Position numbers and translations under genes: made by a program
Shown here: in pieces, positions 1-64,000 of the stretch
Layout: every line of letters starts with the position of its first letter
How positions within the stretch are numbered: position 1 is the stretch's first letter
The notes under the pieces: model-generated
What the model saw: only the letters and a program-made list of their open reading frames with translations
Told to the model about the DNA's origin: nothing
The model's database searches: none
Assembly: GCA_044866005.1 (NCBI GenBank)
Contig: JBIOTN010000067.1
Span: 15,068-79,067, forward strand
DNA from: Candidatus Rokuibacteriota bacterium
GTDB lineage: Bacteria; Methylomirabilota; Methylomirabilia; Rokubacteriales; DASRDR01
Reading direction: 5' to 3'
Length of the DNA: 64,000 nucleotides

Positions 1-2
1 TC

Positions 3-3000
3 CTGAAGGCGCGCTCGGCCCTGGAAGGTGAACGCCGCCACGTGAGCGTCCTGTTCGCCGACCTGGCGGGCTTCACGACGCTCGCGGAGCGGCTGGATCC
101 GGAAGACGTACACCAGATCATCGACCGCTGCTTCGAGTCGATCACCGCGGAGGTGCACCGCTTCGAAGGGACGATCAACCAGTACACGGGGGACGGGGTG
201 ATGGCGCTCTTCGGCGCACCCATCGCCCACGAGGACGGCCCGCGGCGCGCGGTCCACGCGGCGCTGGCAATCCAGCGCGCCGTGCGGGAGGAGAGCCGGA
301 AACTGCAGGCGGAGCGAGGGCTCACGCTCGACCTGCGCGTGGGAGTCCACACGGGGCCGGTGGTCGTCGGTCGCATCGGGGACGACCTGCGCATGGACTA
401 CACGGCGGTCGGCGACACGACCAACCTGGCCGCCCGGCTCCAACAACTCGCGCGCCCGGGAAGCGTGGTGGTGAGCGAGGCCACCCATCGGCTGGTCGGC
501 GGCTTCTTCGAGACGCGGGACCTCGGCGACGTGGCGGTGAAGGGGCACGACCCGGTCCGCGCGTTCGAGGTCCTGCGGCCGCGGGGCCGGCGAACCCGAC
601 TCGACGTGGCCGTCGAGCGCGGCCTCACACCGCTCGTCGGCCGATCGCGCGAGCTGGCCATTCTCCTCGACCGGTTCGGGGAGGTCAAGGCGGGGCGGGG
701 GCAGGTCGTCTTCGTCGCCGGCGAGGCCGGGATCGGGAAGTCCAGACTCGTGCTGGAGTTCCGGCGGGCGCTGGCTCAAGCGGGAGCCGGCGTGACCTGG
801 CTCGAAGGGCGGTGCGTCTCCTTCGGGCAGTCGATCCCCTTTCTGCCCTTGATCGATCAGCTCCGCGAGAACTTCAGAATCGAAGAGTTCGACGGCGAGC
901 CCGAGATCATCGCCAAGGTCGAGCACGGAATGCGCCGGATGGGCGAGCTGGAGGCGCACATCCCGTACGTGCGGTATCTGCTCGCGGTGGACCCGGGCGA
1001 CCCGGCGATCTCCGCCATGGACGCCGCGGCGCGGCGGAAGAGGATGTTCGACGCCTGCCGTGCGCTCGCCATCCGTGGCGCGGCGCTCCGGCCCGTCGTC
1101 TTCGTCTTCGAGGACCTCCACTGGATCGACACGAGCACCGAGGAGTACCTCGGCTCGCTGATGGACTCGGTGGCGGGCGTCCCACTGCTGCTGATCCTCA
1201 CCTATCGGGTCGGGTACACGCCGCCGTTCGGCGGCCGGAGCTTCCACACGCCCCTCACCCTCCACAGCCTCTCCGAGACCGAGAGCCTGACGTTGGCCGG
1301 GCGGGTCCTCGGCAGCGACGACTTCCCCGACGAGCTCAAGACCGCGCTGATGGAGAAGGCCGAAGGGGTGCCGCTCTTCGTCGAAGAGGTCACGAAGACA
1401 CTCCTCGATCTCGGCGTGCTGCGTCGCGAGGACGGCGAGTACCGCATGGTGAAGGGCGTATCCGAGGTGAGCGTTCCGGACACCATTCAGGGGATCATCA
1501 TGGCCCGGTTGGATCGGCTCGGGGAGGACGGGAAACGGGCGGTCCAGCTCGCGTCGGTCATCGGGCGGCAGTTCCTGGTCCGGCTTCTGGAGCGGATCGC
1601 CGGCCTGAGCGGGCGGCTGGAGGGCCTGCTGGCGGAGCTCAAAGCGCTGGAGATCATCTACGAGCATGCGCTCTTCCCCGAGCCGGCGTACATCTTCAAG
1701 CACGCGGTGATCCAGGACGTCGCCTACAACAGCCTCCTGGTTCAGCGCCGCAAGGAACTCCACAAGGCCGTCGGGTACGCCATCGAGGAGCTGTACGCCG
1801 ACCGCCTCGCCGAGCACCACGAGGAGCTGGCGCACCACTTCGCCCAGGGGGAGGAGTGGCGGAAGGCGATGGAGTACAGCCTGGTGGCCGGGGACAGGGC
1901 CGCCCAGAAGTTCGCGAACGCGGAAGCGGCGAAGCACTACACCCGGACACTGCAGGCGGCCTATGCCGTCTCGCCGGTACCGGAGCCCGAGGTCCTGGCG
2001 GGGTTACACGTCAAACACGCGGCGGTGCGCACGCTCCTGGCCGACTACGAAGGGGCGGTATCGCAGTACGGCGCGGCCCGGGCCCTGATCCAGCAGACCG
2101 GCAACCGGAAGCAGGAAGTCGAGATCCTGATGGGGCTCGGCTTCGCCTACAGCTTTTATCACAAGCCGGAGCCGGCCTTGGAGGCCGTGGACGAGGCCCT
2201 CGCCATCGCGCGGGAGATCGACGACCGCAGCTCGCAGGCCGCCTGCCTCGTCACGCGTGCCGAGGCGGTCGCCTCCGGCTACGGGCGGGTCATCGAGGCG
2301 GCGTCGAACATCGAGGAAGCGGTCCGGCTGTCCGAAGAGATCCCGAACCCGCTCCTGCGGGCGCGGGTGCTCGTCTTCACGGGCCGGATCGTCCAGTGGC
2401 GGGGGGAATTCGACCGCGCGATCATGGTGCTGGAGGAAGGGACCGAGTTCGCGCGCCGCGAGCACTTGGGATTCCTCTTCGGGCTCGGTCTCTTCACGCT
2501 CGGACACGCCCACCTGGCGAAGGGCGATTTCGAAGCGGCCCTTCGGCGCTACCACGAGCTCCGCCACTATGCCGAGGGGGCCGGGGACAAGCTCTACATC
2601 GTGCGCGCCCCGAACTGTCTCGCGGGCGCCCACCTGGAACTCTACGACCTGGACGAGGCGATCCGTCTGAACGAAGAGGGGGACGACGTGGCGAAGCGGC
2701 TCTGGCCCTGGCCGGAGCCGCGCGGCCACTCGCTGGTGAAGCTCGGACTGGCCCATCTCTGGCGAGGCGACCACGGCCGCGCGCAACAGGCGTTCCAGCA
2801 GGCGTGGGGACTGCTGGAGGACGATCCGTGGGCCCGCTGGCGCTGGCACGTCCCGCTCCTGGCGGCGCTCGGCGAGATGGCGCTCACCGAGCACCGGCTC
2901 GAGGAGGCCTGGGGGCATGCCACTCGTTCCCTGGAGCTGGCCACCGAGTCGGACTCGCGCAAGCACGTGACCCGGGCTCAGCGTCTTCGAGGCCAGATCC

Positions 3001-3299
3001 TGGCGGCGCAGGGACGGCTCGAGGACGGGGCACGCGCGCTCGAGGTGTCGGTCACGCTGGCCGAAGCCCTGGGGACGCCGCGCGAGGTGTGGATGGGGAA
3101 AGCGGCGCTCGCGGACGTGCTGGCGCGACTGGGCCGGGACAGGGACGCCGAGCGGCTCCTCGCCCAGGCCGCCGGAACGATCGACTCGATCGCGGAAAAG
3201 CTCACCACGCCGGGCCTGCGCCGGAGCTTCCTCGGCGGCGGCCCGGTCCTGGACGTCTACCGAGCGCTGGGGCGCCGCCCGCCTCCGAACGCGCCATGA
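3..3299 (+). CDS. Class III adenylate/guanylate cyclase domain + AAA ATPase + TPR protein (5'-truncated by window edge)
   Basis: ERRHVSVLFADLAGFT, GDGVMALFG and GDTTNLAARL cyclase motifs; GEAGIGKS Walker A; C-terminal helical repeats; the frame is open upstream of position 42 to the window start. Confidence 0.9.
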   Translation: MKARSALEGERRHVSVLFADLAGFTTLAERLDPEDVHQIIDRCFESITAEVHRFEGTINQYTGDGVMALFGAPIAHEDGPRRAVHAALAIQRAVREESRKLQAERGLTLDLRVGVHTGPVVVGRIGDDLRMDYTAVGDTTNLAARLQQLARPGSVVVSEATHRLVGGFFETRDLGDVAVKGHDPVRAFEVLRPRGRRTRLDVAVERGLTPLVGRSRELAILLDRFGEVKAGRGQVVFVAGEAGIGKSRLVLEFRRALAQAGAGVTWLEGRCVSFGQSIPFLPLIDQLRENFRIEEFDGEPEIIAKVEHGMRRMGELEAHIPYVRYLLAVDPGDPAISAMDAAARRKRMFDACRALAIRGAALRPVVFVFEDLHWIDTSTEEYLGSLMDSVAGVPLLLILTYRVGYTPPFGGRSFHTPLTLHSLSETESLTLAGRVLGSDDFPDELKTALMEKAEGVPLFVEEVTKTLLDLGVLRREDGEYRMVKGVSEVSVPDTIQGIIMARLDRLGEDGKRAVQLASVIGRQFLVRLLERIAGLSGRLEGLLAELKALEIIYEHALFPEPAYIFKHAVIQDVAYNSLLVQRRKELHKAVGYAIEELYADRLAEHHEELAHHFAQGEEWRKAMEYSLVAGDRAAQKFANAEAAKHYTRTLQAAYAVSPVPEPEVLAGLHVKHAAVRTLLADYEGAVSQYGAARALIQQTGNRKQEVEILMGLGFAYSFYHKPEPALEAVDEALAIAREIDDRSSQAACLVTRAEAVASGYGRVIEAASNIEEAVRLSEEIPNPLLRARVLVFTGRIVQWRGEFDRAIMVLEEGTEFARREHLGFLFGLGLFTLGHAHLAKGDFEAALRRYHELRHYAEGAGDKLYIVRAPNCLAGAHLELYDLDEAIRLNEEGDDVAKRLWPWPEPRGHSLVKLGLAHLWRGDHGRAQQAFQQAWGLLEDDPWARWRWHVPLLAALGEMALTEHRLEEAWGHATRSLELATESDSRKHVTRAQRLRGQILAAQGRLEDGARALEVSVTLAEALGTPREVWMGKAALADVLARLGRDRDAERLLAQAAGTIDSIAEKLTTPGLRRSFLGGGPVLDVYRALGRRPPPNAP

Positions 3300-3389
3300 T
3301 CCTCCCGCGGGGAGACCCAGAACAGATCGCCGGTCCGAGAAGCGAGCAGCCCCAGGCGAAAGGGAAGAGGCTCACCGCAGCGGGAGCGA

Positions 3390-3509
3390 GCCGGGCCGAG
3401 ACCCGAGCAGATCAAGGACGCAGGACCGAGCGCGGCCGAGGCGTATGCCGCATACGTTGAGGCCGCGCGAAGGCCGAGGACGCCGAGATGCGACGGGTAT
3501 CGGCCCGGC
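3390..3509. repeat. Dispersed palindromic (MITE/REP-like) element, copy 1
   Basis: Ends GCCGGGCCGA...TCGGCCCGGC form a 10-bp terminal IR; internal hairpin CGTATG-CCG-CATACG; both ends match 44444-44518 in reverse orientation; lies between convergent genes. Confidence 0.6.
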
Positions 3510-3517
3510 TGGCCCGG

Positions 3518-5365
3518 CTACGCCATGAAGCGGTCGTAGCGGCCGTAGTCCCGCGCCGCATCCATGAACCACTGGACGATCTCGGGCCGGGAGCGCGGCG
3601 GGATCTCGCACGACGTCGACAGGATGAACGCGGAGTGGCGCGCGGCCGTGTCCACGCAGCGGCGCACCTCGGCCTCGATCTCGGCCCGGGTGGCGCGCTC
3701 GAAGAGCGTCGCGTCCACGTTGCCGATCGCCACGACGCGCTTCTTCGCCACGTCCATGAACCGGGCGAGCTGGTCGACCTTGAGGGCGGGGTCCCCCTGC
3801 TGGTCGAGGTCGAAGGAGATCGTCGTGAAGCCGCACTGGATCAGGTCGTCGTAGATCGGGTACGTGGTGCCGCAGATGTGGGTCGTGAGCCCGACCTTCT
3901 TCGCCTTGAAGTGCTCGACCAGCTCCTTGTGGTACGGGGCGATGAACTCGCGGTAGTTGTCCGGCGAGATCAGGCTGATGGAGGCGGTGGGCTCCGAGAA
4001 CGAGAGCCCGATCTTGCTCTGCACGATCTCGTCGCCCCACCGCTTGCAGAACTCCGTGGTGAAGCGCATCAGCTCGTGGATGAAGCCCGGGTCCTCGAAC
4101 GTGTCGAGGAGCATCACCTCCGGGTTCCGCATCAGCATGGCGATCGTCCACGGGCCGACCGCGACCGCCCCGACGGCCGTGGGGAGCTTCGCCGCCATCA
4201 GGCCCTCGCAGACCTCGAGGAAGGCCGGGAGGCGTCCGTCCCGCCGCGGGTCCGGGATCTCGAGCGTCGCCAGCTTCGCCTTGTCCTCCTGCAGCACGTG
4301 GGTCTCGATCGACGGCACGACGTAGTCGGAGTACTTGACCCGGCAGCCGGTCGCCTCGGCCTCCTTGGCCAGGTCGTTGTAGGCGAGCACGACGTCGGGC
4401 TGGTGGCGCTCGTAGTAGTTGAGCATCGCCTGCACGGCCTTGCCCGGCGTGGTGCAGAACTCTTCGATGGAGAGCCCGTCCAGCGTCCCCGCGTACGAGG
4501 CCACGATCGGGTAGACGGGCACGCGGTCGGCGAACGAGCGCTTGTAGGCGGCGACGACCCGGTCGCGCCCCGTGTACTGCGCCTTGCCCTTCTCCACGTC
4601 CCAGAGCTTGTTGACCTCCATGTACTTCGGGGGAAGCTTCGCCTCGTACTCCATGAACTGGGTGATGGGATAGCGGATCCCGCCCTTGTGGGTGCCTTCC
4701 AGCCCCTCGACGATCTCGCCCATCTTCGCCCACGGGATGGTGAAGGCCATCTCGTGGTCCTGCGTCTGCCCGAAGATCCGGTCGCCGGAGCAGGGGAGGA
4801 TCACCTGCGGCTCGCCGGTCTGCATGGTCGTGACGATGATGTCGGCGCAGACGATCCGGCCCTGGAACGACGAGGCGAGCCGGCCGCCGCGCTTCCACAG
4901 CGCCGCCTGCGTGAGCCGCATGACCTGGGCCGGGTTCGCGTAGACGACGACCAGGTCCGGCTCGAACGTCGTGCGGTCGAGCGGGCTGACGAGGAGACAG
5001 CTGTACTCGCCCGGCGCGAACTTGTCCACGGCCGCTTCGGACCGCGCGCCCGCCTCCTTCGTCTCCGTGTACATTCCCTCGCAGAGCGTGCCCGAGGTGT
5101 AGAGGTGGGTCGGTTTCTCGAAGCCGAGCGCGGTGATCCCGAGCGAGCAGATGTGGTCCTCGCGGGTCAGCGCGATCGTCCAGCCGTAGCGCCGCGCCAT
5201 GTCGATGACCTGGCAGTTCATGGAGAGCTTGCCGAAGTCGCGGGCGGGTCGCTTCGCCTTCTCGGGGATCGGCTCGCCCGGGCGCAGCATCCGGACCGCG
5301 ACCGGGAAGGTCTGCGGCCGGAGGTAGGTCTGCAGGGCCTGGTCGGCGCTCTTGGGGTCCACCAT
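3518..5365 (-). CDS. DUF169-like domain fused to uroporphyrinogen decarboxylase/MtaA-CmuA methyltransferase-like domain
   Basis: N-terminal Cys pattern (NCQ, HIC, IVCAD, LPCSGDR) resembles DUF169; C-terminal DRVPVYP, GPWTIA, THICG, AIGNVD and ILSTSCEIP motifs are URO-D superfamily. Confidence 0.75.
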   Translation of the reverse strand: MVDPKSADQALQTYLRPQTFPVAVRMLRPGEPIPEKAKRPARDFGKLSMNCQVIDMARRYGWTIALTREDHICSLGITALGFEKPTHLYTSGTLCEGMYTETKEAGARSEAAVDKFAPGEYSCLLVSPLDRTTFEPDLVVVYANPAQVMRLTQAALWKRGGRLASSFQGRIVCADIIVTTMQTGEPQVILPCSGDRIFGQTQDHEMAFTIPWAKMGEIVEGLEGTHKGGIRYPITQFMEYEAKLPPKYMEVNKLWDVEKGKAQYTGRDRVVAAYKRSFADRVPVYPIVASYAGTLDGLSIEEFCTTPGKAVQAMLNYYERHQPDVVLAYNDLAKEAEATGCRVKYSDYVVPSIETHVLQEDKAKLATLEIPDPRRDGRLPAFLEVCEGLMAAKLPTAVGAVAVGPWTIAMLMRNPEVMLLDTFEDPGFIHELMRFTTEFCKRWGDEIVQSKIGLSFSEPTASISLISPDNYREFIAPYHKELVEHFKAKKVGLTTHICGTTYPIYDDLIQCGFTTISFDLDQQGDPALKVDQLARFMDVAKKRVVAIGNVDATLFERATRAEIEAEVRRCVDTAARHSAFILSTSCEIPPRSRPEIVQWFMDAARDYGRYDRFMA

Positions 5366-5560
5366 CGACTCTCCTTCGCTTCGCCGCGGCGTCGTTCAAA
5401 CGCGCGAAATTTCGACTCCGAGCGTACTCGTCGGCCTCTGCGGTGTCAACCGCGCGCCGCGCTCGAGGCCGCGCACCCGCGCCGGGGAGACCGGTATACT
5501 GGGGCGGGGGCGGCCAAGACATCCCGTGCCCGTTTGCGCGAGCCGGAGAGGAGGAGCGCG

Positions 5561-6028
5561 ATGGCCGAGCTGATCCACGTCTCCCGGGTCAGGATCGTGA
5601 AGGACAAGGGGCCGGTGCGGCGCGCCTACATCGAGCAGTTCCCGGACCCGGTGCGCTACGGCGTCCACGGCGGCATCAAAGACTTCTACGGGGTGGACCC
5701 GGTGGAGGAGCTGCCCACCACCCTCGACCACGTGATCGCGGCGGTCGCAGGGTGAATGACCGGGACGCTAGCCGGGGCGCTAGCGGCGCGGAAGATCCCG
5801 ACCCAGCCCGATCGCCTCTCCTCCGAGGTCGAGGGATTCATCGAGAACGTGGACGGCAAGCCCTTGATCACCCGGATCAAGGTCCACTACAAGCTCCGGG
5901 TCCCTCCGGGCAAGCGCGCAGAAGCGCTGCGGGCGATCGAGGTGCATGAGCAGGGCTGCCCGGCGTCCCAATCAGTCAGGCGCGGCATCGCGATCGAGTG
6001 GGACGGCGACGTGCACGAGGAGGCTTGA
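5561..6028 (+). CDS. OsmC-like protein, putative selenoprotein (U65; AAVAG-U-MTGT ... GCPAS)
   Basis: RBS GAGGAG then ATG 5561; in-frame TGA 5753-5755 at the OsmC first-Cys position; frame continues to 6028 with second Cys (CPAS); hairpin 5766-5785. Confidence 0.8.
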
Positions 6029-6145
6029 GCGCCACTCGGCCCGTCGCCGGCTCGCGGCCGCGCGCGCAGTGTTATCATTGAAGCGTCGAGGAGGCGTCGG
6101 GCCGCGTCGCGGGCCCGCAAACCAGTGGTTGCCCGGAGGTCCGAG

Positions 6146-7027
6146 ATGGACATCGGCACGTTGCGGTTGAAGGTCGGCTTCGCGGAGATGTTGAAGGGCG
6201 GCGTCGTCATGGACGTGACGACCGCCGAGCAGGCCCGGATCGCGGAGGACGCCGGCGCCTGCGCGGTGATGGCGCTGGAGCGGGTCCCCGCCGACATCCG
6301 CCGGGAGGGCGGGGTCGCCCGGATGGCCAGCGTCCGGAAGGTCCGCGAGATCATCGACGCCGTCTCCATCCCCGTCATGGCGAAGTGCCGCATCGGGCAC
6401 TTCGTCGAGGCCCAGATCCTCCAGGCGCTCGGCGTGGACTACATCGACGAGTCCGAGGTCCTGACCCCCGCGGACGAGCACTTCCACGTGGACAAGTTCG
6501 CCTTCACCGTGCCCTTCGTGTGCGGCGCGCGGGACCTCGGCGAGGCCCTCCGCCGGATCGGGGAAGGGGCGGCGATGATCCGCACCAAGGGCGAGGCGGG
6601 CTCGGGGAACATCGTGGAGGCCGTGCGGCACATCCGAAAGGTCATCGGCCACATCAAGCGGCTCACGACGCTGGGCCCGGAGGAGCTGATGGCCGAGGCC
6701 AAGGAGCTCGGGGCGCCCTACGAGCTCGTCCGGTGGGTCGCGCGCGAGGGCCGGCTGCCGGTGCCGAACTTCGCGGCGGGCGGCGTGGCGACCCCCGCCG
6801 ACGCGGCGCTCATGATGCAGCTCGGCGCCGAGGCGATCTTCGTCGGCTCGGGCGTCTTCAAGTCCGCCGACCCCGCCGCGCGCGCCCGCGCCATCGTCCA
6901 GGCGACGACCCACTACCGCGACCCGGACGTCCTGGCGAAGGTCTCGGAGGCGCTCGGCGAGGCGATGCCGGGCATCGAGACCTCCAAGCTGCCGGCGTCC
7001 GAACGGCTCGAGACGCGCGGCTGGTGA
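6146..7027 (+). CDS. pdxS: Pyridoxal 5'-phosphate synthase lyase subunit
   Basis: [28 protein letters not shown] and PVPNFAAGG motifs; GGAGG RBS before ATG 6146. Confidence 0.95.
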
Positions 7028-7110
7028 CCCCGGGCGCGGGCCCCGCGGCCGACGTCCCGGTCGAGGTGGACCCGGCCGGCCGGCCGTCGCGGGCGCCGGG
7101 TCGAGAGGGG

Positions 7111-7698
7111 ATGCGGATCGGGGTCCTGGCGCTCCAGGGGGACTTCGCCGCGCACACGCGGGCGCTCGGTCGCCTGGGCATCGAGGCGCCGGAAGTCCGG
7201 AAACCCGCCGAGCTCGCGCGCCTCGACGGCCTCGTCCTCCCCGGCGGCGAGAGCACGACCCTGCTCACGCTGATGGGCGAGGAGTTCCCGCCGGCGCTCC
7301 GCGCCTTCCACGCGGCCGGCAAGCCGCTCTACGGGACCTGCGCGGGATTGATCGTGCTCGCCCGGGAGGTGCTCGGCCCGCGCCAGCCCTCCGTCGGGCT
7401 GATCGACCTCACGGTCGAGCGCAACGCGTACGGCCGCCAGCGCGAGTCCTTCGAAGCGGAGGGCGAGGCGCGGCTCGGCGGCGCGCCCGCGCCGCTGCGC
7501 ATGGTCTTCATCCGCGCCCCGCGTATCGTCCGCGCGGGGCCCGGCGTGACGACGCTCGCCACGTGGAAGGACGAGCCCGTGCTGGTCCGGGAGGGGCCGG
7601 TCCTGGCGAGCACGTTCCACCCCGAGTTGACGGACGAGCTCGCCATCCACCGGTACCTGGCGCAGATGGTCGTGGCGGCCGGCCGGCCGTCGGGCTGA
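7111..7698 (+). CDS. pdxT: PLP synthase glutaminase subunit
   Basis: MRIGVLALQGDF, PGGESTT, GTCAGLI and FHPE motifs; follows pdxS. Confidence 0.95.
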   Translation: MRIGVLALQGDFAAHTRALGRLGIEAPEVRKPAELARLDGLVLPGGESTTLLTLMGEEFPPALRAFHAAGKPLYGTCAGLIVLAREVLGPRQPSVGLIDLTVERNAYGRQRESFEAEGEARLGGAPAPLRMVFIRAPRIVRAGPGVTTLATWKDEPVLVREGPVLASTFHPELTDELAIHRYLAQMVVAAGRPSG

Positions 7699-7739
7699 CC
7701 GCCGCCACCTCGGTCCGTGCGAGGGCTCGGGAGGTGGCC

Positions 7740-9482
7740 GTGAGCCGATCGGGCAAGGCGGCGCGCGGGGCGCGGCGGCGACCGCGGGCGGCCCGGTCCC
7801 GGGCCGCGCGGCGGGGCAAGCCGCTCGAGCGGGGTCTCGCGCGGGGCGCGGCCAACTACGTCCCGCTCACGCCGATCTCGTTCCTCGCCCGCGCCGCCGG
7901 CATCTATCCGACCAAGGCGGCGGTGATCCACGGCGAGCGGACGTACAGCTATGCCGAGCTCTTCGCCCGCTGCCGCCGGCTCGCCTCGGCCCTCGTCCGG
8001 CGCGGCATCGGCCGGGGGGACACCGTCGCGATCATGGCCCCGAACGTCCCGGCCATGCTCGAGGCGCACTACGGCGTGCCGATGGCCGGGGCGGTGCTGA
8101 ACGCGCTGAACTACCGCCTCGACGCCCGATCCATCGCCTTCATGCTCGAGCACGGCCGGGCCAGGCTCCTGATCACGGACACGGAGTTCTCGGCCACGAT
8201 CGGCCCGGCGCTCGCCCTGGTGAAGCGTCCGCTGCCCGTCATCGACATCGACGACCCGCTCGGCGGCGAGGACCGGGCCGGGAAGTTGCTCGGGGAGACG
8301 GACTACGAGGCCTTCCTGCGGGAGGGCGATCCCGAGTTCGCCTGGCCGGCCCCCGCCGACGAGTGGCAGGCGATCTGCCTCCTCTACACCTCGGGGACGA
8401 CGGGGGACCCCAAAGGCGTCGTCTACCACCATCGCGGCGCCTACCTGAACGCCCTCGGCAACGCGCTCGCGTTCGGCCTGTCGCCGCGCACCGTCTATCT
8501 CTGGACCCTGCCGATGTTCCACTGTAGCGGCTGGACCTACACCTGGGCCGTCACGGCGGTCGGCGGGACGCACGTCTGCCTCCGCCGCGTGGATCCGGCG
8601 CGGGTCTTCCAGGCGATCCAGGCCCACGGCGTCACGCACATGTGCGGGGCCCCCGTCGTCATGACCATGCTCGTCCACGCGCCCGCCGAGGCGAAGGTGA
8701 CATTCGACCACGTCGTGGAGATCGCGACCGGCGGCGCGGCCCCGCCGTCGGCCGTCATCCGGGCGATGGAGGCGATGGGCTTCCGGGTCACGCACCTCTA
8801 CGGCCTCACCGAGACCTACGGGCCGGCCACGCTCTGCGCCTGGCAGGCGGGCTGGGACGGCCTCGGGCTCGCGGAGCGCGCCGCCCTCATGGCGCGCCAG
8901 GGGGTGGCCTACCCGACGCTCGGCGCGGTCACGGTCGCCGAGCCCCGGACGCTGCGCCCGGTGCCGCGCGACGGCCAGACGATCGGCGAGGTGATGATCC
9001 GCGGCAACACCGTGATGAAGGGCTACCTCGGGAACCCGCGCGCCACGACCGAGGCGTTCCGGGGCGGGTGGTTCCACACCGGCGACCTGGCCGTCTGGCA
9101 TCCCGACGGCTACATCGAGATCAAGGACCGGTCGAAGGACATCATCATCTCCGGCGGCGAGAACATCTCCTCGCTGGAGGTCGAGGAGGTCCTCTACCGC
9201 CATCCCGCGGTGATGGAGGCCGCCGTCGTCGCGAAGCCGGACGAGAAGTGGGGAGAGACGCCCTGCGCCTTCGTCACGCCGAAGCCCGGCGCCGGCGAGG
9301 TCACCGCCCGGGAGATCGTCGACTGGTGCCGCGCGAACCTGGCCCGGTTCAAGGTGCCGCGGCACGTCGTGTTCGGGCCGCTCCCCAAGACCTCGACCGG
9401 GAAGATCCAGAAGTTCGTCCTGCGCGAGCGGGCGAAGACGGGGCTCCCGTCGGAGAGCGGAGGCGGCGGGCGCGCGGAGTGA
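7740..9482 (+). CDS. Acyl-CoA synthetase (AMP-forming)
   Basis: YTSGTTGDPKG, YGLTET, WFHTGD, GGENISS and LPKTSTGKIQK motifs; start approximate. Confidence 0.9.
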   Translation: MSRSGKAARGARRRPRAARSRAARRGKPLERGLARGAANYVPLTPISFLARAAGIYPTKAAVIHGERTYSYAELFARCRRLASALVRRGIGRGDTVAIMAPNVPAMLEAHYGVPMAGAVLNALNYRLDARSIAFMLEHGRARLLITDTEFSATIGPALALVKRPLPVIDIDDPLGGEDRAGKLLGETDYEAFLREGDPEFAWPAPADEWQAICLLYTSGTTGDPKGVVYHHRGAYLNALGNALAFGLSPRTVYLWTLPMFHCSGWTYTWAVTAVGGTHVCLRRVDPARVFQAIQAHGVTHMCGAPVVMTMLVHAPAEAKVTFDHVVEIATGGAAPPSAVIRAMEAMGFRVTHLYGLTETYGPATLCAWQAGWDGLGLAERAALMARQGVAYPTLGAVTVAEPRTLRPVPRDGQTIGEVMIRGNTVMKGYLGNPRATTEAFRGGWFHTGDLAVWHPDGYIEIKDRSKDIIISGGENISSLEVEEVLYRHPAVMEAAVVAKPDEKWGETPCAFVTPKPGAGEVTAREIVDWCRANLARFKVPRHVVFGPLPKTSTGKIQKFVLRERAKTGLPSESGGGGRAE

Positions 9483-9511
9483 TGCCGCGCCGGCCGGGGG
9501 AAGGCCGAGCG

Positions 9512-10381
9512 TCAGGACGGCAGCCCGAACAGCGAGCTGACCCGCTGCGCCTCGACCATCGCCGCCATCTCCGCGTCGGGAGGACGGCGGCGGACGCGGC
9601 TCGCGGCCTCCAGGACCCGGGGAAGCAAGGCCAGGTCTGCCGGCGTGTCGAGGAAGACATCGGGCAGGCCGAGCGCCCAGTGCACCGCCCGGTCGATGTC
9701 GGCCGGCTCCTCGAGCGGCTGGTACCAGGTGGTGCGCGTCCGGTCTGCCGTGGCCCAGGGCCCGCGCGCGATGGCCTTGATGACCTGGACCGCGACCTGC
9801 CGCTCGCGGCAGATGCTCAGCAGTGCCTCGACGTCCGCGCGGTAGCGCTCGCTCTGGGCCATCAAGAAGTTATACGGCAGCAGCACCGTGTCGAAGTCGA
9901 AGCGCGCGAGGCTGCGCTTGTGCATGGCGGGGATCGTCCAGCCGTGACCGGTCACCCCGATAAAGCGCGCGAGCCCCTGCTCGCGGGCCTCGATCGCCGC
10001 CTCCAGGGCGCCGCCCGGTCCCATGGCCTGCTCCCACTCGTCGGGGTGGCCCAGCGAGTGCAGCTGGATCAGGTCGACGTGGTCCACCCGGAGCCGGTCG
10101 AGCGAGCGGTGAAGCTCCTCGCGGGCGCCGTCGCGGGTGCGCATGGCGGTCTTCGTCGCGAGGAAGAACTCCTTCCGGTGCCCGGCCATCCACGGGCCGA
10201 TGCGGAGCTCGGAGTCCCCGTACCGCGCCGCGGTGTCGATGTGGTTGACGCCGTGCCGCAAGAGCAGGTCCAGGGCGCGGTCGGCCTCCGCCTGCGGGCA
10301 CCGGGCGAGGGCGGCCGCCCCGAAGATGGTCACCGTGCTGAGGTGACCGGTGCGTCCGAAGGGTCGCCGTTCGATCATCAC
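9512..10381 (-). CDS. Aldo/keto reductase
   Basis: [20 protein letters not shown] and DHVDLIQLH motifs. Confidence 0.9.
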
Positions 10382-10397
10382 GCGGCTCCTCGCGGCC

Positions 10398-12845
10398 CTA
10401 GAGCGCCAGCTTCCGCAGGCGGAGGGCGTTGCCGACGACGGAGACGGAGCTGACGCTCATCGCCGCGCTGGCGACCACCGGGCTCAAGAGCAGACCGAAG
10501 ACGGGGTAGAGGACGCCGGCGGCGAGCGGGACGCCGAGCGAGTTGTAGACGAAGGCGAAGAAGAGGTTCTGCCGGATGTTCCGCATCGTGGCCCGGCTCA
10601 GCCGGCGGGCCCGCACGATGCCCCGCAGGTCGCCCTTGACCAGGGTCACCGCGGCGCTCTCCATGGCGACGTCCGTCCCCGTCCCCATCGCGATCCCCAC
10701 GTCGGCCTGGGCCAGCGCCGGCGCGTCGTTGATGCCGTCACCCGCCATCGCCACCCGCCGGCCCTCGGCCTGGAGGCGCCGGACGACCTCGCCCTTCGCC
10801 GCCGGCAGGACCTCCGCCTCGACGCGGTCGATCCCGAGCGCGCGGGCGACGGCCTCGGCGGTCGTCCGGCTGTCGCCGGTGAGCATGACGACCTGGAGGC
10901 CCTCCTCGCGGAGCAGGCGGATCGCCTCGGCGCTGGACGGCTTGATGGGGTCGGCGACGCCGAGCAGGCCGGCCGCCCGGCCCTCCACGACGACGAACAC
11001 GACGGTCTGCCCGTCCTGGCGGAGCTTCTCCGCCTGACCGGCCAGGACCCCGGGCGCGACGGCCAGCTCGTCCAGCAGCCGCGCGTTCCCGAGCGCCACC
11101 GCCCGGCCGTCCACGCGGCCCACCACGCCCTTGCCGGTGAGCGACCGGAACTCGGTCAGCTCGCCGAGCGCGAGGCCGCGCGCGGTGGCCCCCGCGACGA
11201 TCGCCGCGGCGAGCGGGTGCTCGCTCCCCCGCTCGAGCGTCGCGCCGAGGCGCAGGAGCTCCCCGTCGGCGAGGGGCGGCAGGACCACGATGGAAGTCAG
11301 GCGCGGCTTGCCCTCCGTGAGGGTGCCGGTCTTGTCCACCACCACCGTGTCCACCCGCTCCATGATCTCCAGGGCCTCGGCGTGCTTGACGAGCACGCCC
11401 GCCGTCGCGCCCCGGCCCGTGGCGACCATGATGGACATCGGCGTGGCCAGGCCGAGCGCGCACGGGCAGGCGATGATCAGCACGGCCACCGCGTTCACGA
11501 GCGCGTAGGCCAGGCGCGGCTCGGGCCCGACGAGCGCCCACGCGGCGAAGGTCAGCCCCGCGATCGCCACGACCGCCGGCACGAAGTACGAGGAGACCAC
11601 GTCGGCCAGACGCTGGATCGGCGCGCGCGTGCGCTGGGCTTCGCCGACCATGCGCACGATCTGGGCGAGGAGCGTGTCGCTGCCGACCCGCTCGGCCCGC
11701 ATGACGAAGCTCCCCGTGCCGTTCACGGTTCCGCCGGTCACCCGGCTCCCCGGCGTCTTCTCCACGGGGACGGGCTCGCCCGTCAGCATGGACTCGTCGA
11801 CGGCGCTCGCGCCCTCGAGCACGACGCCGTCCACGGGGACGCGCTCGCCCGGGCGGACGCGGAGCCGGTCGCCGGGGGCCACCTGCTCGAGCGGCACGTC
11901 TTCCTCCGCCCCGGCCTCGCCGAGGCGTCGCGCCGTCTTCGGCGCCAGCCCCAGCAGCGCGCGGATCGCGCTGCTGGTCCGGCTGCGGGCGCGGAGCTCG
12001 AGGACCTGCCCCAGCAGCACCAGCACCGTGATGATCGCCGCCGGCTCGAAGTAGACGGGAACCTCGCCGCCGTGGCCGCGGAAGGCGGGCGGGATGAGCC
12101 CGGGCGCGAGCGTCGCCGCGACGCTGTACCCGTACGCCATGCCGATCCCGAGCGCGATGAGCGTGAACATGTTCAGGCTGCGGTTCACGATCGAGGCATA
12201 GCCGCGCTGGAAGAGCGGCCAGCCGCCCCAGAGGACCACCGGCGTGGCGAGGGCCAGCTCGAGCCAGGTCACCGCGCGCATCGACAGCGCGCGCTGGACC
12301 GGCTGCCCGGGCCACATGTCCGACATCGCGAGGACCAGGATGGGGACGGAGAGGAGCAGGCTCACCCGGAAGCGGCGGGACATGTCCACGAGCTCCGGGC
12401 TCACCTCGGCCTCGGCCGTCACCGTCCGGGGCTCGAGCGCCATCCCGCAGATCGGGCAGAGGCCCGGCTCGGGCCGGACGATCTCCGGGTGCATCGGGCA
12501 GAAGTACTCGGTCCGGAATGCGGGTGCCGCGGCGACCGGCGGCTCGAGCGCCATCCCGCACTTCGGGCACGCGCCGGGTCGGGGCTCGCGGACCTCGGGG
12601 TCCATCGGGCACGTGTAGCCGCCGGCCGTCGCCTCCGCCGCCGCGGCGCTCCGGCGCTCGCCGGAGGGCGCCACGTAGCGCCCGGGGTCTGCGCGGAACC
12701 GCTCGAGGCAGGAGGGGTGACAGAAGAGGTACGTCCGGCCGCCGTAGGCGTGGCGTCCGGCGGCCTCGGCCGGCTCCACCGTCATCCCGCAGACGGGGTC
12801 CGTCGCCGCCTGTCCGATCGCCTGCGCCCGCTCGTCCCCTGTCAT
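10398..12845 (-). CDS. copA: Cu(I)-translocating P1B-type ATPase with YHS and heavy-metal-binding domains
   Basis: DPVCGM...YLFC (YHS), YTCPM and YFCPMHP repeats, TGEP, CPC, DKTGT, HP, GDGIND, YN and MxxSS motifs. Confidence 0.92.
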
Positions 12846-13018
12846 GGCGTCACCTCTACAGAGGGTATACCCGGGCCCGGAGATGCGGGAGCCCCGCGCG
12901 GGGGCCGCGCCCGGCCGGCGGAGTGCAAGACGCTGCCGGCGCCGGGCGCCGGATGTAGAATGAGCGGGTCCGCGGCGACTGCTGTACTCCGCCTTCGGAG
13001 TCTTGGAGGACCACGCGC

Positions 13019-14467
13019 ATGACGACCGCACCCAGCGCCAGCTACAGCATGACGATGCGGCTCGAGATCCGGAACCGCCCGGGGATGCTCGGGAAGATCG
13101 CCTCCGCGATCGGGAAGGCGGGCGGGGACATCGGCGCCGTGGACCTGGTCCAGGTGGGCGCGGGCGTGCTCACGCGCGACATCACGTTCAACGCGCGGGA
13201 CGAGGAGCACGGCCAGTCGGTCGTCGGGGCGGTGCGCCGGGTCGCCGGGGTTCGGGTCGTCGCGGTGTCGGACCGCACGTTCCTCATGCACCTGGGCGGC
13301 AAGATCGAGGTGCGGGGGAAGGTGCCGGTGAAGACGCGCGACGACCTGTCGATGGCGTACACGCCGGGGGTGGCGCGCGTCTGCCTGGCCATCCGCGACG
13401 AGCCGCAGACGGCCTACGCGCTGACCATCAAGCAGAACACGGTCGCCGTCGTCACCGACGGCACCGCGGTGCTGGGGCTGGGCGACATCGGGCCGAAGGC
13501 CGCCATGCCCGTGATGGAAGGCAAGGCGCTCCTGTTCAAGGAGTTCGCCGGCGTGGATGCCTTCCCCCTCTGCCTGGCGACCAAGGACGTGGACGAGATC
13601 GTCGCGATCGTCCGCGCGGTGTCGCCGGTCTTCGGGGGCATCAACCTGGAGGACATCGCCGCCCCGCGCTGCTTCGAGATCGAGGAGCGGCTCCGCAAGG
13701 AGCTCGACATCCCGGTCTTCCACGACGACCAGCACGGGACCGCGGTCGTGGTCCTGGCCGCGCTGATCAACGCGCTCAAGGTGGTCAAGAAGAGGCTCGC
13801 GGACGTGCGCGTCGTCTTCTCCGGCGCGGGCGCCTCGGGGATCGCGACGGCGAAGCTCCTCATGGCGGTCGGCTGCCGGCACATCATCGGCTGTGACCGC
13901 TCGGGCACGCTCTACCGGGGTCGCCGCGAGAACATGAATCCGGTCAAGGCGTGGTTCGCCGAGCACACGAACGAAAAGCGCGTGCGGGGCAGCTGCGGCG
14001 ACGCCCTCCGCGGCGCCGATGTCTACATCGGGCTGTCCGGGCCCGGGGTGGTGACGCCGCGGGAGGTGCGGCGGATGGCGCGCCACGCGGTCGTCTTCGC
14101 CATGGCGAACCCGGTGCCCGAGATCATGCCGGAGGACGTCCAGGGGATGGTCCGCGTCATGGCCACGGGCCGGTCGGACTACGCGAACCAGATCAACAAC
14201 GTGCTCTGCTTCCCGGGCTTCTTCCGCGGCCTGCTGGACGTGCGGGCGCGGCTGGTGAACGACGAGATGAAGATCGCGGCCGCCCGCGGCATCGCCTCCA
14301 TCATCGCGGCGAGCGAGCTGGGCGAGGAGTACATCATCCCCTCGGTCTTCGACAAGCGCGTGGTCGAGGCGGTGGCGGACGGGGTCGCCCGCGCCGCCGT
14401 GCAGACCGGGGTGGCGCGTCGCCGCCGTCGGCTCCCCGCGGGGGGCGCCGGCCGGAACGGCGCGTAG
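13019..14467 (+). CDS. NAD(P)-dependent malic enzyme with N-terminal ACT domain
   Basis: NRPGMLG ACT motif; [27 protein letters not shown] and ATGRSDY motifs. Confidence 0.92.
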
Positions 14468-14510
14468 CCGCCCCCGCGGGCGGAGCCGGGCCGGCCGGCG
14501 AGGCCACGGG

Positions 14511-15083
14511 ATGCGCCGGCTCGCGGGACCGTCGATCGTGGCGCTCGCGCTCCTGGCCGGCGTCCCCCGGAGCGGGCCGGCCGCCCCACCGGGCCTCCCG
14601 CGACTCGGGGCCGCCCCGAACTTCGCCCTGACGACCCACCTGAATGACCGCGTCTGGCTCACCCAGCTCCGCGGCCGCGCCGTCGTCCTCACGTTTACCT
14701 GCGCGACATGTGGAGCGTGTCCCACCGTCGTGCCGACCCTCGCCGAGGTGGCGCGCGGGCTGGGCGAGGCGGCGGGCGGACGGGTCTTCTTCGTCGCGGT
14801 GACGGTCGACCCGCGCCATGACAGCGCCGCCGTCCTCCGGGACTTCGCCCGGGCGCACGGTCTGAGCCCGCTGGCGTGGCTTCTCCTCACCGGGACGCCG
14901 GCCGAGGTGGAGGTGGTGGCCCGGCGCTTCGGCGTGGAGGCCCGGGCCGACGCCTTGTCCGAGGCCGCCTGCCCGGTGGTGCTGATCGACCGCACCGGCA
15001 CGATCCGCGTGCGCTACCGGGGCCCGGAGCTCGGCCGCCTCCGCTTCGACCTGGTGCAGCTTCTCGCCGAGCCTGCCGGCTAG
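14511..15083 (+). CDS. SCO/SenC-family protein (atypical CATCGAC motif)
   Basis: Signal-like N-terminus; APNFAL, TFTCATCGACP, VTVDP, WLLLTG and LIDRTG motifs. Confidence 0.75.
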   Translation: MRRLAGPSIVALALLAGVPRSGPAAPPGLPRLGAAPNFALTTHLNDRVWLTQLRGRAVVLTFTCATCGACPTVVPTLAEVARGLGEAAGGRVFFVAVTVDPRHDSAAVLRDFARAHGLSPLAWLLLTGTPAEVEVVARRFGVEARADALSEAACPVVLIDRTGTIRVRYRGPELGRLRFDLVQLLAEPAG

Positions 15084-15106
15084 CCGGTCAAAAGACTTGA
15101 CCTTCC
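15035..15106 (+). repeat. 72-bp direct repeat, copy 1 (flanks TA module)
   Basis: Matches 15825-15896 at offset 790 with 6 mismatches by manual count. Confidence 0.85.
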
Positions 15107-15218
15107 GGTCCTCACAGCACAGAGCTCCAGCCTTCCTTGGCGCTTGCGGGCGCAAAAGGAAGGGACTGCCGCATGGCGGCGTGGTAGGATATTTCATCAT
15201 ACCCGGGAAGGTTGCCAC

Positions 15219-15461
15219 GTGCCGAAGACCAAGGTCGCCATCACGCTCGATGCCGAGCTGCTTGATCGGGTCGATGAACTGGTCGCCCGACGAGAGTTCC
15301 GCAATCGGAGCCAGGCCATCGAGGCCGCGCTCGCCGAGAAGCTGGCAAGGGCCCGACGGACGCGCCTGGCGCGGGAGTGCGCAAAGCTCGACCCCGAGGA
15401 GGAGAAAGCCCTCGCCGAGGAAGGCCTCGCCGGGAGCTCTGACTCGTGGCCCGAATACTGA
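15219..15461 (+). CDS. Ribbon-helix-helix antitoxin
   Basis: GTG start, KVAITLDAELLDRVD...NRSQAI RHH pattern; overlaps the toxin gene; imperfect IR GTAGGAT/ATCATAC at 15184-15202 upstream. Confidence 0.8.
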   Translation: MPKTKVAITLDAELLDRVDELVARREFRNRSQAIEAALAEKLARARRTRLARECAKLDPEEEKALAEEGLAGSSDSWPEY

Positions 15462-15781
15462 GGGGCGAGATCCGCTGGGCCGACCTCAATCCAGTTCGCG
15501 GCCGGGAACAGGCTGGGCTCCGACCCATTCTGGTCCTGAGCCATGACGTGTTCAATGAGCGCTCCGCGACGGTCATTGCCGTCGCCCTGACCAGTCGAGA
15601 GCCCCGCGCTGGGTTTCCGCTCACGCTCGAGAGTAACGCCCGGGGTTTGCCGAAGCGATCGTGGATCCGGATCAGCCAAGTCCGGACACTTTCCGTGGAG
15701 AGGATCGGGCGGCGTCTGGCGCGCGCCTCTGAGGAAGAGGTTGATCGCGTCGTGGAGGGCCTCAGCGAGATAATCGGCTGA
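15446..15781 (+). CDS. PemK/MazF-family toxin
   Basis: RGEIRWADLNPVRGREQAGLRPILVLS and SQVRTLS motifs. Confidence 0.9.
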   Translation: MARILRGEIRWADLNPVRGREQAGLRPILVLSHDVFNERSATVIAVALTSREPRAGFPLTLESNARGLPKRSWIRISQVRTLSVERIGRRLARASEEEVDRVVEGLSEIIG

Positions 15782-15824
15782 CGGCGTGATCCACGGCGGT
15801 TCGCGTTGCCCGCACAGTCCGGGC

Positions 15825-15896
15825 CCGCCTCCGCTTCGACTTGATCCAGCTTCTCGCCGAGCTCGCCGGCTAGCGGGTCAAAAGACTTGACCTTCC
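15825..15896 (+). repeat. 72-bp direct repeat, copy 2
   Basis: Copy of the SCO 3' end plus the TTGACCTTCC promoter half. Confidence 0.85.
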
Positions 15897-15917
15897 CCTT
15901 CCTGGAAGCCGCACCGT
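15887..15917 (+). promoter_or_regulatory. CueR-type MerR promoter/operator
   Basis: TTGACC -35, ACCTTCC-N7-GGAAGCC dyad, 19-bp spacer to CACCGT; upstream of the Csp-like gene. Confidence 0.65.
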
Positions 15918-15998
15918 GGCATCAATACGTCGGAGGAGAGGGTGGAGTACCGGGAAGAACACGAGACAGTGGAAACCGGGGGGGCGGAGGGATCGGCT

Positions 15999-16351
15999 AT
16001 GGCAGTGGCCAGCCGAGAGCTCATCGAGCGCTGTGTCGAAGAGTGTCTGAATTGCCTCAAGCTCGCGTCACGTTGCGTGGACTCGTGCCTGGCGGACGAC
16101 CAGGCCAAGGCGATGGCGCGCTGCATCGGCTCTGCCTGGACTGCGCGGACCTCTGCCAGGCCTGTATCGCCACGCTCGGCCGGAACTCGGAACACGCGCG
16201 CGAGCTCTGCCGGGTGTTGGCGGACGTCTGCGAGGCGTGCGCGACGGAGTGCGAGAAGTTCGGCGACGGCATCATGCGCCAGTGCGCGGAAGCGTGCCGG
16301 CAGTGCGCCGAGGCCTGCCGCCAGGTGGCACGGGTGCGGGCCGCCGCCTGA
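15999..16351 (+). pseudogene. Cys-rich four-helix-bundle copper storage protein (Csp3/DUF326-like), frameshifted near 16127
   Basis: CxxxCxxC repeats run in one frame up to ARCI and continue in another frame (LCLDCADLC...QCAEAC); adding one C restores ATC CGG CTC; may be a sequencing error. Confidence 0.8.
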
Positions 16352-16448
16352 GGCCGGCTCCGCGGGGCGGGGCGGTGCGGCGTGCCGTGCCGTCCCGCCG
16401 CGCGTTCAGCGCCGGCCGCGCGAAAGCCGACCGGCGCAAGGCCGGGGC

Positions 16449-16480
16449 TTGACATTCCAGTTAACTGGAAGGATTACCCT
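16449..16480 (+). promoter_or_regulatory. MerR-family promoter with 20-bp spacer
   Basis: TTGACA, perfect palindrome TTCCAGTTAACTGGAA (16455-16470), TACCCT; directly upstream of a MerR gene. Confidence 0.8.
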
Positions 16481-16515
16481 GTCTGTGTGAGCGATTCGAC
16501 CAGGGAGAGCCGAGA

Positions 16516-16953
16516 GTGAGCACGCCCCTGAAGATCGGCGAGCTGGCCGCCAAGAGCGGGGTCGCGGCGAAGACCATCCGCTTCTATGAAGGGGCGGGCG
16601 TGCTTCCGGCCCCCAGCCGGGGGGCGAACGGCTACCGCCTCTACGGCGCCGACGCCCTGGATCTCCTGCGCTTCGTTCGGCAGGCGCGAGGCCTCGGTCT
16701 CACCCTCGGGGAGATCAAGGAGCTGGTCGCGATCCGCCGGCGCGGGGAGATCCCCTGCCGGCACGTCTATCGGCTGATCGAGGAGAAGGCCGCGGAGTTC
16801 GAGCGCAAGCTGAAGGACCTCGCCGAGCTTCGGGCGGTCCTTCGCCGGAGCCTCCGGTCGGCGCCGCGGCCGTTCCCCCGCGCCGCCGTCTGTCCCCATA
16901 TCGAGGCTGGGAGCCAGGGGGCTTTCGCCGTCTCCCGCCCCCGGAAGGCGTAG
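16516..16953 (+). CDS. MerR-family heavy-metal-responsive regulator
   Basis: LKIGELA, TIRFYE, NGYRLY, ARGLGLTL; Cys in PCRHV and VCPHI. Confidence 0.9.
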   Translation: MSTPLKIGELAAKSGVAAKTIRFYEGAGVLPAPSRGANGYRLYGADALDLLRFVRQARGLGLTLGEIKELVAIRRRGEIPCRHVYRLIEEKAAEFERKLKDLAELRAVLRRSLRSAPRPFPRAAVCPHIEAGSQGAFAVSRPRKA

Positions 16954-19368
16954 ATGGCCCTGGCCAAGCTCCAGCTCAAGATTGGCGGGATGGCGTGCTC
17001 CTTCTGTGTCGAGACCATCAAGAAAGGCCTCGGCCGGATCGATGGGGTGGCCGAGGTCGACGTCAGCCTCGCCCACGAGGAGGCGCTGATCGCCTACGAC
17101 CCCGCCCGGGTGCCGCCGACGCTCGTCCGCGATACGCTCCGCAGCCTCGGCTACACGGTTCGGGACCCCACCAAGGTCCGCACGTTCGAGGACGAAGAGG
17201 CCGAGCTGGCCCGTGAGCGGGACCGCCTCATCCTGGCGGGGGCGGCTGCATGGTCGGCGTTCATGGCCATGCTGCTCATGTGGGTGGGCCGGCACCACCC
17301 CGCGGTCCACTGGTTCATGGCCGCGCTCGGCGCGGGGATGGTCTTCGGGCCCGGCCTCTACATCCTGAAGATGGCGTGGGCCTCCGCTCGCCGGCGGATC
17401 CTCAACCAGCACGTCCTTATGGAGGTCTCGGCGTTCGGCGGCCTCGCCGGCGGGATCATGGGGCTCGTGAAGCCGGTGTTCCCGAGCTACGAGTTCTTCG
17501 GCGTCGCCGTCTTCGTCACGGCCTACCACATTCTCGGTGGTTACACCTCGCTGCTCGTTCGGACACGCGCCTCCCAGGCGGTGAAGAAGCTGCTCTCGCT
17601 CCAACCGCTGACCGCGCGGGTCGTGCGCGACGGCGCGGAGGTCGATGTCCCCATGGCCGAGGTCCGGAAGGGCGACCTCGTGCGGGTGCGGCCGGGCGAG
17701 CAGGTGCCAGTCGACGGGACCGTTGTGGAAGGCGCCTCGGCCGTGAACGAGAGCCTGGTCACTGGCGAGCCCCTGCCGCGCGAGAAGCTACCCGGCCAGG
17801 AGGTGATCGGCGGCTCGCTCAACACGTCGGGGACGCTGCTCGTCCGCGTCACCCGGGTCGGCGAGGAGAGCTTCCTCGAGCAGGTGGCGCGCCACATTCA
17901 GGAGGCGCGCGCGCTGAAGCCGGGCATCCTGCTGCTGCTGGACCGGATCCTGAGGTATTTCGTCCCCGGCGTGCTCGCCGTCGGCCTGGCGGCGTTCGGC
18001 TTCTGGTCGCTCGGCGCCTGGACGCTCTGGGGCGCGCCCGACTGGGACCGTGCCGCGTTCGCGGCGCTGGCGGTGTTCGTGATGGGCTATCCCTGCGCGC
18101 TCGGGATGGCCATGCCCCTGGCGATGATCCGCGGGGGCGGCGAAGCCGCCCGCCAGGGGATCCTCATGCGGAGCGCGGCGTCGTTCCAGGCCTTCAAGGA
18201 CGTCTCGGTCGTCGTGCTCGACAAGACGGGAACCATCACGCATGGCCAGCCTCGCGTCGTGGACATCGTCCCGGCCGGCGGTTGGGAGCCGGACGGCGTA
18301 CTCCGGCTGGCCGCGGCCGCCGAGCAGCCCTCCGAGCACCCGCTCGGCCAGGCGGTGGTGAAGGCCGCGGAGGCGCGCGGTCTCCAGGTTCCTCAGGCGG
18401 CGGACTTCCAGGCGGTGGCCGGCCACGGTGTCCGGGCCACGACCGACGGCAAGCGGCTCCTCCTCGGGACGCTCCGCTTTCTCGCCGAAGCCGGCGTCCG
18501 GACGGACGGACTTGCTGCCGCCGCCGAGGCCCAGGAGGCCGGAGCCCGGACCGTGATCGCCCTGGCCGCCGACGGCCACCTCGCCGGCCTCATCGCCCTG
18601 GCAGATACCGTCAAGCCGGACGCGGCCGAGGCAGTCGCCCGCTTCCGCGCGGCCGCGATCGAGCCGGTGATGATCACCGGCGACAACCCGCGGACCGCCC
18701 GAGCGGTGGCCGAGCAGGTCGGGATCCGGCAAGTGCTCGCCCAGGTGCTGCCGCAGGACAAGGCGGCCCGGGTTCGGGAGCTCCAGCGCCAGGGCAAGCG
18801 GGTGGCCATGGTCGGGGACGGCATCAACGACGCTCCGGCGCTCATGCAGGCCGACGTCGGGCTCGCGATCGGCGCCGGCACTGACATCGCCATCGAGTCG
18901 GCCGACGTGGTGCTGGTCGGCGAGCGGCTGACCGCGGCGGTCGATGCCTACCACGTCGCGCGCCGGACGTACCGGAAGACGGTCCAGAACCTGACCCTCG
19001 CCTTCTCCTTCAACGGGGTCGGCGTCCCGCTGGCGACTACCGGGCTGTTGGCCCCGGTCTGGGCGATGGCCGCCATGGCGGCGAGCGTGACGGTGGTCCT
19101 GCTCAACTCCTTCCTCGGCCGCCTCGTGCCGCAGTGGCGGAGGCGGCAGCCGGAGGTGCAGCAGTTCGCCTTGACGGTCCCGAGCATCCACTGCGACGGC
19201 TGCGTGACGATGATTCGCGAGGAGCTGGTCAAGCTGCCGATGGTCGTGTCCGTGGACGGCGACCCGGTGTCGAAGCAGGTCGTCGTCACGACGCGCGACG
19301 GTCAGGGGCAGCTCGCCGCGGTCGAGGAGGCGATCGCGCGCCTCGGCCACGTGGTGGGGGAACGCTGA
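16954..19368 (+). CDS. Heavy-metal P1B-type ATPase (YPC motif) with N- and C-terminal HMA domains
   Basis: GMACSFC, TGEP, GYPCALG, DKTGT, SEHP, GDGIND and C-terminal SIHCDGC. Confidence 0.9.
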   Translation: MALAKLQLKIGGMACSFCVETIKKGLGRIDGVAEVDVSLAHEEALIAYDPARVPPTLVRDTLRSLGYTVRDPTKVRTFEDEEAELARERDRLILAGAAAWSAFMAMLLMWVGRHHPAVHWFMAALGAGMVFGPGLYILKMAWASARRRILNQHVLMEVSAFGGLAGGIMGLVKPVFPSYEFFGVAVFVTAYHILGGYTSLLVRTRASQAVKKLLSLQPLTARVVRDGAEVDVPMAEVRKGDLVRVRPGEQVPVDGTVVEGASAVNESLVTGEPLPREKLPGQEVIGGSLNTSGTLLVRVTRVGEESFLEQVARHIQEARALKPGILLLLDRILRYFVPGVLAVGLAAFGFWSLGAWTLWGAPDWDRAAFAALAVFVMGYPCALGMAMPLAMIRGGGEAARQGILMRSAASFQAFKDVSVVVLDKTGTITHGQPRVVDIVPAGGWEPDGVLRLAAAAEQPSEHPLGQAVVKAAEARGLQVPQAADFQAVAGHGVRATTDGKRLLLGTLRFLAEAGVRTDGLAAAAEAQEAGARTVIALAADGHLAGLIALADTVKPDAAEAVARFRAAAIEPVMITGDNPRTARAVAEQVGIRQVLAQVLPQDKAARVRELQRQGKRVAMVGDGINDAPALMQADVGLAIGAGTDIAIESADVVLVGERLTAAVDAYHVARRTYRKTVQNLTLAFSFNGVGVPLATTGLLAPVWAMAAMAASVTVVLLNSFLGRLVPQWRRRQPEVQQFALTVPSIHCDGCVTMIREELVKLPMVVSVDGDPVSKQVVVTTRDGQGQLAAVEEAIARLGHVVGER

Positions 19369-19369
19369 G

Positions 19370-19876
19370 ATGCGGAAATGGGTATGGGTCGCGGTCCTCG
19401 CCGCGGCGCTCGTGACCGGGTACGCCGTCGGGTACTTCTTCAACCCCGCCGGCGTCCCGCCGGTCAAGGGCTACCTGGACGGGCGCGAGGTCAAGTTCCT
19501 CCACACCGAGGCCTCGGACCCGAAGGTGGCCGCGCTCCTGACGGAGATGATGCGCTCGCCCGTCCTGGTCGTCCCGGCGCTCGCCCGGGCCCCCGAGGCC
19601 ATGGTGGCGCCCGTCTACGTGTTCACGAACGGCGTGAGGAAGGGGGAGGGGCCGTTCAGGTATCAGTCCGACGTCTTCGAGCGGCCGCCGGGCCAGGATG
19701 GCTACAGCCCGCTGCGCGCGGTCCACCTCGTGAAGTGGAAGAACGAGGGCGCCGCCCGTGAGCTCCGATCGGCCGGGGAAGTGAAAGAGGCGGAGGCGAA
19801 GGGCGAGCTGACGATCGAGCGGCCGGGCGTCGTCGTCAACATGCCGTTCCTCACGTGGCCCGGCGGACGGCGGTGA
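19370..19876 (+). CDS. Exported/membrane-anchored hypothetical protein
   Basis: N-terminal hydrophobic helix; operonic spacing; YSPLRAVHLV...VVVNMP. Confidence 0.7.
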   Translation: MRKWVWVAVLAAALVTGYAVGYFFNPAGVPPVKGYLDGREVKFLHTEASDPKVAALLTEMMRSPVLVVPALARAPEAMVAPVYVFTNGVRKGEGPFRYQSDVFERPPGQDGYSPLRAVHLVKWKNEGAARELRSAGEVKEAEAKGELTIERPGVVVNMPFLTWPGGRR

Positions 19877-19916
19877 CGATCAGGGGCGTGAACCGAAAGG
19901 AGCTTCACGGAGAGAG

Positions 19917-20123
19917 ATGACCACGGTGCGGTTGAGGGTCCCTACGATCAAGTGCGAAGGATGCGTCGAGAGGATCAGGAGCACGCTCGTCACGAGGGCG
20001 GGAGTCCACCGGGTCGAAGGCGACCCGGAGCGGAAGGAGCTCAGCGTGACGTTCAACCCTGAGCAGTTGAGCGATCAAGACATCCGAGCCGCGGTGTGGA
20101 ATGCCGGGTTCATGGTCGGCTGA
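19917..20123 (+). CDS. HMA-domain copper chaperone (CopZ-like)
   Basis: 68 aa; TIKCEGC motif; AGF C-terminal turn; RBS GGAGAG. Confidence 0.85.
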   Translation: MTTVRLRVPTIKCEGCVERIRSTLVTRAGVHRVEGDPERKELSVTFNPEQLSDQDIRAAVWNAGFMVG

Positions 20124-20177
20124 GGCGCTGTCACAGCTCATGACGGGCTCAACCGGACGCACGGAGACGGCCGTGGA

Positions 20178-21377
20178 ATGCCGATGGGCGCGATCCAGCG
20201 GGGCGTGAGGAATCCGTTCCGAAACGTGGCCAGGACCCTGGTCGCCGTCTGCCTCCTGGCCCTGGTCCTGGGACTCCTCGCGCTCATGGTCCAGGCGGCG
20301 CGGCTCAGCCGCGAGCAGCTCGGGAGGCTGGAGGCCCGGGTCCGGACGCTGATCGAGCTGCGGGAGGCGGGCGCGTTCGGCACCGGCGGCTTTGGCGGCG
20401 ACAAGCCGGTGGGTGAGGCGGACTTCTCCGTCGACACGCTGGACAAGGTCAGGCAGATCCCCCACGCCCGCCACATCGTCCGGATCGAGGAGTACATCTA
20501 CACCCCTCACATCGATCCGAGCCGGGGCAACGCCTACGCCATGATCATCGGCCTCCCTCCCGGAGCGGCGATGCGCGCGATCGGGGAGGTCGATTACGAA
20601 AACGCCCGGCTCATCGCGGGGCGGCCGCTCGGGCCGGACGACACCGAGGCCCCGGTGGCCGTGGTCGGCAAGCTCTACGCGAAGGAGCGGCTGGCTCTGC
20701 CGACTCCGACCGAGGCCGCCCTGGCCGGCCGGGCGCTCGTCCTGAACGGCCGGCCGTTCCGGATCGCCGGCGTCTACACCACGGACAACGACTTCGGCGA
20801 CAACCACGTCTTCGTCCCGCTCGAGGCGTTCCGGGCGACGTTTCGTCCCGGGAGAAAGCTCGGGAAGATCTTCGTCTCCGTAGACTCGGTGGCGAACGTC
20901 GATGCCGTCGTCCAGGACCTCAAGCGCATCCCGGAGACGGACGTGGTCACGACGCCCGAGGCCGTCTCGACCGCGCGCAGGACGCTCAGCGCGATGGCGG
21001 CGACGAGCGGGGTGGGCTCCATCGTGCTCTTCGCGGTCGGCGGTGTCCTGGTCGCCTTCGTCATGGTGCTCGTGACCAAGGAGCGGGTCCGAGAGATCGG
21101 GACCCTGAAGGCGATCGGCGCCGGCGACAGCGAGGTCCTCGGCCAGTTCCTGGCCGAGGTCTTTGCCCTCACGCTGATGGGAGCTCTCCTGGCCGTCCCG
21201 CTCGCCTACCTGGGCACGCCCGTGCTCCGCCACGCCCTCGGCGTGACCCTCGAGGTCGACCGGACGGTCTTTCTCCTCATCCTGGCGGGCGGCTTGCTGT
21301 TCGGGGCGCTGGGCAGCCTGTACCCGATCGTGAAGGGCCTCCGACTGAGCCCGGTCGAGGCCACGACGAAGGCCTGA
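20178..21377 (+). CDS. ABC transporter permease, FtsX/MacB family
   Basis: RNPFRN N-terminus, ERVREIGTLKAIGA and LSPVEA motifs. Confidence 0.85.
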   Translation: MPMGAIQRGVRNPFRNVARTLVAVCLLALVLGLLALMVQAARLSREQLGRLEARVRTLIELREAGAFGTGGFGGDKPVGEADFSVDTLDKVRQIPHARHIVRIEEYIYTPHIDPSRGNAYAMIIGLPPGAAMRAIGEVDYENARLIAGRPLGPDDTEAPVAVVGKLYAKERLALPTPTEAALAGRALVLNGRPFRIAGVYTTDNDFGDNHVFVPLEAFRATFRPGRKLGKIFVSVDSVANVDAVVQDLKRIPETDVVTTPEAVSTARRTLSAMAATSGVGSIVLFAVGGVLVAFVMVLVTKERVREIGTLKAIGAGDSEVLGQFLAEVFALTLMGALLAVPLAYLGTPVLRHALGVTLEVDRTVFLLILAGGLLFGALGSLYPIVKGLRLSPVEATTKA

Positions 21378-21388
21378 GGATACCCGGC

Positions 21389-22646
21389 ATGCGCATGGTC
21401 GTCCTCGGCGTCCGCAACCTCGGCCGGAACAAGCTCCGGCTGGCCCTCGGCGCCGGGCTGATCGGCGTGCCCGTCTTCCTGCTGCTCGTGTTCCAGGCGA
21501 TGGGGGCGGCCGTGCGGGCGCAGACGGAGCTGCTCAAGCAGGGCGTCGACACGCACCTCCAGCTCCGGGCGAAAGGCTCGATGGGCCACGTGAACATGGT
21601 GGGCAGCTCCCGGCTGCTGCCCGGAGAGGCCCTCCAAAGGGCGCGCGGGATCGAGCGCGTGGCGAAGGTCGAGCCGTACCTGCTCGCCATGAATCCGACC
21701 GAGGGCCACAACTTCGCGATGCACGTCGGCCTGCAGGTCGGGGACGCCAAGCGGCTGGAGTCCCATGGGGAAGCCGGGAATCCCCGGATCGTTGCCGGGC
21801 GCGACCTGACGGCGGCCGACGCCGGCCGGGATGTCGCCCTGATCGGCCAGGGCTATGCCCGGTGGGCGGGCCTCACACCGGACCGGCTCCCCGCGCCGTT
21901 CGTGGTCGACCCCGCCCGGTCGAACCCCGTGATCTTCCGCCTCGACCGGCCACGCCACGAGCTGACGGTCGTGGGCATCTACGCGAGCGGCTATGTCTTC
22001 GGGGATCTGCAGCTCTTCATGCCGATCGAGACCTTCCGCCGCATCTACGGCGCGGACCAGGGCTTCTCCTGGCTGTTCGTCACGGTCGAGTCGGTCGACC
22101 ACGTGGCGGCCGTGGAACGGCGACTCCGCGAGGCGCTGGGGGGCGTGGCCGACATCATCGCGCCCACGGCAGCGGCCGCCTTCGCCAGCACGGCCACGCA
22201 CGCCGTGGAGCGGGTGACTGGCGCGGTGACGCTGTTCGCGGCCGCGCTGATGGTCGTGGTCGTCTTCTTCGTCATGCTGGTGATCGTCCGCGAGCGCGCT
22301 CGCGAGATCGGGACGCTGAAAGCGATCGGCGCCTCCGACGGGGACCTCGTCCTCGAGTTCCTGTCCGAGGCCGTCGCGCTCACCGCGACGGGCGGTCTCC
22401 TCGGGCTCCTGCTCTTTCAGGCGCTCGGCGGGGTCCTGGCTGGGCGGCTGTTCGCCCTCGGTGTCGCCCCGTTCCTGCCGGCCCCGTACAGGGAGACGCT
22501 CTTCGACGCGCTGGGCGGCGTCGGCGCCGCCATGACCCCCGCCACCGTCGGCCTCGTCGGGCTGATCGCCCTCGTCGTCGCGTCGGTGGGCAGCGGCTAC
22601 GGCGTCTGGCAGGTCACGCGGCTCTCCCCCGTAGAGGCGATGCGCC

Positions 22647-22654
<8 letters not shown>
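21389..22654 (+). CDS. ABC transporter permease, FtsX/MacB family
   Basis: RNLGRNKLR, ERAREIGTLKAIGA and LSPVEAMR motifs. Confidence 0.85.
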
Positions 22655-23324
<670 letters not shown>

Positions 23325-23341
23325 CGATTGGGGGGCTTCCC

Positions 23342-24025
23342 GTGCTGAGAGGCCGAGCCTGCAGGCTCCTGCTCATCGCGGCCGTGGTCCTCGCGGGCCC
23401 GGCGCCCGGCGGGGGCCAGCCCATGCCGGCGTCCACCGCGCCCACGGAGGCGGTCATTTCCGTTCGGGCCGCGGCCGGCGGGACCCTGCCGCAAGTGACC
23501 CGCGACCGGATCCGCGCCGTGCCGAACATCACGGCCATCGAGCCGTTCCTCGAAGGCAAGACGGCCGACGGGGTGAGGGTGATCGGGGTGGAACCCGCGC
23601 CGGCCCTCCACCTCCGGTCGGGCACCGGCATACGGCCCATCGGCATCGTCCAGGGCCGCGGCATCGAGGCCGGCGACGCGCCGGAGGCGATCGTCGTCGG
23701 GAGGACGTTTTCGCAGAAGAACAAGACGGCGCTGGGGCTGAGCATCCCGGCCATGCTGACGAAGGATCATTTTCCCCCGCTCCTCGTCGGCGGCCAGGGC
23801 TTCGCGATCATCGGGATCTACACGACCGGCGACGCCGCGACCGACGACCAGGTGCTCGTGCTGCTGCCGACCGCCCAGAAGCTCCTCAACCAACCCGGCC
23901 GGCTGAGCGGGCTCTATGTCACGGTCACGCCGGCGTCGCCCCGCACGGTCGAAGACGTCGCCGGCAGGCTGCGCCGCGCGCTCGGGGGCTCCGCCGAGGT
24001 GGTGGCGCTGCCGGGCCCGCGCTGA
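23342..24025 (+). CDS. Secreted stand-alone MacB-periplasmic-core-like protein
   Basis: Signal peptide; resembles the periplasmic parts of the adjacent permeases (IVQGR, IIGIYTT, LPTAQKL). Confidence 0.65.
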   Translation: MLRGRACRLLLIAAVVLAGPAPGGGQPMPASTAPTEAVISVRAAAGGTLPQVTRDRIRAVPNITAIEPFLEGKTADGVRVIGVEPAPALHLRSGTGIRPIGIVQGRGIEAGDAPEAIVVGRTFSQKNKTALGLSIPAMLTKDHFPPLLVGGQGFAIIGIYTTGDAATDDQVLVLLPTAQKLLNQPGRLSGLYVTVTPASPRTVEDVAGRLRRALGGSAEVVALPGPR

Positions 24026-24050
24026 GCGACGTCATGCACGGGAGCACGTC

Positions 24051-24914
24051 GTGAGGGACTCTCGAGGCGCGGCTCGGGAGGGACGCGTCGTCGAGGACGC
24101 GGCCGCGACGAAACCGGGCGGCACCCTCTCGCCCCTTCGCGGTCTGTGGGTGCCGAGCCTCGCCCTTCTCGGGGTCGCGCTCGTCGGCTGGACGGCCTGG
24201 ACCTACGGCGCCTTGAGGGGCCTCGAGTCCGCTGGCTTCGATGCGCCGTGGGCGCTCGCGGGCCTCGGATTCCTCGCCGGGGTCGGCGCCTTCTTCGCCC
24301 CGTGCGCGTTCGCGCTGTTCCCAGCCTATGTCTCGTACTACCTGAGCCTATCCGGCGAAGGCCGCACCGTCGGCCGGTCGCTCGGCCTGGGGCTCGCCTG
24401 CGCCGCGGGCAGTGCGCTGTTCTTCGGGCTGGTGGGGGGCGTGATTGCGCTGGCCGGCGGGGCGATCTCCACCTACTTGATCGCCGCGAAGCCCTTCGTG
24501 GCCCTCGGGGTTGTCGTGCTCGGTGCCGTGCAGCTTGCTGACGTCCGGATGCCGTCCCTGGCCCTGCCTTTTCCCCTGGACACCGGAGGCGCTCGCTCGG
24601 CGGGGGTCGCCGTGTTCCTCTACGGCTTCGGGTACGCGCTCGCGTCCACCGGCTGCACCTTGCCGATCTACGTCTCGATCACCGTCCTGCCGCTCACGAC
24701 CGGCTTCTCCGGGTCGGCTCTCTTGACCTTTACGGCCTTCGCCGTCGCGATGGCGAGCTTGATGCTCGTCACCACCGTCTTGGTGGGGCTCGCCAAGCGG
24801 AGGATCCTGGCCGCGCTTCAAGGGTCCACGGTCTGGATCAAGCGCGCTAGCGGCATCGTGCTCATCGCCGCGGGCCTCTACCTCGGCTACTACTACGTGA
24901 GAGCCGGAATGTGA
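24051..24914 (+). CDS. CcdA/DsbD-beta-family transmembrane electron transporter
   Basis: FFAPCAFALFP and STGCTLP Cys motifs; multiple TM segments; start approximate. Confidence 0.8.
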   Translation: MRDSRGAAREGRVVEDAAATKPGGTLSPLRGLWVPSLALLGVALVGWTAWTYGALRGLESAGFDAPWALAGLGFLAGVGAFFAPCAFALFPAYVSYYLSLSGEGRTVGRSLGLGLACAAGSALFFGLVGGVIALAGGAISTYLIAAKPFVALGVVVLGAVQLADVRMPSLALPFPLDTGGARSAGVAVFLYGFGYALASTGCTLPIYVSITVLPLTTGFSGSALLTFTAFAVAMASLMLVTTVLVGLAKRRILAALQGSTVWIKRASGIVLIAAGLYLGYYYVRAGM

Positions 24915-24937
24915 GCCGCCTCACAGGGAGACGACGC

Positions 24938-25246
24938 ATGCGACGTGTCGCCGGACTCATGGCGGTGCTGCTTCTGATGGCGTGGCTCACCGTGCCTGTC
25001 ACCGCCTTCGCGGCGACCAAGGTCGCCGTGATCGAGGTCAAGGGGATGGTCTGTCAGGCCTGACCCTTCTCGGTCAAGACAGCCTTGGAGAGGCTGCCGG
25101 GGGTGAGCCGAGCTGACGTGAGCCTCGAGAAGGCGGAGGCTCGGGTCGAGTTCGACGACGCGAAGATCTCGGCCGACAAGCTGGCCGCGGCCGTCGACCG
25201 GCTGGGCTTCCGCGCTCGGGTGCTCGCCGTCGAGCCAGGGGGGTAG
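24938..25246 (+). CDS. MerP-like periplasmic HMA protein, putative selenoprotein (GMVCQA-U-P; U42)
   Basis: Signal peptide ending AFA; TGA 25061-25063 replaces the second Cys of GMxCxxC; HMA fold continues to TAG 25246; hairpin 25080-25096. Confidence 0.85.
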
Positions 25247-25247
25247 C

Positions 25248-25514
25248 GTGCCGGTCGAGATCGAGCTCTTGACCGCGCCCGGCTGAGGGAAATGCGAGGC
25301 CGCCAAGGCGTTGGCGCTCGACGTGATCGACTCGGTCCGAGCGGAGTGCCATGATGTGTGGCTCACGGTCGTCGACGTCACGGAGCAGCCTGCCGTGGCG
25401 GTGAAGTACCGCGTGACGGCGACGCCCGCCATCGCGATCGACGGAGTCCTCGCCTTCCGCGGCGTCCCCCCAGCCCACGTCCTCCGCGACCGAATCTTGC
25501 AGGCGAAGGCGTGA
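25248..25514 (+). CDS. Small thioredoxin/glutaredoxin-like protein, putative selenoprotein (PG-U-GKC; U13)
   Basis: GTG 25248; TGA 25284-25286 gives UxxC; KYRVTATPAIAIDG cis-Pro motif; hairpin 25301-25316. Confidence 0.85.
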
Positions 25515-25568
25515 CTCGGTCTCGAAGAGCGGAGCCACAGCCCCCCTTTGGCTTGGCCACGATTTCAC

Positions 25569-25600
25569 TTGACTCTCCTCCCAGGAGGAGGGTTTAGCCT
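25569..25600 (+). promoter_or_regulatory. MerR-family promoter with 20-bp spacer
   Basis: TTGACT, dyad CTCCTCC-CA-GGAGGAG (25575-25590), TAGCCT; upstream of the second MerR gene. Confidence 0.75.
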
Positions 25601-25618
25601 CGGGTCAGGACGGGACAC

Positions 25619-26080
25619 ATGAGCGAGTTGAAGATCGGGGCGCTGGCCCGGCTCGCGGGCTGCACGGTCAAGGCCATTCGATTCTACGAGGCGAACGGCC
25701 TCCTTTTCGCCGCTGCGCGCAGCCCGGCCCGGTACCGGCTCTATACCGAGCGCGACCTCAGACAACTCCAATTCATCCAGCGTGCGAAGCTGATCGGGCT
25801 CCCGCTCACCAAGATCAAGAGTCTGGTCGTTCACGTGAGCGAGGAGCAGTGCGGGTGTCCCACGATCCGGCCTCAGCTGGAGCAGCTGATCCGCGAGCAG
25901 CTCAAGGAAGTGGGGGACAAGCTCGACCAGCTGGCGCTCCTCAAGCACGAGCTGGAGGGCTTGCTGGCAAAGATGCGTGGCGCCGTGCGACCACTTCCCC
26001 AAGAGCTCTGCGTGTGCGGCGCACAGCATCACTCGGGGTTTGTCGGACTCGTGAAGCTCAAGCAAGGAGGACGGCGATGA
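25619..26080 (+). CDS. MerR-family heavy-metal-responsive regulator
   Basis: LKIGALA, AIRFYE and RYRLY motifs; Cys in QCGCP and LCVC. Confidence 0.9.
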   Translation: MSELKIGALARLAGCTVKAIRFYEANGLLFAAARSPARYRLYTERDLRQLQFIQRAKLIGLPLTKIKSLVVHVSEEQCGCPTIRPQLEQLIREQLKEVGDKLDQLALLKHELEGLLAKMRGAVRPLPQELCVCGAQHHSGFVGLVKLKQGGRR

Positions 26081-26412
26081 ACAAGAGTCGGAAGTCACCG
26101 GGCCTGCCGGTCCTGCCCGCCCCGCGCACCGACTGCGGGGACGGCAGCTGCGGCTGTGGCTGCGGGATTCCGCTGGCCACGCCCAAGCCCACAAAGACCG
26201 GCAAGCAACGTACACGCCCGACCGGGGAAGGAGGAGCGAACATGGAGCCGGTGAGAATGTCGCTGTGCCATGAAGGTGCGGAGTGTCCGGAGGTGGTCGT
26301 CGAGCGAGACGAGGTTCGCATCGGCGAAGCCGGCAACCTGGCCGTGCTCAAGAAGGACGAGTGGAACATCCTCGTCGAGCTGATCCGATCGGGACAGCTG
26401 ACGCAGCTGTAG
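26077..26412 (+). CDS. Small Cys-rich protein (alternative start at 26242 gives a 56-aa protein)
   Basis: ATGA overlap with MerR stop; DCGDGSCGCGCG cluster; strong internal RBS AAGGAGG before ATG 26242 (SLCHEGAECPEV). Confidence 0.55.
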   Translation: MNKSRKSPGLPVLPAPRTDCGDGSCGCGCGIPLATPKPTKTGKQRTRPTGEGGANMEPVRMSLCHEGAECPEVVVERDEVRIGEAGNLAVLKKDEWNILVELIRSGQLTQL

Positions 26413-26434
26413 AGTCGCGCGACGGAGAGCTCTC

Positions 26435-26578
26435 ATGGCACTGAAGAAGGGAGAGCGCTACCGCTGCCCGGATCCGAAGTGCGGCTGCGAGATCGAGGTC
26501 ACCAAGGGCGCCGCGCCGGGCCAGGGCGGCGATCTGAACCCGCGTTGCTGCTGCGGCAAGGAGATGCAGCGCGTGTGA
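26435..26578 (+). CDS. 47-aa desulforedoxin-like metal-binding protein
   Basis: MALKKGERYRCPDPKCGCEIEVTKGAAPGQGGDLNPRCCCGKEMQRV; RBS GGAGAG; below the ORF-track cutoff. Confidence 0.75.
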   Translation: MALKKGERYRCPDPKCGCEIEVTKGAAPGQGGDLNPRCCCGKEMQRV

Positions 26579-26638
26579 CGGGACGGGGTGCGGGACAATG
26601 GCCCCGCCCCCCGGTGCTCCGGGCAGAGGGACGCAGCA

Positions 26639-28081
26639 TCAGCGTCGTACGCGCCTCGTAGGCAGCAGGGCCCGACTCAGGTGGCGATTCCAGCTCCCGT
26701 AGCGCTCTCGGATCGCGCCCCGGGGGAGCGCCAGGAGGATCACGGCGGCGCCGATGATCATGTCGTTCGACGTCGCACCGACATTCGAGCCGGCGAGCAC
26801 CCAGGGCGCGACGACGAGCCAGGCCCCGACAACGACGTTGACGAGGCGCAAGGGGCGGGCCACTTCCGCCGTCACGATGATGGCCAAAGTCAGGATCAAC
26901 GCCCCTCCGATGTGGTCGCTGTCCGCAGCCGGGCCCTCGGCCTGGACCACGGCGGGCGCCGCCATCAGCCAGACGCCAAGCGCCGCGCTGACCAGGAGAG
27001 TCCAGGGAGCGCCGATCCCCCACAGCATGGCCGGGACGATCCGGGAGATCGGTGACCCGTAGCGCGGGGTTCGGAGATCCTTGCCCTCGCGCTCGGTCGT
27101 GCCGCCCACCCAGAACGTCCACCAGAAGGGCTTCCCCTCCCGGACACTCTGGGCGAGGAACTGTCCCATCGCGACGACCTCGTCGAGCGTCAGGGGAATC
27201 ATCAACAACATGAGGAAGGCCGCCGCCAGACAGAGGGTGCACCACTGACCGACGATGACGGGCTGGAGAATGACCAGCACGATGTGGGTGATGCCGAGCG
27301 GGACGACGAGGATCCCGAAGAACGTCACCATCCATGGCATCGTGCGCCACCGAGTCTGGCCGCCCATGTAGCCCATGAGGGCTTCGAACGTATAGGCCGC
27401 CGCGCCCAGCCCCGCGTCCGAGATCGGCCAGGCACGCGAGACCTCCGAGTGGAGGACGCGCATGGTGCCTTCACCGAAGAACGGTTCCCAGGCGACGTCG
27501 ACATAGCCGAGCTGGACGGCGGCCAGATAGCGGGAGATGAACCAGCCGGCGAAGGCGAGCGCGATGATGGGCGTCCGCTGGAGCCAGGAAGACGGATTGT
27601 ACGTCCATCCGGGCGGGATCTCCGGGCCGGGCTTCATCATGACCAGATGATGGGCCGCGCCCGGCATCATGGGCACGAGCACCGAGAAGGTGATTGCCAG
27701 CGCCCCGACCAGGGTATCGTTGACGTAGGCGACCGGGCGTGGCGCCCAGAAGAGGAGCGGCGCAAACTGCAGCCACACGCCGACGAGACACACCGCCCAG
27801 CGCCCCGCGAAATCCAGGCGCGGCAAGAGCGACAGCGCGCCGAAGCACGCGAGCAGCGCCCCGCTGATCGTGTCGCTCCACGCGGTCGCCGCGCTTTCGT
27901 AGCCGAACGTGGCGGGACTACCGATCAGCCATACGCCCAGCACCGCGTTCGTCACGTTGGTCCAGAGCCATTTCGCGCGCTGCTGCCGGATCATCTCCAG
28001 ATGGTCTCGAGCGTGTTCCTGCACCCCGTCCCGCGGGAGTGGCGCGGCAGGGGCGGCGTGCTCGGGACCTCGCCGGCTCAT
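26639..28081 (-). CDS. Vitamin K epoxide reductase-family membrane protein with SPW repeats
   Basis: GWTYNPSSW, QWCTLC CxxC, repeated GVWLxxxP helices. Confidence 0.8.
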   Translation of the reverse strand: MSRRGPEHAAPAAPLPRDGVQEHARDHLEMIRQQRAKWLWTNVTNAVLGVWLIGSPATFGYESAATAWSDTISGALLACFGALSLLPRLDFAGRWAVCLVGVWLQFAPLLFWAPRPVAYVNDTLVGALAITFSVLVPMMPGAAHHLVMMKPGPEIPPGWTYNPSSWLQRTPIIALAFAGWFISRYLAAVQLGYVDVAWEPFFGEGTMRVLHSEVSRAWPISDAGLGAAAYTFEALMGYMGGQTRWRTMPWMVTFFGILVVPLGITHIVLVILQPVIVGQWCTLCLAAAFLMLLMIPLTLDEVVAMGQFLAQSVREGKPFWWTFWVGGTTEREGKDLRTPRYGSPISRIVPAMLWGIGAPWTLLVSAALGVWLMAAPAVVQAEGPAADSDHIGGALILTLAIIVTAEVARPLRLVNVVVGAWLVVAPWVLAGSNVGATSNDMIIGAAVILLALPRGAIRERYGSWNRHLSRALLPTRRVRR

Positions 28082-28096
28082 CGGGCTCTCGCGGCT

Positions 28097-29176
28097 CTAA
28101 GCGGCCGTCCGGTCGAGCGATGACGGCGGCTCGAGCTTGTTCGCGCGATACCAGCCGAGGGGGTCGGCCTCGAGCGCGGCGATCATCTTGGGGAGCGTGC
28201 CTCCGAGCGAACGCTTCGGCTCCCAGCCGAGCAGGGTGCGCGCCCGGGTGATGTCGAGGGCGTAATGGTCGTCGGCGAGGTCGATCATCCACGGCTTGAT
28301 GAACGGCTCGTCGCCCAGGGGCATCTGATCCTGGACCCAGGCGCCGGCCTTGGCCAGGGCCTTCGGGATCTCGCGCGTCTCCCACTCTTCCCCGTGGATC
28401 AGCCGACCGAGCGTGTGTTGCAGCTCGTCGTAGCTGAGCGTCGCCGGCTCTCCCACGAGCAGCGGCAGCTCCGGCGGCAGCTCGGCCCGGCGCTCGACGA
28501 CCCTGAGGAAGGCCTCCACCAGATCCTCGAGGTGGACGAACGCCTGTCCGTGCGAGATGGCGCCGGGAAAGACGCGACTCGTGACCCGGCGCTCGTAGAT
28601 CCGCTGAATCTGGCGCGCGAGCGGGATCGAGTGGCACCGGTCATCGTAGACGCCGGCGATCCGCAGGAGCACCGCGGGGATGTCACCGCGCTCGGCGCGG
28701 ATGAGTCGCTCGGTCGTGACTTTCGACTCGGGGTAGTCCCACTTGGGCTCGAGCGGCCAATCTTCGTTGATGCGCTGACCGGGTGCGCAAGGCGCATGGA
28801 CGAGCATGGTGCTGGAGAACACGAACTGCTCGACCTGGAAGCGCTTGACGGCCCGAAGCAGCCGCTCGGTTCCTCGGATCGTAATCTCCTCGTATTTCGG
28901 GCTCGGCTCGCCGGAGAAGTCGTAGTACGCGGCGAGGTGGATGATCGAGGCGACGCGCTCGCCGTGGCGGGCGCGGACGCCGGCGAGGGCGCGGTCGACG
29001 CTCTCGTCCGAGGTGAGGTCGACGCGCACGCAGCCGGCGGTAGGTGGCGGCTCGGGCGGGTCGTCACGGTCGAAGCCCACGGTCGTGACGCGTTCGGTGA
29101 GCCTCTTGGCCGCCGCATAGCCGATGAGTCCGCTGCTCCCCGTGACGATCACGACCCCCGGCGATCGCGAGTCCAT
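28097..29176 (-). CDS. NAD-dependent epimerase/dehydratase
   Basis: VTGSSGLIG, IHLAAY, FSST and YPESK motifs. Confidence 0.88.
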   Translation of the reverse strand: MDSRSPGVVIVTGSSGLIGYAAAKRLTERVTTVGFDRDDPPEPPPTAGCVRVDLTSDESVDRALAGVRARHGERVASIIHLAAYYDFSGEPSPKYEEITIRGTERLLRAVKRFQVEQFVFSSTMLVHAPCAPGQRINEDWPLEPKWDYPESKVTTERLIRAERGDIPAVLLRIAGVYDDRCHSIPLARQIQRIYERRVTSRVFPGAISHGQAFVHLEDLVEAFLRVVERRAELPPELPLLVGEPATLSYDELQHTLGRLIHGEEWETREIPKALAKAGAWVQDQMPLGDEPFIKPWMIDLADDHYALDITRARTLLGWEPKRSLGGTLPKMIAALEADPLGWYRANKLEPPSSLDRTAA

Positions 29177-29201
29177 GTGGCCTCCACCCGCTGACGGATG
29201 G

Positions 29202-29543
29202 CTACGGTTTGGGCGGCTGCTTGCCCGGGCTCATCATTCCGCCCGTCATGCCCCCCGAGCCCATGCGGCCCATCATCTCCATCATCCGGGTCATGCCGGC
29301 CATGACGTCGCCGTTTCCCATCTGGCGGGCCATGCGCATCATCCCGTCCATCAGCTTGGCCGCGCGGCCGGACTGCAAGAGGTCCTGCATGGCGCGCCGG
29401 CCTTCCTCGCTCATGCCCCCGCCCTGCATCATCTCGACGCAGGCCGCCTGGGGGTCGGCCGGCGCCTGTTGAGCGCGAGCGGTGGGGACGGCGAGCAGGG
29501 CCAGGAGCGCGGGTCCCAGGATCGTCACTGTCCGCAGTGTCAT
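29202..29543 (-). CDS. Secreted Met/Gly-rich protein
   Basis: RBS AGGAGG; signal peptide ending ARA; about 20 Met in 113 aa. Confidence 0.75.
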   Translation of the reverse strand: MTLRTVTILGPALLALLAVPTARAQQAPADPQAACVEMMQGGGMSEEGRRAMQDLLQSGRAAKLMDGMMRMARQMGNGDVMAGMTRMMEMMGRMGSGGMTGGMMSPGKQPPKP

Positions 29544-29657
29544 GGTCGATCCTCCTGTCGACGCCGGTGCGTGCGGTCCGTAACCCTGCAAAGCGGGTAC
29601 CGCCGATCGCCCGGTTTGCGTGCGCCGGGACGCGAAGGATGGTAAGCTACCGGCCAG

Positions 29658-29987
29658 ATGGGGAAGCGGAGTCACCCCGCCGTTCCGATGACCCCGGCTC
29701 TCGCCGCCGTGCTGGCGGTCGTGGTCGCCGGCTTCTGCCTCGCCATCGAGGCCGGGACGGCCCACGCCGCAGGCGACGGGTGTCCGGCCTCGGAGTCCTC
29801 GCCCCGGTTCTGCGCGCAGGCCGGTCCCGGCGATCAGGCGGTTCCGGGGCTGACCGTGGCGGCACTGGTGCCGCCGCCGGGGCCCGAGCTGGGCGACTGG
29901 CTGCCCGTCTCGGCCGCGCCGCCGCCGGCCGTCCGCTTCCACGCGGACGTCTCCCGCCCCCGCGCGCCCCCGCTCCTTCCCGCCTAG
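29658..29987 (+). CDS. Secreted leader protein with C-terminal RAPP motif (DUF2946/CutF/CruR-like; putative arrest peptide)
   Basis: Signal peptide (AHA), Cys residues, Pro-rich linker, ...SRPRAPPLLPA stop; first gene of a Cu/redox operon. Confidence 0.6.
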   Translation: MGKRSHPAVPMTPALAAVLAVVVAGFCLAIEAGTAHAAGDGCPASESSPRFCAQAGPGDQAVPGLTVAALVPPPGPELGDWLPVSAAPPPAVRFHADVSRPRAPPLLPA

Positions 29988-30102
29988 TCGCTCGATCTCG
30001 CTCGTTGGGATACCGGCCGCCGCGGACGGCGGCCAGGCTCGAGACTCGTCGCTCGACGTCATCGGACGACGTGTCCGTGGGCGCGTGGCGGAGGCGTGAA
30101 CT

Positions 30103-30651
30103 GTGCGCGTGCAGCGGATTGCAGGCGGTCGGCCACACGTGGGGCTCGTCCTCGCGTTGCTCGTCTCCGTCTCGCCCGCGACGGTGTCGGATGCGACCGA
30201 CGTCCGGCCGGCCGTCGGGCATCGCGCGCCCGATTTCGTCCTCCGCGATCCGGACGGCCAGCCGGTCGAGCTCTCCCGGATCCTCGGCGAGCACGCCGTC
30301 CTCCTCAACTTCTGGGCGACCTGGTGTCCGCCGTGCCGCGAGGAGATGCCGACGATGGAGCGGGCGTACCGCGACTACAAGGCGCGCGGGCTCACGGTCC
30401 TGGCCGTGAGCATCGACGCCGGCAGTGAAGCATCCGTCAGGGCGAAAGTGAAGGCGTTCATGAAGGAGCTGAAGCTCACGTTCCCGGCCGTGCTGGACGT
30501 CGAGGGCGAGGTCGTGCGCCGCTACCGGCTGCGCGGCCTCCCCACGACGTTCCTGATCGACCGGACGGGCATGATTCGATCGGAGGAGCTCGGGTTCCGG
30601 GACTGGAGCGATGCCGCGGCGCGAAGGAAGCTGGACGCCCTGCTGAAATGA
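30103..30651 (+). CDS. TlpA/ResA-like thiol-disulfide oxidoreductase
   Basis: APDFVL, LLNFWATWCPPCREEMP and LPTTFLID motifs. Confidence 0.92.
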   Translation: MRVQRIAGGRPHVGLVLALLVSVSPATVSDATDVRPAVGHRAPDFVLRDPDGQPVELSRILGEHAVLLNFWATWCPPCREEMPTMERAYRDYKARGLTVLAVSIDAGSEASVRAKVKAFMKELKLTFPAVLDVEGEVVRRYRLRGLPTTFLIDRTGMIRSEELGFRDWSDAAARRKLDALLK

Positions 30652-30661
30652 GTCCCCGCCC

Positions 30662-31429
30662 ATGGCGCTGATTCACGAGCTGATGCGGAGCTGGTACCTG
30701 GTGCTGAGCCGGTTGAGCGCCGCGCTCACCGTCCCGGTGAGCGACCTCGCCGACCGGATCGAGCTCCCGCTCCTCACGGTGCTGCTCTTCGGCGTGGTCG
30801 GCGCGATGGCGCCCTGTCAGCTCACGACGAACCTCTCGGCGATGGCCTACGTCGGGAGCCGCGCCGGCGAGGGCCGGCCCTGGCGCGAGACGCTCGCCTA
30901 CCTCGCGGGGAAGGCCCTCGTCTACACGCTGGTCGGCGCCGCCGTCTTCGCGGTCGGCCGGGAGCTCCAGGCGGCGGCCATTCCCGTGGCCATGGCGGCG
31001 CGAAAGGCGCTCGGGCCCCTCATGATCCTCATCGGCCTGGGGCTGCTGGGGCTCTACCGGCTGCGCGGCTCGCTCGGCGGTCGGCTCTCCGCCTGGCTGC
31101 GGACCCGGGCACCGCAGCGCGGCGCGTGGGGCGCCTTCCTGCTCGGCGTGGCCTTTGCCGGGAGCTTCTGTCCCACGCTCTTCTGGCTCTTCTTCGGCCT
31201 GACGATCCCGCTGGCCCTGCGGAGCGCGGCCGGGTGGAGCTTCCCGGCGGTCTTCGCGGCCGGCACCACGCTGCCCCTCGTCGCGTTCGCCGGGCTGCTC
31301 GCGCTGGGGCGCGAGGCCGGCGGGCTGGTCGAGCGCCTCCAGCGCTCCCACGGGCTCGTGCACCGGATGGCGGGGGTGGTGATCATCCTGGCGGGGATCA
31401 ACGACACGCTGACGTACTGGGCGCTCTGA
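30662..31429 (+). CDS. CcdA/DsbD_2-like membrane protein
   Basis: APCQLTTN and SFCPT Cys-Pro motifs; multiple TM segments. Confidence 0.8.
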   Translation: MALIHELMRSWYLVLSRLSAALTVPVSDLADRIELPLLTVLLFGVVGAMAPCQLTTNLSAMAYVGSRAGEGRPWRETLAYLAGKALVYTLVGAAVFAVGRELQAAAIPVAMAARKALGPLMILIGLGLLGLYRLRGSLGGRLSAWLRTRAPQRGAWGAFLLGVAFAGSFCPTLFWLFFGLTIPLALRSAAGWSFPAVFAAGTTLPLVAFAGLLALGREAGGLVERLQRSHGLVHRMAGVVIILAGINDTLTYWAL

Positions 31430-31459
31430 GACACGGCACGCTGAAACGGAGGATCTGAC

Positions 31460-31963
31460 ATGTCGAGGATCGAGCGAGAGCGAATCGGGGCGGCGGGCGG
31501 GGAGAACGGCGCGGGGACGGCCGGCCCGGGTGGCGGCGCGCGCTACTGTGCCGTGTGCGGGACGGCGGTGGGCGGCGAGAGTCCCCCGATCGAGCGCTTC
31601 GGCGAGCCGTTCTGCTCCGAGGCGCACGCGGCGGAGTTCGTCGACCGGGTGCGGGGCGCCCGGGTCCAGGCCGCGGCGAGGCCGCCGGCCGCGGGCAGCG
31701 CGTGTGCCATGGGTGCAGGCGACGCCGCCGCGCCGGGACAGCGCGGGAAGGCGACCCTCGGGCGGGCGCTCTGCTGGGGCGCGCCGCTCCTGGTCCTCGG
31801 CGTGCTGCTGGTCGGCGGCACCGGCGCGCTGGCGGGGGCGGCCGGCGCCCTCCTGCCCGCGCTCGCGATCCTGGCCTGCCCGCTCGGGATGTACCTGATG
31901 ATGCGCTCGATGTCGAAGATGGGCCACCAGGACGACCGCGGCGACACGGATGGCCGGAAGTAG
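31460..31963 (+). CDS. Membrane protein with YHS/TRASH-like N-terminus and DUF2933-like C-terminus
   Basis: YCAVCG...FCSEAH; LACPLGMYLMM. Confidence 0.6.
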   Translation: MSRIERERIGAAGGENGAGTAGPGGGARYCAVCGTAVGGESPPIERFGEPFCSEAHAAEFVDRVRGARVQAAARPPAAGSACAMGAGDAAAPGQRGKATLGRALCWGAPLLVLGVLLVGGTGALAGAAGALLPALAILACPLGMYLMMRSMSKMGHQDDRGDTDGRK

Positions 31964-32030
31964 CGCCGGCCGTGCGCCGGGCGCGAGCGCTCGCCCTGAC
32001 GGCACGGTCGAGTAAAAAGGGGCGCGACGC

Positions 32031-32651
32031 GTGAAGCTCTACGAGCGGTACGTGTTGCCGTGGCTGATCCACCTGGCCATGCAGACCCGCGTGCACACCG
32101 CGGAGCGGGCGCGGTTCGTCCCCATCGCCACCGGGCTGGTCCTCGAGGTCGGGGTCGGCTCGGGGCTCAACCTGCCCTTCTATGGCCCGAAGGTCGCGCG
32201 GCTCTACGCGCTCGACCCCTCACGAGAGCTCTGGCGGCTGGCGCGCCGGCGGCTGCGAGCGGTCGCGTTCCCGGTCGACTATCTCGCGGCCTCGGCGGAG
32301 CAGATTCCCCTGGACGACGGGAGCGTGGACTCCGTCGTGAGCACGTGGACCCTCTGCACGATCCCGGATCCCGCCAGCGCGCTCGGCGAGATCAAGCGCG
32401 TCCTGAAGCCGGACGGGCGCTTCGTCTTCGTCGAGCACGGACGGGCGCCCGAGCCGGGCGTGCGCCGCTGGCAGCAGCGGCTCGACCGGGTCTGGCCGCG
32501 GATCGCGGGGGGCTGCCACCTCGGCCGCCAGATCGACGACGTGATCGCCGGAGCCGGGTTCCGCGTGGCGCAGATCGAGCGCGGGTACACGCCGGGCTTG
32601 CCCCGGCCGTTCGGATACCGGTTCAAGGGGCTCGCCCAGCGCCCCGACTGA
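32031..32651 (+). CDS. Class I SAM-dependent methyltransferase
   Basis: VLEVGVGSGLN, TLCTIPD, RVLKPDG and GGCHL motifs. Confidence 0.9.
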   Translation: MKLYERYVLPWLIHLAMQTRVHTAERARFVPIATGLVLEVGVGSGLNLPFYGPKVARLYALDPSRELWRLARRRLRAVAFPVDYLAASAEQIPLDDGSVDSVVSTWTLCTIPDPASALGEIKRVLKPDGRFVFVEHGRAPEPGVRRWQQRLDRVWPRIAGGCHLGRQIDDVIAGAGFRVAQIERGYTPGLPRPFGYRFKGLAQRPD

Positions 32652-32667
32652 CCAACGGGAGGAAGAC

Positions 32668-33570
32668 GTGCGAAGACGCATACTGAGCTGGTTTCGGGTC
32701 GTAGGAGCGGGGGCGGCGCTGCTCGGGGCGACAGGGCTTGCGTCCGCCGCCTCGCAGCATCCTGGCACGGCGAGCTCGACGTTCGAGCATGTCCACGCCC
32801 TGGCGATGGACGCCGAGGGCCGGACGCTCTGGCTCGGGACTCACGCCGGGCTCTTCCGGACCGAAGGCGGGGGACGGTCGTGGGAGCCGGTGGCGCTGCC
32901 TGTGCCGGCGGGCCACGCCGACATCATGACGGTGACCACCGACCCGGGCGATTCCCGGGTGCTCTACGCCGCCACGCACGATGCCGGGGTCTTCAAGAGC
33001 GTGGACGGCGGGGCGACGTGGAAAGCCGTGAACGCCGGCCTCGGCGGGCTGGACGTCCACGGGCTCGCCGTCGACCCGAACACGCCGTCGAAGCTCCACG
33101 CCGCCGTGCGGGACAAGGGCGAGGGGATCTATCGGAGCACCGATGGCGGCGGCAAGTGGACGCGCGTGGACGATGGACCCGGCGGCGAGGTCAAGGTCCT
33201 GGCCTCGGTCAACATGCCGACGGGGATGGGCGGCATCTGGCTGTACGCGGGCACGGCCGAGGGGCTTCAGCGGAACCCCGACTGTTTCTGAGGGTGGAAG
33301 CTCATGGCGGGCGGTCTGCCCGCCGGAAAGACGGTGAACGGCTTCGCGGTGGATCCCACCAATCCGCGCCTGATGTACGTCGCGATGCGGGACGGCCTCT
33401 TCCGCAGCACGGATGGCGGCGAGAGCTGGAAGCCGGTAGGTAAGGGGCTCCGGGACATGGCGGTCGTGGTCGTGAACCCGAAGCGGCCGGCCGAGGTCTA
33501 CGCGGCGACGACCGATGGGATGATCTACCGGAGCGCCGACGGAGGAACCACGTGGGAACGCCGGAAGTGA
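32668..33570 (+). CDS. Secreted Asp-box/BNR beta-propeller protein, putative selenoprotein (PDCF-U-GW; U208)
   Basis: SxDGGxxW repeats on both sides of an in-frame TGA at 33289-33291; hairpin 33306-33324; signal peptide; HVHAL and DVHG His motifs. Confidence 0.75.
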
Positions 33571-35096
33571 CGACGCTGTCGCGGCGGGACTTCCTCCGCC
33601 TGTCGGGCGGGGCCGGGGTCGGCGCCGTGGCCTTCTCGCTCGGCGGCGGCGTGCTCTCCCGCGCGGGCGCCGCGCCGGCCGGCGGGCGGGGCGTCCGGGA
33701 GATCCGGCTCGAGGCGAGCGACCTCACGTGGGAGCTCGCACCGGGGAAGCGCGTCAAGGCCATGGCCTACGGCGGCCAGGTCCCGGGGCCGGAGCTGCGG
33801 GTCAAGGAAGGCGAGCGCGTGCGCGTCATCCTGACGAACCGCCTCGCCGAGCCGACGACGATCCACTGGCACGGGGTGGACGTCCCGAACGCCATGGATG
33901 GCGTGCCGGCGGTCACGCAGAAGCCGGTGCCGCCCGGCGAGAGCTTCGTCTACGAGTTCGAGGCGCGGCCCGCCGGGACGCGCTGGTACCACACGCACGC
34001 CGACGAGCATCGGCAGCTGGACCTCGGTCTCGCGGCGCCGTTGATCATCGAGCCGGCGACCGCCGAGCCCTTCCCCTTCGACCGCGAGTACACGCTCGTC
34101 CTCGACGACTGGGCGACCGGGACGGGTCCGGCATTGCCGCCGACGCGCGAGGGGATCGCCGGCGCGCGCGGCGGCATGGGCGGGATGATGGGCCGAATGG
34201 GCGGCGGCATGGGCCGCATGATGGAAGGGATGATGGGCCGGGGCGGCATGGGCGGGATGATGGGCGGCCAGATGTCGGGACGCGGGCACGAGCCGGCCTA
34301 CGACACGATGACGATCAACGGCAAGGCCTACCCGGCGACGACCCCGCTCACCGTGCGGAAGGGCGAGCGGGTCCGCCTGCGGCTGATCAACGCCAGCGCC
34401 GACCACACGCACGTGATCCGGCTCGCCGGCCACCGCCTCCGGGTCACCCACACCGACGGCAATCCGCTCGTCCAGCCGGTCGAGGTGGACGCGATCCCGA
34501 TCGCGCCCAGCGAGCGCTACGACGTCCTGTTCGTGGCCGATCGGCCGGGCGCGTGGTTCCTCCACTGTGTGCAGACCGGTCACCCGGGCGCGGGCGAGCA
34601 GGTCGCCGTGGTGTACGAGGGGCACGAGGGCGAGAGACCCGACCCGCCGGCCGGGGGCGTGGCCGGGCTCGACCTCTGGCAGTACGGGCTCGGCCGGGGC
34701 CGGGACGTGCTGCCGCGCGCGTGGGGGGGCGAGCGCGCGTTCGACCTCCTGCTGAGCGGCGGCATGATGGGCTCGGACGCCTGGACGATCAACGGCAAGC
34801 AGTACCCGCGCACGGATCCACTGCGCGTCCGGAAGGGCGACCGGGTCCGCGTCCGGTTCGAGAACCACAGCATGGAGGCGCACCCGATGCACCTCCACGG
34901 GCAGTCGTTCAAGGTCCTCGCCGTCAACGGCGCCCGGTACGCGGCCCCCATCGTGAAGGACAGCGTGGACGTGGACGCTCACATGGGCTCGGTCGTCGTC
35001 GAGTTCACCGCCCACAACCCCGGCGACTGGTTCCTCCACTGCCACAAGCCCATGCACATGGAGGGCGGCATGATCACCCTCGCCCAGATCGCCTGA
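33567..35096 (+). CDS. Tat-exported multicopper oxidase with Met/Gly-rich insert
   Basis: SRRDFL Tat motif; IHWHG, WYHTH, HPMHLHG and HCHKPMHMEGGM motifs; GTG start overlaps the upstream stop. Confidence 0.92.
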   Translation: MTTLSRRDFLRLSGGAGVGAVAFSLGGGVLSRAGAAPAGGRGVREIRLEASDLTWELAPGKRVKAMAYGGQVPGPELRVKEGERVRVILTNRLAEPTTIHWHGVDVPNAMDGVPAVTQKPVPPGESFVYEFEARPAGTRWYHTHADEHRQLDLGLAAPLIIEPATAEPFPFDREYTLVLDDWATGTGPALPPTREGIAGARGGMGGMMGRMGGGMGRMMEGMMGRGGMGGMMGGQMSGRGHEPAYDTMTINGKAYPATTPLTVRKGERVRLRLINASADHTHVIRLAGHRLRVTHTDGNPLVQPVEVDAIPIAPSERYDVLFVADRPGAWFLHCVQTGHPGAGEQVAVVYEGHEGERPDPPAGGVAGLDLWQYGLGRGRDVLPRAWGGERAFDLLLSGGMMGSDAWTINGKQYPRTDPLRVRKGDRVRVRFENHSMEAHPMHLHGQSFKVLAVNGARYAAPIVKDSVDVDAHMGSVVVEFTAHNPGDWFLHCHKPMHMEGGMITLAQIA

Positions 35097-35169
35097 CGAT
35101 GTCGGACGGACGGCGAGGAGGCGAGGGCGGGAAGTCGCCGCATGGGCCGCTCGGGAGGAGGCCGACACC

Positions 35170-35745
35170 GTGAACCTGTCACGCTGGGGTTGGGGTTCCC
35201 GCGCCTCCCGGCTCGGATTGTTGGTGCTGGTGGGCCTGGCGGCGCCGGCGCTCGCGGCCTCGGGGCCCGGCGACGCGCCCAGGGACCCCTTCGACACCAT
35301 GGGCGTGCACCGTCCGGCGGAGCCGGCGCCGGCTCCGGATCTGGCCTTCCGGTCGCTGGACGGTCGCGAGGCGCGCCTGCGCGACCTCCGGGGCAAGGTG
35401 GTCCTCCTCGGTTTGTTCCGGACCGACTGACCCAACTGCCGGCGGGAGGCTCCCGCCAAGGCGGCGCTGTATCGGGCGTTCCGGGCAAAGGGACTGGAAG
35501 TCGTGGGACTCGACCTGGGGGAATCGGCGGAGATGGTCCGAGCCTTCGCGAGAGAGTTCCAGGTGACGTTCCCCATGTGGCTCGACCCCGCGGGCCAGAG
35601 TCCGGCGGCCCTCGGCGTCTACGGGCATCCCAACACGATCGTCATCGACCGCGAGGGCCGCATCGTCGGCCGCGTCCGGGGCGAGCGTGACTGGGGCACC
35701 GACGACGCCCGACGTCTGGTCGAGGTCCTGTTGAGCCGCCGATGA
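35170..35745 (+). CDS. TlpA/AhpC-TSA-like redoxin, putative selenoprotein (RTD-U-PNCRRE; U87)
   Basis: LRGKVVLL...U-PNC-RREAP aligns with paralog WCPPCREEMP; frame continues through HPNTIVIDREG to 35745; hairpin 35441-35457. Confidence 0.87.
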
Positions 35746-36482
35746 CCCGGAAAACGGGGCTGGCCAGAATGCCGCGAGCGGCGTGGCTCGCCGGCCTCGT
35801 CGTCCTGCACGCCGCCGTCGCCGCCGTGGCGACGTGGATGGCGGTCACCGGGCAATGGCCCCGCGCGCTGGGGCTCGGAGCGGCCGGCGAGTCCACGCCG
35901 GCGACCCTGGAGACGCTCGGCCGGTACGGCGAACTGCCGGACTTCCGGCTGACCGAGCGGAGCGGCGACAGTGTGAGCCGGGCCGACCTGCTCGGGAAGG
36001 TCTGGGTGGCGAACTTCGTCTACACGCAGTGCACCGAGACGTGCCCGCTGCAGACGGCCGAGATCGCGCGACTCCAGGCCGAGTTCGTGGGGGAGGCGGA
36101 CTTCCGGCTCGTCTCGATCACCGTGGACCCCGAGCGGGATGACACGGCGGCCCTGTCGCGCTACGCGGAGCGCTACGGAGCGGACAGGCAGCGCTGGCTG
36201 TTCCTCACCGGGGACAAACGCGCGATCTACCGCCTCGCCAAGGACGGCTTCCGCCTGGGCGTCGTCGATCCCGACGACCCCGGAGCGAGCCAGACGAGCC
36301 TTCTCCACTCCTTCTCACCGGCCGCGGCGTGGGCGACCCACGGCTCCCAGGGCCTGATCATGCACAGCTCCCGGTTGGTGGTCGTGGACCGGACCGCGAC
36401 GATCCGCGCCTATCACCTCCCCGACGACCCGCAATCGCTCGCTCGTCTCCGGCGGAACGTGCGGAGCGTGCTCCACCCGTGA
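35742..36482 (+). CDS. SCO/SenC copper chaperone
   Basis: FVYTQCTETCP (CxxxC), ITVDPERD, WLFLTG and IMHS motifs. Confidence 0.9.
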   Translation: MTRKTGLARMPRAAWLAGLVVLHAAVAAVATWMAVTGQWPRALGLGAAGESTPATLETLGRYGELPDFRLTERSGDSVSRADLLGKVWVANFVYTQCTETCPLQTAEIARLQAEFVGEADFRLVSITVDPERDDTAALSRYAERYGADRQRWLFLTGDKRAIYRLAKDGFRLGVVDPDDPGASQTSLLHSFSPAAAWATHGSQGLIMHSSRLVVVDRTATIRAYHLPDDPQSLARLRRNVRSVLHP

Positions 36483-36615
36483 ACCAGCTCTGGAGGCTCG
36501 GCCGCTGGGCGGCCGCTGGCCTGGTCGTCGCCGTCGTGGCCAAGGTCAGCCTGGAGATCATGCGCGGCGGCCCGGGCCGCCACAACGTCGAGGCGGTGCG
36601 CGACGCGCGCGGCGG

Positions 36616-37200
36616 ATGAGGTCGCCGATGCCTCGCCTCGGAAAGTACGCCATGGTGCTCGTCCCGGCCGTCGGCCTGATCGGGCTCCTCGCCTATGGCT
36701 TTAGCCGGGACCCCCGCGACATCCGCTCGCCGCTCCTCGGGCGCCCCGCCCCGCCGCTGTCGCTGACGCTCTTCGACGGCAGCCGGTTCGTCCTGGCCCA
36801 GCAGGCGGACAAGGTCGTCGTCGTGAACTTCTGGGCGTCCTGGTGCCTGCCGTGCCGGGACGAGGCGCCGCTCCTCGAGGCCGCCTGGGTCGCCTACCGG
36901 GAGCGCGGGGTCGTCGTGGTCGGGGTAAACTTTCAGGACGCGGAGCCCGCCGCGCGCGCCTTCCTCGGTGAGTTCGGCCTGACGTACCCGAACGGGCCCG
37001 ACGCCGGTGGGCGGATCGCGATCGGCTACGGCGTCTACGGGATCCCCGAGCTGTTCGTCATCGGGCGGGACGGGCGGATCGCGTACAAGCACATCGGCGC
37101 GATCGGGGGGACTGTGCTCGTGGCGAAGGTCGAAGAGGCCCTCCGCGGCACGGTCAGCGCGAGCGAGGGGCGGAGCGGGCGCTATCAACCGATCCGGTGA
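36616..37200 (+). CDS. TlpA/CcmG-like thiol-disulfide oxidoreductase
   Basis: VVNFWASWCLPCRDEAP and YGVYGIPE motifs; N-terminal anchor. Confidence 0.9.
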   Translation: MRSPMPRLGKYAMVLVPAVGLIGLLAYGFSRDPRDIRSPLLGRPAPPLSLTLFDGSRFVLAQQADKVVVVNFWASWCLPCRDEAPLLEAAWVAYRERGVVVVGVNFQDAEPAARAFLGEFGLTYPNGPDAGGRIAIGYGVYGIPELFVIGRDGRIAYKHIGAIGGTVLVAKVEEALRGTVSASEGRSGRYQPIR

Positions 37201-37217
37201 CCGAAAGGAGCCACTCG

Positions 37218-37706
37218 GTGTCGCAGGACGATCGGAACGTCGAGCGATCGCGCATCACGCTGCTGGCCGGAGGCCTCGCCCTGGCGCTCACCCTGGCGAC
37301 CCGGCGGGAATCTCGCGCGGCGCCAACGCCCTTTCCCGAGGTCATGGTCTACAAGACCCCGACCTGACGCTGCTGCGACGCGTGGGTGGGGCACCTGCGC
37401 CAGCACGGGTTTTCGGTGACGGTCGAGAATCGCACGGACCTCCGGCCGATCAAGGCGAAGCACGCGGTGCCGGCCGAGCTCCAGACCTGTCACACGGCGC
37501 TCGTCGGCGGCTACGTCGTGGAAGGGCACGTGCCGGCCGACCTGATCGTCCGCCTGCTCCGCGAGCGGTCGCCGGTGGCCGGCCTCGCCGTCCCCGGGAT
37601 GCCGGTCGGGTCGCCCGGGATGGAAGTGCCGGGGAGCCCGGCGGCCAAATATCAGGTCTTCAGCTTCGACCGGAGCGGCAAGACGACGGTGTTCGCGAGC
37701 CGGTGA
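37218..37706 (+). CDS. DUF411 (CopG-like) periplasmic metal-binding protein, putative selenoprotein (YKTPT-U-RCC; U50)
   Basis: RBS AAGGAG; signal-like N-terminus; TGA 37365-37367 at the first Cys of the family CxCC; TCHTA, EGHVPA and PGMPVGSPGME motifs; hairpin 37380-37400. Confidence 0.85.
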
Positions 37707-37712
37707 GACGGC

Positions 37713-38066
37713 ATGGCGGGAGCCGGTCGCCGCGGCGTGCTGGTCGGTTTCGGTCTCGCGGCCCAGGTCCTGGGCGCGGTGGGCCCCGCCGGGGCGACGC
37801 CGCTCCAGAACCTGGCCGACGACCAGGTCGTCCGGACGATCCGCTACTGCCGCGGCGAGTACCGGCTCACCATGGCGAGCGGCGCGCGCCGGCGCTTCCC
37901 CGAGTTCAACCTGCGCTTCAAGACCGATGGCAGCCGGGAAGGCCCGGAGCGCGGCCGGCCGGTGTTACTGCCGGCCGGGATGCAAGGGGACCGCGGGCAG
38001 GTGATCTTCAGCGGCCCGGAGGAGCTCAGGCGCTTCCTCGTCGAGGGGTGTGACGGCACGCCGTAG
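37713..38066 (+). CDS. Exported hypothetical protein
   Basis: RR-containing signal; NLRFKTD...GMQGDR; two Cys; operonic spacing. Confidence 0.6.
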   Translation: MAGAGRRGVLVGFGLAAQVLGAVGPAGATPLQNLADDQVVRTIRYCRGEYRLTMASGARRRFPEFNLRFKTDGSREGPERGRPVLLPAGMQGDRGQVIFSGPEELRRFLVEGCDGTP

Positions 38067-38958
38067 CGGGGGTGCCGCGGCCCTTCTCATCCTTCTGCTG
38101 GCCTCCGCGCCGCCGGCGCCGTCCCACGAACTGCCGACCTTCCCGCGGGTCCGCCTCCTCTCGGCCTCGCCGCATCGGTGGGACCCTGGGATTCGCATCG
38201 TGACCGTCGAGGTGCGCGACCCGAGCGGGCGCGAGCCGGTGGCGGGCGCGGAGGTGGTCGTCTCGGGGCTCGAGCGGGAGCGTGGCTCGGCCGTCCGCCT
38301 GCGCGACCACTGGCTCGCGCCGACCCCGCAGGCCGGCGTCTACCAGGGAGCCGTGGAGTTCCCGGGACCCGGCCTGTGGGACTTGACGGTCACCGTGAAA
38401 GGTCGCTACGTCGGCGAGGCGCACTTCACGCTCGAGGTCACCGGCGCCGGGCCGCGGGCGGCCTCGCGAGGCGGTCAGCCGGAGCTTGCCTTCGGCTGGC
38501 AGGGCTGGCGGTTGCTCGTGCTGAACTGGGGCCACCTCCTCGGCTTTGGTCTCTGGCTCGGCATCACGGCGCTCGCGCTCGCGCGGCGGGACCCCGCGCC
38601 CCGGGCGACGGTGCGCCTGACCTGGCTTGCGCTCGCCATCGGCGTCGCCACCGGCTTCAACAAGATGGAATACGGGACTCCGTTTCCCCGCGGCCTGCGC
38701 CTCCTCGACTGGGACGTGCCGCGGATCTTCTTCGGCCGGGAGTACCTCTACACCCTGACGGCGAAGCATCTCTTGATCGTCGCGGCCTTCGCCGTGACGG
38801 CCTGGATGACGCGCCTCGTCTGGCGCGCCGAGCCGAGCGCCGCGGGTGGCCGGCGGTTCCGGCAGCTCCTCCTCGTGAACCTGCTGCTCGCCCTGGCCAT
38901 CGGCGGCGCAGCCGCGATCCTCGGACTGCTCCACGCGATCGTTCTCCACTTCGCCTGA
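38050..38958 (+). CDS. YtkA/FixH-like Ig domain plus His-containing TM domain
   Basis: GVYQGAVEFPGPGLWDLTV; TM helices with WGH, KH and LH. Confidence 0.6.
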   Translation: MTARRSGGAAALLILLLASAPPAPSHELPTFPRVRLLSASPHRWDPGIRIVTVEVRDPSGREPVAGAEVVVSGLERERGSAVRLRDHWLAPTPQAGVYQGAVEFPGPGLWDLTVTVKGRYVGEAHFTLEVTGAGPRAASRGGQPELAFGWQGWRLLVLNWGHLLGFGLWLGITALALARRDPAPRATVRLTWLALAIGVATGFNKMEYGTPFPRGLRLLDWDVPRIFFGREYLYTLTAKHLLIVAAFAVTAWMTRLVWRAEPSAAGGRRFRQLLLVNLLLALAIGGAAAILGLLHAIVLHFA

Positions 38959-38986
38959 GCCGGCCGGCACGGCGGAATGAATCCTC

Positions 38987-39028
38987 TTGACAGGAGTAGA
39001 CTGGCAGTCTTTTAATGACCCGAAGTCA
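38987..39028 (+). promoter_or_regulatory. Sigma70 promoter with TetR-type operator(s)
   Basis: TTGACA...TTTAAT; TGAC-N5-GTCA at 39016-39028, repeated at 39676-39688. Confidence 0.6.
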
Positions 39029-39658
39029 GTGGGTACGAGAGAGCGCCGGGCCCGTGAGAGAATCGCCCGTCGAGAGACGATCCTCGACGCGGCCCGGGCG
39101 ATCTTCGCCGATCGGGGCTTGCTGGCGAGCACGATCGACGAGATCGCCGAGCGCGCGGAAGTCGCCAAGGGGACGATCTACCTCTACTTCAAGTCCAAGG
39201 AGGAGATGCTGATGGCTCTCCTCGAGGAGGCCGCCACACTGCTCGCCCATCGGATGACGAAGGCCACCGACCTCGCCCGTCCCGCCGACGAGAATCTGCG
39301 GCGGATCGCCGAGGTCTACTGCCGCTTTGCCCGTGAGGAGCCCCAGTACTTCAAGCTCGTCGCTCTCTTCTGCCAGAGCGAGATCAAAGCGAAGGTCGGC
39401 GGCGGAGCCATGGCTCCAGGCGGAACGTGCCTCGAGGGGCTCGCATCGCTCATCGAGAAGGGCATCCACGAAGGGACCTTCGCTCCGTCGACCGATCCCT
39501 GGAAAGCCGCCGCCGTGGGATGGGCCTCCACGAATGGGATCCTGCTGCTCTTCGAGCAGCATCCCGAGCAAGGCGAGAGGCTACCGGTTGCCGTCGATGA
39601 TCTCCTGCGGGAGTCGACCGAGCTCTTCATCCGCGGGTTGAAGGCGGGCAAAGTCTAA
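39029..39658 (+). CDS. TetR/AcrR-family regulator
   Basis: ILDAARAIF, TIDEIA and KGTIYLYFKSKEE HTH. Confidence 0.92.
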   Translation: MGTRERRARERIARRETILDAARAIFADRGLLASTIDEIAERAEVAKGTIYLYFKSKEEMLMALLEEAATLLAHRMTKATDLARPADENLRRIAEVYCRFAREEPQYFKLVALFCQSEIKAKVGGGAMAPGGTCLEGLASLIEKGIHEGTFAPSTDPWKAAAVGWASTNGILLLFEQHPEQGERLPVAVDDLLRESTELFIRGLKAGKV

Positions 39659-39724
39659 ATTTTTTTCCAAGTCGCTGACCGCCGGTCATCGAATGACGAA
39701 CGGGCCACCGGGGGAGGACGGCGC

Positions 39725-40287
39725 ATGCGACAGCTGACCTTCATCAGGCCGGGCACGCTCGAGTGGCGCGAGGTCGCCGAGCCTGGACTGGAGGGGCCTC
39801 AGGAGGCGATCGTGCGGCCGATCGCGGTCGGGCGCTGCGACCTGGATGGTGCGATCGTCGGAGGACGCGCCCCCTTCGAGGGCCCCTTTGCAATCGGTCA
39901 CGAGTTTGTGGCCGAGATCGTCGCGCTCGGAGAGGGCGTCGCTGGCTTCCAGCCCGGCCAGCGCGTCATCGTCCCGTACCACATTTGCTGCGGGCGCTGC
40001 CCGCGCTTCGCTCGCTGGAGCCGGGCGGCGTCTGCACGAGCGTCGGGATCTACTTCGGTCGCCACGTACGGGTTCCGCTCCTCGAGATGTACGACACCGG
40101 GGTGACCTTCAAGACCGGTCGTGCCCACGCGCGCACGATCGTTCCTCGGGTCCTGGATCTGGTCAGGAGCCGGCGCCTGCAGCCCGACCGTCTGGTGACG
40201 CGATGGGCGAGCTGGGACGACGCCCCTGAGGCCCTCGGCGACCCTTCCGCGAAAGTCGTCGTCCTCGCATCGGAGCCTGACGCATGA
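39725..40287 (+). pseudogene. Zn-dependent alcohol dehydrogenase with large internal deletion
   Basis: N-terminal GHEF and CCGRC motifs jump near 40005 into another frame encoding the C-terminal part (LEPGG...KVVV). Confidence 0.75.
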
Positions 40288-40901
40288 GCCTCTACGCGCG
40301 CTACGTCCTGCCCCGCCTCACCGACCTCGTCATGCGGAACCGGGCCGACGCGGAGGAGCGGGCCAAGCTGCTGCCGCTCGCCACCGGCGTCGTCGTCGAG
40401 GTGGGAATCGGCTCCGCGCTCAACCTTCCCTGCTACGGGCCGGCCGTCGAGGCGCTCTACGGGGTCGACCCGTCGGTCGCGCTCTGGCGGATCGGGCGGC
40501 GCCGGGTGGCGGCCGCGCGGTTCCCCGTCCAGTTCGTGGCCGGCTCGGCGGAGCGTATCCCGCTCCCGGCGGCGCTCGCCGACACGGTGGTCAGCACGTG
40601 GACCTTGTGCACCATTCCCGACCCGCGCGCGGCGCTGGCGGAGATGCGGCGGGTCCTGAAGCCGGACGGACGCCTGCTCTTCATCGAGCACGGCCGCGCG
40701 CCCGACCCCGGCGTCCGGGCCTGGCAGGATCGTCTCACGCCGGTCTGGAAGCGGGTGGCGGGGGGCTGCCACATGAATCGGCCGATCGACGCGCTGATCG
40801 GCGGCGCCGGCTTCGAGTTCGCGAAGATCGAGGTCGGCTACGCGAGCGGGCCGAAGGTGCTGGCCTATCTCTACCGGGGCGTGGCATGGCGCACGGCATG
40901 A
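40284..40901 (+). CDS. Class I SAM-dependent methyltransferase (paralog of 32031-32651)
   Basis: LYARYVLP, EVGIGSALN, TLCTIPD and GGCHM motifs. Confidence 0.88.
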   Translation: MSLYARYVLPRLTDLVMRNRADAEERAKLLPLATGVVVEVGIGSALNLPCYGPAVEALYGVDPSVALWRIGRRRVAAARFPVQFVAGSAERIPLPAALADTVVSTWTLCTIPDPRAALAEMRRVLKPDGRLLFIEHGRAPDPGVRAWQDRLTPVWKRVAGGCHMNRPIDALIGGAGFEFAKIEVGYASGPKVLAYLYRGVAWRTA

Positions 40902-40917
40902 GGAGGAGGAGGGGGCC

Positions 40918-42021
40918 ATGACTGTCGCGACGGCTGTCGAGACCCCGAGAGACCGGGCGCTGACCGCGAGCCGACTCCTGTGGCTGACCCTCGGGCTCGC
41001 CCTGATGTCGGACATCGGCGCGCACGTGGACGCCTGGTACCACGTGCGTTGGGGGTTCGCGGTCGAGTCGTTCTTCACGTGGCCGCACGCGCTCTTCTAT
41101 GCCGGGCGACTCGGCTTCGGGCTCGCCGCCGCGCTCGCCTTCGCCGAGGGTCGCCGAGCCGGCGTCCCCACTCGACGCACGCTGTTCGGCGGCTATGGCC
41201 TCGTCCTGGGCGGCTCGGTCCTCTTCCTCCTGGGAGGCATGTTCGACTTCGCGTGGCATGACTGGTTCGGGTTCGAGGCCAACCTGGAGGCGCTCCTGAG
41301 CCCCTCGCACCTGTGGCTCGTGACGGCGGATCTCGTCTCGTACGTGGGGTTGCTCCAGGTTGCCGCGGAGCATCGTGCGCTCGATTCGCCGCGCTACCGG
41401 CTCCGCGGAAGCGACCTGCCCGTTCTCCTCGCGTTCAGCCTCCTCCTCCGTCTGGCGCTGTGGAGCCTTGCCTACGCCGATCCGCTCGCCGTCGATTACG
41501 CCTCCCGCGGGATCACGGTCAGCCGGCTCGCCAGCGGCGCGGGTGCCGCCTGGCCGAGCGCGGCGACGGAGGTGGCCGGGACGACGGGCATCGTCCTGCA
41601 CGCGGTCCTCCTGGCTCTCTTCCTCGTCGGCCCGCTTCGACAGCTACGCCTGCCGGTGGGCGCGGTGGCGGGCATGATGCTGTGGAACGCCTGGCTCACG
41701 GCCGCCGTCAGCGGCATGTGGCTCTACCTCCCCGCCGCGGTGAGCGGCGCGGCCGTGGGCGAGCTGCTCTGGCTGTCGCTGTGGCGGGGCGGTCTGGGCG
41801 GCCTGAACGCGGAGCGGGGCTACTGGATGCTCGCTGCCGTCGTGCCCCTCGTGCAGTTCGCCGTGTATTTCGGCCTCATGGCGGCCTTCGGCGGCGGCAT
41901 CGCCTGGACGACCCACCTCTGGGCCGGGGCGCCGATCATGGCCGGGTTCTTCGGCCTGATCACGGGGCTGCTCGCCGTGCCGCCGCGGTTCTGCCGGGCG
42001 CCCGTCGGCGCGGCGCGATGA
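40918..42021 (+). CDS. Polytopic membrane protein
   Basis: DAWYH...TWPH and DFAWH...SPSH repeated His motifs in TM segments. Confidence 0.7.
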   Translation: MTVATAVETPRDRALTASRLLWLTLGLALMSDIGAHVDAWYHVRWGFAVESFFTWPHALFYAGRLGFGLAAALAFAEGRRAGVPTRRTLFGGYGLVLGGSVLFLLGGMFDFAWHDWFGFEANLEALLSPSHLWLVTADLVSYVGLLQVAAEHRALDSPRYRLRGSDLPVLLAFSLLLRLALWSLAYADPLAVDYASRGITVSRLASGAGAAWPSAATEVAGTTGIVLHAVLLALFLVGPLRQLRLPVGAVAGMMLWNAWLTAAVSGMWLYLPAAVSGAAVGELLWLSLWRGGLGGLNAERGYWMLAAVVPLVQFAVYFGLMAAFGGGIAWTTHLWAGAPIMAGFFGLITGLLAVPPRFCRAPVGAAR

Positions 42022-42123
42022 CGCGGCGTGAACGCGCCTCATCCCCGCGTCACCGCCACGGTCACGTCGGCGCCGTCGGCCTCGCGGGCAGGTCGGCGGC
42101 GCGCGATTCCCTGGCAGACGCGC

Positions 42124-42417
42124 TCAGACCAGCTCGCGCACCTTGTCGCCGAGGACCGTGAGCGCGATCTGCCCGCGGTTCGGCTCGCCCCGGGCCAGCG
42201 ATTCGGCGAACTTCGCGCTCTGGCTCAGCGTGACCTTCGGCGGCATGGGCGGGGTGAACGGGTCCACGACCGCCTCCACCACGACGGGGCCCGGGGTGGC
42301 CAGCGCCTCGTCGAGGACGCGGCCGCCGTGGCGAACTCGGCCATGAGCATGGAGAAGCCGCCGTCGCCGACGAACGCCACGCACTGGCGGTCGGGGTAGG
42401 CGATCTGCGCGCCGTCG
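42124..42417 (-). pseudogene. Remnant of pyruvate oxidase/TPP-dependent enzyme C-terminus
   Basis: AQIAYPDRQCVAFVGDGGFSMLMAEF (TPP GDG motif), then a different frame gives GPVVVEAVVDPFTPPMPP; no N-terminus. Confidence 0.7.
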
Positions 42418-42432
42418 CTCCTTCGTCTCCGC

Positions 42433-43419
42433 TCACGCGGCGCGCGCCGCCGGCGTGGCCGGGTCGCGGAACTTCGGAATGATCTCCCGCTCGTAGAACC
42501 GAAAGAAGCCGTCCTGATCGGGCCCCACCTGGTGGATCCAGACGTGGTCGTACCCGGCGTCGGCGTACCGGCGGATGGCGGCGAGGTGCCGCTCGGGGTC
42601 CGGCCCGCAGGCCACGGCCTGCGCGACGTCCTCTTCGCCGACCATCCGGCCGGCCTGCTCGAAGTGCGCCGGGAGGCGGAGCTCGGCGGGCAGCTCGCCC
42701 GGCATCGCCGCGAGCGACCACCACTCGTGCGCGGTCCGCCGCGCCTCCGCCTCGCTCGCCGCCCAGCAGACCGTCGCCTCGCCGTAGCACGGCTTTCCCG
42801 CCCCCCCGGCGATCTGGAACGCCCGCACGAGCCCGGCATCCGGCGTCACGCCGATCAGCCCGTCCCCGATCCGGCCGGCGAGCTCGGCGGCACGGCGCCC
42901 GCTCGCCGCCACCAGGATCGGCGGCAACGCCTCCGGCAGCGTGTAGATGCGCGCCTTCTCCACCGTGTAGTGCCGGCCGCGGTGGCTGTGAACCCCGCCC
43001 CGCCAGAGCAGCCGGATGACCGCGATCGCCTCCTCGAGCATCTCCCGCCGCACCTCGGCGGGCGGCCAGTGCTGCCCCAGGATGTGCTCGTTCAGGTTCT
43101 CGCCCGCGCCCACTCCGAAGAGGAACCGCCCCGGCAACATGGCCGCCGCCGTGGCCGCGGCCTGGGCCGCGAGGGCCGGGTGGAGCCGCATCGTCGGGCA
43201 GGTCACCCCGGTGCCGATGCCGAGGCGCCGCGTGGCCTGGGCCACCGCGCCGATCACGGGCCACACGAACGGACTGTGGCCCTGCCGGTCCACCCAGGGA
43301 TGGTAGTGGTCGGAGACCATCGCGAAGGCGAAGCCGACCTCTTCGGCCCGCTGCGCGTGGCGGACCAGGTCGGTCGGGCCGTGCTCTTCGCTCGAGAGCT
43401 TGTAGCCGAGCGCGATCAT
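42433..43419 (-). CDS. LLM-class (F420-dependent-type) oxidoreductase
   Basis: GYKLSSEE, SDHYHPW, GTGVTCP and GAGENLNEH motifs. Confidence 0.88.
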   Translation of the reverse strand: MIALGYKLSSEEHGPTDLVRHAQRAEEVGFAFAMVSDHYHPWVDRQGHSPFVWPVIGAVAQATRRLGIGTGVTCPTMRLHPALAAQAAATAAAMLPGRFLFGVGAGENLNEHILGQHWPPAEVRREMLEEAIAVIRLLWRGGVHSHRGRHYTVEKARIYTLPEALPPILVAASGRRAAELAGRIGDGLIGVTPDAGLVRAFQIAGGAGKPCYGEATVCWAASEAEARRTAHEWWSLAAMPGELPAELRLPAHFEQAGRMVGEEDVAQAVACGPDPERHLAAIRRYADAGYDHVWIHQVGPDQDGFFRFYEREIIPKFRDPATPAARAA

Positions 43420-43595
43420 CAGAAAGACGAAAGACCACGCGGTCTTCCCGGGCCCGGGGGTGCAAGGTGGATGCCGGACCCTCGCAGGCGCGAGACGGAG
43501 CGCGCTCACCGCGGCCGGGGGAGCGGGGCCGGGCGGCGGGAGCCGTCGGCTGGGCGGCGGCACGATTGCATGCCCCGAGCGGCAGGAGGTGGACC

Positions 43596-44441
43596 ATGCG
43601 ACAGAGCGCACACGGCCTCTTGAGCTACACGATCGGCGCCACCGACGGCGACATCGGCGGCGTCTACGACCTCTACTTCGACGATCAGCGGTGGACGATC
43701 CGCTACCTCGTGGTCGACACCGGCACCTGGCTGCCGGGACGCCGCGTGCTGATCTCACCGATGGCCGTGCGCGAGCCGAGCTGGAGTGCGCAGCGGCTCG
43801 CCGTCGCGCTGACGAAGGCGCAGGTCGAGGGGAGCCCGTCCTTCGACGCGGCGAAGCCCGTCTCGCGGCAGCACGAGATCGAGTTCGCCGGCTACTACGG
43901 CTATCCGCTCTACTGGGCCGGCCCGTACCTCTGGGGCCCGGTGCCTTACCCGATGCCGGTCGCGGGCCGCGAGGTCGAGCCGGAGACCGCCGAGGCGCTC
44001 CGCCGCGAAGGCTGGGCGCAGGTCGGCCCGGAACACCGGGAGCGCGGCTCCCTGGCCTCGGGGCGGGTCGAGCGGGAGGAGGGCGACCCGCACCTCCGGA
44101 GCGTCCGCGAGGTCCTGGGCTACGCCATCCAGGCGGCGGACGGCGAGATCGGCCACGTGGAGGACTTCATCCTCGACGACGAGACCTGGACCGTCCGCTA
44201 TCTGGTCGTGGACACGCGGAACTGGTGGCCGGGGAAGAAGGTGCTCGTCTCACCCGAGTGGATCGACTACGTGAGCTGGGCCGACTCGAAGGTCCACGTG
44301 AACCTCACGCGCCACGAGATCCGGGACGCGCCCGAGTACGACCCGGCCCGGCCCATCGAGCGGGCGGACGAGAGCCGGCTCTACGAGCATTACCAGCGGC
44401 CGAAGTACTGGGAGGCCGGAGACCGCGACCGCGCCGCCTGA
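43596..44441 (+). CDS. PRC-barrel domain protein (two repeats)
   Basis: Two copies of DGxIG...DD..WT.RYLVVDT..W.PG..VL.SP. Confidence 0.88.
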   Translation: MRQSAHGLLSYTIGATDGDIGGVYDLYFDDQRWTIRYLVVDTGTWLPGRRVLISPMAVREPSWSAQRLAVALTKAQVEGSPSFDAAKPVSRQHEIEFAGYYGYPLYWAGPYLWGPVPYPMPVAGREVEPETAEALRREGWAQVGPEHRERGSLASGRVEREEGDPHLRSVREVLGYAIQAADGEIGHVEDFILDDETWTVRYLVVDTRNWWPGKKVLVSPEWIDYVSWADSKVHVNLTRHEIRDAPEYDPARPIERADESRLYEHYQRPKYWEAGDRDRAA

Positions 44442-44443
44442 CT

Positions 44444-44518
44444 GCCGGGCCGATAAGCGTCGCATCTCGGCGTCCGGCATCACGGCCAGGACGCGATCTG
44501 CTCGCTTCTCGGCCCGGC
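44444..44518. repeat. Dispersed palindromic element, copy 2 (shorter)
   Basis: Reverse complement matches 3478-3509 (30/32) and 3390-3413 (22/24); between convergent genes. Confidence 0.6.
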
Positions 44519-44548
44519 CAAGCGGCGAGATCGGCCTGCGACGGGCGC

Positions 44549-45199
44549 TCAGGCTGCGGGGCGGACCGCGGCCTCTTCGTGGAGCCGCCGCTCCACCATC
44601 TGCCAGTCGATGTTCCGGAAGAACGCCTGGATGTACTTGCCGCGCTCCGTCGCCTTGTAGTCCCGCATGAACGCGTGCTCCCAGACGTCCATGACGAGGA
44701 TCGGCTTGAACCCGGCCGGCACCCCGTCCTGGTGGAGCGTGATCCAGTGGTCGGTGAGCCGGTCGGTGGCGGGGTCCTGGAAGAGGATCACCCAGCCGAC
44801 ACCGCGCATCTCGCCGATGGCCTGGAAATCCGCCTTCCACTGCTCCACGGAGGCGAAGGACTGGGTGAGGGCCTGCGCGAGTCCGGACCCCGACGGGGGC
44901 TGCGGCTCCGCGGCCGAGCGGAGGTTTTCGAAGTAGTACTCGTGCAGGATCATCCCGTTGTACTCGAAGCCGAGCCGGCGCGTGAGCTCGGCGAACTCCG
45001 GGCTCTTGCCGGAGGCCTGGCCCCGGCCTATTAGCCCCGCCAGCTCCTCGTTGAGCAGGTTGACCTGCTTCACGTACCCCGCGTAGAGGGCGAGGTGCTC
45101 CGCGATCTGTGGGTCGGAGATGCCGTCGAGTTCCTTCAGGTCGAACTCTTGCGCCTTGTAGCTCTTCGGCTTGTAGGACTTCGCCTGGTACGTCGCCAC
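44549..45199 (-). CDS. Fe/Mn superoxide dismutase-family protein (atypical N-terminal ligand region)
   Basis: EHLALYAGYV, NGMILHEYYF, GVGW and DVWEHAF motifs. Confidence 0.8.
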   Translation of the reverse strand: MATYQAKSYKPKSYKAQEFDLKELDGISDPQIAEHLALYAGYVKQVNLLNEELAGLIGRGQASGKSPEFAELTRRLGFEYNGMILHEYYFENLRSAAEPQPPSGSGLAQALTQSFASVEQWKADFQAIGEMRGVGWVILFQDPATDRLTDHWITLHQDGVPAGFKPILVMDVWEHAFMRDYKATERGKYIQAFFRNIDWQMVERRLHEEAAVRPAA

Positions 45200-45378
45200 G
45201 GCGGAGACTCCTTTCTGCCCTCCTCTCCTCAGTGTATCCCAATCTCGGTCGGCGGACGCCGTCCGCCGAGCGCGCGGTTGAAAATCGGTCGGGCCGAGCC
45301 CATAATAGCGCTCGCTGCGCGCCCCGCGGCGCGCGCCCGCAACGCGACGTCCCCCCCGAGCGACGAGGAGCACGCAGG

Positions 45379-46497
45379 ATGGCCGAGTCGGCGACGCCCA
45401 GTCTGAAGCGGACGCCCCTCTACGCCGCGCACGTGCGGCGGGGGGCGCGGCTGATCGGGTTCGGGGGCTGGGAGATGCCGGTGCAGTACACGGGGATCGT
45501 GGAGGAGCACCGAACCGTGCGCTCGGCCGTCGGCTGCTTCGACGTGAGCCACATGGGCGAGTTCGAGTTCCGCGGCCGTGACGCGACCCGCGCGCTCCAG
45601 CGGCTGACCACCAACGACGTCGCCGCGCTCGAGGTCGGCCAGGTCCAGTACTCGCTGCTCTGCTACGAGGACGGCGGGATCGTCGACGACCTCACCCTCT
45701 ACCGGCTCGGCGACGACCACTACATGATGACCGTGAACGCCGCCAACATCGACAAGGACTGGGCGTGGGTCACGCAGCACCTGGACGGCCAGGTCGAGGC
45801 GAAGAACGCGAGCGCGGAGACCGGGCTCATCGCCGTGCAAGGGCCGCGGGCCGAGGCCCTCGTGGGCCGACTCGCGGACGTCGACGTGACAGGCATCGCC
45901 TACTACCGATGTGTGCGCGGGCGCGTGGCAGGCCGGCGCGCGCTGATCTCCCGGACGGGGTACACGGGGGAGGACGGCTTCGAGCTCTACCTGGCAGCGG
46001 GCGACACCGAGGCGGTGTGGGAGGCGCTCCTCGCCGAGGGCACGCGGGAGGGCGCCGCGCCGATCGGGCTCGGCGCGCGCGATACCCTGCGGCTGGAGAT
46101 GAAGTACGCGCTCTACGGCAACGACATCGACCAGAGCACGAACCCCCTCGAGGCGGGGCTGGGGTGGGTGGTGAAGCCCGGCAAGGGGGAGTTCATCGGA
46201 AAGCCGGCCGTCGAGCGCGTCAAGGCCGAGGGCGCCAGGCGCCGGCTGATCGGCTTCGAGATGGTGGACCGGGCGGTGGCGCGCCACGGCTACCGGGTGC
46301 TCCACGGGGGCCGGGTCGTGGGCCAGGTGACGTCGGGCTCGTACGGCCCCTCCGTCGATCGGTACATCGGGATGGCCTACGTGGAGGCGCCGCTCGCCGG
46401 CGTCGGCTCCGAGATCGACGTGGACGTGCGGGAGCGACCCCAGCGGGCGCGGGTCGTCAAGACGCCCTTTCAGCCGCCGCGGGTGAAAAAGTCCTAG
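45379..46497 (+). CDS. gcvT: Glycine cleavage system aminomethyltransferase T
   Basis: FGGWEMPVQY, FDVSHMGE, SRTGYTGEDGFE and GARDTLRLE motifs. Confidence 0.95.
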   Translation: MAESATPSLKRTPLYAAHVRRGARLIGFGGWEMPVQYTGIVEEHRTVRSAVGCFDVSHMGEFEFRGRDATRALQRLTTNDVAALEVGQVQYSLLCYEDGGIVDDLTLYRLGDDHYMMTVNAANIDKDWAWVTQHLDGQVEAKNASAETGLIAVQGPRAEALVGRLADVDVTGIAYYRCVRGRVAGRRALISRTGYTGEDGFELYLAAGDTEAVWEALLAEGTREGAAPIGLGARDTLRLEMKYALYGNDIDQSTNPLEAGLGWVVKPGKGEFIGKPAVERVKAEGARRRLIGFEMVDRAVARHGYRVLHGGRVVGQVTSGSYGPSVDRYIGMAYVEAPLAGVGSEIDVDVRERPQRARVVKTPFQPPRVKKS

Positions 46498-46586
46498 GGG
46501 CTGCGAGGGAGGCGCTCTCGAGCGCGGCGGAATTCGAGGCGTATCTGAAGACGACGGAGGCGACTGACGTGCAGCCCGTGGGACCG

Positions 46587-47930
46587 ATGCGGTACCTGCC
46601 GACGACCCCGGCGCAGCGGGCGGCGATGCTCGAGACGATCGGGGTGGGGGAGCTGGAGGCGCTGCTCACAGGGATTCCGGCGAAGGCGCGGCTGGACCGG
46701 GGGCTCGAGCTGCCGTCGGCGTTGGCGGAGGCCGAGCTGGTGGCGGCGCTCCGATCGCTCGCGGCCGAGAACGCCCACGCGGCCGACTACGTCTCGTTTC
46801 TCGGCGCCGGGGCCTACGACCGCTACATCCCGAGCGTGATCAATCATCTCCTCCTGCGCGCGGAGTTCTTCACGGCGTATACCCCGTATCAGCCGGAGGC
46901 GAGCCAGGGGACGCTGCGGACGATCTACGAGTACCAGACGATGCTGTGCGAGCTGACGGGGATGGACGTCGCGAACGCCTCGCTCTACGACGGGGGCTCG
47001 GCGCTGGCGGAGGCGGCCCTGATGGCGCATGGGGTGACGGACCGGGAGGAGGTCGTCATCTCGGGGGCGGTGTCGCCGCTGGGGCGGCGGGTCGTCGCGA
47101 CGTACTGCGCGGGGCCCCGGCTGCCGCTCAAGGCGGTGCCGTGGGTGGACGGGGTGACGGATCTCGAGGCCCTCCGGAAGGCCGTCACCGACAAGACGGC
47201 GGCGGTCATGGTCCAGTACCCGAACTTCTTCGGCTGCCTGGAGGACCTCGAGGCGGTGGCGGCGATCGCGCACGGGCGGGGGGCGCTGCTGGTGGTGTCC
47301 GTGGACCCGGTCGCGCTCGGACTCCTGCGGCCGCCCGGGGAGGCGGGGGCGGACATCGTGGTGGGCGAGGGGCAGGGGCTCGGGAACCCGCTGAATGGGG
47401 GGGGGCCGTACCTGGGCCTGTTCGCGTGCCGGCAGGCCCTGGTGCGTCGGATGCCGGGGCGGCTGGTGGGGGCGACCCTCGACACCAAGGGCCGCCGCGG
47501 GTTTGTCCTCACCCTGCAGACGCGGGAGCAGCACATTCGGCGGGAGAAGGCGACCTCGAACATCTGCACGAACGTGGCACTGGTAGCGCTGGGGGCGACG
47601 ATGTACCTGGCGCTGATGGGGCCGGAGGGGTTGCGGCGAGTGGCGAGCCTGTCCACCGCGAAGGCCCACTACGCAGCGGAGGTGCTCGGCCGGGTCCCCG
47701 GGGTCAGCCGCCGCTTCGCGGCGCCGTTTTTCCACGAGTTCGTCCTCCGGCTGCCGAAGTCACCGGAGCGCGTCCTCCGGGCGCTGCGGAAGCGCCGGAT
47801 CCTGGGCGGCGTCGCGCTGGGCGGGTTCGACCGCGCTCTCAAGGACTGCGTCATGGTGGCGGTGACAGAGCGGCGGACGCGGGCGGAGATCGACGGCTAC
47901 GCCGCGGCGCTGGCGGCGGTGGTGGCATGA
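46587..47930 (+). CDS. gcvPA: Glycine dehydrogenase subunit 1
   Basis: [20 protein letters not shown] and [16 protein letters not shown] motifs. Confidence 0.95.
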
Positions 47931-47940
47931 GAGGCCGGGC

Positions 47941-49431
47941 ATGCACGACTACGACCAGCTGATCTTCGAGCTATCCGTACCGGGGCGGGTGGGCTATTCG
48001 CTGGCGGAGCCGGACGTCCCCGAGGCGGACCCCGGGCGACTCTTGCCGGCGCCGCACCTGCGGCGGCGGCCCCCGGCGCTGCCGGAGGTCAGCGAGTTCG
48101 ACGTGGTGCGCCACTACACGCGCCTCTCCCGGATGAACTACGCGGTGGACACGCACTTCTATCCGCTTGGCTCGTGCACGATGAAGTACAACCCCAAGAT
48201 CAACGAGGACATGGCGCGGCTGCCGGGCTTTGCCCACCTCCACCCCCTGACGCCGGACGAGGCGATGCCCGGGCTGCTGAAGCTGATGGTCCGGCTCGGG
48301 GAGGCGCTCGCCGAGATCGTGGGGATGGACGCGGTCTCGCTCCAGCCCGCGGCGGGGGCACAGGGGGAGCTGGCAGGGATCCTGATGATCCGGGCGTACC
48401 ACCTCGACCGGGAGGGGCGGGCACGCACGAAGGTGCTGGTGCCCGATTCGGCCCACGGGACGAACCCGGCGTCGACGACGATCGCGGGGTACCAGACGAT
48501 CCAGCTGAAGTCGGACGCGCAGGGGGAGGTGGACCTGCTCGACCTCGAGCGCCACCTCGACGAGGACGTCGCGGCCTTCATGATCACGGTGCCGAACACG
48601 CTGGGGCTCTTCGAGTCGAAGATTCTCGAGATCACGGAGATGTGCCACGCCAAAGGGGTGCAGGTGTACATGGACGGGGCGAACCTGAACGCCCTGCTGG
48701 GGCTCACCCGGCCGGGCGACCTGGGGTTCGACGTGGTGCACATGAACCTGCACAAGACCTTCACGACGCCACACGGGGGCGGGGGCCCGGGGGCGGGGCC
48801 GGTGGCGGTGAAGGCGCACCTGGCGCCCTTCCTGCCGGTGCCCCTGCCCGTGCGGGAGGCTGACCGGTATCGCCTGGACTGGAAGCGGCCCAAGTCGATC
48901 GGGAAGCTGCAGGCGTTCTGGGGGAACGTCGGGATGCTGGTGCGCGCGTACACGTACATCCGGACGATGGGCCCCGATGGCCTCCGAGCCGTCTCCGAGG
49001 ACGCCATCCTCAACGCGAACTACATCAAGGCGCGGCTCGGGCCTGCCTACGACCTGCCGTACCCCGGCCCCTCGATGCACGAGGTGGTCTTCTCCGCGCG
49101 GCGGCAGAAGCGGCAGGGGGTGACGGCGACGGATATCGCCAAGCGACTCCTGGATCTCGGGTTCTACGCCCCCTCCATCTACTTTCCGCTGGTCGTCGAG
49201 GAGGCGCTGATGATCGAGCCGACGGAGACGGAGTCGAAGGAGACGCTCGACGAGTTCTGCGACGCCATGCTCCAGATCGCGCGGGAGGCGGAGACGGAGC
49301 CGGCGACGGTGCAGGGGGCGCCGGTGACGACGCCGGTCGGGCGATTGGACCAGACGCGGGCCGCGCGGCAGCCGAACCTCCGCTGGCCACACAGCGCGAG
49401 CCCGGGGCCGGAGACGCCGCGCGGCCAGTAG
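47941..49431 (+). CDS. gcvPB: Glycine dehydrogenase subunit 2
   Basis: [34 protein letters not shown] and MIEPTETE motifs. Confidence 0.95.
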
Positions 49432-49732
49432 CACCCGCCCGGGACCTCGGACTCCCCTCCCAGGACGTCACGCCGGCGGAGCACGGCGTCCCGCCACCAC
49501 ACCTCCTCGACGGCGTCCGCGGCAGGAGCAGGCGGAGCCAACCCTTGGGCCTTGACGGCCTCCGCCGGCCCCGCATAGACTGACCGCCATTCAGCGCTGC
49601 CGAGAAGCGCGAGATCGGTCCGGGCGCTCGTGACCGGACACGCGGGGGCGTTGCGGGGTACCATGGTGGCGCCCCTGCGGGACACGACGCCGAGCGATTG
49701 CCTCCGGGTGACGACAGGAGAGGCGGACGGCG

Positions 49733-51061
49733 ATGAGACTGCGTGAATCCGATCCCGACGTATCCCGCATCCTCGAGCGGGAACGCGAACGCCAGCGCGA
49801 AGGCGTGGAGTTGATCCCCTCCGAGAACTATGTGTCCGAGCCCGTGTTGGAGGCGATGGGGAGCATCTTCACGAACAAGTACTCGGAGGGATACCCCGGC
49901 CGGCGGTACTACGGCGGCAACGAGAACGTCGATGACGTCGAGCGGCTGGCGCAGGAACGGGCGAAGACCCTCTTCGGCGTGCCCCACGCCAACGTGCAGC
50001 CCTACTCCGGGAGCCCCGCGAACCTCGCCGTGTACCTCGCGACCTGCCAGCCCGGGGACCCGATCATGGGGCAGAACCTCCCCGACGGTGGGCATCTCAC
50101 GCACGGCTGGAAGGTGAGCGTCACGGGGATCTACTACCGCAGCGTCCCCTACCACGTGACGAAGGAAGGTTACATCGATTTCGACGAGGTCTGGCGGCTC
50201 GCCCGCGAGCACCGGCCGCGGCTCATCTGGTGCGGCGCGACGGCCTACGTGCGGGAGTTCCCGTTCGAGAAGTTCGCCGAGGTGGCTCAGGAAGTCGGCG
50301 CTTTCTTCGCCGCGGACATCGCGCACATCGCGGGGCTCGTGGTCGCCGAGGCGCACAAGAGCCCGGTGCCGTACGCGGACGTGATCACCACCACCACCCA
50401 CAAGACGCTGCGCGGGCCGCGTGGGGCGATGATCATGGTCACGCAGAAGGGGCTCAAGAAGGACCCGGAGCTCGCCGACCGGATCGACCGGGCGATCTTC
50501 CCGGGGCTGCAGGGCGGCCCGCACGACCACACGACGGCCGGGATCGCGGCGGCGCTGGGCGAAGCGTCGCAGCCGTCGTTCCGGGAGTACGGCCGGCAGA
50601 TCGTCGCGAATGCCAAGGTCCTCGCCGCCGGGCTGCTCCAGCGGGGCGTCCGGCTGGTGACCGGCGGGACGGACAACCACATGATCCTGATCGATCTCAC
50701 CCCGGACGGACCGGGCCGCGGCGTGTTCCTGCAGGAGGCCCTCGATCGGATCGGGATCACGGTCAACAAGAACACGATCCCCGGCGAGCCGTCCTCGGCG
50801 TTCTACCCGTCGGGCGTCAGGCTCGGCACGCCGGCGGCGACGACGCGCGGCATGCGCGAGGCGGAGATGGATCAGATCGCGGCCTGGATCGCCGCGGTGG
50901 CGGACGAGATCAAGGCGTTTCAGCTGCCGGAGGGACGCGAGGAGCGGACGGCCCGGTTCCAACTGTTCCGTCGGGCGATCGAGGAGAATGCCCGGCTGGC
51001 GGCGTTGCGAGAGGCCGTGCGGAAGTTCTGTCTGAAGTTCCCGGTTCCCGGCACGACGTGA
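49733..51061 (+). CDS. glyA: Serine hydroxymethyltransferase
   Basis: LIPSENY, NKYSEGYPG, GGHLTHG and TTTTHKTLRGPRG motifs. Confidence 0.96.
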   Translation: MRLRESDPDVSRILERERERQREGVELIPSENYVSEPVLEAMGSIFTNKYSEGYPGRRYYGGNENVDDVERLAQERAKTLFGVPHANVQPYSGSPANLAVYLATCQPGDPIMGQNLPDGGHLTHGWKVSVTGIYYRSVPYHVTKEGYIDFDEVWRLAREHRPRLIWCGATAYVREFPFEKFAEVAQEVGAFFAADIAHIAGLVVAEAHKSPVPYADVITTTTHKTLRGPRGAMIMVTQKGLKKDPELADRIDRAIFPGLQGGPHDHTTAGIAAALGEASQPSFREYGRQIVANAKVLAAGLLQRGVRLVTGGTDNHMILIDLTPDGPGRGVFLQEALDRIGITVNKNTIPGEPSSAFYPSGVRLGTPAATTRGMREAEMDQIAAWIAAVADEIKAFQLPEGREERTARFQLFRRAIEENARLAALREAVRKFCLKFPVPGTT

Positions 51062-51099
51062 GCACGGTGGAGCCGACGGGACAGCCTAGGGAGGCACCG

Positions 51100-52212
51100 A
51101 TGACGACGGAGCTGCTGTCGCCCGGGGGGTCGATGGAGATGGTCCGGGACGCCCTGCAGGCCGGGACGAACGCGGTCTACGTGGGTCCCCTGGGGTGGAG
51201 CCGCCGTGAGGCGAGCTACGAGTTGCGGCACGACCAGATCGGGGAGGCGGTGGAGCGGGCCCACGATCGGGGGGCGAAGCTGCGGGTGGCGCTGAACACG
51301 GACATCGACCCCGCCGACCATGCAGAACTGATGCGGAAGGTCGAGTGCTACGCGGGGTGGGGGGTGGACGGCTTCATCGTCAAGTCACCCCAGGCCATGC
51401 GCGAGATCCACGCGCGCTTTCCGGAGATCACGATTCACGCGAGCGTGGCCTGCAACATCCGCGACCGGGCGTCGATGGAGCGGGCCAAGGCGGCGGGGGC
51501 GAGCCAGTTCGTCGCGTCCACGGCGTTGAGCACCTACGAGCGCATCGCCGCGCTGAAGCAGACGGCGGACGAGGTGGGGCTCGGCGTAGAGCTGCTGATC
51601 CACTCGAACCGGTGCGTGACGGGGGTGGGAGGGTGCCGGCTCTACGATTACTTCGCGCCGTACTTCGAGGCACAGGCGGTGGAGGACGTGGACGGCAGCC
51701 GGCGGACGAAGCTGGTCGGGAACCCGGACAAGGGGGGGGTGTGCTACCGGCCGTGCCTGGGGACCGGGGTGCCGGCGATCGCGGCGAAGTTTCCGGGGCG
51801 GGTGCTCGAGTACCTGGCGCGGTCGAACAACGAGATCTACCACCTGCTGGAGGACGTGCCGCGCTACATGGCGCTGGGGGTGAAGACGCTGAAGATCCAG
51901 GGGCGGGAGTATCCGGCGGGGCTGATCGGGGAACTGACGCGGATCTACCGGCGGCTGATGGATCAGACGGCGGGCGGGGGGACAGCGGACGTGGCGGGGG
52001 CGCGCACGGCCCTGGAGCCGGTGCTGGCGGCGCGGGACGACTGCCGGCGGGCGAAGACGGAAAGCCTGCACCAGCGACTGCTGGCGCGGATGGGGGAGGC
52101 GCAGCCGGGGCCCACGACCGACTGGGACCCGGGCACCGAGGAAGCGCGGCTACGAGGAGCCGAGCGGCCCCTCGAGCTCCCCGGAGGGCCACCGCCGCAC
52201 GGAGGGGCTTGA
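51100..52212 (+). CDS. Peptidase U32-family protein (Fe-S, hydroxylation-type)
   Basis: ELLSPGGS, AVYVG, IHASV, Cx6C...CxxxC and LKIQGRE motifs. Confidence 0.82.
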   Translation: MTTELLSPGGSMEMVRDALQAGTNAVYVGPLGWSRREASYELRHDQIGEAVERAHDRGAKLRVALNTDIDPADHAELMRKVECYAGWGVDGFIVKSPQAMREIHARFPEITIHASVACNIRDRASMERAKAAGASQFVASTALSTYERIAALKQTADEVGLGVELLIHSNRCVTGVGGCRLYDYFAPYFEAQAVEDVDGSRRTKLVGNPDKGGVCYRPCLGTGVPAIAAKFPGRVLEYLARSNNEIYHLLEDVPRYMALGVKTLKIQGREYPAGLIGELTRIYRRLMDQTAGGGTADVAGARTALEPVLAARDDCRRAKTESLHQRLLARMGEAQPGPTTDWDPGTEEARLRGAERPLELPGGPPPHGGA

Positions 52213-52536
52213 CAACCCTTCGACGCGCGTGCTATGCGATACACTCGGGTTACGCATCGCTCGACGAGCAACCCCGCACTAGATAGCTGAAATCAGCGAT
52301 CTCCCGTAGCGTCCGTCCCGCCGGGCGAAGGAGGCGAGACAGGCCCAACAACATCGATTCCCTTCCGCGGCTCGGGCCACCCCGATTCCCGGGGACGTCG
52401 GACGCCGCGAATGCGATAGCCCGAACGGCGCTTCAGTCGAGCCCCTATTCCAGGTCGCGAGGAGGCGACGCGAGAGCAGAGGACGTCCCGCCCAGAGATT
52501 CAACGGCTCTGGTCTAGTGCAGAGAGGGAGGTCAGC

Positions 52537-53940
52537 ATGGCGAAAACCTATCCGGTGTTGTCCTGGCCCGCCGTACCGACGCCGACCCCCGACGACGTCT
52601 ACAAGGGGGAGAGCGACAAGGCGAAGGAGTACGCCCTGTGGCTGGAGGACAACCTCCGCCAGAGCAAGAACTTCGAGAAGCCCGAGGCGCTCAACAACAT
52701 CCGCGTCCTGGACTGCACTTCCACGATGATCATCGGCCACTGGTGCTCGTCGCTCTTCGCCGAGCTGGGGGCCGAGGTGATCATGGTCGAGCCGCCCGGT
52801 GGGGATCCTCTCCGCAAGCTCACCCCCTTCGGCCGGAAGGAGTACATGTTCAAGGACACCGCCAGCGGTGAGGAGGTGGGTGCGCGCTTCCTCGCGGAGG
52901 CCCGCAGCAAGCAGTCGATCACGCTGGACGTGGCCAAGCCAGACGGGCGCGAGATCCTCAAGAAGCTCGCCGCCCACGCCGACGTGATCATCGAGAACGC
53001 GCCCCCGGGGCAGTGGGACGAGTGGGGGATCGGTTATCGCCAGCTTTCCCAGATCAACCCCCGCCTGGTCTACTGCTGGGTCGGGCAGCTCGGCCAGTGG
53101 GGGCCGCTGAAGGACAAGCCCGGCAATCTCGACCCCACCGCCCAGGCCGCCTGCGGCTTCGTTCACGGGACCGGCGCGCCCGTCGCGTTCGGGGGCACCC
53201 CCACCCGCTCCGGCTGGTGGATGTGCGACCAGGTCGGCGGAACCGGCGCGGCGATCGGGATCATGACCGCGCTCAACTACCGGGAGAAGGTCTCGGGCCG
53301 CGGCCAGTTCGTCGAGGCGACCGGCGCCGCGGGCGTCATCCGCATCCTGGACTACAACTGGGGCTGGTACGGGATCGACGGCAGCATCCGGCCCCGGTAC
53401 GGCAACTGGGACCTCGCCATCTGCATCTACGCCGTGAACCCCTGCAAGGACGGCCAGATCATGGTGGGCGGCGGCCATGACCGGCTCTGGTATCGGATCT
53501 GGCGGACGGCGGGGAAGGATCGGCCGGAGATCGAGCAGCACATCGTCGAAGACCCGAAGATGAAAGAGGTGACCAACCGGCTGCCGCACTACGCGCAAGT
53601 GGAGACCTACACCTCGCTCTGCGAGTGGATGAAGGACAACACCCGGTCCGAGGCCGAGACCAAGCTCCAGGCCGAAGAGGTGGCGTCGGGCGGCGTGTCC
53701 TTCATCGACGAGGTCTCCGAGTTTCCCCACTACAAGTACCGGGGCCACCTGGAGGTCATCGACGACGTCTTCTACGGGAAGGTTCTGATCGGGGCCTCTG
53801 CCTTCATCGGCCAGCGGACGCCGGGCCGGGTGAAGTGGATCGGCCGCCCGACGGGGCACGACAACGAGGACGTCTACCGCCGGCTCCTGGGCTTCACCAA
53901 GGCGGAGATGGACGGGCTCAAGCAGAAAGGGGTGGTCTGA
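52537..53940 (+). CDS. Family III (CaiB/BaiF) CoA transferase, subunit A
   Basis: IRVLD, AELGAEVIMVEPPGGDPLR, KQSITLD and INPRLVY motifs. Confidence 0.9.
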   Translation: MAKTYPVLSWPAVPTPTPDDVYKGESDKAKEYALWLEDNLRQSKNFEKPEALNNIRVLDCTSTMIIGHWCSSLFAELGAEVIMVEPPGGDPLRKLTPFGRKEYMFKDTASGEEVGARFLAEARSKQSITLDVAKPDGREILKKLAAHADVIIENAPPGQWDEWGIGYRQLSQINPRLVYCWVGQLGQWGPLKDKPGNLDPTAQAACGFVHGTGAPVAFGGTPTRSGWWMCDQVGGTGAAIGIMTALNYREKVSGRGQFVEATGAAGVIRILDYNWGWYGIDGSIRPRYGNWDLAICIYAVNPCKDGQIMVGGGHDRLWYRIWRTAGKDRPEIEQHIVEDPKMKEVTNRLPHYAQVETYTSLCEWMKDNTRSEAETKLQAEEVASGGVSFIDEVSEFPHYKYRGHLEVIDDVFYGKVLIGASAFIGQRTPGRVKWIGRPTGHDNEDVYRRLLGFTKAEMDGLKQKGVV

Positions 53941-55286
53941 TGGCCGAGACCCTGAGCTTCGAAGAGTTCTGTCGAGACGTCTTTGACCCGAAGAAGATCT
54001 TCTCGAAGCCGGAGCCGCTGAAGGGCACCAGGTTCCTCAGCTGCACCCAGTACATCCTCGGCCCGTCGTGCGCGAACTACCTGGCGGAGCTGGGGGCCGA
54101 GGTGATCAAGATCGAGCTGCCCCGCCGGGGCGAGCCGATGCGCCACACCACGCCCTTCAACGAGCCCAAGCTCTACCCGCTGTCGAAGTGGATGCCCGAG
54201 ATGGGCACGGGGCTCGGCTTCTATGGCGCCAACCACAACGAGTACTTCCTTTCGGTGGACTTCCACAAGCCGGAGGGGCAAGAGATCGTCCGGATGCTGG
54301 CGGCGAAGTGCGACGGTGTCGTGGAGAACTACCGCGCCGGCACCTTCGACCGGTGGGGGATCGGCTACCGCCAGCTGAGCCAGATCAACCCGCGGATCAT
54401 CTACCAGTGGCTGGGGGGGTTCGGCGGCTGGGGCCCCGGCCGGAAACGGGCGAGCTACGACATCCTGGGTCAGGCCCAGGGCGGCTGCTTCTCGGTGACC
54501 GGCTGGCCGCTGGACAAGGGCGGCCTACCCGCCAAGCAGACGATCTGGATCATGGATTACTGGGGCGGGATGATGGGCGCCTTTCAGATCCTCGCGTGCA
54601 TGTACTGGCGCGACAACTTCTCCGGCCTCGGCAACTTCATGGAGTACTCCCAGGTGCAGGGCGCCCAGCGCCATCTCTCCGACTGCATCGCGCTCTACGG
54701 GCGGTACGGGCTTGTGCCCCAGCGCTGGGGGAACTGGGACGTGCTCCTCTCCGTCCACGGGATCATCAAGTGCGGCAAGTCCTCCTACCCCGACTCGAAG
54801 AACCCGCAGGAGCTGGAGGAGGGGTACATCCTGGTCAGCGCGTACAAGGATGCTGACTTCGCCAAGCTGATGCGGCTCATCAAGCGGGACGAGCTGGCGA
54901 AGAAGTACGCCGCCCACGACGAGCGGGTGAAGGCGGAGAGCCAGTACGAGATCTACCCCGCCATCGAGGCCTGGGCCAAGGACAAGACCAAGGAGCAGGT
55001 CCGCGACATCCTCACGAAGGAGGGGATCAACAACCAGCCGGTCTGGAACTCGAAGGAGGTGTCGACCCAGGAGCACTTCCACCTCCGCGGGGAGCTGGAG
55101 TGGCTGGACGATCCGACTTTCGGGGAGGTCCAGAGCCAGGGACCGGCCTTCCACCTCTCCGAGACACCGGCGCGCCACAAGTGGACGCTCAAGCCGGTGG
55201 GCGCGGACAACGAATACATCCTCGGCAAGCTCTGCGGCTTCTCGAAGACCAAGCTCGCGGAGCTCGAAGCGGACGCGATCATCTGA
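53940..55286 (+). CDS. Family III (CaiB/BaiF) CoA transferase, subunit B
   Basis: LAELGAEVIKIE, VENYRAG, INPRIIY and YDILGQA motifs; ATG overlaps the upstream stop. Confidence 0.9.
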   Translation: MAETLSFEEFCRDVFDPKKIFSKPEPLKGTRFLSCTQYILGPSCANYLAELGAEVIKIELPRRGEPMRHTTPFNEPKLYPLSKWMPEMGTGLGFYGANHNEYFLSVDFHKPEGQEIVRMLAAKCDGVVENYRAGTFDRWGIGYRQLSQINPRIIYQWLGGFGGWGPGRKRASYDILGQAQGGCFSVTGWPLDKGGLPAKQTIWIMDYWGGMMGAFQILACMYWRDNFSGLGNFMEYSQVQGAQRHLSDCIALYGRYGLVPQRWGNWDVLLSVHGIIKCGKSSYPDSKNPQELEEGYILVSAYKDADFAKLMRLIKRDELAKKYAAHDERVKAESQYEIYPAIEAWAKDKTKEQVRDILTKEGINNQPVWNSKEVSTQEHFHLRGELEWLDDPTFGEVQSQGPAFHLSETPARHKWTLKPVGADNEYILGKLCGFSKTKLAELEADAII

Positions 55287-55317
55287 CCCCCCGGCCCTGA
55301 CGGGAAGGAGGAGATGG

Positions 55318-55740
55318 ATGGCAGAAGTCGGCTACGGTCACTGTTCCCTTCTCTTGGAGTGTCCCAAGTGCCAGGTGATCAACTACATGGACCCCTTCAG
55401 CTTCTGGAACTTCTCGGGGAAGATCAAGTGCGCCGGCTGTGACGCGATCTACGCCGTGGCCTTCACGAACGGCCAGCGGGTGAAGGGGCCGGACCCGGCG
55501 CAGGGCCCGCACGACCGGTTGCCGGGCTACGCGCAGTCCAAGGACTTCAAGACGGATTACAAGACGCCCGACAAGGTGAGCCCGCCGACCTACGCGCGGC
55601 CGCCGGACCAGAAGCACGGCCCGACGTACAAGAACGTCCGAGGGAAGCTCGTGTCCGCGGGGAAGCTGACGGCAGCCGACCTCGTGGGGAGCCGCCCCCG
55701 CTTCATTGTCGAGGGCAAGCCGTATCAGCCGGCGAGCTGA
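55318..55740 (+). CDS. Small protein with two CxxC motifs (Zn/Fe ribbon-like)
   Basis: ECPKC...KCAGC; strong RBS AAGGAGG. Confidence 0.75.
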   Translation: MAEVGYGHCSLLLECPKCQVINYMDPFSFWNFSGKIKCAGCDAIYAVAFTNGQRVKGPDPAQGPHDRLPGYAQSKDFKTDYKTPDKVSPPTYARPPDQKHGPTYKNVRGKLVSAGKLTAADLVGSRPRFIVEGKPYQPAS

Positions 55741-55951
55741 GCGAGGAAAGGGGCGCTCCGGGTCCCGCCGCCGTGGCGGCACGGGGGAGCGGAAGGTTTC
55801 CGCGTCCACCCGCCACCGCGGACCGGCGGAACGGAAGGGTTCTGAGTCCCGCCGGCGCGGCGGCACGGCGAAAGGAACGGGTTCCGGGTCCAGTCGCCGC
55901 GGCGGAGCCGCGCAGGGGAAGCGCCCCGCGCCCGTCCGCGGCGCGGCCGCG
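55741..55951 (+). repeat. Degenerate 42-bp tandem repeat, ~5 units
   Basis: Units start near 55742, 55784, 55826, 55868 and 55910, sharing GGAA.GG.T.C..GTCC...CGCC..GGCGGCACG-like cores. Confidence 0.55.
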
Positions 55952-55969
55952 GAGAGGAGGCATTCAGGA

Positions 55970-56182
55970 ATGGCAGAACGGAGCTGGCCAGCCGATACCT
56001 ATCCGTTCGAGTGTCCGCACTACACGCGGGCGCTCGATCCCCACATCGCGCAGGCGTACTGGGGGTACGACGCGGTGAGCGAGTGGCCGTACACGCGGAT
56101 CATCGCCAAGGGGGGCGAGCCCCACAAGTGCGACTACTGCGCGGGGACGGCGCCGGTTCGGAAGGGCTTTCCCTTCTCGTAG
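55970..56182 (+). CDS. 70-aa Cys/His protein
   Basis: RBS GAGGAGG; ECPHY...KCDYC. Confidence 0.65.
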   Translation: MAERSWPADTYPFECPHYTRALDPHIAQAYWGYDAVSEWPYTRIIAKGGEPHKCDYCAGTAPVRKGFPFS

Positions 56183-56258
56183 CGGTCACGCTTCGACGGA
56201 TCGTCATCCACCCACCTCACGACCGCCGTGGCGGTCGTGAGGTGTTTTCGGAGGAGAG

Positions 56259-56633
56259 ATGAAAGTCGAGTTTTACTACAGCAGTAAACAGCAACCGGGG
56301 CCTCAGTTCCGCTGTGACAATCAAAAGGCCCTCGAGCTCTTGAAGCAGCTCGAGAAGAAAGGGGTGAACGTCAAGATCCAGGACACCGCAGAGCAGCCGG
56401 CCGCCTTCATGACCTACAACGCCGCGGTGACCGGTCCCCCCTCGGCGAAGCGCTCGGTCTTCGGGGCCAAGGGCGCGCTGGAGGAGGATTTCGGCAAGAC
56501 GGTCCCCGCTCTCCTCGTCTTCGACAAGGAAGGCGAACGCTACCCCTCCGAGGTCTTCCCGCGGACGGATCGGGAGCTAGACCGCCTGGTGGGGATCGAG
56601 GAGGCGCTGCAGAATCTCGTCAAGACGGGCTGA
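56259..56633 (+). CDS. Hypothetical protein (thioredoxin-fold-like)
   Basis: RBS GGAGGAG; MKVEFYYS...VPALLV; fold assignment is a guess. Confidence 0.65.
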   Translation: MKVEFYYSSKQQPGPQFRCDNQKALELLKQLEKKGVNVKIQDTAEQPAAFMTYNAAVTGPPSAKRSVFGAKGALEEDFGKTVPALLVFDKEGERYPSEVFPRTDRELDRLVGIEEALQNLVKTG

Positions 56634-56738
56634 GTCTTCGGAGGGGGGCGCGGCCCTCTCCGAGCTTCCCCCAGGCGCGCGGGCGAGGCCCGCGCCCGGA
56701 CTCGCCCGATCGGCGGGGCGCGCCCCCGGGGACGGCAC

Positions 56739-56984
56739 ATGGTCTGTCGGCGGTGCGGGAATGGCGTGGTGGAGCGATTCCACCGCGTGGACAGCTTCGA
56801 GCGGATTTCTCTGGCCGATGACCCCGCCGACCCCAACGGCGGCCACTACTACATCGACCTGGTCTACGTGATGCGTTGCTCCGCCTGCGGCCACCGTCAG
56901 GAGCAGGTGGCGAAGCGGTCTCCGTTTCCGACGTTGAAGGAAGCGCAGAAGGAGCTGGAAAGCCACATCATCGGCAAGGGCTGA
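56739..56984 (+). CDS. Small zinc-ribbon-like protein
   Basis: CRRC...CSACG. Confidence 0.65.
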   Translation: MVCRRCGNGVVERFHRVDSFERISLADDPADPNGGHYYIDLVYVMRCSACGHRQEQVAKRSPFPTLKEAQKELESHIIGKG

Positions 56985-57020
56985 TCTGCATATACAAGGG
57001 GCCCCGGCCGCCCCCCCCTC

Positions 57021-58028
57021 TCAGCTCCCCGAGCCCGACGGGCGGTGGTCCCGCTGGGCGTCCAGCTTCTGCCGGATCCGGCCGAAGGTCTGGAGGTCCT
57101 GCCGGAGGTCGGGGTGGCCGATCCGCTTGTCGATGGCGATGACCTCCTCCATGAGGCGAAGGGCGTCCCGGTACTCCCCCCGCTCCTCGTGGATCAGGGC
57201 CATGTTGTGGACGGGGATGGTGGCCCGGAGGAGATCACCCGACGCCTCGATCAGGCTCCGGGCCCTCGCATAGCGCTGGTAGGCCCCCTCCAGGTCCCCC
57301 AGTCGGCGCTGAACGAGGCCGAGGCTGTTCAAGGTGACCGCCATGGCCGTCGTGTCTTCCGCCTTCTCGTGGAGCGTGAGGGCTTGCTCGAGGGCCGGAA
57401 GGGCCTCGTGCCACCGCTCCGCGCGCATGTGGAGGCCTCCGATGTTCGCTAGCGTGACCGCGCGCCCGCGCGCGTCTCCGAGCCGCTCCTGCAGCTCGAG
57501 ACTCTTCTCGAAGGCCGCCATCGCTCCCGAGAGATCGCCCATCCGTGCCTTCACGGTTCCGATGTTGTTCCACGCCAGCGTGATCCCCGCCTGGTCGCCC
57601 AGCTCCGTTTTCAGCCGGAGGCTCTCGTCGTAGGCCTCGAGCGCCCTGCGGAAGTCCCTCTTCCCCTGGGAGGCCTCGGCGATCCCGCCGAGGGTGACCG
57701 CGGCGCCGGTCCTGTCCCCGGCCTCGTTGTGCAGGCCGAGCGCCCGGTGGTACAGCTCGAGCGCCCGGTCCCATCCCCCTTGCAAGCAGTAGAGCATGCC
57801 CAGGCGGTGAAGAGCGGGAGCCATCCCTTGCTGGTCCGTCGCCGTGGCGGCGATCTGGTAGGCCTCATCCAGCGCGCCTCGGGCCCCGCTCTCGTCGTTC
57901 AGCTCGCGCAGGAGGGCCGCGAGCCTCGACAGCGTATCCAGGAGCCCGGCCCAGTTCCCTGCCGCCTCCTGCGCCCGGGCTTGGGCCGCCAGCGTGTCCG
58001 CGGCCTCCCGGGGAGTCTGCTCGGCCAT
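57021..58028 (-). CDS. Tetratricopeptide repeat protein
   Basis: Repeated A..LNNIG..Y..A...Y..SL units of ~40 aa. Confidence 0.88.
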   Translation of the reverse strand: MAEQTPREAADTLAAQARAQEAAGNWAGLLDTLSRLAALLRELNDESGARGALDEAYQIAATATDQQGMAPALHRLGMLYCLQGGWDRALELYHRALGLHNEAGDRTGAAVTLGGIAEASQGKRDFRRALEAYDESLRLKTELGDQAGITLAWNNIGTVKARMGDLSGAMAAFEKSLELQERLGDARGRAVTLANIGGLHMRAERWHEALPALEQALTLHEKAEDTTAMAVTLNSLGLVQRRLGDLEGAYQRYARARSLIEASGDLLRATIPVHNMALIHEERGEYRDALRLMEEVIAIDKRIGHPDLRQDLQTFGRIRQKLDAQRDHRPSGSGS

Positions 58029-59386
58029 CAGGACCCCGGCTCGGGCGCCGGGCCGAATCCGAGGCCGCGCCCGATGATCTCGCGGATCTCCGGGAACCGG
58101 CCCGGCCTCTCCCCCTCCGGCACCATCTCCTCGAGCTCGAGCATCATCCGGCTCACCTGACGGTTCAGGCTCTTGAGCTCGTCGAGGTTCCCCAGCTCCC
58201 GCATGCCGCGATCGAGGACCCGCTGGTAGACGGGCTCCTGGCTCAGGCCGATCTGGTAGGCGGGGTCGAACAGCAGCTCGTATCGCTCGGTGAGGAGAAG
58301 GCGCGCGAGGTGCCGGGCGGCCTGCAGGGGATCCATCGCCTCGTTGTCCGTTTCCAGGAGCATGAACTTGTCATTGAACGGGAGGAGTTTCCAGACGTCC
58401 GGGTTGATCCGTTCGTGCGCCCACAGGCGCCCCGAGCGGTACCGGAGAGCGAAGTCGCAGATGTTCCGGTCTCCGAGTCGCATGGACAGACGCGGCAACA
58501 GGGTCGCGAGAACCGCGGGGGGAATGTCGGCCAGGCTGCGATAGCTCGCCCGGATGGACTCCAGCGCGCGCCCCTGCTCCTCGAGACCCATGAGCTCCAC
58601 GAGGACGCGGAGCGACGTCCGGAGCTGCTGGAGGTTCATGCCTTCCACCGCGGCCGTGACCTGCGGATCGAGCACCTCGGGGAGCTGCGCCGGCGCTGCG
58701 GGCGGCCACCGCGCCATCCGCTCGCCGAAGAGAGGGTCGAAGGGCGGGGCGAAGCCCGCCGACCGGCCGATGGCCTCGCGGAGAGGCGCCAGCGCTGCCT
58801 CCACGGCCGGGGGGTCCCGGAGATCGAGGTCCCGGAGGGAGCCGAGGGCCCGTTCCTTCAGCAGCTCGATCGCACTGTCGCTCGCGCCTCGCAGCCGCTC
58901 CACGAGGTCGAGGTAGGCGTTGAACTCGACCGCCGCCTCGCCGAGGCCGGGGTCGTGGAAGAGGTCGAAGTTCAGGCACATGAAGAGCCTCGCCAGCTCG
59001 GTGCGAAGCTGGTGCGGCTGCAAGGCCGAGGCCTGCTCCTGTAGCAGGTCCCACTTCTCGGCCGCCGACATGGCCTGGAGCTCTTCGTCGGTCAGGTCCC
59101 GCAAGCTCCCTCCCGGCGCGAACCGCTTCGTCTCCAGCGCGTCCAGGGCATGCTGCGTGTAGTCCGCCACGAAATCCTGCACGACGTGCCGCATCTGGTG
59201 CAGTTCGAGATGCTCGCTGTACCGTGAGAGCATCTGCTTCTGCGCCGCTGGCGGGAGGCAGTCCCGGAGAACGCGAACGGTCCAGCGGAGGTCCGTCTCC
59301 GCCATGAACGGGATCCGCTCAGTCAGCTCTTCGGCCCGTCGCTCGACGTACCGGCGCTGCGGTGCGATCCGTGACTGCTCTTCCAT
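58028..59386 (-). CDS. Hypothetical protein with internal duplication
   Basis: Long ORF in operon; LRWTVRVL/LRTSLRVL and LARLF...LFHDP/LARLL...LLFDP repeats. Confidence 0.7.
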   Translation of the reverse strand: MEEQSRIAPQRRYVERRAEELTERIPFMAETDLRWTVRVLRDCLPPAAQKQMLSRYSEHLELHQMRHVVQDFVADYTQHALDALETKRFAPGGSLRDLTDEELQAMSAAEKWDLLQEQASALQPHQLRTELARLFMCLNFDLFHDPGLGEAAVEFNAYLDLVERLRGASDSAIELLKERALGSLRDLDLRDPPAVEAALAPLREAIGRSAGFAPPFDPLFGERMARWPPAAPAQLPEVLDPQVTAAVEGMNLQQLRTSLRVLVELMGLEEQGRALESIRASYRSLADIPPAVLATLLPRLSMRLGDRNICDFALRYRSGRLWAHERINPDVWKLLPFNDKFMLLETDNEAMDPLQAARHLARLLLTERYELLFDPAYQIGLSQEPVYQRVLDRGMRELGNLDELKSLNRQVSRMMLELEEMVPEGERPGRFPEIREIIGRGLGFGPAPEPGS

Positions 59387-59395
59387 CTCACGCGC

Positions 59396-59737
59396 TCAGG
59401 GAGAGTCGGGGCAGAAGATCGCCCACGGGAAGTTGTAGTAGTCCTCCCCCATCCACTCGTCGATGTGGACGCACGTCTCCCCGCGGTAGCCGAATTCGGT
59501 GTCGAACTCGTAGGCGACGATGACGCGCTCTTCTGAGTCGAAATAGCGGATTGCGAACCGATCGGAGCCGTCGACGTAGTGGGCGTCGATCGGCCGGATG
59601 TCGGCGTGGTCCATCCCCAGCAACCTGAGCAGCTGGTACAGGTCGTACCGCTGCCCCTCGATGGTGAGCTCGGTGAGACCCGTGCCGACCTCCCCGAACC
59701 GCTCTTCCATCCGCTTCCGTTCCTGCCCTACGGTCAT
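59396..59737 (-). CDS. Hypothetical acidic protein
   Basis: RBS GAGG before ATG; coherent sequence ending WAIFCPDSP. Confidence 0.65.
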   Translation of the reverse strand: MTVGQERKRMEERFGEVGTGLTELTIEGQRYDLYQLLRLLGMDHADIRPIDAHYVDGSDRFAIRYFDSEERVIVAYEFDTEFGYRGETCVHIDEWMGEDYYNFPWAIFCPDSP

Positions 59738-59781
59738 CTGCCTCTTCCTCCCTCTCGCCGGCTCGCCGCGCCCCTGACGGT

Positions 59782-61927
59782 TCAGTCGTGGAACGCCCGG
59801 TTGTTGCCGATGACGTCCAGGATCCGCTGGGCCGTGATTTCGTCCATGGGGTGATAGTCCCCGCCCATGGACACCGCCAGCTCTTCGGCGGGCGCGCAGA
59901 CGCGCCCGTCTGCCATCCGCCACCCCGGGCCCCCGGTTCCCAGCACGATGCTGCGGACCTTCTTGGCGCGGATGATCTGGCCGAGCAGGATGGCTTCGTG
60001 GCCGGGCCCGAGATTCCCCATCGCCACGTTGGCCCAGCCGTCGGTGATCAGGATCAGCACCGGGATGAGCTTCCGGTCCTTGCGGACCTCTTGCTGGATG
60101 AGCTCGTACGCGGTGAGGAGACCCCGGGACAGCGGGGTCGTGCCCCCGGTCGCCAGGGACTGGAAAGCGTTCTTGGCCAGCTCGATGCTGGACGTCGGCC
60201 GCAGGACGACGGCGGCCGACTCCTCCCGGAAGGTGACCAGGCCCACGCGGTCTCGCCGTTGGTAGGCGTCCACCAGCAGGGCGAGAATCGCCCCCCGAGT
60301 GGCGAGCAGGCGGCGCTGCGTCCCCATGGAGGCGCTGCAATCGACCACGAAGAGCAGCAGGTTCCCGACCGTGCGCTCCCGGACCTTGGCGTGCAGGTCC
60401 GAGGGCTCGACCCGGAGGGCCATCGCCTGCCGCTCTCGGTGCTGCTGCCGCGGCGCGGCCGCCCGGATCGTCGCGTCGAGCGCGATATCCCGGCCGAGGG
60501 CGCCGGCATGGCGGGCCCGAACGTAGCGGCCGCGGTTCGACGCCGTGCGGGCGGTGCTTCGCTTCCCGGACATCTCGCGGCGCTGCCGTTCCTTCCGCGG
60601 GCTCAGCAGACGGGGGTTGACGCCCTCGATCATCCGGTGGAGGAGGTCCTCGTCGAACTGGATCTGCCTCGCCGACGTCTCGCGGCTGTCCGGGCAGTCG
60701 TCCAGCCCGCAGTGACACACGCGCCCTGCACCCGCGCCGCCGCCCGGCCCGGCGGACCCGCCGGCCCCGCCGGATGCCTCCCCGGATCGCAGCTCCAGCC
60801 TCTCGCCGGCGGCGGACGGCGTGAGGGTGACGTCCCGACGCGCCCTCAGAGTGCCGGCGGTCGCGGGCGGCGAGGCCTCCGCGTCAAAGATGCCTCCCGT
60901 CCAGGAACTTCCCGGCCAGGCGATCCAGCGTCTTGGCGTCGAGGCTCGTCTCCTGGAAAGGCAGCCGCTTGAGGCGGTGTCGGAGGCTCAGCTCGATGAT
61001 GTCCCGGAAGTCGGCCGGCGCCGGCTCGCCCTGCCCTCGGAAGGCGGAGGCGGCCAGGCTGGCCTTGAGCATGGTGATCTCGGCCCGATGACCGTCCACC
61101 TTCATCTCTTCGGCCACCTCGGCGACGCGGCCCAGCAGGTCTTCCGAAGGGGTGAGGGTGGGAAGAAGCTCCCGGGCCCTCGCGATCTCGGACTGAAGAC
61201 GCTCCTGAGACGCCTGCCATTCCCCCCGGAACCGCTCGGTGTCGCTCTGAAAGGCGAGGGCCCGACTCGCGATCTCCTTGCGGTGCTCGCGGGACTGCTC
61301 GGTCTGGATCTCGACGCAGAGGCCGAACCGGTCCAGGAGCTGGGGTCTGAGCTCCCCCTCCTCGGGATTCATGGTTCCCACCAGGATGAACCGGCACGGA
61401 TGGGAATGGCTCACCCCTTCGCGCTCGACGAGGTTGATCCCCGTGACGGCGACGTCGAGGAGGAGGTCGACGATGTGATCGTCCAGCAGGTTCACCTCGT
61501 CGACATACAGGATCGCGCGGTTGGCCCGGGCCAGGATCCCGGGCTGGAAGGCCTTCTGGCCGCTCTTCAGCGCCGTCTCCAGATCGATGGACCCGACCAC
61601 TCGGTCTTCCGAGGCGTTCAGGGGGAGGTCCACGACCGGAGTGGACGCCTGGCAGAGCGGGAGCTCGTCTCCCCGCGCCACCTTTGCCTCACACTCCGCG
61701 CAGAGTCCCTCCTTCTGCCGCGGGTGGCAGGCGAACGGACAGCCCTCCACCACGAGGCGCGCCGGAAGGAGCTCCGCGATGCCCCGGACAGCGGTGGATT
61801 TGCCGGTGCCCTTCTGACCGCGGATCAGCACCCCGCCGATGGAGGGATCGATGGCGTTGTAGACGAGGGCCTTCTTCATCTTCTCCTGGCCGTAAATCGC
61901 GGAGAAGGGGAAGAGGGGTGGCTTCAC
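59782..61927 (-). CDS. ChlI/ChlD-like AAA+ ATPase (347 aa) joined to a vWA domain by a predicted +1 programmed frameshift (714-aa fusion)
   Basis: [24 protein letters not shown] and LLDRFG motifs; vWA DCSASM MIDAS, TTPL and ITDG; junction GGGAGG CAT CTT TGA C with the +1 frame open through a Gly-rich linker. Confidence 0.8.
60883..60898 (-). other. prfB-type +1 ribosomal frameshift cassette
   Basis: Minus strand reads GGGAGG-CAT-CTT-TGA-C: internal SD, 3-nt spacer, then CUU-UGA-C. Confidence 0.75.
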
Positions 61928-62473
61928 GGGTTCCTGGGCTCTCCCATCGCGAGGTGATCGGGAATGCCTGGATTCTAGCGGTTACCGGGGAACATCGTCA
62001 ACGGTCGGCAGGCGGAGGCGACGGGACGCGTGGCGCCGACGCCGGCCGCAGGCCGGCCTGCTCGGGCGCAGCTGCAGGGGCTTGACAAGGCCGGCCGGCG
62101 CGTGTTACTCGGGTCGCGGACCTCACCGGCCCTTGCGGGTTCGAGGCTTCCGAGGATCGCCCCATTTCTTCATGCGCCGTGCTGGTTGGAGAAGGCGCCG
62201 CTCGGTCCGGCCAGGACGGCCGTCCGGGCCGTTGGCTCGCCCGTGCTCGCGTGTGGTTCGGTCCCTCTTGGGTGCCCGGTTGACGGTATCAATGCGGGGT
62301 ACCCACTCGGCATCGAAGCAGCGGCGGCGCCCTCGCTCGGGCTGCCGCACGGCCCCGAAGGTGGTCATCCGCGTACGAGGAAACGGTACGAGCTCCCCAC
62401 GGGCGACGGTCGGGTCCGTTGGGAGCCTGACACCTTCGGAACGGTGGGGCGGCGACCCTAGAGGAGGGAGGAG

Positions 62474-63736
62474 ATGGCGGCAAACGTGACCGGAGAGACT
62501 CACATCAATCGGTGGTGGCGCGTCGTGGGCGGGCTCTCCATGAACCTCGCCCTCGGCTCGCTCTACGCGTGGAGCGTCTTCGTCGCGCCGCTCGAGAAGG
62601 ACTTCGGGTGGAAGCGGGCCGACACCTCCATGATCTTCACCATCGCAGTATTCGTGTTCGGGCTTGCGTTCATCCTCGCGGGGCGGCTCCAGGACAAGAA
62701 GGGACCGTTCTGGATCTCGGTCATCGGTGGCGTGCTGGTCAGCGTCGGGTTCTTCCTCAGCGCCTGGACCACGAGCCTCGCCTGGGTGTTCTTCTGGTTC
62801 GGCGCGATCGGTGGCATCGGCAACGGCTTCGGTTACGCGACGCCGATTCCGGTCATGGCCAAGTGGTTCCCCGATCGGCGAGGCCTCGCGGTCGGCCTCG
62901 CGGTCGCCGGCTATGGCGGCGGCTCGGCCATCTTCGGCCCGCTCGCCGGCAACTGGCTCATCCCAACCTACGGATGGCGGGCCACCTTCCAGGTCCTGGG
63001 GGTCATCTTCTTCGTCATGACGATAATCGGGGCCTTCCTGCTCAAGAACCCGCCGGTCGGCTACCGGCCGCCTGGCTGGGTGCCGGCCCCCGCGGCCAAG
63101 GCCGCGGCCACAACCTACGAGTTCAGCCCCGGCGAGGTGTTGAAGACGCCGACCTTCTACCTGATGTGGATCGCCTACTGCCTCGGCACCTCGGCGGGCC
63201 TCATGGTGATCAGCCAGCTCGTCCCGTTCGCGCGCAGCAGGGGCGTGCCGCTCGCGCTCGCCACCACAGCCATCTTCATCGGGGCTATCGGGAACGCCTC
63301 GGGCCGGATCTTCTCGGGCTGGATGTCCGACGCCATGGGGCGGCTGAACGTCCTGCGGCTGATGATCGCGGTCTCAGCCGTGGCCATGCCGATCCTGGCC
63401 CACACGGGCGGCGTTGCCGCTGTCCCCGTGTTCCTGTTCGTGATGGTGTTCATCGTCTACTACTGCTACGGCACCCAGCTCTCCGTGAATGCCTCGACGA
63501 CCTCGGACTTCTGGGGGACCAAGAACGCGGGCATCAACTACGGCCTGCTCTTCACGGCGTGGGGGGTGGCCGGCATCGTCGGTCCACGGATCGGCGGCCG
63601 GCTGTTCGATATCTACCAGAATTATCAGTACGCCTTTTACACGGCGGCGGTCCTGGCGGTGGTCGCGCTGGTCTGCGAGCTTCTGGCGCGGCGTCCCGCG
63701 GTGCCCGCGGGCGCGCCCGCGAAGGCGATGGCGTAG
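62474..63736 (+). CDS. OFA-family (OxlT-like) MFS transporter
   Basis: GSLYAWSVF, GRLQDKKGP, KWFPDRRGLA, GRIFSGWMSD and NYGLLF motifs. Confidence 0.9.
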   Translation: MAANVTGETHINRWWRVVGGLSMNLALGSLYAWSVFVAPLEKDFGWKRADTSMIFTIAVFVFGLAFILAGRLQDKKGPFWISVIGGVLVSVGFFLSAWTTSLAWVFFWFGAIGGIGNGFGYATPIPVMAKWFPDRRGLAVGLAVAGYGGGSAIFGPLAGNWLIPTYGWRATFQVLGVIFFVMTIIGAFLLKNPPVGYRPPGWVPAPAAKAAATTYEFSPGEVLKTPTFYLMWIAYCLGTSAGLMVISQLVPFARSRGVPLALATTAIFIGAIGNASGRIFSGWMSDAMGRLNVLRLMIAVSAVAMPILAHTGGVAAVPVFLFVMVFIVYYCYGTQLSVNASTTSDFWGTKNAGINYGLLFTAWGVAGIVGPRIGGRLFDIYQNYQYAFYTAAVLAVVALVCELLARRPAVPAGAPAKAMA

Positions 63737-64000
63737 CCCTTCGGTCAGGCGACGCGACGACCCCTGGCGCGCGCTGCCCTCCGTCCCGCCGTCGAGCTGC
63801 TCGGCGGGCGGAGGGCAGCCGCGTCAACCGGCTCTCGATCTCCAGACCCTCCGAGCTCTGTCGTTTCCGGAGAAGGCTTGCCGAACCTGCTGCACGAGTA
63901 GGGGGCCGTTGGAGTAATGCGAGTCGTACGGCATCTGATGCGATCCCTTCCGAGCGGCGGCTCCGCCGCCGCAACGAACGGGGGGGCCTCGGGGGGGTGT

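Follow-up and report, generated by a model that had tools for sequence, protein, structure and literature searches.

The selenocysteine-assisted organometallic (SAO) system is a precedent for a metal-related cluster of several selenoproteins, as outlined in the accessible part of its description (Haft 2022, bioRxiv 10.1101/2022.07.06.499078). A 2026 catalogue of 119 selenoprotein families already holds HMA, TlpA/ResA-like and small thioredoxin-like kinds, and very large selenoproteomes have been reported for Methylomirabilota. The window analysed here is a stretch of 64,000 nt from Candidatus Rokuibacteriota bacterium (GCA_044866005.1, JBIOTN010000067.1:15068-79067), a soil-dwelling member of the Rokubacteria with a genome G+C content of 72.6%. 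Five neighbouring candidate selenocysteine (Sec) genes for copper handling and thiol redox were found there (Table 1). ORF lists and translation agreed with the original prediction in that each of the five is split by one in-frame TGA; four have a hydrophobic N-terminal signal-like segment, judged by eye, and the thioredoxin-like protein is without one. Of the Cys-only paralogues expected in the island, those with motifs WCPPC, WCLPC, CSFC (in CopA) and CEGC (in CopZ) were found. The five TGAs are almost certainly read as selenocysteine, judging by sequence, and probably they are Sec codons in envelope copper-handling and thiol-disulfide genes, with three modules side by side. By alignment, the predicted Sec replaces a functionally defined Cys in four of the genes, and in the fifth, a beta-propeller, it shares a remodelled Asp-box turn with a Cys.

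Table 1. Genes of the island and its upstream module, with in-frame TGA codons and the hairpins 3' of them (window coordinates). Family assignments of HMA, BNR/Sortilin-Vps10, AhpC-TSA/Redoxin and DUF411 are from Pfam profile search.
Feature	Position	Strand	TGA	Hairpin	Basis or remark
Upstream copper-efflux module: MerR-type regulator, Cu(I) P-type ATPase, DUF7482 protein, CopZ	16516..20123	+			Pfam
CcdA/DsbD_TM-like membrane protein	23916..24914	+			Pfam DsbD_TM 27.4 bits, at cut-off
Exported MerP/CopZ-like HMA protein, GMVCQAU	24911..25246	+	25061-25063	25080-25096, loop GGA	Pfam HMA 1.2e-12
Small thioredoxin-like protein (MJ0307/MTH895 type), PGUGKC	25248..25517	+	25284-25286	25292-25324	TIGR00411 46 bits
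MerR-family metal-responsive regulator	25619..26080	+			Pfam MerR_1/MerR-DNA-bind
Cys-type TlpA/ResA-like oxidoreductase, WCPPC	30103..30651	+			Pfam AhpC-TSA 1.5e-32
DsbD_2-family membrane protein	30662..31429	+			Pfam DsbD_2 2.9e-18
Protein with Cys/His-rich N-terminal segment and C-terminal DUF2933 membrane domain	31460..31963	+			Pfam DUF2933, weak
SAM-dependent methyltransferase (Methyltransf_11)	32031..32651	+			Pfam 1.7e-23
Exported BNR/Asp-box beta-propeller, PDCFU	32668..33573	+	33289-33291	33305-33325, loop GGUCU/GUC	Pfam BNR/Sortilin-Vps10
TAT-signal multicopper oxidase, Met/Gly-rich insert	33552..35096	+			Pfam Cu-oxidase_2/_3, Cu-oxidase, TAT_signal
Exported TlpA/ResA-like oxidoreductase, UPNC	35170..35748	+	35428-35430	35441-35457, loop GGC	Pfam AhpC-TSA/Redoxin 9e-22
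SCO1/SenC copper chaperone, CTETC	35742..36482	+			Pfam SCO1-SenC 6.5e-25
Cys-type DsbE/ResA-like oxidoreductase, WCLPC	36616..37200	+			Pfam Redoxin 6.8e-22
Exported CopG/DUF411 protein, URCC for CxCC	37197..37709	+	37365-37367	37380-37400, loop GGG	Pfam DUF411 9.4e-25
Conserved small exported protein, no known family	37713..38066	+			Orthologs beside DUF411
YtkA-like and CopD-like membrane protein	38050..38958	+			Pfam YtkA 8.5e-5, CopD 1e-3, both under cut-offs

As far as the accessible text on SAO goes, the island shares with it several different selenoproteins in one conserved neighbourhood, Sec at presumed heavy-metal-contacting sites, export of some selenoproteins, and a thioredoxin-like member. 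The island families are unrelated to those of SAO, however, and include neither a MerB-like lyase nor an ABC importer of the SAO type; its hosts are aerobic or soil Rokubacteria, whereas SAO hosts are anaerobes, its context is copper, and its modules are looser. With that neighbourhood published, and Sec forms of HMA, TlpA-like and thioredoxin-like proteins catalogued, the claim that no such clustered system had been described finds no support in that form. Two families are new with respect to the 119-family inventory, CopG/DUF411 with UxCC and a six-Asp-box BNR propeller with CxU. Relatives do not keep the 13-kb block together as a whole; three modules recur in them. The island is a mosaic of these, namely Trx-CcdA-HMA, propeller-oxidase-SCO-TlpA, and CopG with its small partner. 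Among 80 DUF411 loci, other island genes lie near in 7 only.

CopG holds a Cu4 cluster by CxCC and two Met residues, and an oxidase is encoded in the same cutFOG operons, according to the available part of the source (PMC7558416). The island DUF411 protein is of the same family as CopG/CutG (PF04214; Pseudomonas aeruginosa CopG, 6WIS/6WJE; Rhodobacter capsulatus cutFOG) and resembles them in its export, its conserved CxCC column and GMPxGSPGME segment, and a multicopper oxidase in the cluster. Its CxCC differs in starting with a predicted selenocysteine. Alignment to PDB 6WIS (1.7e-29, residues 50-167) places U at the first Cys of CGCC, the predicted Sec standing in for the first Cys of the CopG copper-cluster motif. 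One TGA is present in 57 of 74 DUF411 matches in the phylum; at loci across phyla, the Sec column holds TGA in 22/80 and Cys in 58/80, and Sec-DUF411 is found in at least five phylum-level groups. In the place of cutF, the island has the conserved partner of 117 residues, which had no match in Pfam and NCBIfam searches; its orthologs (58-67% identity) adjoin DUF411 in loci L024/L066 and L026/L068. As proposed for CopG/CutG, Sec-CopG, the small partner and the oxidase would interconvert or hand over Cu(I)/Cu(II).

The propeller shares its fold with the BNR/Asp-box group (Ycf48, GH74 domains, 3B7F, NF045728 F510_1955 family). It is above the Pfam BNR cut-off and below that of NF045728 (129 against 175); five of its Asp-boxes are canonical, and the sixth is rewritten to D-C-F-U within a remodelled turn (N-P-D-C-F-U-G-W). 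The AlphaFold2 model (pLDDT 87.3) resembles GH74, Ycf48 and 3B7F propellers in Foldseek (E 1e-13 to 1e-15). Unlike these propellers, it is encoded in a fixed position beside a multicopper oxidase gene, whose start overlaps the propeller gene end by 22 nt. This oxidase, with 252 bits against TIGR01480 copper_res_A, is under the cut-off. Of 181 genomes in the order, 29 have a propeller ortholog, with TGA in every case; both genes co-occur in 23 genomes, i.e. 23/29 with the propeller and 23/28 with the oxidase. The oxidase was detected in the cluster at 17 of 20 propeller-ortholog loci, being the directly adjacent detected gene at 12 and separated by a propeller paralogue only at 2 more. In the texts consulted on selenoproteins and copper proteins, no description was seen that links the BNR fold to multicopper oxidases. 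The Sec-propeller would act with the oxidase; it may present Cu(I) or be a maturation or redox partner.

SCO, DsbD_2, TlpA and the DUF2933 protein also recur around the propeller orthologs, the WCPPC protein included. A relative of the DUF2933 protein was detected at 15/20 loci; in 8 it lies upstream of the propeller with no other detected gene between, and in 6 more a single detected gene separates the two; a methyltransferase relative was detected in 4/20 clusters.

Electron transfer from TlpA to ScoI and from CcdA to ResA follows established pathways (Bradyrhizobium, Bacillus; PDB 1JFU, 4TXO, 3C71). The island has the same anchored thioredoxin-fold reductase, here directly upstream of SCO1 and overlapping its start by 7 nt, and CcdA/DsbD-type membrane proteins in the cluster. 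In the alignment with PDB 3C71, U matches the leading Cys of the ResA active-site motif, the predicted Sec taking the position of the N-terminal (attacking) Cys of CxxC; the motif differs in this Sec (UPNC) and in the absence of the usual Trp residues before it. Sec TlpA/redoxin forms are already catalogued, so the island protein is one more member. The Sec-TlpA, fed by the DsbD_2 protein, would hold SCO1 in the reduced state, the part that Cys-TlpA plays for ScoI. The DsbD_2 protein may be a thiol transporter of the CcdA kind or else a permease resembling ArsG; its best score is against the arsenical efflux permease family (NCBIfam ArsG, 159 bits, cut-off 200), and electron transfer is therefore not the sole reading. 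The WCLPC protein scored 102.7 bits against TIGR00385 dsbE, under the cut-off.

From known roles of the Cys homologues and conserved gene order, a relay from CcdA through redoxins to chaperones/SCO and the oxidase is plausible. Selenolates have a low pKa and are soft and easily re-reduced, for which reason, as is proposed here, such sites would stay active in a copper-loaded, oxidising periplasm. It is possible, if rather doubtful, that the selenoproteins are real but that the cluster mainly builds copper enzymes, SCO1/TlpA loading the oxidase and CuA-type centres, with no detoxification and no single relay. The modules do recur separately, and SCO1 with TlpA-like partners and oxidase with CopG are known maturation sets (PMC7558416, available part). 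Two P-type ATPases, CopZ, MerR-type regulators, a Met-rich periplasmic protein and a CopD-like protein within 28 kb, on the other hand, point to resistance or homeostasis, and the two readings are not exclusive.

In the Trx-CcdA-HMA module, the stop of the CcdA-like gene overlaps the HMA start, and the thioredoxin-like gene has a GTG start one base past the HMA stop. The CcdA-like protein, without match in an NCBIfam search, has Cys in two PC/CxxP-type transmembrane motifs; its start is uncertain, the true one being probably further downstream. Like NF041115 and the MerP/CopZ proteins, the island HMA protein combines the HMA fold, a signal peptide and Sec in the metal-binding motif. It scored 85.3 bits against NF041115 'UxxU metal-binding (seleno)protein' (cut-off 95). 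Close relatives within the order carry UxxU, whereas its own predicted Sec is the second metal ligand of CxxC only (CxxU); orthologs have CxxU, UxxC or UxxU, with U/C swaps at both ligand positions. It differs from NF041115 also in being linked with a Sec-thioredoxin as well as a CcdA-like protein. This thioredoxin-like protein also matches TIGR00412 and PDB 1FO5; the U of its UGKC falls on the first Cys of the 1FO5 motif CPHC, the predicted Sec taking the N-terminal (attacking) position of CxxC. The CcdA-like gene stands beside Sec-HMA and an adjoining P-type ATPase in loci L156, L159 and L163, with Sec-Trx as the third member of the triad in L159 and L163 and none detected in L156. Electrons of the cytoplasmic Sec-thioredoxin would pass to the CcdA-like protein and keep the periplasmic Cys/Sec pair of HMA reduced, and HMA would hold Cu(I) close to a CopA-type efflux pump.

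That this module serves mercury or another soft metal is unlikely. HMA reached 71.5 bits against MerP, under the cut-off, the NCBIfam family closest to it, NF041115, bears the label 'putative mercuric reductase' in a 2026 review, and MerR-type regulators are adjacent (25619..26080 is under the cut-offs of the ZntR, CueR and CadR models). Pfam profile search of the island showed no merA, merT or merB, however, and the neighbouring ATPase passes the cut-off of the Cu(I) family TIGR01511 ATPase-IB1_Cu (463.5 bits against 397). In the copper-efflux module, CSFC is in the HMA domains of this ATPase. It is the neighbour genes that suggest copper, and not mercury or silver, as the metal.

The genome has the complete Sec machinery called for by the original prediction: a tRNA-Sec gene (76 bits, anticodon TCA) adjoined by selA (595 bits) and selB (382 bits), and a Sec-type selD (392 bits) with an in-frame TGA of its own. 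In distinct ortholog sequences, TGA occupies one fixed column in HMA 8/8, Trx 10/10, propeller 14/14, TlpA 9/9 and DUF411 26/26, counts from related genomes that are not independent samples. These columns hold across genera, and the frames past TGA stay open with 50-75% identity. The Sec/Cys pairing anticipated for all five was found for HMA, Trx-like, TlpA and DUF411; no Cys-type counterpart of the propeller was found, its four full-length non-Sec relatives having neither the Cys nor the Sec (Leu at the Sec column in P0003), so its Sec reading draws on conservation. Soil-metagenome contigs span all five sites, with no change there among the differences listed; the sites in HMA, Trx-like and propeller genes are spanned in one run, which comes from a second study, and those of TlpA-like and DUF411 in another sample.

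Under selenium limitation, Sec codons can be decoded as cysteine, and all Sec calls here are made from sequence; nevertheless, reading of UGA as one of the standard residues (Trp, Gly, Cys) through a suppressor or changed code is highly improbable. TGA is the commonest ordinary stop (1885/3052 long ORFs), which argues that the code is not reassigned, the tRNA-Sec lies beside selA and selB, and recoding is found only at redox/metal positions of the Cys type, with a hairpin after each. That the TGAs are nonsense mutations or sequencing or assembly errors in broken genes has practically no probability left: gene callers and databases do take them as stops, as had been foreseen (115 of the best 120 propeller relatives are listed at 185-246 residues, as the frame ends about there at TGA), but five independent mutations are implausible with TGA in one and the same column of all distinct ortholog sequences examined, TGA in 29/181 genomes (propeller) and 57/74 matches (DUF411), a conserved downstream frame, the same letters in contigs of two soil-metagenome runs, one from a second study, and the Sec machinery.

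For selenocysteine reading, a G+C-rich hairpin was found at all five TGAs as predicted, beginning 8-19 nt downstream, and a sixth stem of the same sort is at 5753. Among random in-ORF sites, 10% have such a stem of 7 bp and 1.8% one of 9 bp; against these controls, the joint probability that all six stems reach 7 bp or more is about 3e-8, and their common occurrence is thus unlikely to be accidental. Single-sequence folding z-scores were not significant for any of the five hairpins at this genome G+C content, and consensus folding of 26 DUF411 sequences retained a 4-bp stem alone. The hairpins are kept at synonymous sites, also at codons that look rare at 72.6% G+C, TTG and AGG in the HMA stem for example. 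In a TlpA paralogue group, the stem is at the same place with a different sequence.

The source assembly is 4.67 Mb in 247 contigs, is 94% complete and has a G+C content of 72.6%; the window is C67:15068-79067 of this assembly. A copper-related block spans roughly 10.4 to 39 kb of the window. It carries a YHS/HMBD P-type ATPase, SCO1, a MerR-type regulator, a Cu(I) ATPase scoring above the ATPase-IB1 cut-off, a DUF7482 protein, CopZ, a MacB-like ABC system, and the region of five neighbouring genes each split by a single in-frame TGA, as was seen in ORF lists made with and without TGA readthrough. Cys-only paralogues are present alongside (TlpA-like proteins with WCPPC and WCLPC, HMA domains with CSFC and CEGC), as had been stated. 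A signal-like hydrophobic N-terminal segment was recognized by eye in four of the five products and is absent from the thioredoxin-like protein.

Features of the window, with the in-frame TGA and its motif where present (U, Sec)
Feature	Coordinates (strand)	TGA	Motif	Family match
OsmC-like gene	5561-6028 (+)	5753	AAVAG-U-MTGTL	catalogued family
HMA protein	24911-25246	25061	GMVCQAU	Pfam/NCBIfam
Small thioredoxin-like protein	25248-25517	25284	PGUGKC	NCBIfam
Small Cys-rich ORF	26092-26412 (+)		CGDGSCGCGCG	none
Small Cys-rich ORF, 47 residues	26435-26578 (+)		CPDPKCGC…CCCG	none
SPW repeats fused to VKOR domain	26639-28081 (-)			
Small exported Met/Gly-rich protein	29202-29480 (-)			
DsbD_2 membrane protein	30662-31429			
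SAM-dependent methyltransferase	32031-32651 (+)			
BNR propeller	32668-33573	33289	PDCFU	Pfam/NCBIfam
TAT-signal multicopper oxidase	33552-35096			
TlpA/ResA-like protein	35170-35748	35428	UPNC	Pfam/NCBIfam
SCO1	35742-36482			
DUF411 protein	37197-37709	37365	URCC	Pfam
Small partner	37713-38066			
SAM-dependent methyltransferase	40284-40901 (+)			

The five TGAs are very likely decoded as Sec. The machinery on which this depends is encoded in the genome: tRNA-Sec (76 bits, anticodon TCA), SelA, SelB, and SelD. The selA and selB genes directly adjoin the tRNA-Sec gene, and selD itself carries one interrupting TGA. TGA is the ordinary main stop codon of the genome, since it closes 1885 of 3052 long high-GC3 ORFs. 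At the TGA sites that they span, soil-metagenome contigs agree letter for letter, none of the differences listed falling there; one run comes from a second study.

In all distinct ortholog sequences aligned at residue level from the fetched loci, the stop is always TGA and always in the same column (HMA 8/8, thioredoxin-like 10/10, propeller 14/14, TlpA-like 9/9, DUF411 26/26), and conserved coding sequence persists past it, so the conservation expected by the original prediction was found. Of 251 genomes from the order or the phylum, 65 have a DUF411 match; among the 74 matches listed, 57 have one TGA, one has two, and 16 have none. The best 41 HMA matches include 38 with one to three TGAs, one of these also with TAG, and three that are TGA-less, the site not being covered in two of the three. 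A propeller ortholog is present in 29 of 181 genomes (28 at E<=1e-100, one partial), with the TGA in all 29. Each of the three closest orthologs of the TlpA-like gene (51-59% identity) has one TGA, as do all five thioredoxin-like matches from 61 genomes. The unpublished genomes G217, G218, and G076 are counted in the genome tallies for DUF411, HMA, propeller, TlpA-like, and oxidase genes, and G217 loci are also among the residue-level alignments of TGA sites; every claim is supported beyond these three. Motif variants of the HMA orthologs (CxxU, UxxC, and UxxU) and a PDUFU propeller paralogue are informative. Pairing of Sec with Cys in homologues, predicted for all five, holds for the HMA, thioredoxin-like, TlpA-like, and DUF411 proteins and fails for the propeller, which has no Cys there in its non-Sec relatives.

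A G+C-rich hairpin with G in the loop starts 8-19 nt 3' of each of the five TGAs, in agreement with the original prediction. At random in-ORF sites the chance of such a stem is 10% for 7 bp and 1.8% for 9 bp, and the joint chance of all six stems, that of the OsmC-like gene at 5753 included, is about 3e-8. Shuffle z-scores from single-sequence folding at the TGA hairpins are not significant. The stems are kept at synonymous positions within the order, and a TlpA paralogue group has a stem at the same place with a different sequence. The cross-phylum RNAalifold consensus for DUF411 has only 4 bp, with three GC-to-AU exchanges.

A rough genome-wide scan (coding-like flanks and a nearby Cys, candidates judged by eye) pointed to about 30 more plausible selenoprotein genes, among them AhpD-like CxxU, TlpA-like WATWUPxC, UGSC, ArsC-like, DsbA-like, rhodanese, and SelW-like proteins and a second Sec-HMA. 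This agrees with the 63 predicted selenoprotein genes of one Methylomirabilota MAG that are mentioned, citing Deng et al. 2026, in a 2026 review (PMC13188914). In the window, the OsmC-like gene has its TGA at a conserved Cys position and probably represents a sixth selenoprotein.

The DUF411 protein scored 86.5 bits against PF04214 (cut-off 27), and no NCBIfam model matches it. It is related to Pseudomonas CopG (PDB 6WIS, E 1.7e-29), with U at the first Cys of CGCC; U-R-C-C aligns with C-G-C-C, the GMPVGSPGME segment is conserved, and the predicted first Cu ligand is Sec. The structure of CopG was reportedly described by Hausrath and co-workers in 2020. A cross-phylum scan with one genome per species kept 80 loci from 572 confirmed relatives, and the TGA column reads TGA in 22 of them and Cys in 58. 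Records of the Sec form are labelled Rokubacteria/Methylomirabilota, Binatia, "delta proteobacterium" MAGs, Chloroflexi (4 loci), Gemmatimonadota (3), and Vicinamibacterales (1). According to a review (PMC7558416, section 6.5), CopG binds a Cu4 cluster via CxCC and two Met, helps copper resistance without oxygen, and partners an oxidase in cutFOG operons. By analogy, Sec-CopG would bind a Cu4 cluster and cooperate with the oxidase in the same way, with a selenolate ligand. Sec-type and Cys-type CopG within one bacterial order are a natural experiment on selenium's contribution to copper binding; as they stand side by side there, a direct test of what selenium adds is possible. The small partner is an exported protein without known family, encoded beside DUF411 in relatives; an apparent in-frame TGA in its L026/L068 orthologs proved to be the terminal stop.

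The propeller scored 41.1 bits against Pfam BNR (cut-off 27) and 129.3 bits against NF045728 (F510_1955 family), below the cut-off of 175. Its AlphaFold2 model (pLDDT 87.3, pTM 0.82) was matched by Foldseek to BNR propellers, e.g., GH74 domains, Ycf48, and 3B7F. The sequence has five canonical Asp-boxes, and the sixth place reads N-P-D-C-F-U-G-W, where non-Sec relatives have an Asp-box-like S-x-D/E-x-S/G-x-x-W. By sequence, the predicted Cys-x-Sec pair is part of an Asp-box turn, a kind of turn that is usually surface-exposed. Four full-length non-Sec relatives have neither Cys nor Sec (e.g., ADYSRSW), and in one entry the Sec column reads Leu. H43, H59, H104, and H131 are nearly invariant in the blades of the family; they may make up a second metal site, distinct from the CxU turn. 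Annotation cuts the gene, as had been anticipated: 115 of the best 120 database relatives are listed at 185-246 residues, which is about the TGA position, and every Sec-form entry among the relatives listed is shortened. Locus L050 (683-1438, G229:C182) carries a propeller paralogue in tandem with the ortholog; it has two TGAs (PDUFU) and 46% identity to the window protein.

The start of the multicopper oxidase gene overlaps the end of the propeller gene. Gene order was compared around 20 propeller orthologs, up to 8 kb on each side as the contigs allowed, against the proteins of the island. In 17 of the 20 loci the oxidase gene shares the cluster; it is the immediate neighbour among the detected genes in 12, and in 2 more a propeller paralogue alone intervenes. 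Among 181 genomes the propeller is present in 29, an oxidase ortholog in 28, and both in 23, a co-occurrence that is descriptive only because related genomes are not independent; two more oxidase genomes have propeller fragments beside the oxidase. Five non-Rokubacterial genomes carrying Sec-CopG gave no propeller match at E<=1e-20. Since it sits beside the oxidase in relatives, the propeller is best read as a putative oxidase partner, and the pairing suggests an oxidase accessory factor not yet known. An oxidase ortholog beside the propeller in locus L155 (6598-8016, G174:C15:19644-21035) has one in-frame TAG, which may be a sequencing error or mark a broken copy.

The HMA protein scored 85.3 bits against NF041115 (UxxU metal-binding (seleno)protein; cut-off 95). 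That family has UxxU with two Sec, whereas the window protein has CxxU. A +1 frameshift in this gene was not confirmed; a single frame leads from GTG 24911 (or ATG 24938) through the signal peptide into the domain. The second Sec-HMA, outside the window at about 2946-3149 of contig C82, has the motif GMTUGSC (UxxC type) and 41% identity to the window HMA protein. The thioredoxin-like protein is below the cut-offs of TIGR00411 (46.4 against 92.75) and TIGR00412 (31.8 against 62); it matches the MJ0307 thioredoxin 1FO5 (9.5e-9), U pairing there with the first Cys of CPHC. The TlpA-like protein has a Pfam AhpC-TSA/Redoxin match, a thioredoxin fold with CxxC-type motif, and is predicted to be anchored or exported. 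It is below the cut-offs of the NCBIfam ResA and TlpA models and matches ResA 3C71 (5.8e-20), where its U falls on the first Cys of the motif.

Between 30103 and 38958 all genes are on the same strand with gaps of -22 to +133 nt, and so they probably form one or two operons. The propeller loci recurrently carry SCO1, DsbD_2, and TlpA-like genes, with Sec-TlpA directly after the propeller in three. A relative of the Cys/His-rich DUF2933 protein is in 15 of 20, in 8 as the nearest detected upstream gene. In L156, L159, and L163, Sec-HMA has as its neighbour a CcdA-like gene that also adjoins a P-type ATPase; L159 and L163 have Sec-thioredoxin as the third member of a triad, and none was detected in L156. 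Coordinates place the pair or triad in G236, G248, and G209 as well. Other island genes are near DUF411 in only 7 of 80 loci, of which three are Rokubacterial with small partner, propeller, or close oxidase and four have a distant oxidase only. On the gene order around these 80 and 20 loci, the whole island was rejected as one conserved unit; what recurs of the predicted synteny is three modules (thioredoxin–CcdA–HMA; propeller–oxidase–SCO–TlpA; CopG with the small partner), and the island is a mosaic of them.

ScoI is reduced by Cys-TlpA, and ResA-type reductases are fed by CcdA. Sec-TlpA and SCO1, whose genes overlap, would match this scheme together with the DsbD-type membrane proteins nearby. 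The signal-less Sec-thioredoxin could be the donor, the CcdA-like protein the conduit, and the exported Sec-HMA the acceptor in a trio that, next to the efflux pump, would hold the Cys/Sec metal site of HMA in its reduced state. As a whole, the relay is a reasonable but putative model, every step of which we infer. A wider reading is possible but rather doubtful: the Sec-propeller would be a dedicated periplasmic oxidase partner, a new copper/redox accessory factor working via the Cys-x-Sec pair in its Asp-box turn, and it would join Sec-CopG, Sec-HMA, and Sec-TlpA in a copper-trafficking chain, most hand-over steps of which would bring the metal into contact with selenium instead of sulfur.

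Most of what is known of selenocysteine concerns redox enzymes; here it would stand where copper chaperones and a copper-cluster protein have their metal ligands. Such Sec genes are missed or given a wrong size in copper-resistance surveys of soil metagenomes. A full-text literature search for Rokubacteria selenoproteins found nothing relevant, its single match, judged by title, being on another phylum. Selenoproteomes of groundwater MAGs were reportedly treated by Deng and co-workers in 2026 (Cell Rep). Full-text searches for a Sec form of CopG/DUF411 brought up no paper on it, and the candidates of Deng et al. 2026 may overlap with the families described here. The 119-family inventory of May 2026 (PMC13188914, Table 1) lists the UxxU HMA family NF041115, several TlpA/redoxin and Grx/Trx-like UxxC families, and OsmC-like proteins; DUF411/CopG and the BNR propeller are absent from it. 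New here are thus two uncatalogued selenoprotein families and the propeller–oxidase pairing, and the other Sec families are known. The view that no such clustered system had been described is not supported in that form, with Haft's SAO as precedent, which has several selenoproteins in one metal-related neighbourhood.

Several other genes of the window were noted. The two SAM-dependent methyltransferases are paralogous; the first is directly upstream of the Sec-propeller and has a relative in 4 of 20 ortholog clusters. The family that the DsbD_2 protein fits best is ArsG, of arsenical efflux permeases (159 bits, below cut-off), and the protein may be a transporter and not an electron conduit. 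The SPW–VKOR (vitamin K epoxide reductase-like) fusion, between the reductive modules, is an oxidative disulfide-forming enzyme. The two Cys-rich ORFs that follow the MerR-type regulator gene may encode small proteins that bind metal. The Met/Gly-rich protein (…MMRMARQMGNGDVMAGMTRMMEMMGRMGSGGMTGGMM…) has relatives in two propeller clusters, L146 and L164.

Follow-up and report, generated by a model that had tools for sequence, protein, structure and literature searches.

A putative RF2-type +1 frameshift cassette joins the ChlI-like and vWA halves of an AAA+ motor gene in Rokubacteria

Results

Organization of the locus

The window analysed here is a 64,000-nucleotide stretch from the genome of an uncultured soil bacterium of the Candidatus Rokuibacteriota (contig JBIOTN010000067.1, positions 15,068 to 79,067), and the features discussed below are collected in Table 1. 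ORF1 carries the Walker A motif GQKGTGKST, matches the Pfam families Mg_chelatase, AAA_5 and AAA_lid_2, and is matched in the PDB by ChlI (6l8d, E 1.6e-95). It covers positions 1-323 of the 337 in TIGR02030 (BchI-ChlI) with 406-409 bits, which is under the curated cut-off of 466.95. This zero-frame product ends in ...GRHL, followed by TGA. The +1 frame continues open for 367 codons past the shift, starting with DAEASPPA, and its vWA part matches the Pfam families VWA_2 and VWA and the vWA domain of BchD (2x31_A, E 4.8e-19). A preliminary description of the locus had claimed an open +1 frame leading into a vWA domain, and products of 347 and 714 aa. Both claims agree with our results, with a predicted 347 aa on termination and a predicted 347 + 367 = 714 aa on shifting.

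Taken separately, the two ORFs cover positions 1-327 (ORF1) and 372-641 (ORF2) of the family TIGR02442. When they are joined by a single four-letter step at CTT-T, residues 6-695 of the 714-aa product cover positions 1-641 of 641 in one stretch, with a score of 697.3 bits that is below the curated cut-off of 779.45; the score for TIGR02031 is 400.2 against a cut-off of 499.55. The locus therefore has the make-up of an fs-chlD gene: it combines a ChlI-like AAA+ ORF with a vWA ORF in another frame, and the pair is collinear with fused proteins of the ChlD type. The first ATG, GTG or TTG in the +1 frame of the window is a GTG at 60720, 55 codons past the shift site, with no Shine-Dalgarno (SD)-like sequence ahead of it. 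One promoter-type site was found against 0.2 expected, and the interval from 56900 to 62500 contains no terminator-like site.

Table 1. Positions in the window of the features of the chelatase-like locus
Feature	Position	Strand	Basis
Candidate sigma-70-like promoter TTGACG-18-TAGAAT, 45 nt upstream of the GTG start	61972..62001	minus	consensus match only
ORF1, ChlI-like AAA+ ATPase, 347 aa, GTG start	60884..61927	minus	ORF list, Pfam, TIGR02030
Internal Shine-Dalgarno-like block GGGAGG, 3 nt 5' of the shift codon	60893..60898	minus	sequence
Spacer CAT (60892..60890), CTT (60889..60887), TGA (60886..60884), C (60883)	60883..60892	minus	sequence
ORF2, linker then vWA domain, 367 codons and stop	59782..60885	minus, +1 frame	Pfam, TIGR02442
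Linker motif C-H-C-G-L-D-D-C	60694..60717	minus	sequence
vWA domain with MIDAS-type motif DCSAS	about 59932..60357	minus	Pfam VWA_2, VWA
Conserved partner gene encoding 113 aa, without a known family	59396..59737	minus	conservation
Conserved partner gene encoding an all-helical protein of 452 aa, without a known family	58028..59386	minus	conservation
Conserved partner gene for a 335-aa TPR protein, overlapping at its start with the 452-aa gene's stop	57021..58028	minus	TPR_12, E 7.7e-41

A prfB-like cassette at the ORF1/ORF2 junction

At the junction the minus strand reads GAC GGG AGG CAT CTT TGA CGC, with GGGAGG-CAT-CTT-TGA-C at 60898..60883. Two prfB-type features, a CUU directly 5' of an in-frame UGA and an SD-like block 3 nt 5' of the shift codon, are found both in the window and in all 43 distinct related loci described below. 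The prfB-like layout noticed earlier is indeed present, and it also equals that of the cassette in the host's own prfB (G000:C176), which reads CGGGGG CAC CTT TGA C. A prfB with CTT-TGA-C and an upstream G-rich block occurs in 6 of 6 genomes checked, and the host itself probably uses the RF2-type frameshift mechanism. The product encoded at the present locus is a ChlI/ChlD-like AAA+-vWA protein and not release factor 2. An alternation between GGAGG and GGGGG has been described for the SD block of prfB in the portion of that paper covered (PMC5009743), and the same alternation is seen here.

The whole 4.67-Mb genome contains 205 copies of CTTTGA on both strands, three of which have GG[AG]GG 2-5 nt upstream, namely the chelatase-like gene, prfB and one site that no ORFs surround. 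By our own estimate about five such sites would be expected, so that chance could account for the motif by itself genome-wide; what chance does not account for is its placement where the two halves of one protein family meet, together with its conservation. Only in prfB and the chelatase-like gene is the cassette flanked on either side by long ORFs. Leu is seldom encoded by CTT, which accounts for 12 of the 244 Leu codons in six local ORFs. No conserved RNA structure flanks the cassette (alifold 0.0 and -1.4 kcal/mol; single-sequence z-scores scatter near 0), and the sole output of an Rfam scan of 56500..64000 was a sub-threshold match to mir-762, which is taken as GC-rich noise.

Conservation of the cassette and of the +1 frame

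The comparison set comprises 43 distinct related loci, 63-84% identical, from genomes and soil metagenomes. Conservation in orthologs, which the preliminary description had proposed as a check on the cassette, is complete for CTT-TGA (43 of 43). The G residues at -10, -8 and -7 are likewise invariant, G is present at -11 in 42 of the 43, and position -9 is always A or G. The SD hexamers are CGGAGG (16 loci), AGGAGG (12), CGGGGG (8), GGGAGG (6) and AAGAGG (1), and the spacer always has 3 nt (CAT in 34, CAC in 5, others in 4). After UGA, where a C makes for weak termination in prfB-type cassettes, the window has C, as do 36 of the related loci, and the other 7 have G. The full pattern RGGRGG-NNN-CTT-TGA is found in 14/14 genome-derived junctions, the cassette is present in 12 other genomes, and all 35 soil-metagenome loci of more than 60% identity that reach the end of ORF1 have it. 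The junction thus carries a conserved recoding signal, as fs-chlD genes do. Codons neighbouring the cassette vary freely, and invariant third codon positions number 0 in the 19 codons before it versus 3 in its 6. Since the SD block keeps its Gs although the residues that it encodes differ among loci (G/R/K, then R/G), the constraint on this block appears to act at the RNA level. Contigs (not raw reads) from four runs of two studies agree at the cassette.

Downstream of the cassette, the +1 ORF has at least 340 codons in 34 of the 35 relatives whose stop falls inside the locus. In L137 it has only 156 codons, with a stop no more than 15 nt from the contig end, and its twin locus L011 is intact. 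Neither a start codon nor a ribosome-binding site for the vWA part is conserved across the compared loci, and the preliminary description had likewise seen no convincing ribosome-binding site there; for example, spans free of start codons run from codon -11 to +72 in L010, from -73 to +91 in L100 and from -15 to +128 in L103. Directly after the stop, the linker has dN/dS values of 0.29-0.76 in the +1 frame in 9/9 pairs, versus values of at least 0.85 in 14 of 18 pairs for the other two frames (below 0.85 in 4 of 18), a modest contrast on short segments of 41-52 codons. Another strain has a 9-nt, frame-keeping insertion in the linker. ORF2 is, as judged from these sequences, probably translated from the shift site onward.

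The linker also contains the Cys motif that the preliminary description had pointed out. Its Cys residues are C57, C59 and C64 of ORF2. Its clade consensus is C-x-C-x-x-D-x-C, mostly then P-H, and it is present in 39 of the 40 cassette-bearing loci that have at least 80 codons of +1 sequence. Among the loci used for the tree, 8 of the 10 with the cassette carry it, against none of the 80 in the other classes, which makes it real and clade-specific.

Distribution of the cassette within the family

In the tree, the genes with the cassette group together as a clade (SH-aLRT 99, 10/10 rows). The cassette marks this single clade, of the Rokubacteria/Methylomirabilota class, and elsewhere the family is either fused in frame or joined by the published -1 slip on poly-A (fs-chlD). 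Homologues of 50-60% identity with an A9 run and a -1 shift were found at 30 loci, mostly from Chloroflexota. Two genomes of the same class with in-frame fused genes (G041 and G042, both 100% complete) gave no ChlI-like match other than the fused gene, and the separate chlI that might be expected there was not found. The long form alone may therefore suffice in these relatives; in that case the cassette could act chiefly as a regulatory gate that leaves the short protein as a by-product.

Genomic context and partner genes

No match to the CobN/ChlH large subunit (PF02514) was found in the 94%-complete genome, nor in 5/5 genomes of relatives (94-98% complete), while the control search matched five named genomes. 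By this search the large substrate-binding subunit that goes with class I Mg/Co chelatases (ChlIDH/CobNST) was not found, and the non-tetrapyrrole context proposed earlier holds. According to the part of the article covered, fs-chlD genes have already been described in organisms without chlorophyll or B12 pathways (PMC9227772).

Three partner genes are private to the cassette clade. The 113-aa protein has no Pfam or NCBIfam match, and its model (pLDDT 81) gave no Foldseek match against the PDB at E<=0.001. The 452-aa protein has 232 homologues, all unnamed or 'hypothetical', with no match in Pfam or NCBIfam and no usable match in the ESM Atlas; its model (pLDDT 87) likewise found no PDB entry at E<=0.001 with Foldseek, and its best Z of 7.3 in a wide VIA-align search is within noise for helical proteins. 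Residues 1-105 of the latter gave several weak matches to DinB-like four-helix bundles, all under the noise level. The motor presumably serves these three conserved genes rather than a tetrapyrrole chelatase.

The preliminary description had further counted a third use of UGA, next to stop and selenocysteine. This is borne out only in part, by a tRNA-Sec gene in the genome.

Discussion

Proposed mechanism and alternatives

It is highly likely that one gene is read here in two frames through a programmed, prfB-type +1 ribosomal frameshift, with a short ATPase and a long ATPase-plus-adaptor protein as its two very probable products. The signal is one that in bacteria normally serves the control of release factor 2 alone. 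Ribosomes translating the ChlI-like ORF would arrive with CUU in the P site and UGA in the A site, where GGGAGG would anneal to the anti-Shine-Dalgarno end of the 16S rRNA in the elongating ribosome and RF2 termination at UGA-C would be slow. In a fraction of ribosomes the tRNA-Leu would slip from CUU to UUU, GAC would be decoded next, and translation would run via a linker of 55-70 residues into the vWA domain. Termination would thus give the 347-aa ChlI-like ATPase and shifting a 714-aa ChlD-like AAA-linker-vWA protein with an identical N-terminal module, in a ratio that would depend on RF2 activity. We infer both the occurrence and the efficiency of the slip from sequence, and likewise that both products would be used, probably in one AAA+/vWA motor complex.

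The locus could instead consist of two separate genes, with the AAA+ gene ending at UGA, the vWA gene starting independently or by re-initiation in the linker, and the G-rich block serving as a normal ribosome-binding site or arising by accident from the coding sequence. The GTG 55 codons past the stop would offer such a start, automated annotation yields two genes at loci of this type, as stated in the text covered of PMC3711429, and SD-like sequences near gene ends are described as common in operons in that of PMC5009743. However, the linker peptide and its Cys motif are conserved upstream of the possible starts, none of which is itself conserved, the +1-frame dN/dS is below 1 from the first codon past the stop, the GGAGG lies 1 nt before the sole near-cognate +1 codon (ATC) and so too close to serve it, and the invariance of CTT is left unexplained. 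We regard separate genes as quite improbable. A real frameshift could also act as a prfB-like regulatory gate in which only the long protein is functional and more of it is made at low RF2, the 347-aa protein being a by-product or degraded. The same-class genomes with an in-frame fusion and no separate ChlI-like gene speak for this possibility, as does the cassette itself, which is of the RF2-sensing type. It is nevertheless unlikely, as termination in the zero frame would leave a full ChlI-like module with Walker A and lid, whereas in prfB it leaves a peptide of ~25 residues. In addition, published fs-chlD genes are taken as makers of two subunits in the part of that study covered (PMC9227772), and I/D or S/T motors are built of a short and a long subunit according to solved structures and EM work, as described in the portion covered of a preprint (10.64898/2026.10.09.757910).

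A pseudogene or a one-base sequencing or assembly error was rejected on the conservation in 43 of 43 loci and the agreement of four runs. Single-base frame changes are the commonest assembly error, but the same change at the same six bases recurs at 43/43 distinct loci in many assemblies, the runs come from two studies without a difference, and both halves are open and conserved, which leaves an error extremely improbable. Restoration of the frame by transcriptional slippage, UGA read-through or selenocysteine has an equally slight likelihood and was rejected on the frame-0 stops and the short run at the site. The organism does have tRNA-Sec, but read-through would stay in frame 0, which stops after 14 codons in L011, L012, L013 and L096 and contains no coding sequence for the vWA domain. 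As to slippage of the polymerase, the longest run at the site is TTT, and a run of this length is too short for it. Homopolymer slippage is known from the -1 poly-A fs-chlD relatives, as stated in the text covered of PMC3711429.

Significance

With the programmed frameshift as the preferred reading, the same two-product architecture would have been reached independently by a +1 slip here and by -1 poly-A slips or in-frame fusion in sister clades, and the gene family becomes a natural comparison set for asking why cells split or fuse I and D modules. The cassette would tie synthesis of the long subunit to RF2 activity and would report RF2 frameshifting outside prfB. Two-gene annotation of such loci hides the 714-aa product, and the conserved, family-less partner genes provide a handle on the role of 'orphan' ChlI/ChlD-like motors without CobN/ChlH.

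Both the production of two chelatase-type subunits from one gene by frameshifting and the RF2 cassette itself have already been published; an RF2 cassette within a chelatase-like gene family is new as far as the literature covered extends. Within that literature nothing was found on prfB/RF2-type frameshifting in chelatase genes or in Rokubacteria. Antonov 2020 (MBE) reportedly lists +1 fs-chlD genes, among which the cassette may occur. We suggest tentatively, as a possibility somewhat short of an even chance, that a whole bacterial class has recruited the RF2 cassette, which the reviews covered treat as belonging to prfB, into a cellular operon. The balance of subunits in an orphan AAA+/vWA motor would then follow in trans from the cell's capacity to terminate at UGA, in organisms where UGA is read also as selenocysteine. 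Working with three private proteins that have no known fold (the 113-aa, 452-aa and TPR proteins) and a private Cys-rich linker motif, and not as a tetrapyrrole chelatase, this motor would be a new molecular machine.

Comparison with known systems

The cassette of prfB shares with the one described here the shift codon, the stop, the SD-like block (GGAGG or GGGGG), the 3-nt spacer and the +1 ORF2, and in both flanking RNA structure is neither needed nor found. In contrast to prfB, where the cassette sits after ~25 codons, it here ends a complete 347-aa domain ORF, and the zero-frame product is therefore probably functional. The gene does not encode RF2 either, so there is no closed autoregulatory loop and RF2 would act in trans; a further difference is the G after UGA in 7 of the 43 chelatase-like loci.

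With fs-chlD genes the locus has in common a ChlI-like AAA+ ORF and a vWA ORF joined by a conserved frameshift, from which a small and a medium subunit are possible. The preliminary description had referred to reports of frameshifting in chlD-type genes, and these are indeed published; in the text covered, the signals are -1 slips on A-rich runs with downstream structure (PMC3711429, PMC9227772). The present locus, by contrast, would combine a +1 shift at a stop codon with an SD-like stimulator upstream and no structure, and the cassette clade is separate in the tree, with a linker motif and partner genes of its own. The main text covered mentions rarer +1 fs-chlD genes without describing their signals, and the supplement text gives -1 examples only, the +1 genes being coloured in its figure S3 (PMC9227772).

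The in-frame fused ChlI-ChlD proteins of TIGR02442, 'putative cobaltochelatase', are matched end to end and collinearly, but at our locus a frame change is needed for this match, its score is under the cut-off, and CobN was not found in the genome. A further parallel is dnaX, where one gene yields through ribosomal frameshifting, with an internal SD stimulator, two proteins (tau and gamma) that share an N-terminal AAA+ module and both enter one complex. In dnaX a -1 slip gives the short form, whereas the +1 slip proposed here would give the long one.

Architecture of the gene

The two halves of the chelatase-like gene lie in different frames of the minus strand (see the table). ORF1, a ChlI-like AAA+ ATPase, matches the Pfam families Mg_chelatase, AAA_5 and AAA_lid_2 as well as TIGR02030 (positions 1-323 of 337), and Pfam and NCBIfam profiles place a vWA domain in ORF2. 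On TIGR02442, the 641-position model of the fused ChlI-ChlD-type family, ORF1 covers positions 1-327 and ORF2 positions 372-641. When one four-letter step is made at CTT-T, which occurs once in the gene, the resulting product gives a single match over positions 1-641 with 697 bits, a score under the curated cut-off of 779. The ORF reading and this collinear match bear out the preliminary description, both in its layout of the junction with a +1 frame open into the vWA domain and in its product sizes of 347 and 714 aa.

Features of the gene and its surroundings (window coordinates)
Feature	Position	Strand	Description
Frameshift junction		-	GAC GGG AGG CAT CTT TGA CGC
ORF1	60884..61927	-	347 codons, GTG start, stop is the cassette TGA
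ORF2 (+1 frame)	60885 down to 59782	-	367 open codons, the first GAC
Linker motif	60694..60717	-	C-x-C-x-x-D-x-C, mostly followed by P-H
AAA+ module cysteines	61691..61741	-	C-x3-C...C-x2-C (GCPFAC...CAEC)
Three-gene tail	57021..59737	-	113-aa beta-rich, 452-aa all-helical and 335-aa TPR proteins
Operon flanks	52537..55286 and 62474..63736	+	Two adjoining family-III CoA-transferase genes and an MFS transporter

RF2-type +1 ribosomal frameshifting is very probably the correct reading of this gene. A +1 slip would produce the ChlD-like long form and termination the ChlI-like short form, with one AAA+ module common to both.

Conservation of the cassette

The gene was found in 18 of the 251 genomes of the phylum; 13 have a +1 junction with RGGRGG-NNN-CTT-TGA, three are fused in frame and two are ended by the contig. 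Soil metagenomes returned 80 loci, 37 of them at >60% identity, and the cassette is present in all 35 of the latter that extend to the end of ORF1; the vWA domain follows in the +1 frame in 32, the remaining three being ended by the contig. Pooling gave 49 loci, 43 of them distinct (one, L098, is from a genome marked unpublished, and we make no claim on it alone). Conservation in orthologs, which the preliminary description had proposed as a check, is complete at CTT-TGA and at the Gs at -10, -8 and -7 (43/43 for each); the spacer is CAT in 34 loci, CAC in five and another triplet in four, and the base after TGA is C in 36 and G in seven. Among 14 genome-derived sequences, none of the 19 codons preceding the cassette has an invariant third position, against 3 of the 6 inside it, and the Gs of the G-rich block are constant while the encoded residues vary (G/R/K, then R/G). 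The genome has a G+C content of 72.6%, and CTT accounts for 12 of 244 Leu codons in six local ORFs. CTTTGA occurs 205 times in the whole genome, but with GG[AG]GG 2-5 nt upstream only three times: in this gene, in prfB and at one site without an ORF. One 2.4-Mb genome (G025) has two copies of the gene on separate contigs (L011 and L013), both with the cassette and each sharing about 77-78% identity with ORF1 of the window.

Alternative explanations

Contigs from four soil runs, belonging to two studies, cover 60600..61100, and the cassette is identical in all; since these runs possibly include the source sample, the comparative argument counts as the stronger. A sequencing error or a pseudogene fits the data poorly and is extremely improbable. 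A contig of a soil run from the second study represents a strain variant, whose Gly-rich linker has a 9-nt insertion at 60756 that leaves the +1 frame intact. Of the 35 loci with the +1 stop inside the locus, 34 have a +1 ORF of 340 codons or more; the exception, L137, has its +1 stop <15 nt from the contig end, and its twin locus L011 is intact. The preliminary description saw no convincing RBS for the vWA part, and no start codon for ORF2 is conserved across the compared loci. Stretches free of start codons extend from codon -11 to +72 in L010, -73 to +91 in L100 and -15 to +128 in L103, and the linker peptide and its Cys motif upstream of these limits are still conserved. Over the first 41-52 linker codons, dN/dS (Nei-Gojobori) ranges from 0.29 to 0.76 for all 9 pairs read in the +1 frame and reaches at least 0.85 for 14 of the 18 pairs in the other two frames, a modest but consistent contrast. 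Independent initiation of the vWA part is a poor fit to these data and quite unlikely. In four relatives, frame 0 is closed by a stop 14 codons past the TGA, so neither read-through nor selenocysteine could lead to the vWA domain; a read-through or RNA-level route fits poorly and deserves hardly any credence.

The short and long forms may both be needed. Against this stand two relatives, G041:C8 (L105/L203) and G042:C75 (L106/L204), in which an in-frame fused 667-aa gene is the only ChlI-like match; both genomes are 100% complete and of the window's class, and neither yielded a separate ChlI-like gene, an outcome that speaks against a need for both forms. Because of these two genomes, there is some probability, albeit a small one, that the shift serves regulation alone.

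Place in the family and genomic context

A one-genome-per-species scan gave 79 loci and, together with those of the phylum, 90 AAA+ parts were classified and placed in a tree (a quick IQ-TREE run without bootstrap, omitting L098, L013 and fragments). Thirty have an A-run at the junction with a -1 shift (mostly Chloroflexota; the published type of frameshifted chlD), 27 are fused in frame, 11 have separate chlI and chlD genes, ten have the CTT-TGA cassette, nine have no vWA nearby and three are odd cases. All ten cassette members fall in one clade (SH-aLRT 99), for which, judging by the tree, a single origin of the cassette would suffice. The nearest named record in the scan is a Candidatus Rokuibacteriota MAG. 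The distribution of the gene is patchy: in the family to which the window belongs, only one of 20 other genomes has it, although within the class it is conserved in several families. At L056 (uncultured Chloroflexia), an A9 run lies at the junction, but it is the +1 frame, not the -1 frame, that gives the best vWA match; this frame call is unsure because the match begins late, at query residue 134. The cysteine pattern of the AAA+ module is shared by 89 of the 90 family members, whatever the junction type.

The linker Cys motif, a possible metal site, is present in 39 of 40 cassette loci (the exception is L154/L102); of the 90 loci in the tree, the 80 belonging to other junction classes all lack it. 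CobN/ChlH (PF02514) has no match in the window's genome (94% complete) or in five relatives. The three downstream genes are conserved in all five relatives with downstream DNA and, among all fetched loci, are confined to those of the cassette clade. Neither the 113-aa nor the 452-aa partner has a family or solved-fold match, and the 232 homologues of the latter are all unnamed or 'hypothetical'. A promoter-like site lies 45 nt upstream of the GTG start codon; the operon itself contains no terminator-like site. The flanking MFS gene adjoins the operon in two further genomes (G006 and G022) as well.

Comparison with known frameshifting systems

Published chlD-type frameshifting includes -1 shifts on A-rich runs, with up to 63% in E. 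coli tests (PMC3711429). According to Kuznetsov et al. 2022 (PMC9227772), frameshifted chlD genes more often have -1 than +1 shifts and also occur in organisms that lack a pathway for chlorophyll or B12. In the literature searched, which does not take in the +1 cases of Antonov 2020, no chlD-type gene is described with a CTT-TGA cassette. In the prfB gene of the window's genome the cassette is CGGGGG CAC CTT TGA C and the +1 frame holds the RF2 body; five relatives bearing the chelatase-like cassette likewise have a CTT-TGA-C site in prfB. The window's genome also encodes a tRNA-Sec with the anticodon tca. No conserved RNA structure was found flanking the chelatase-like cassette, as expected for a cassette of the prfB type. 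The prfB cassette is described as CUU_U before UGA, nearly always with C next, and its SD-like stimulator as GG_GGG, sometimes GG_AGG (Atkins et al. 2016, PMC5009743); the same alternation of GG_GGG and GG_AGG is present among the chelatase-like cassette loci.
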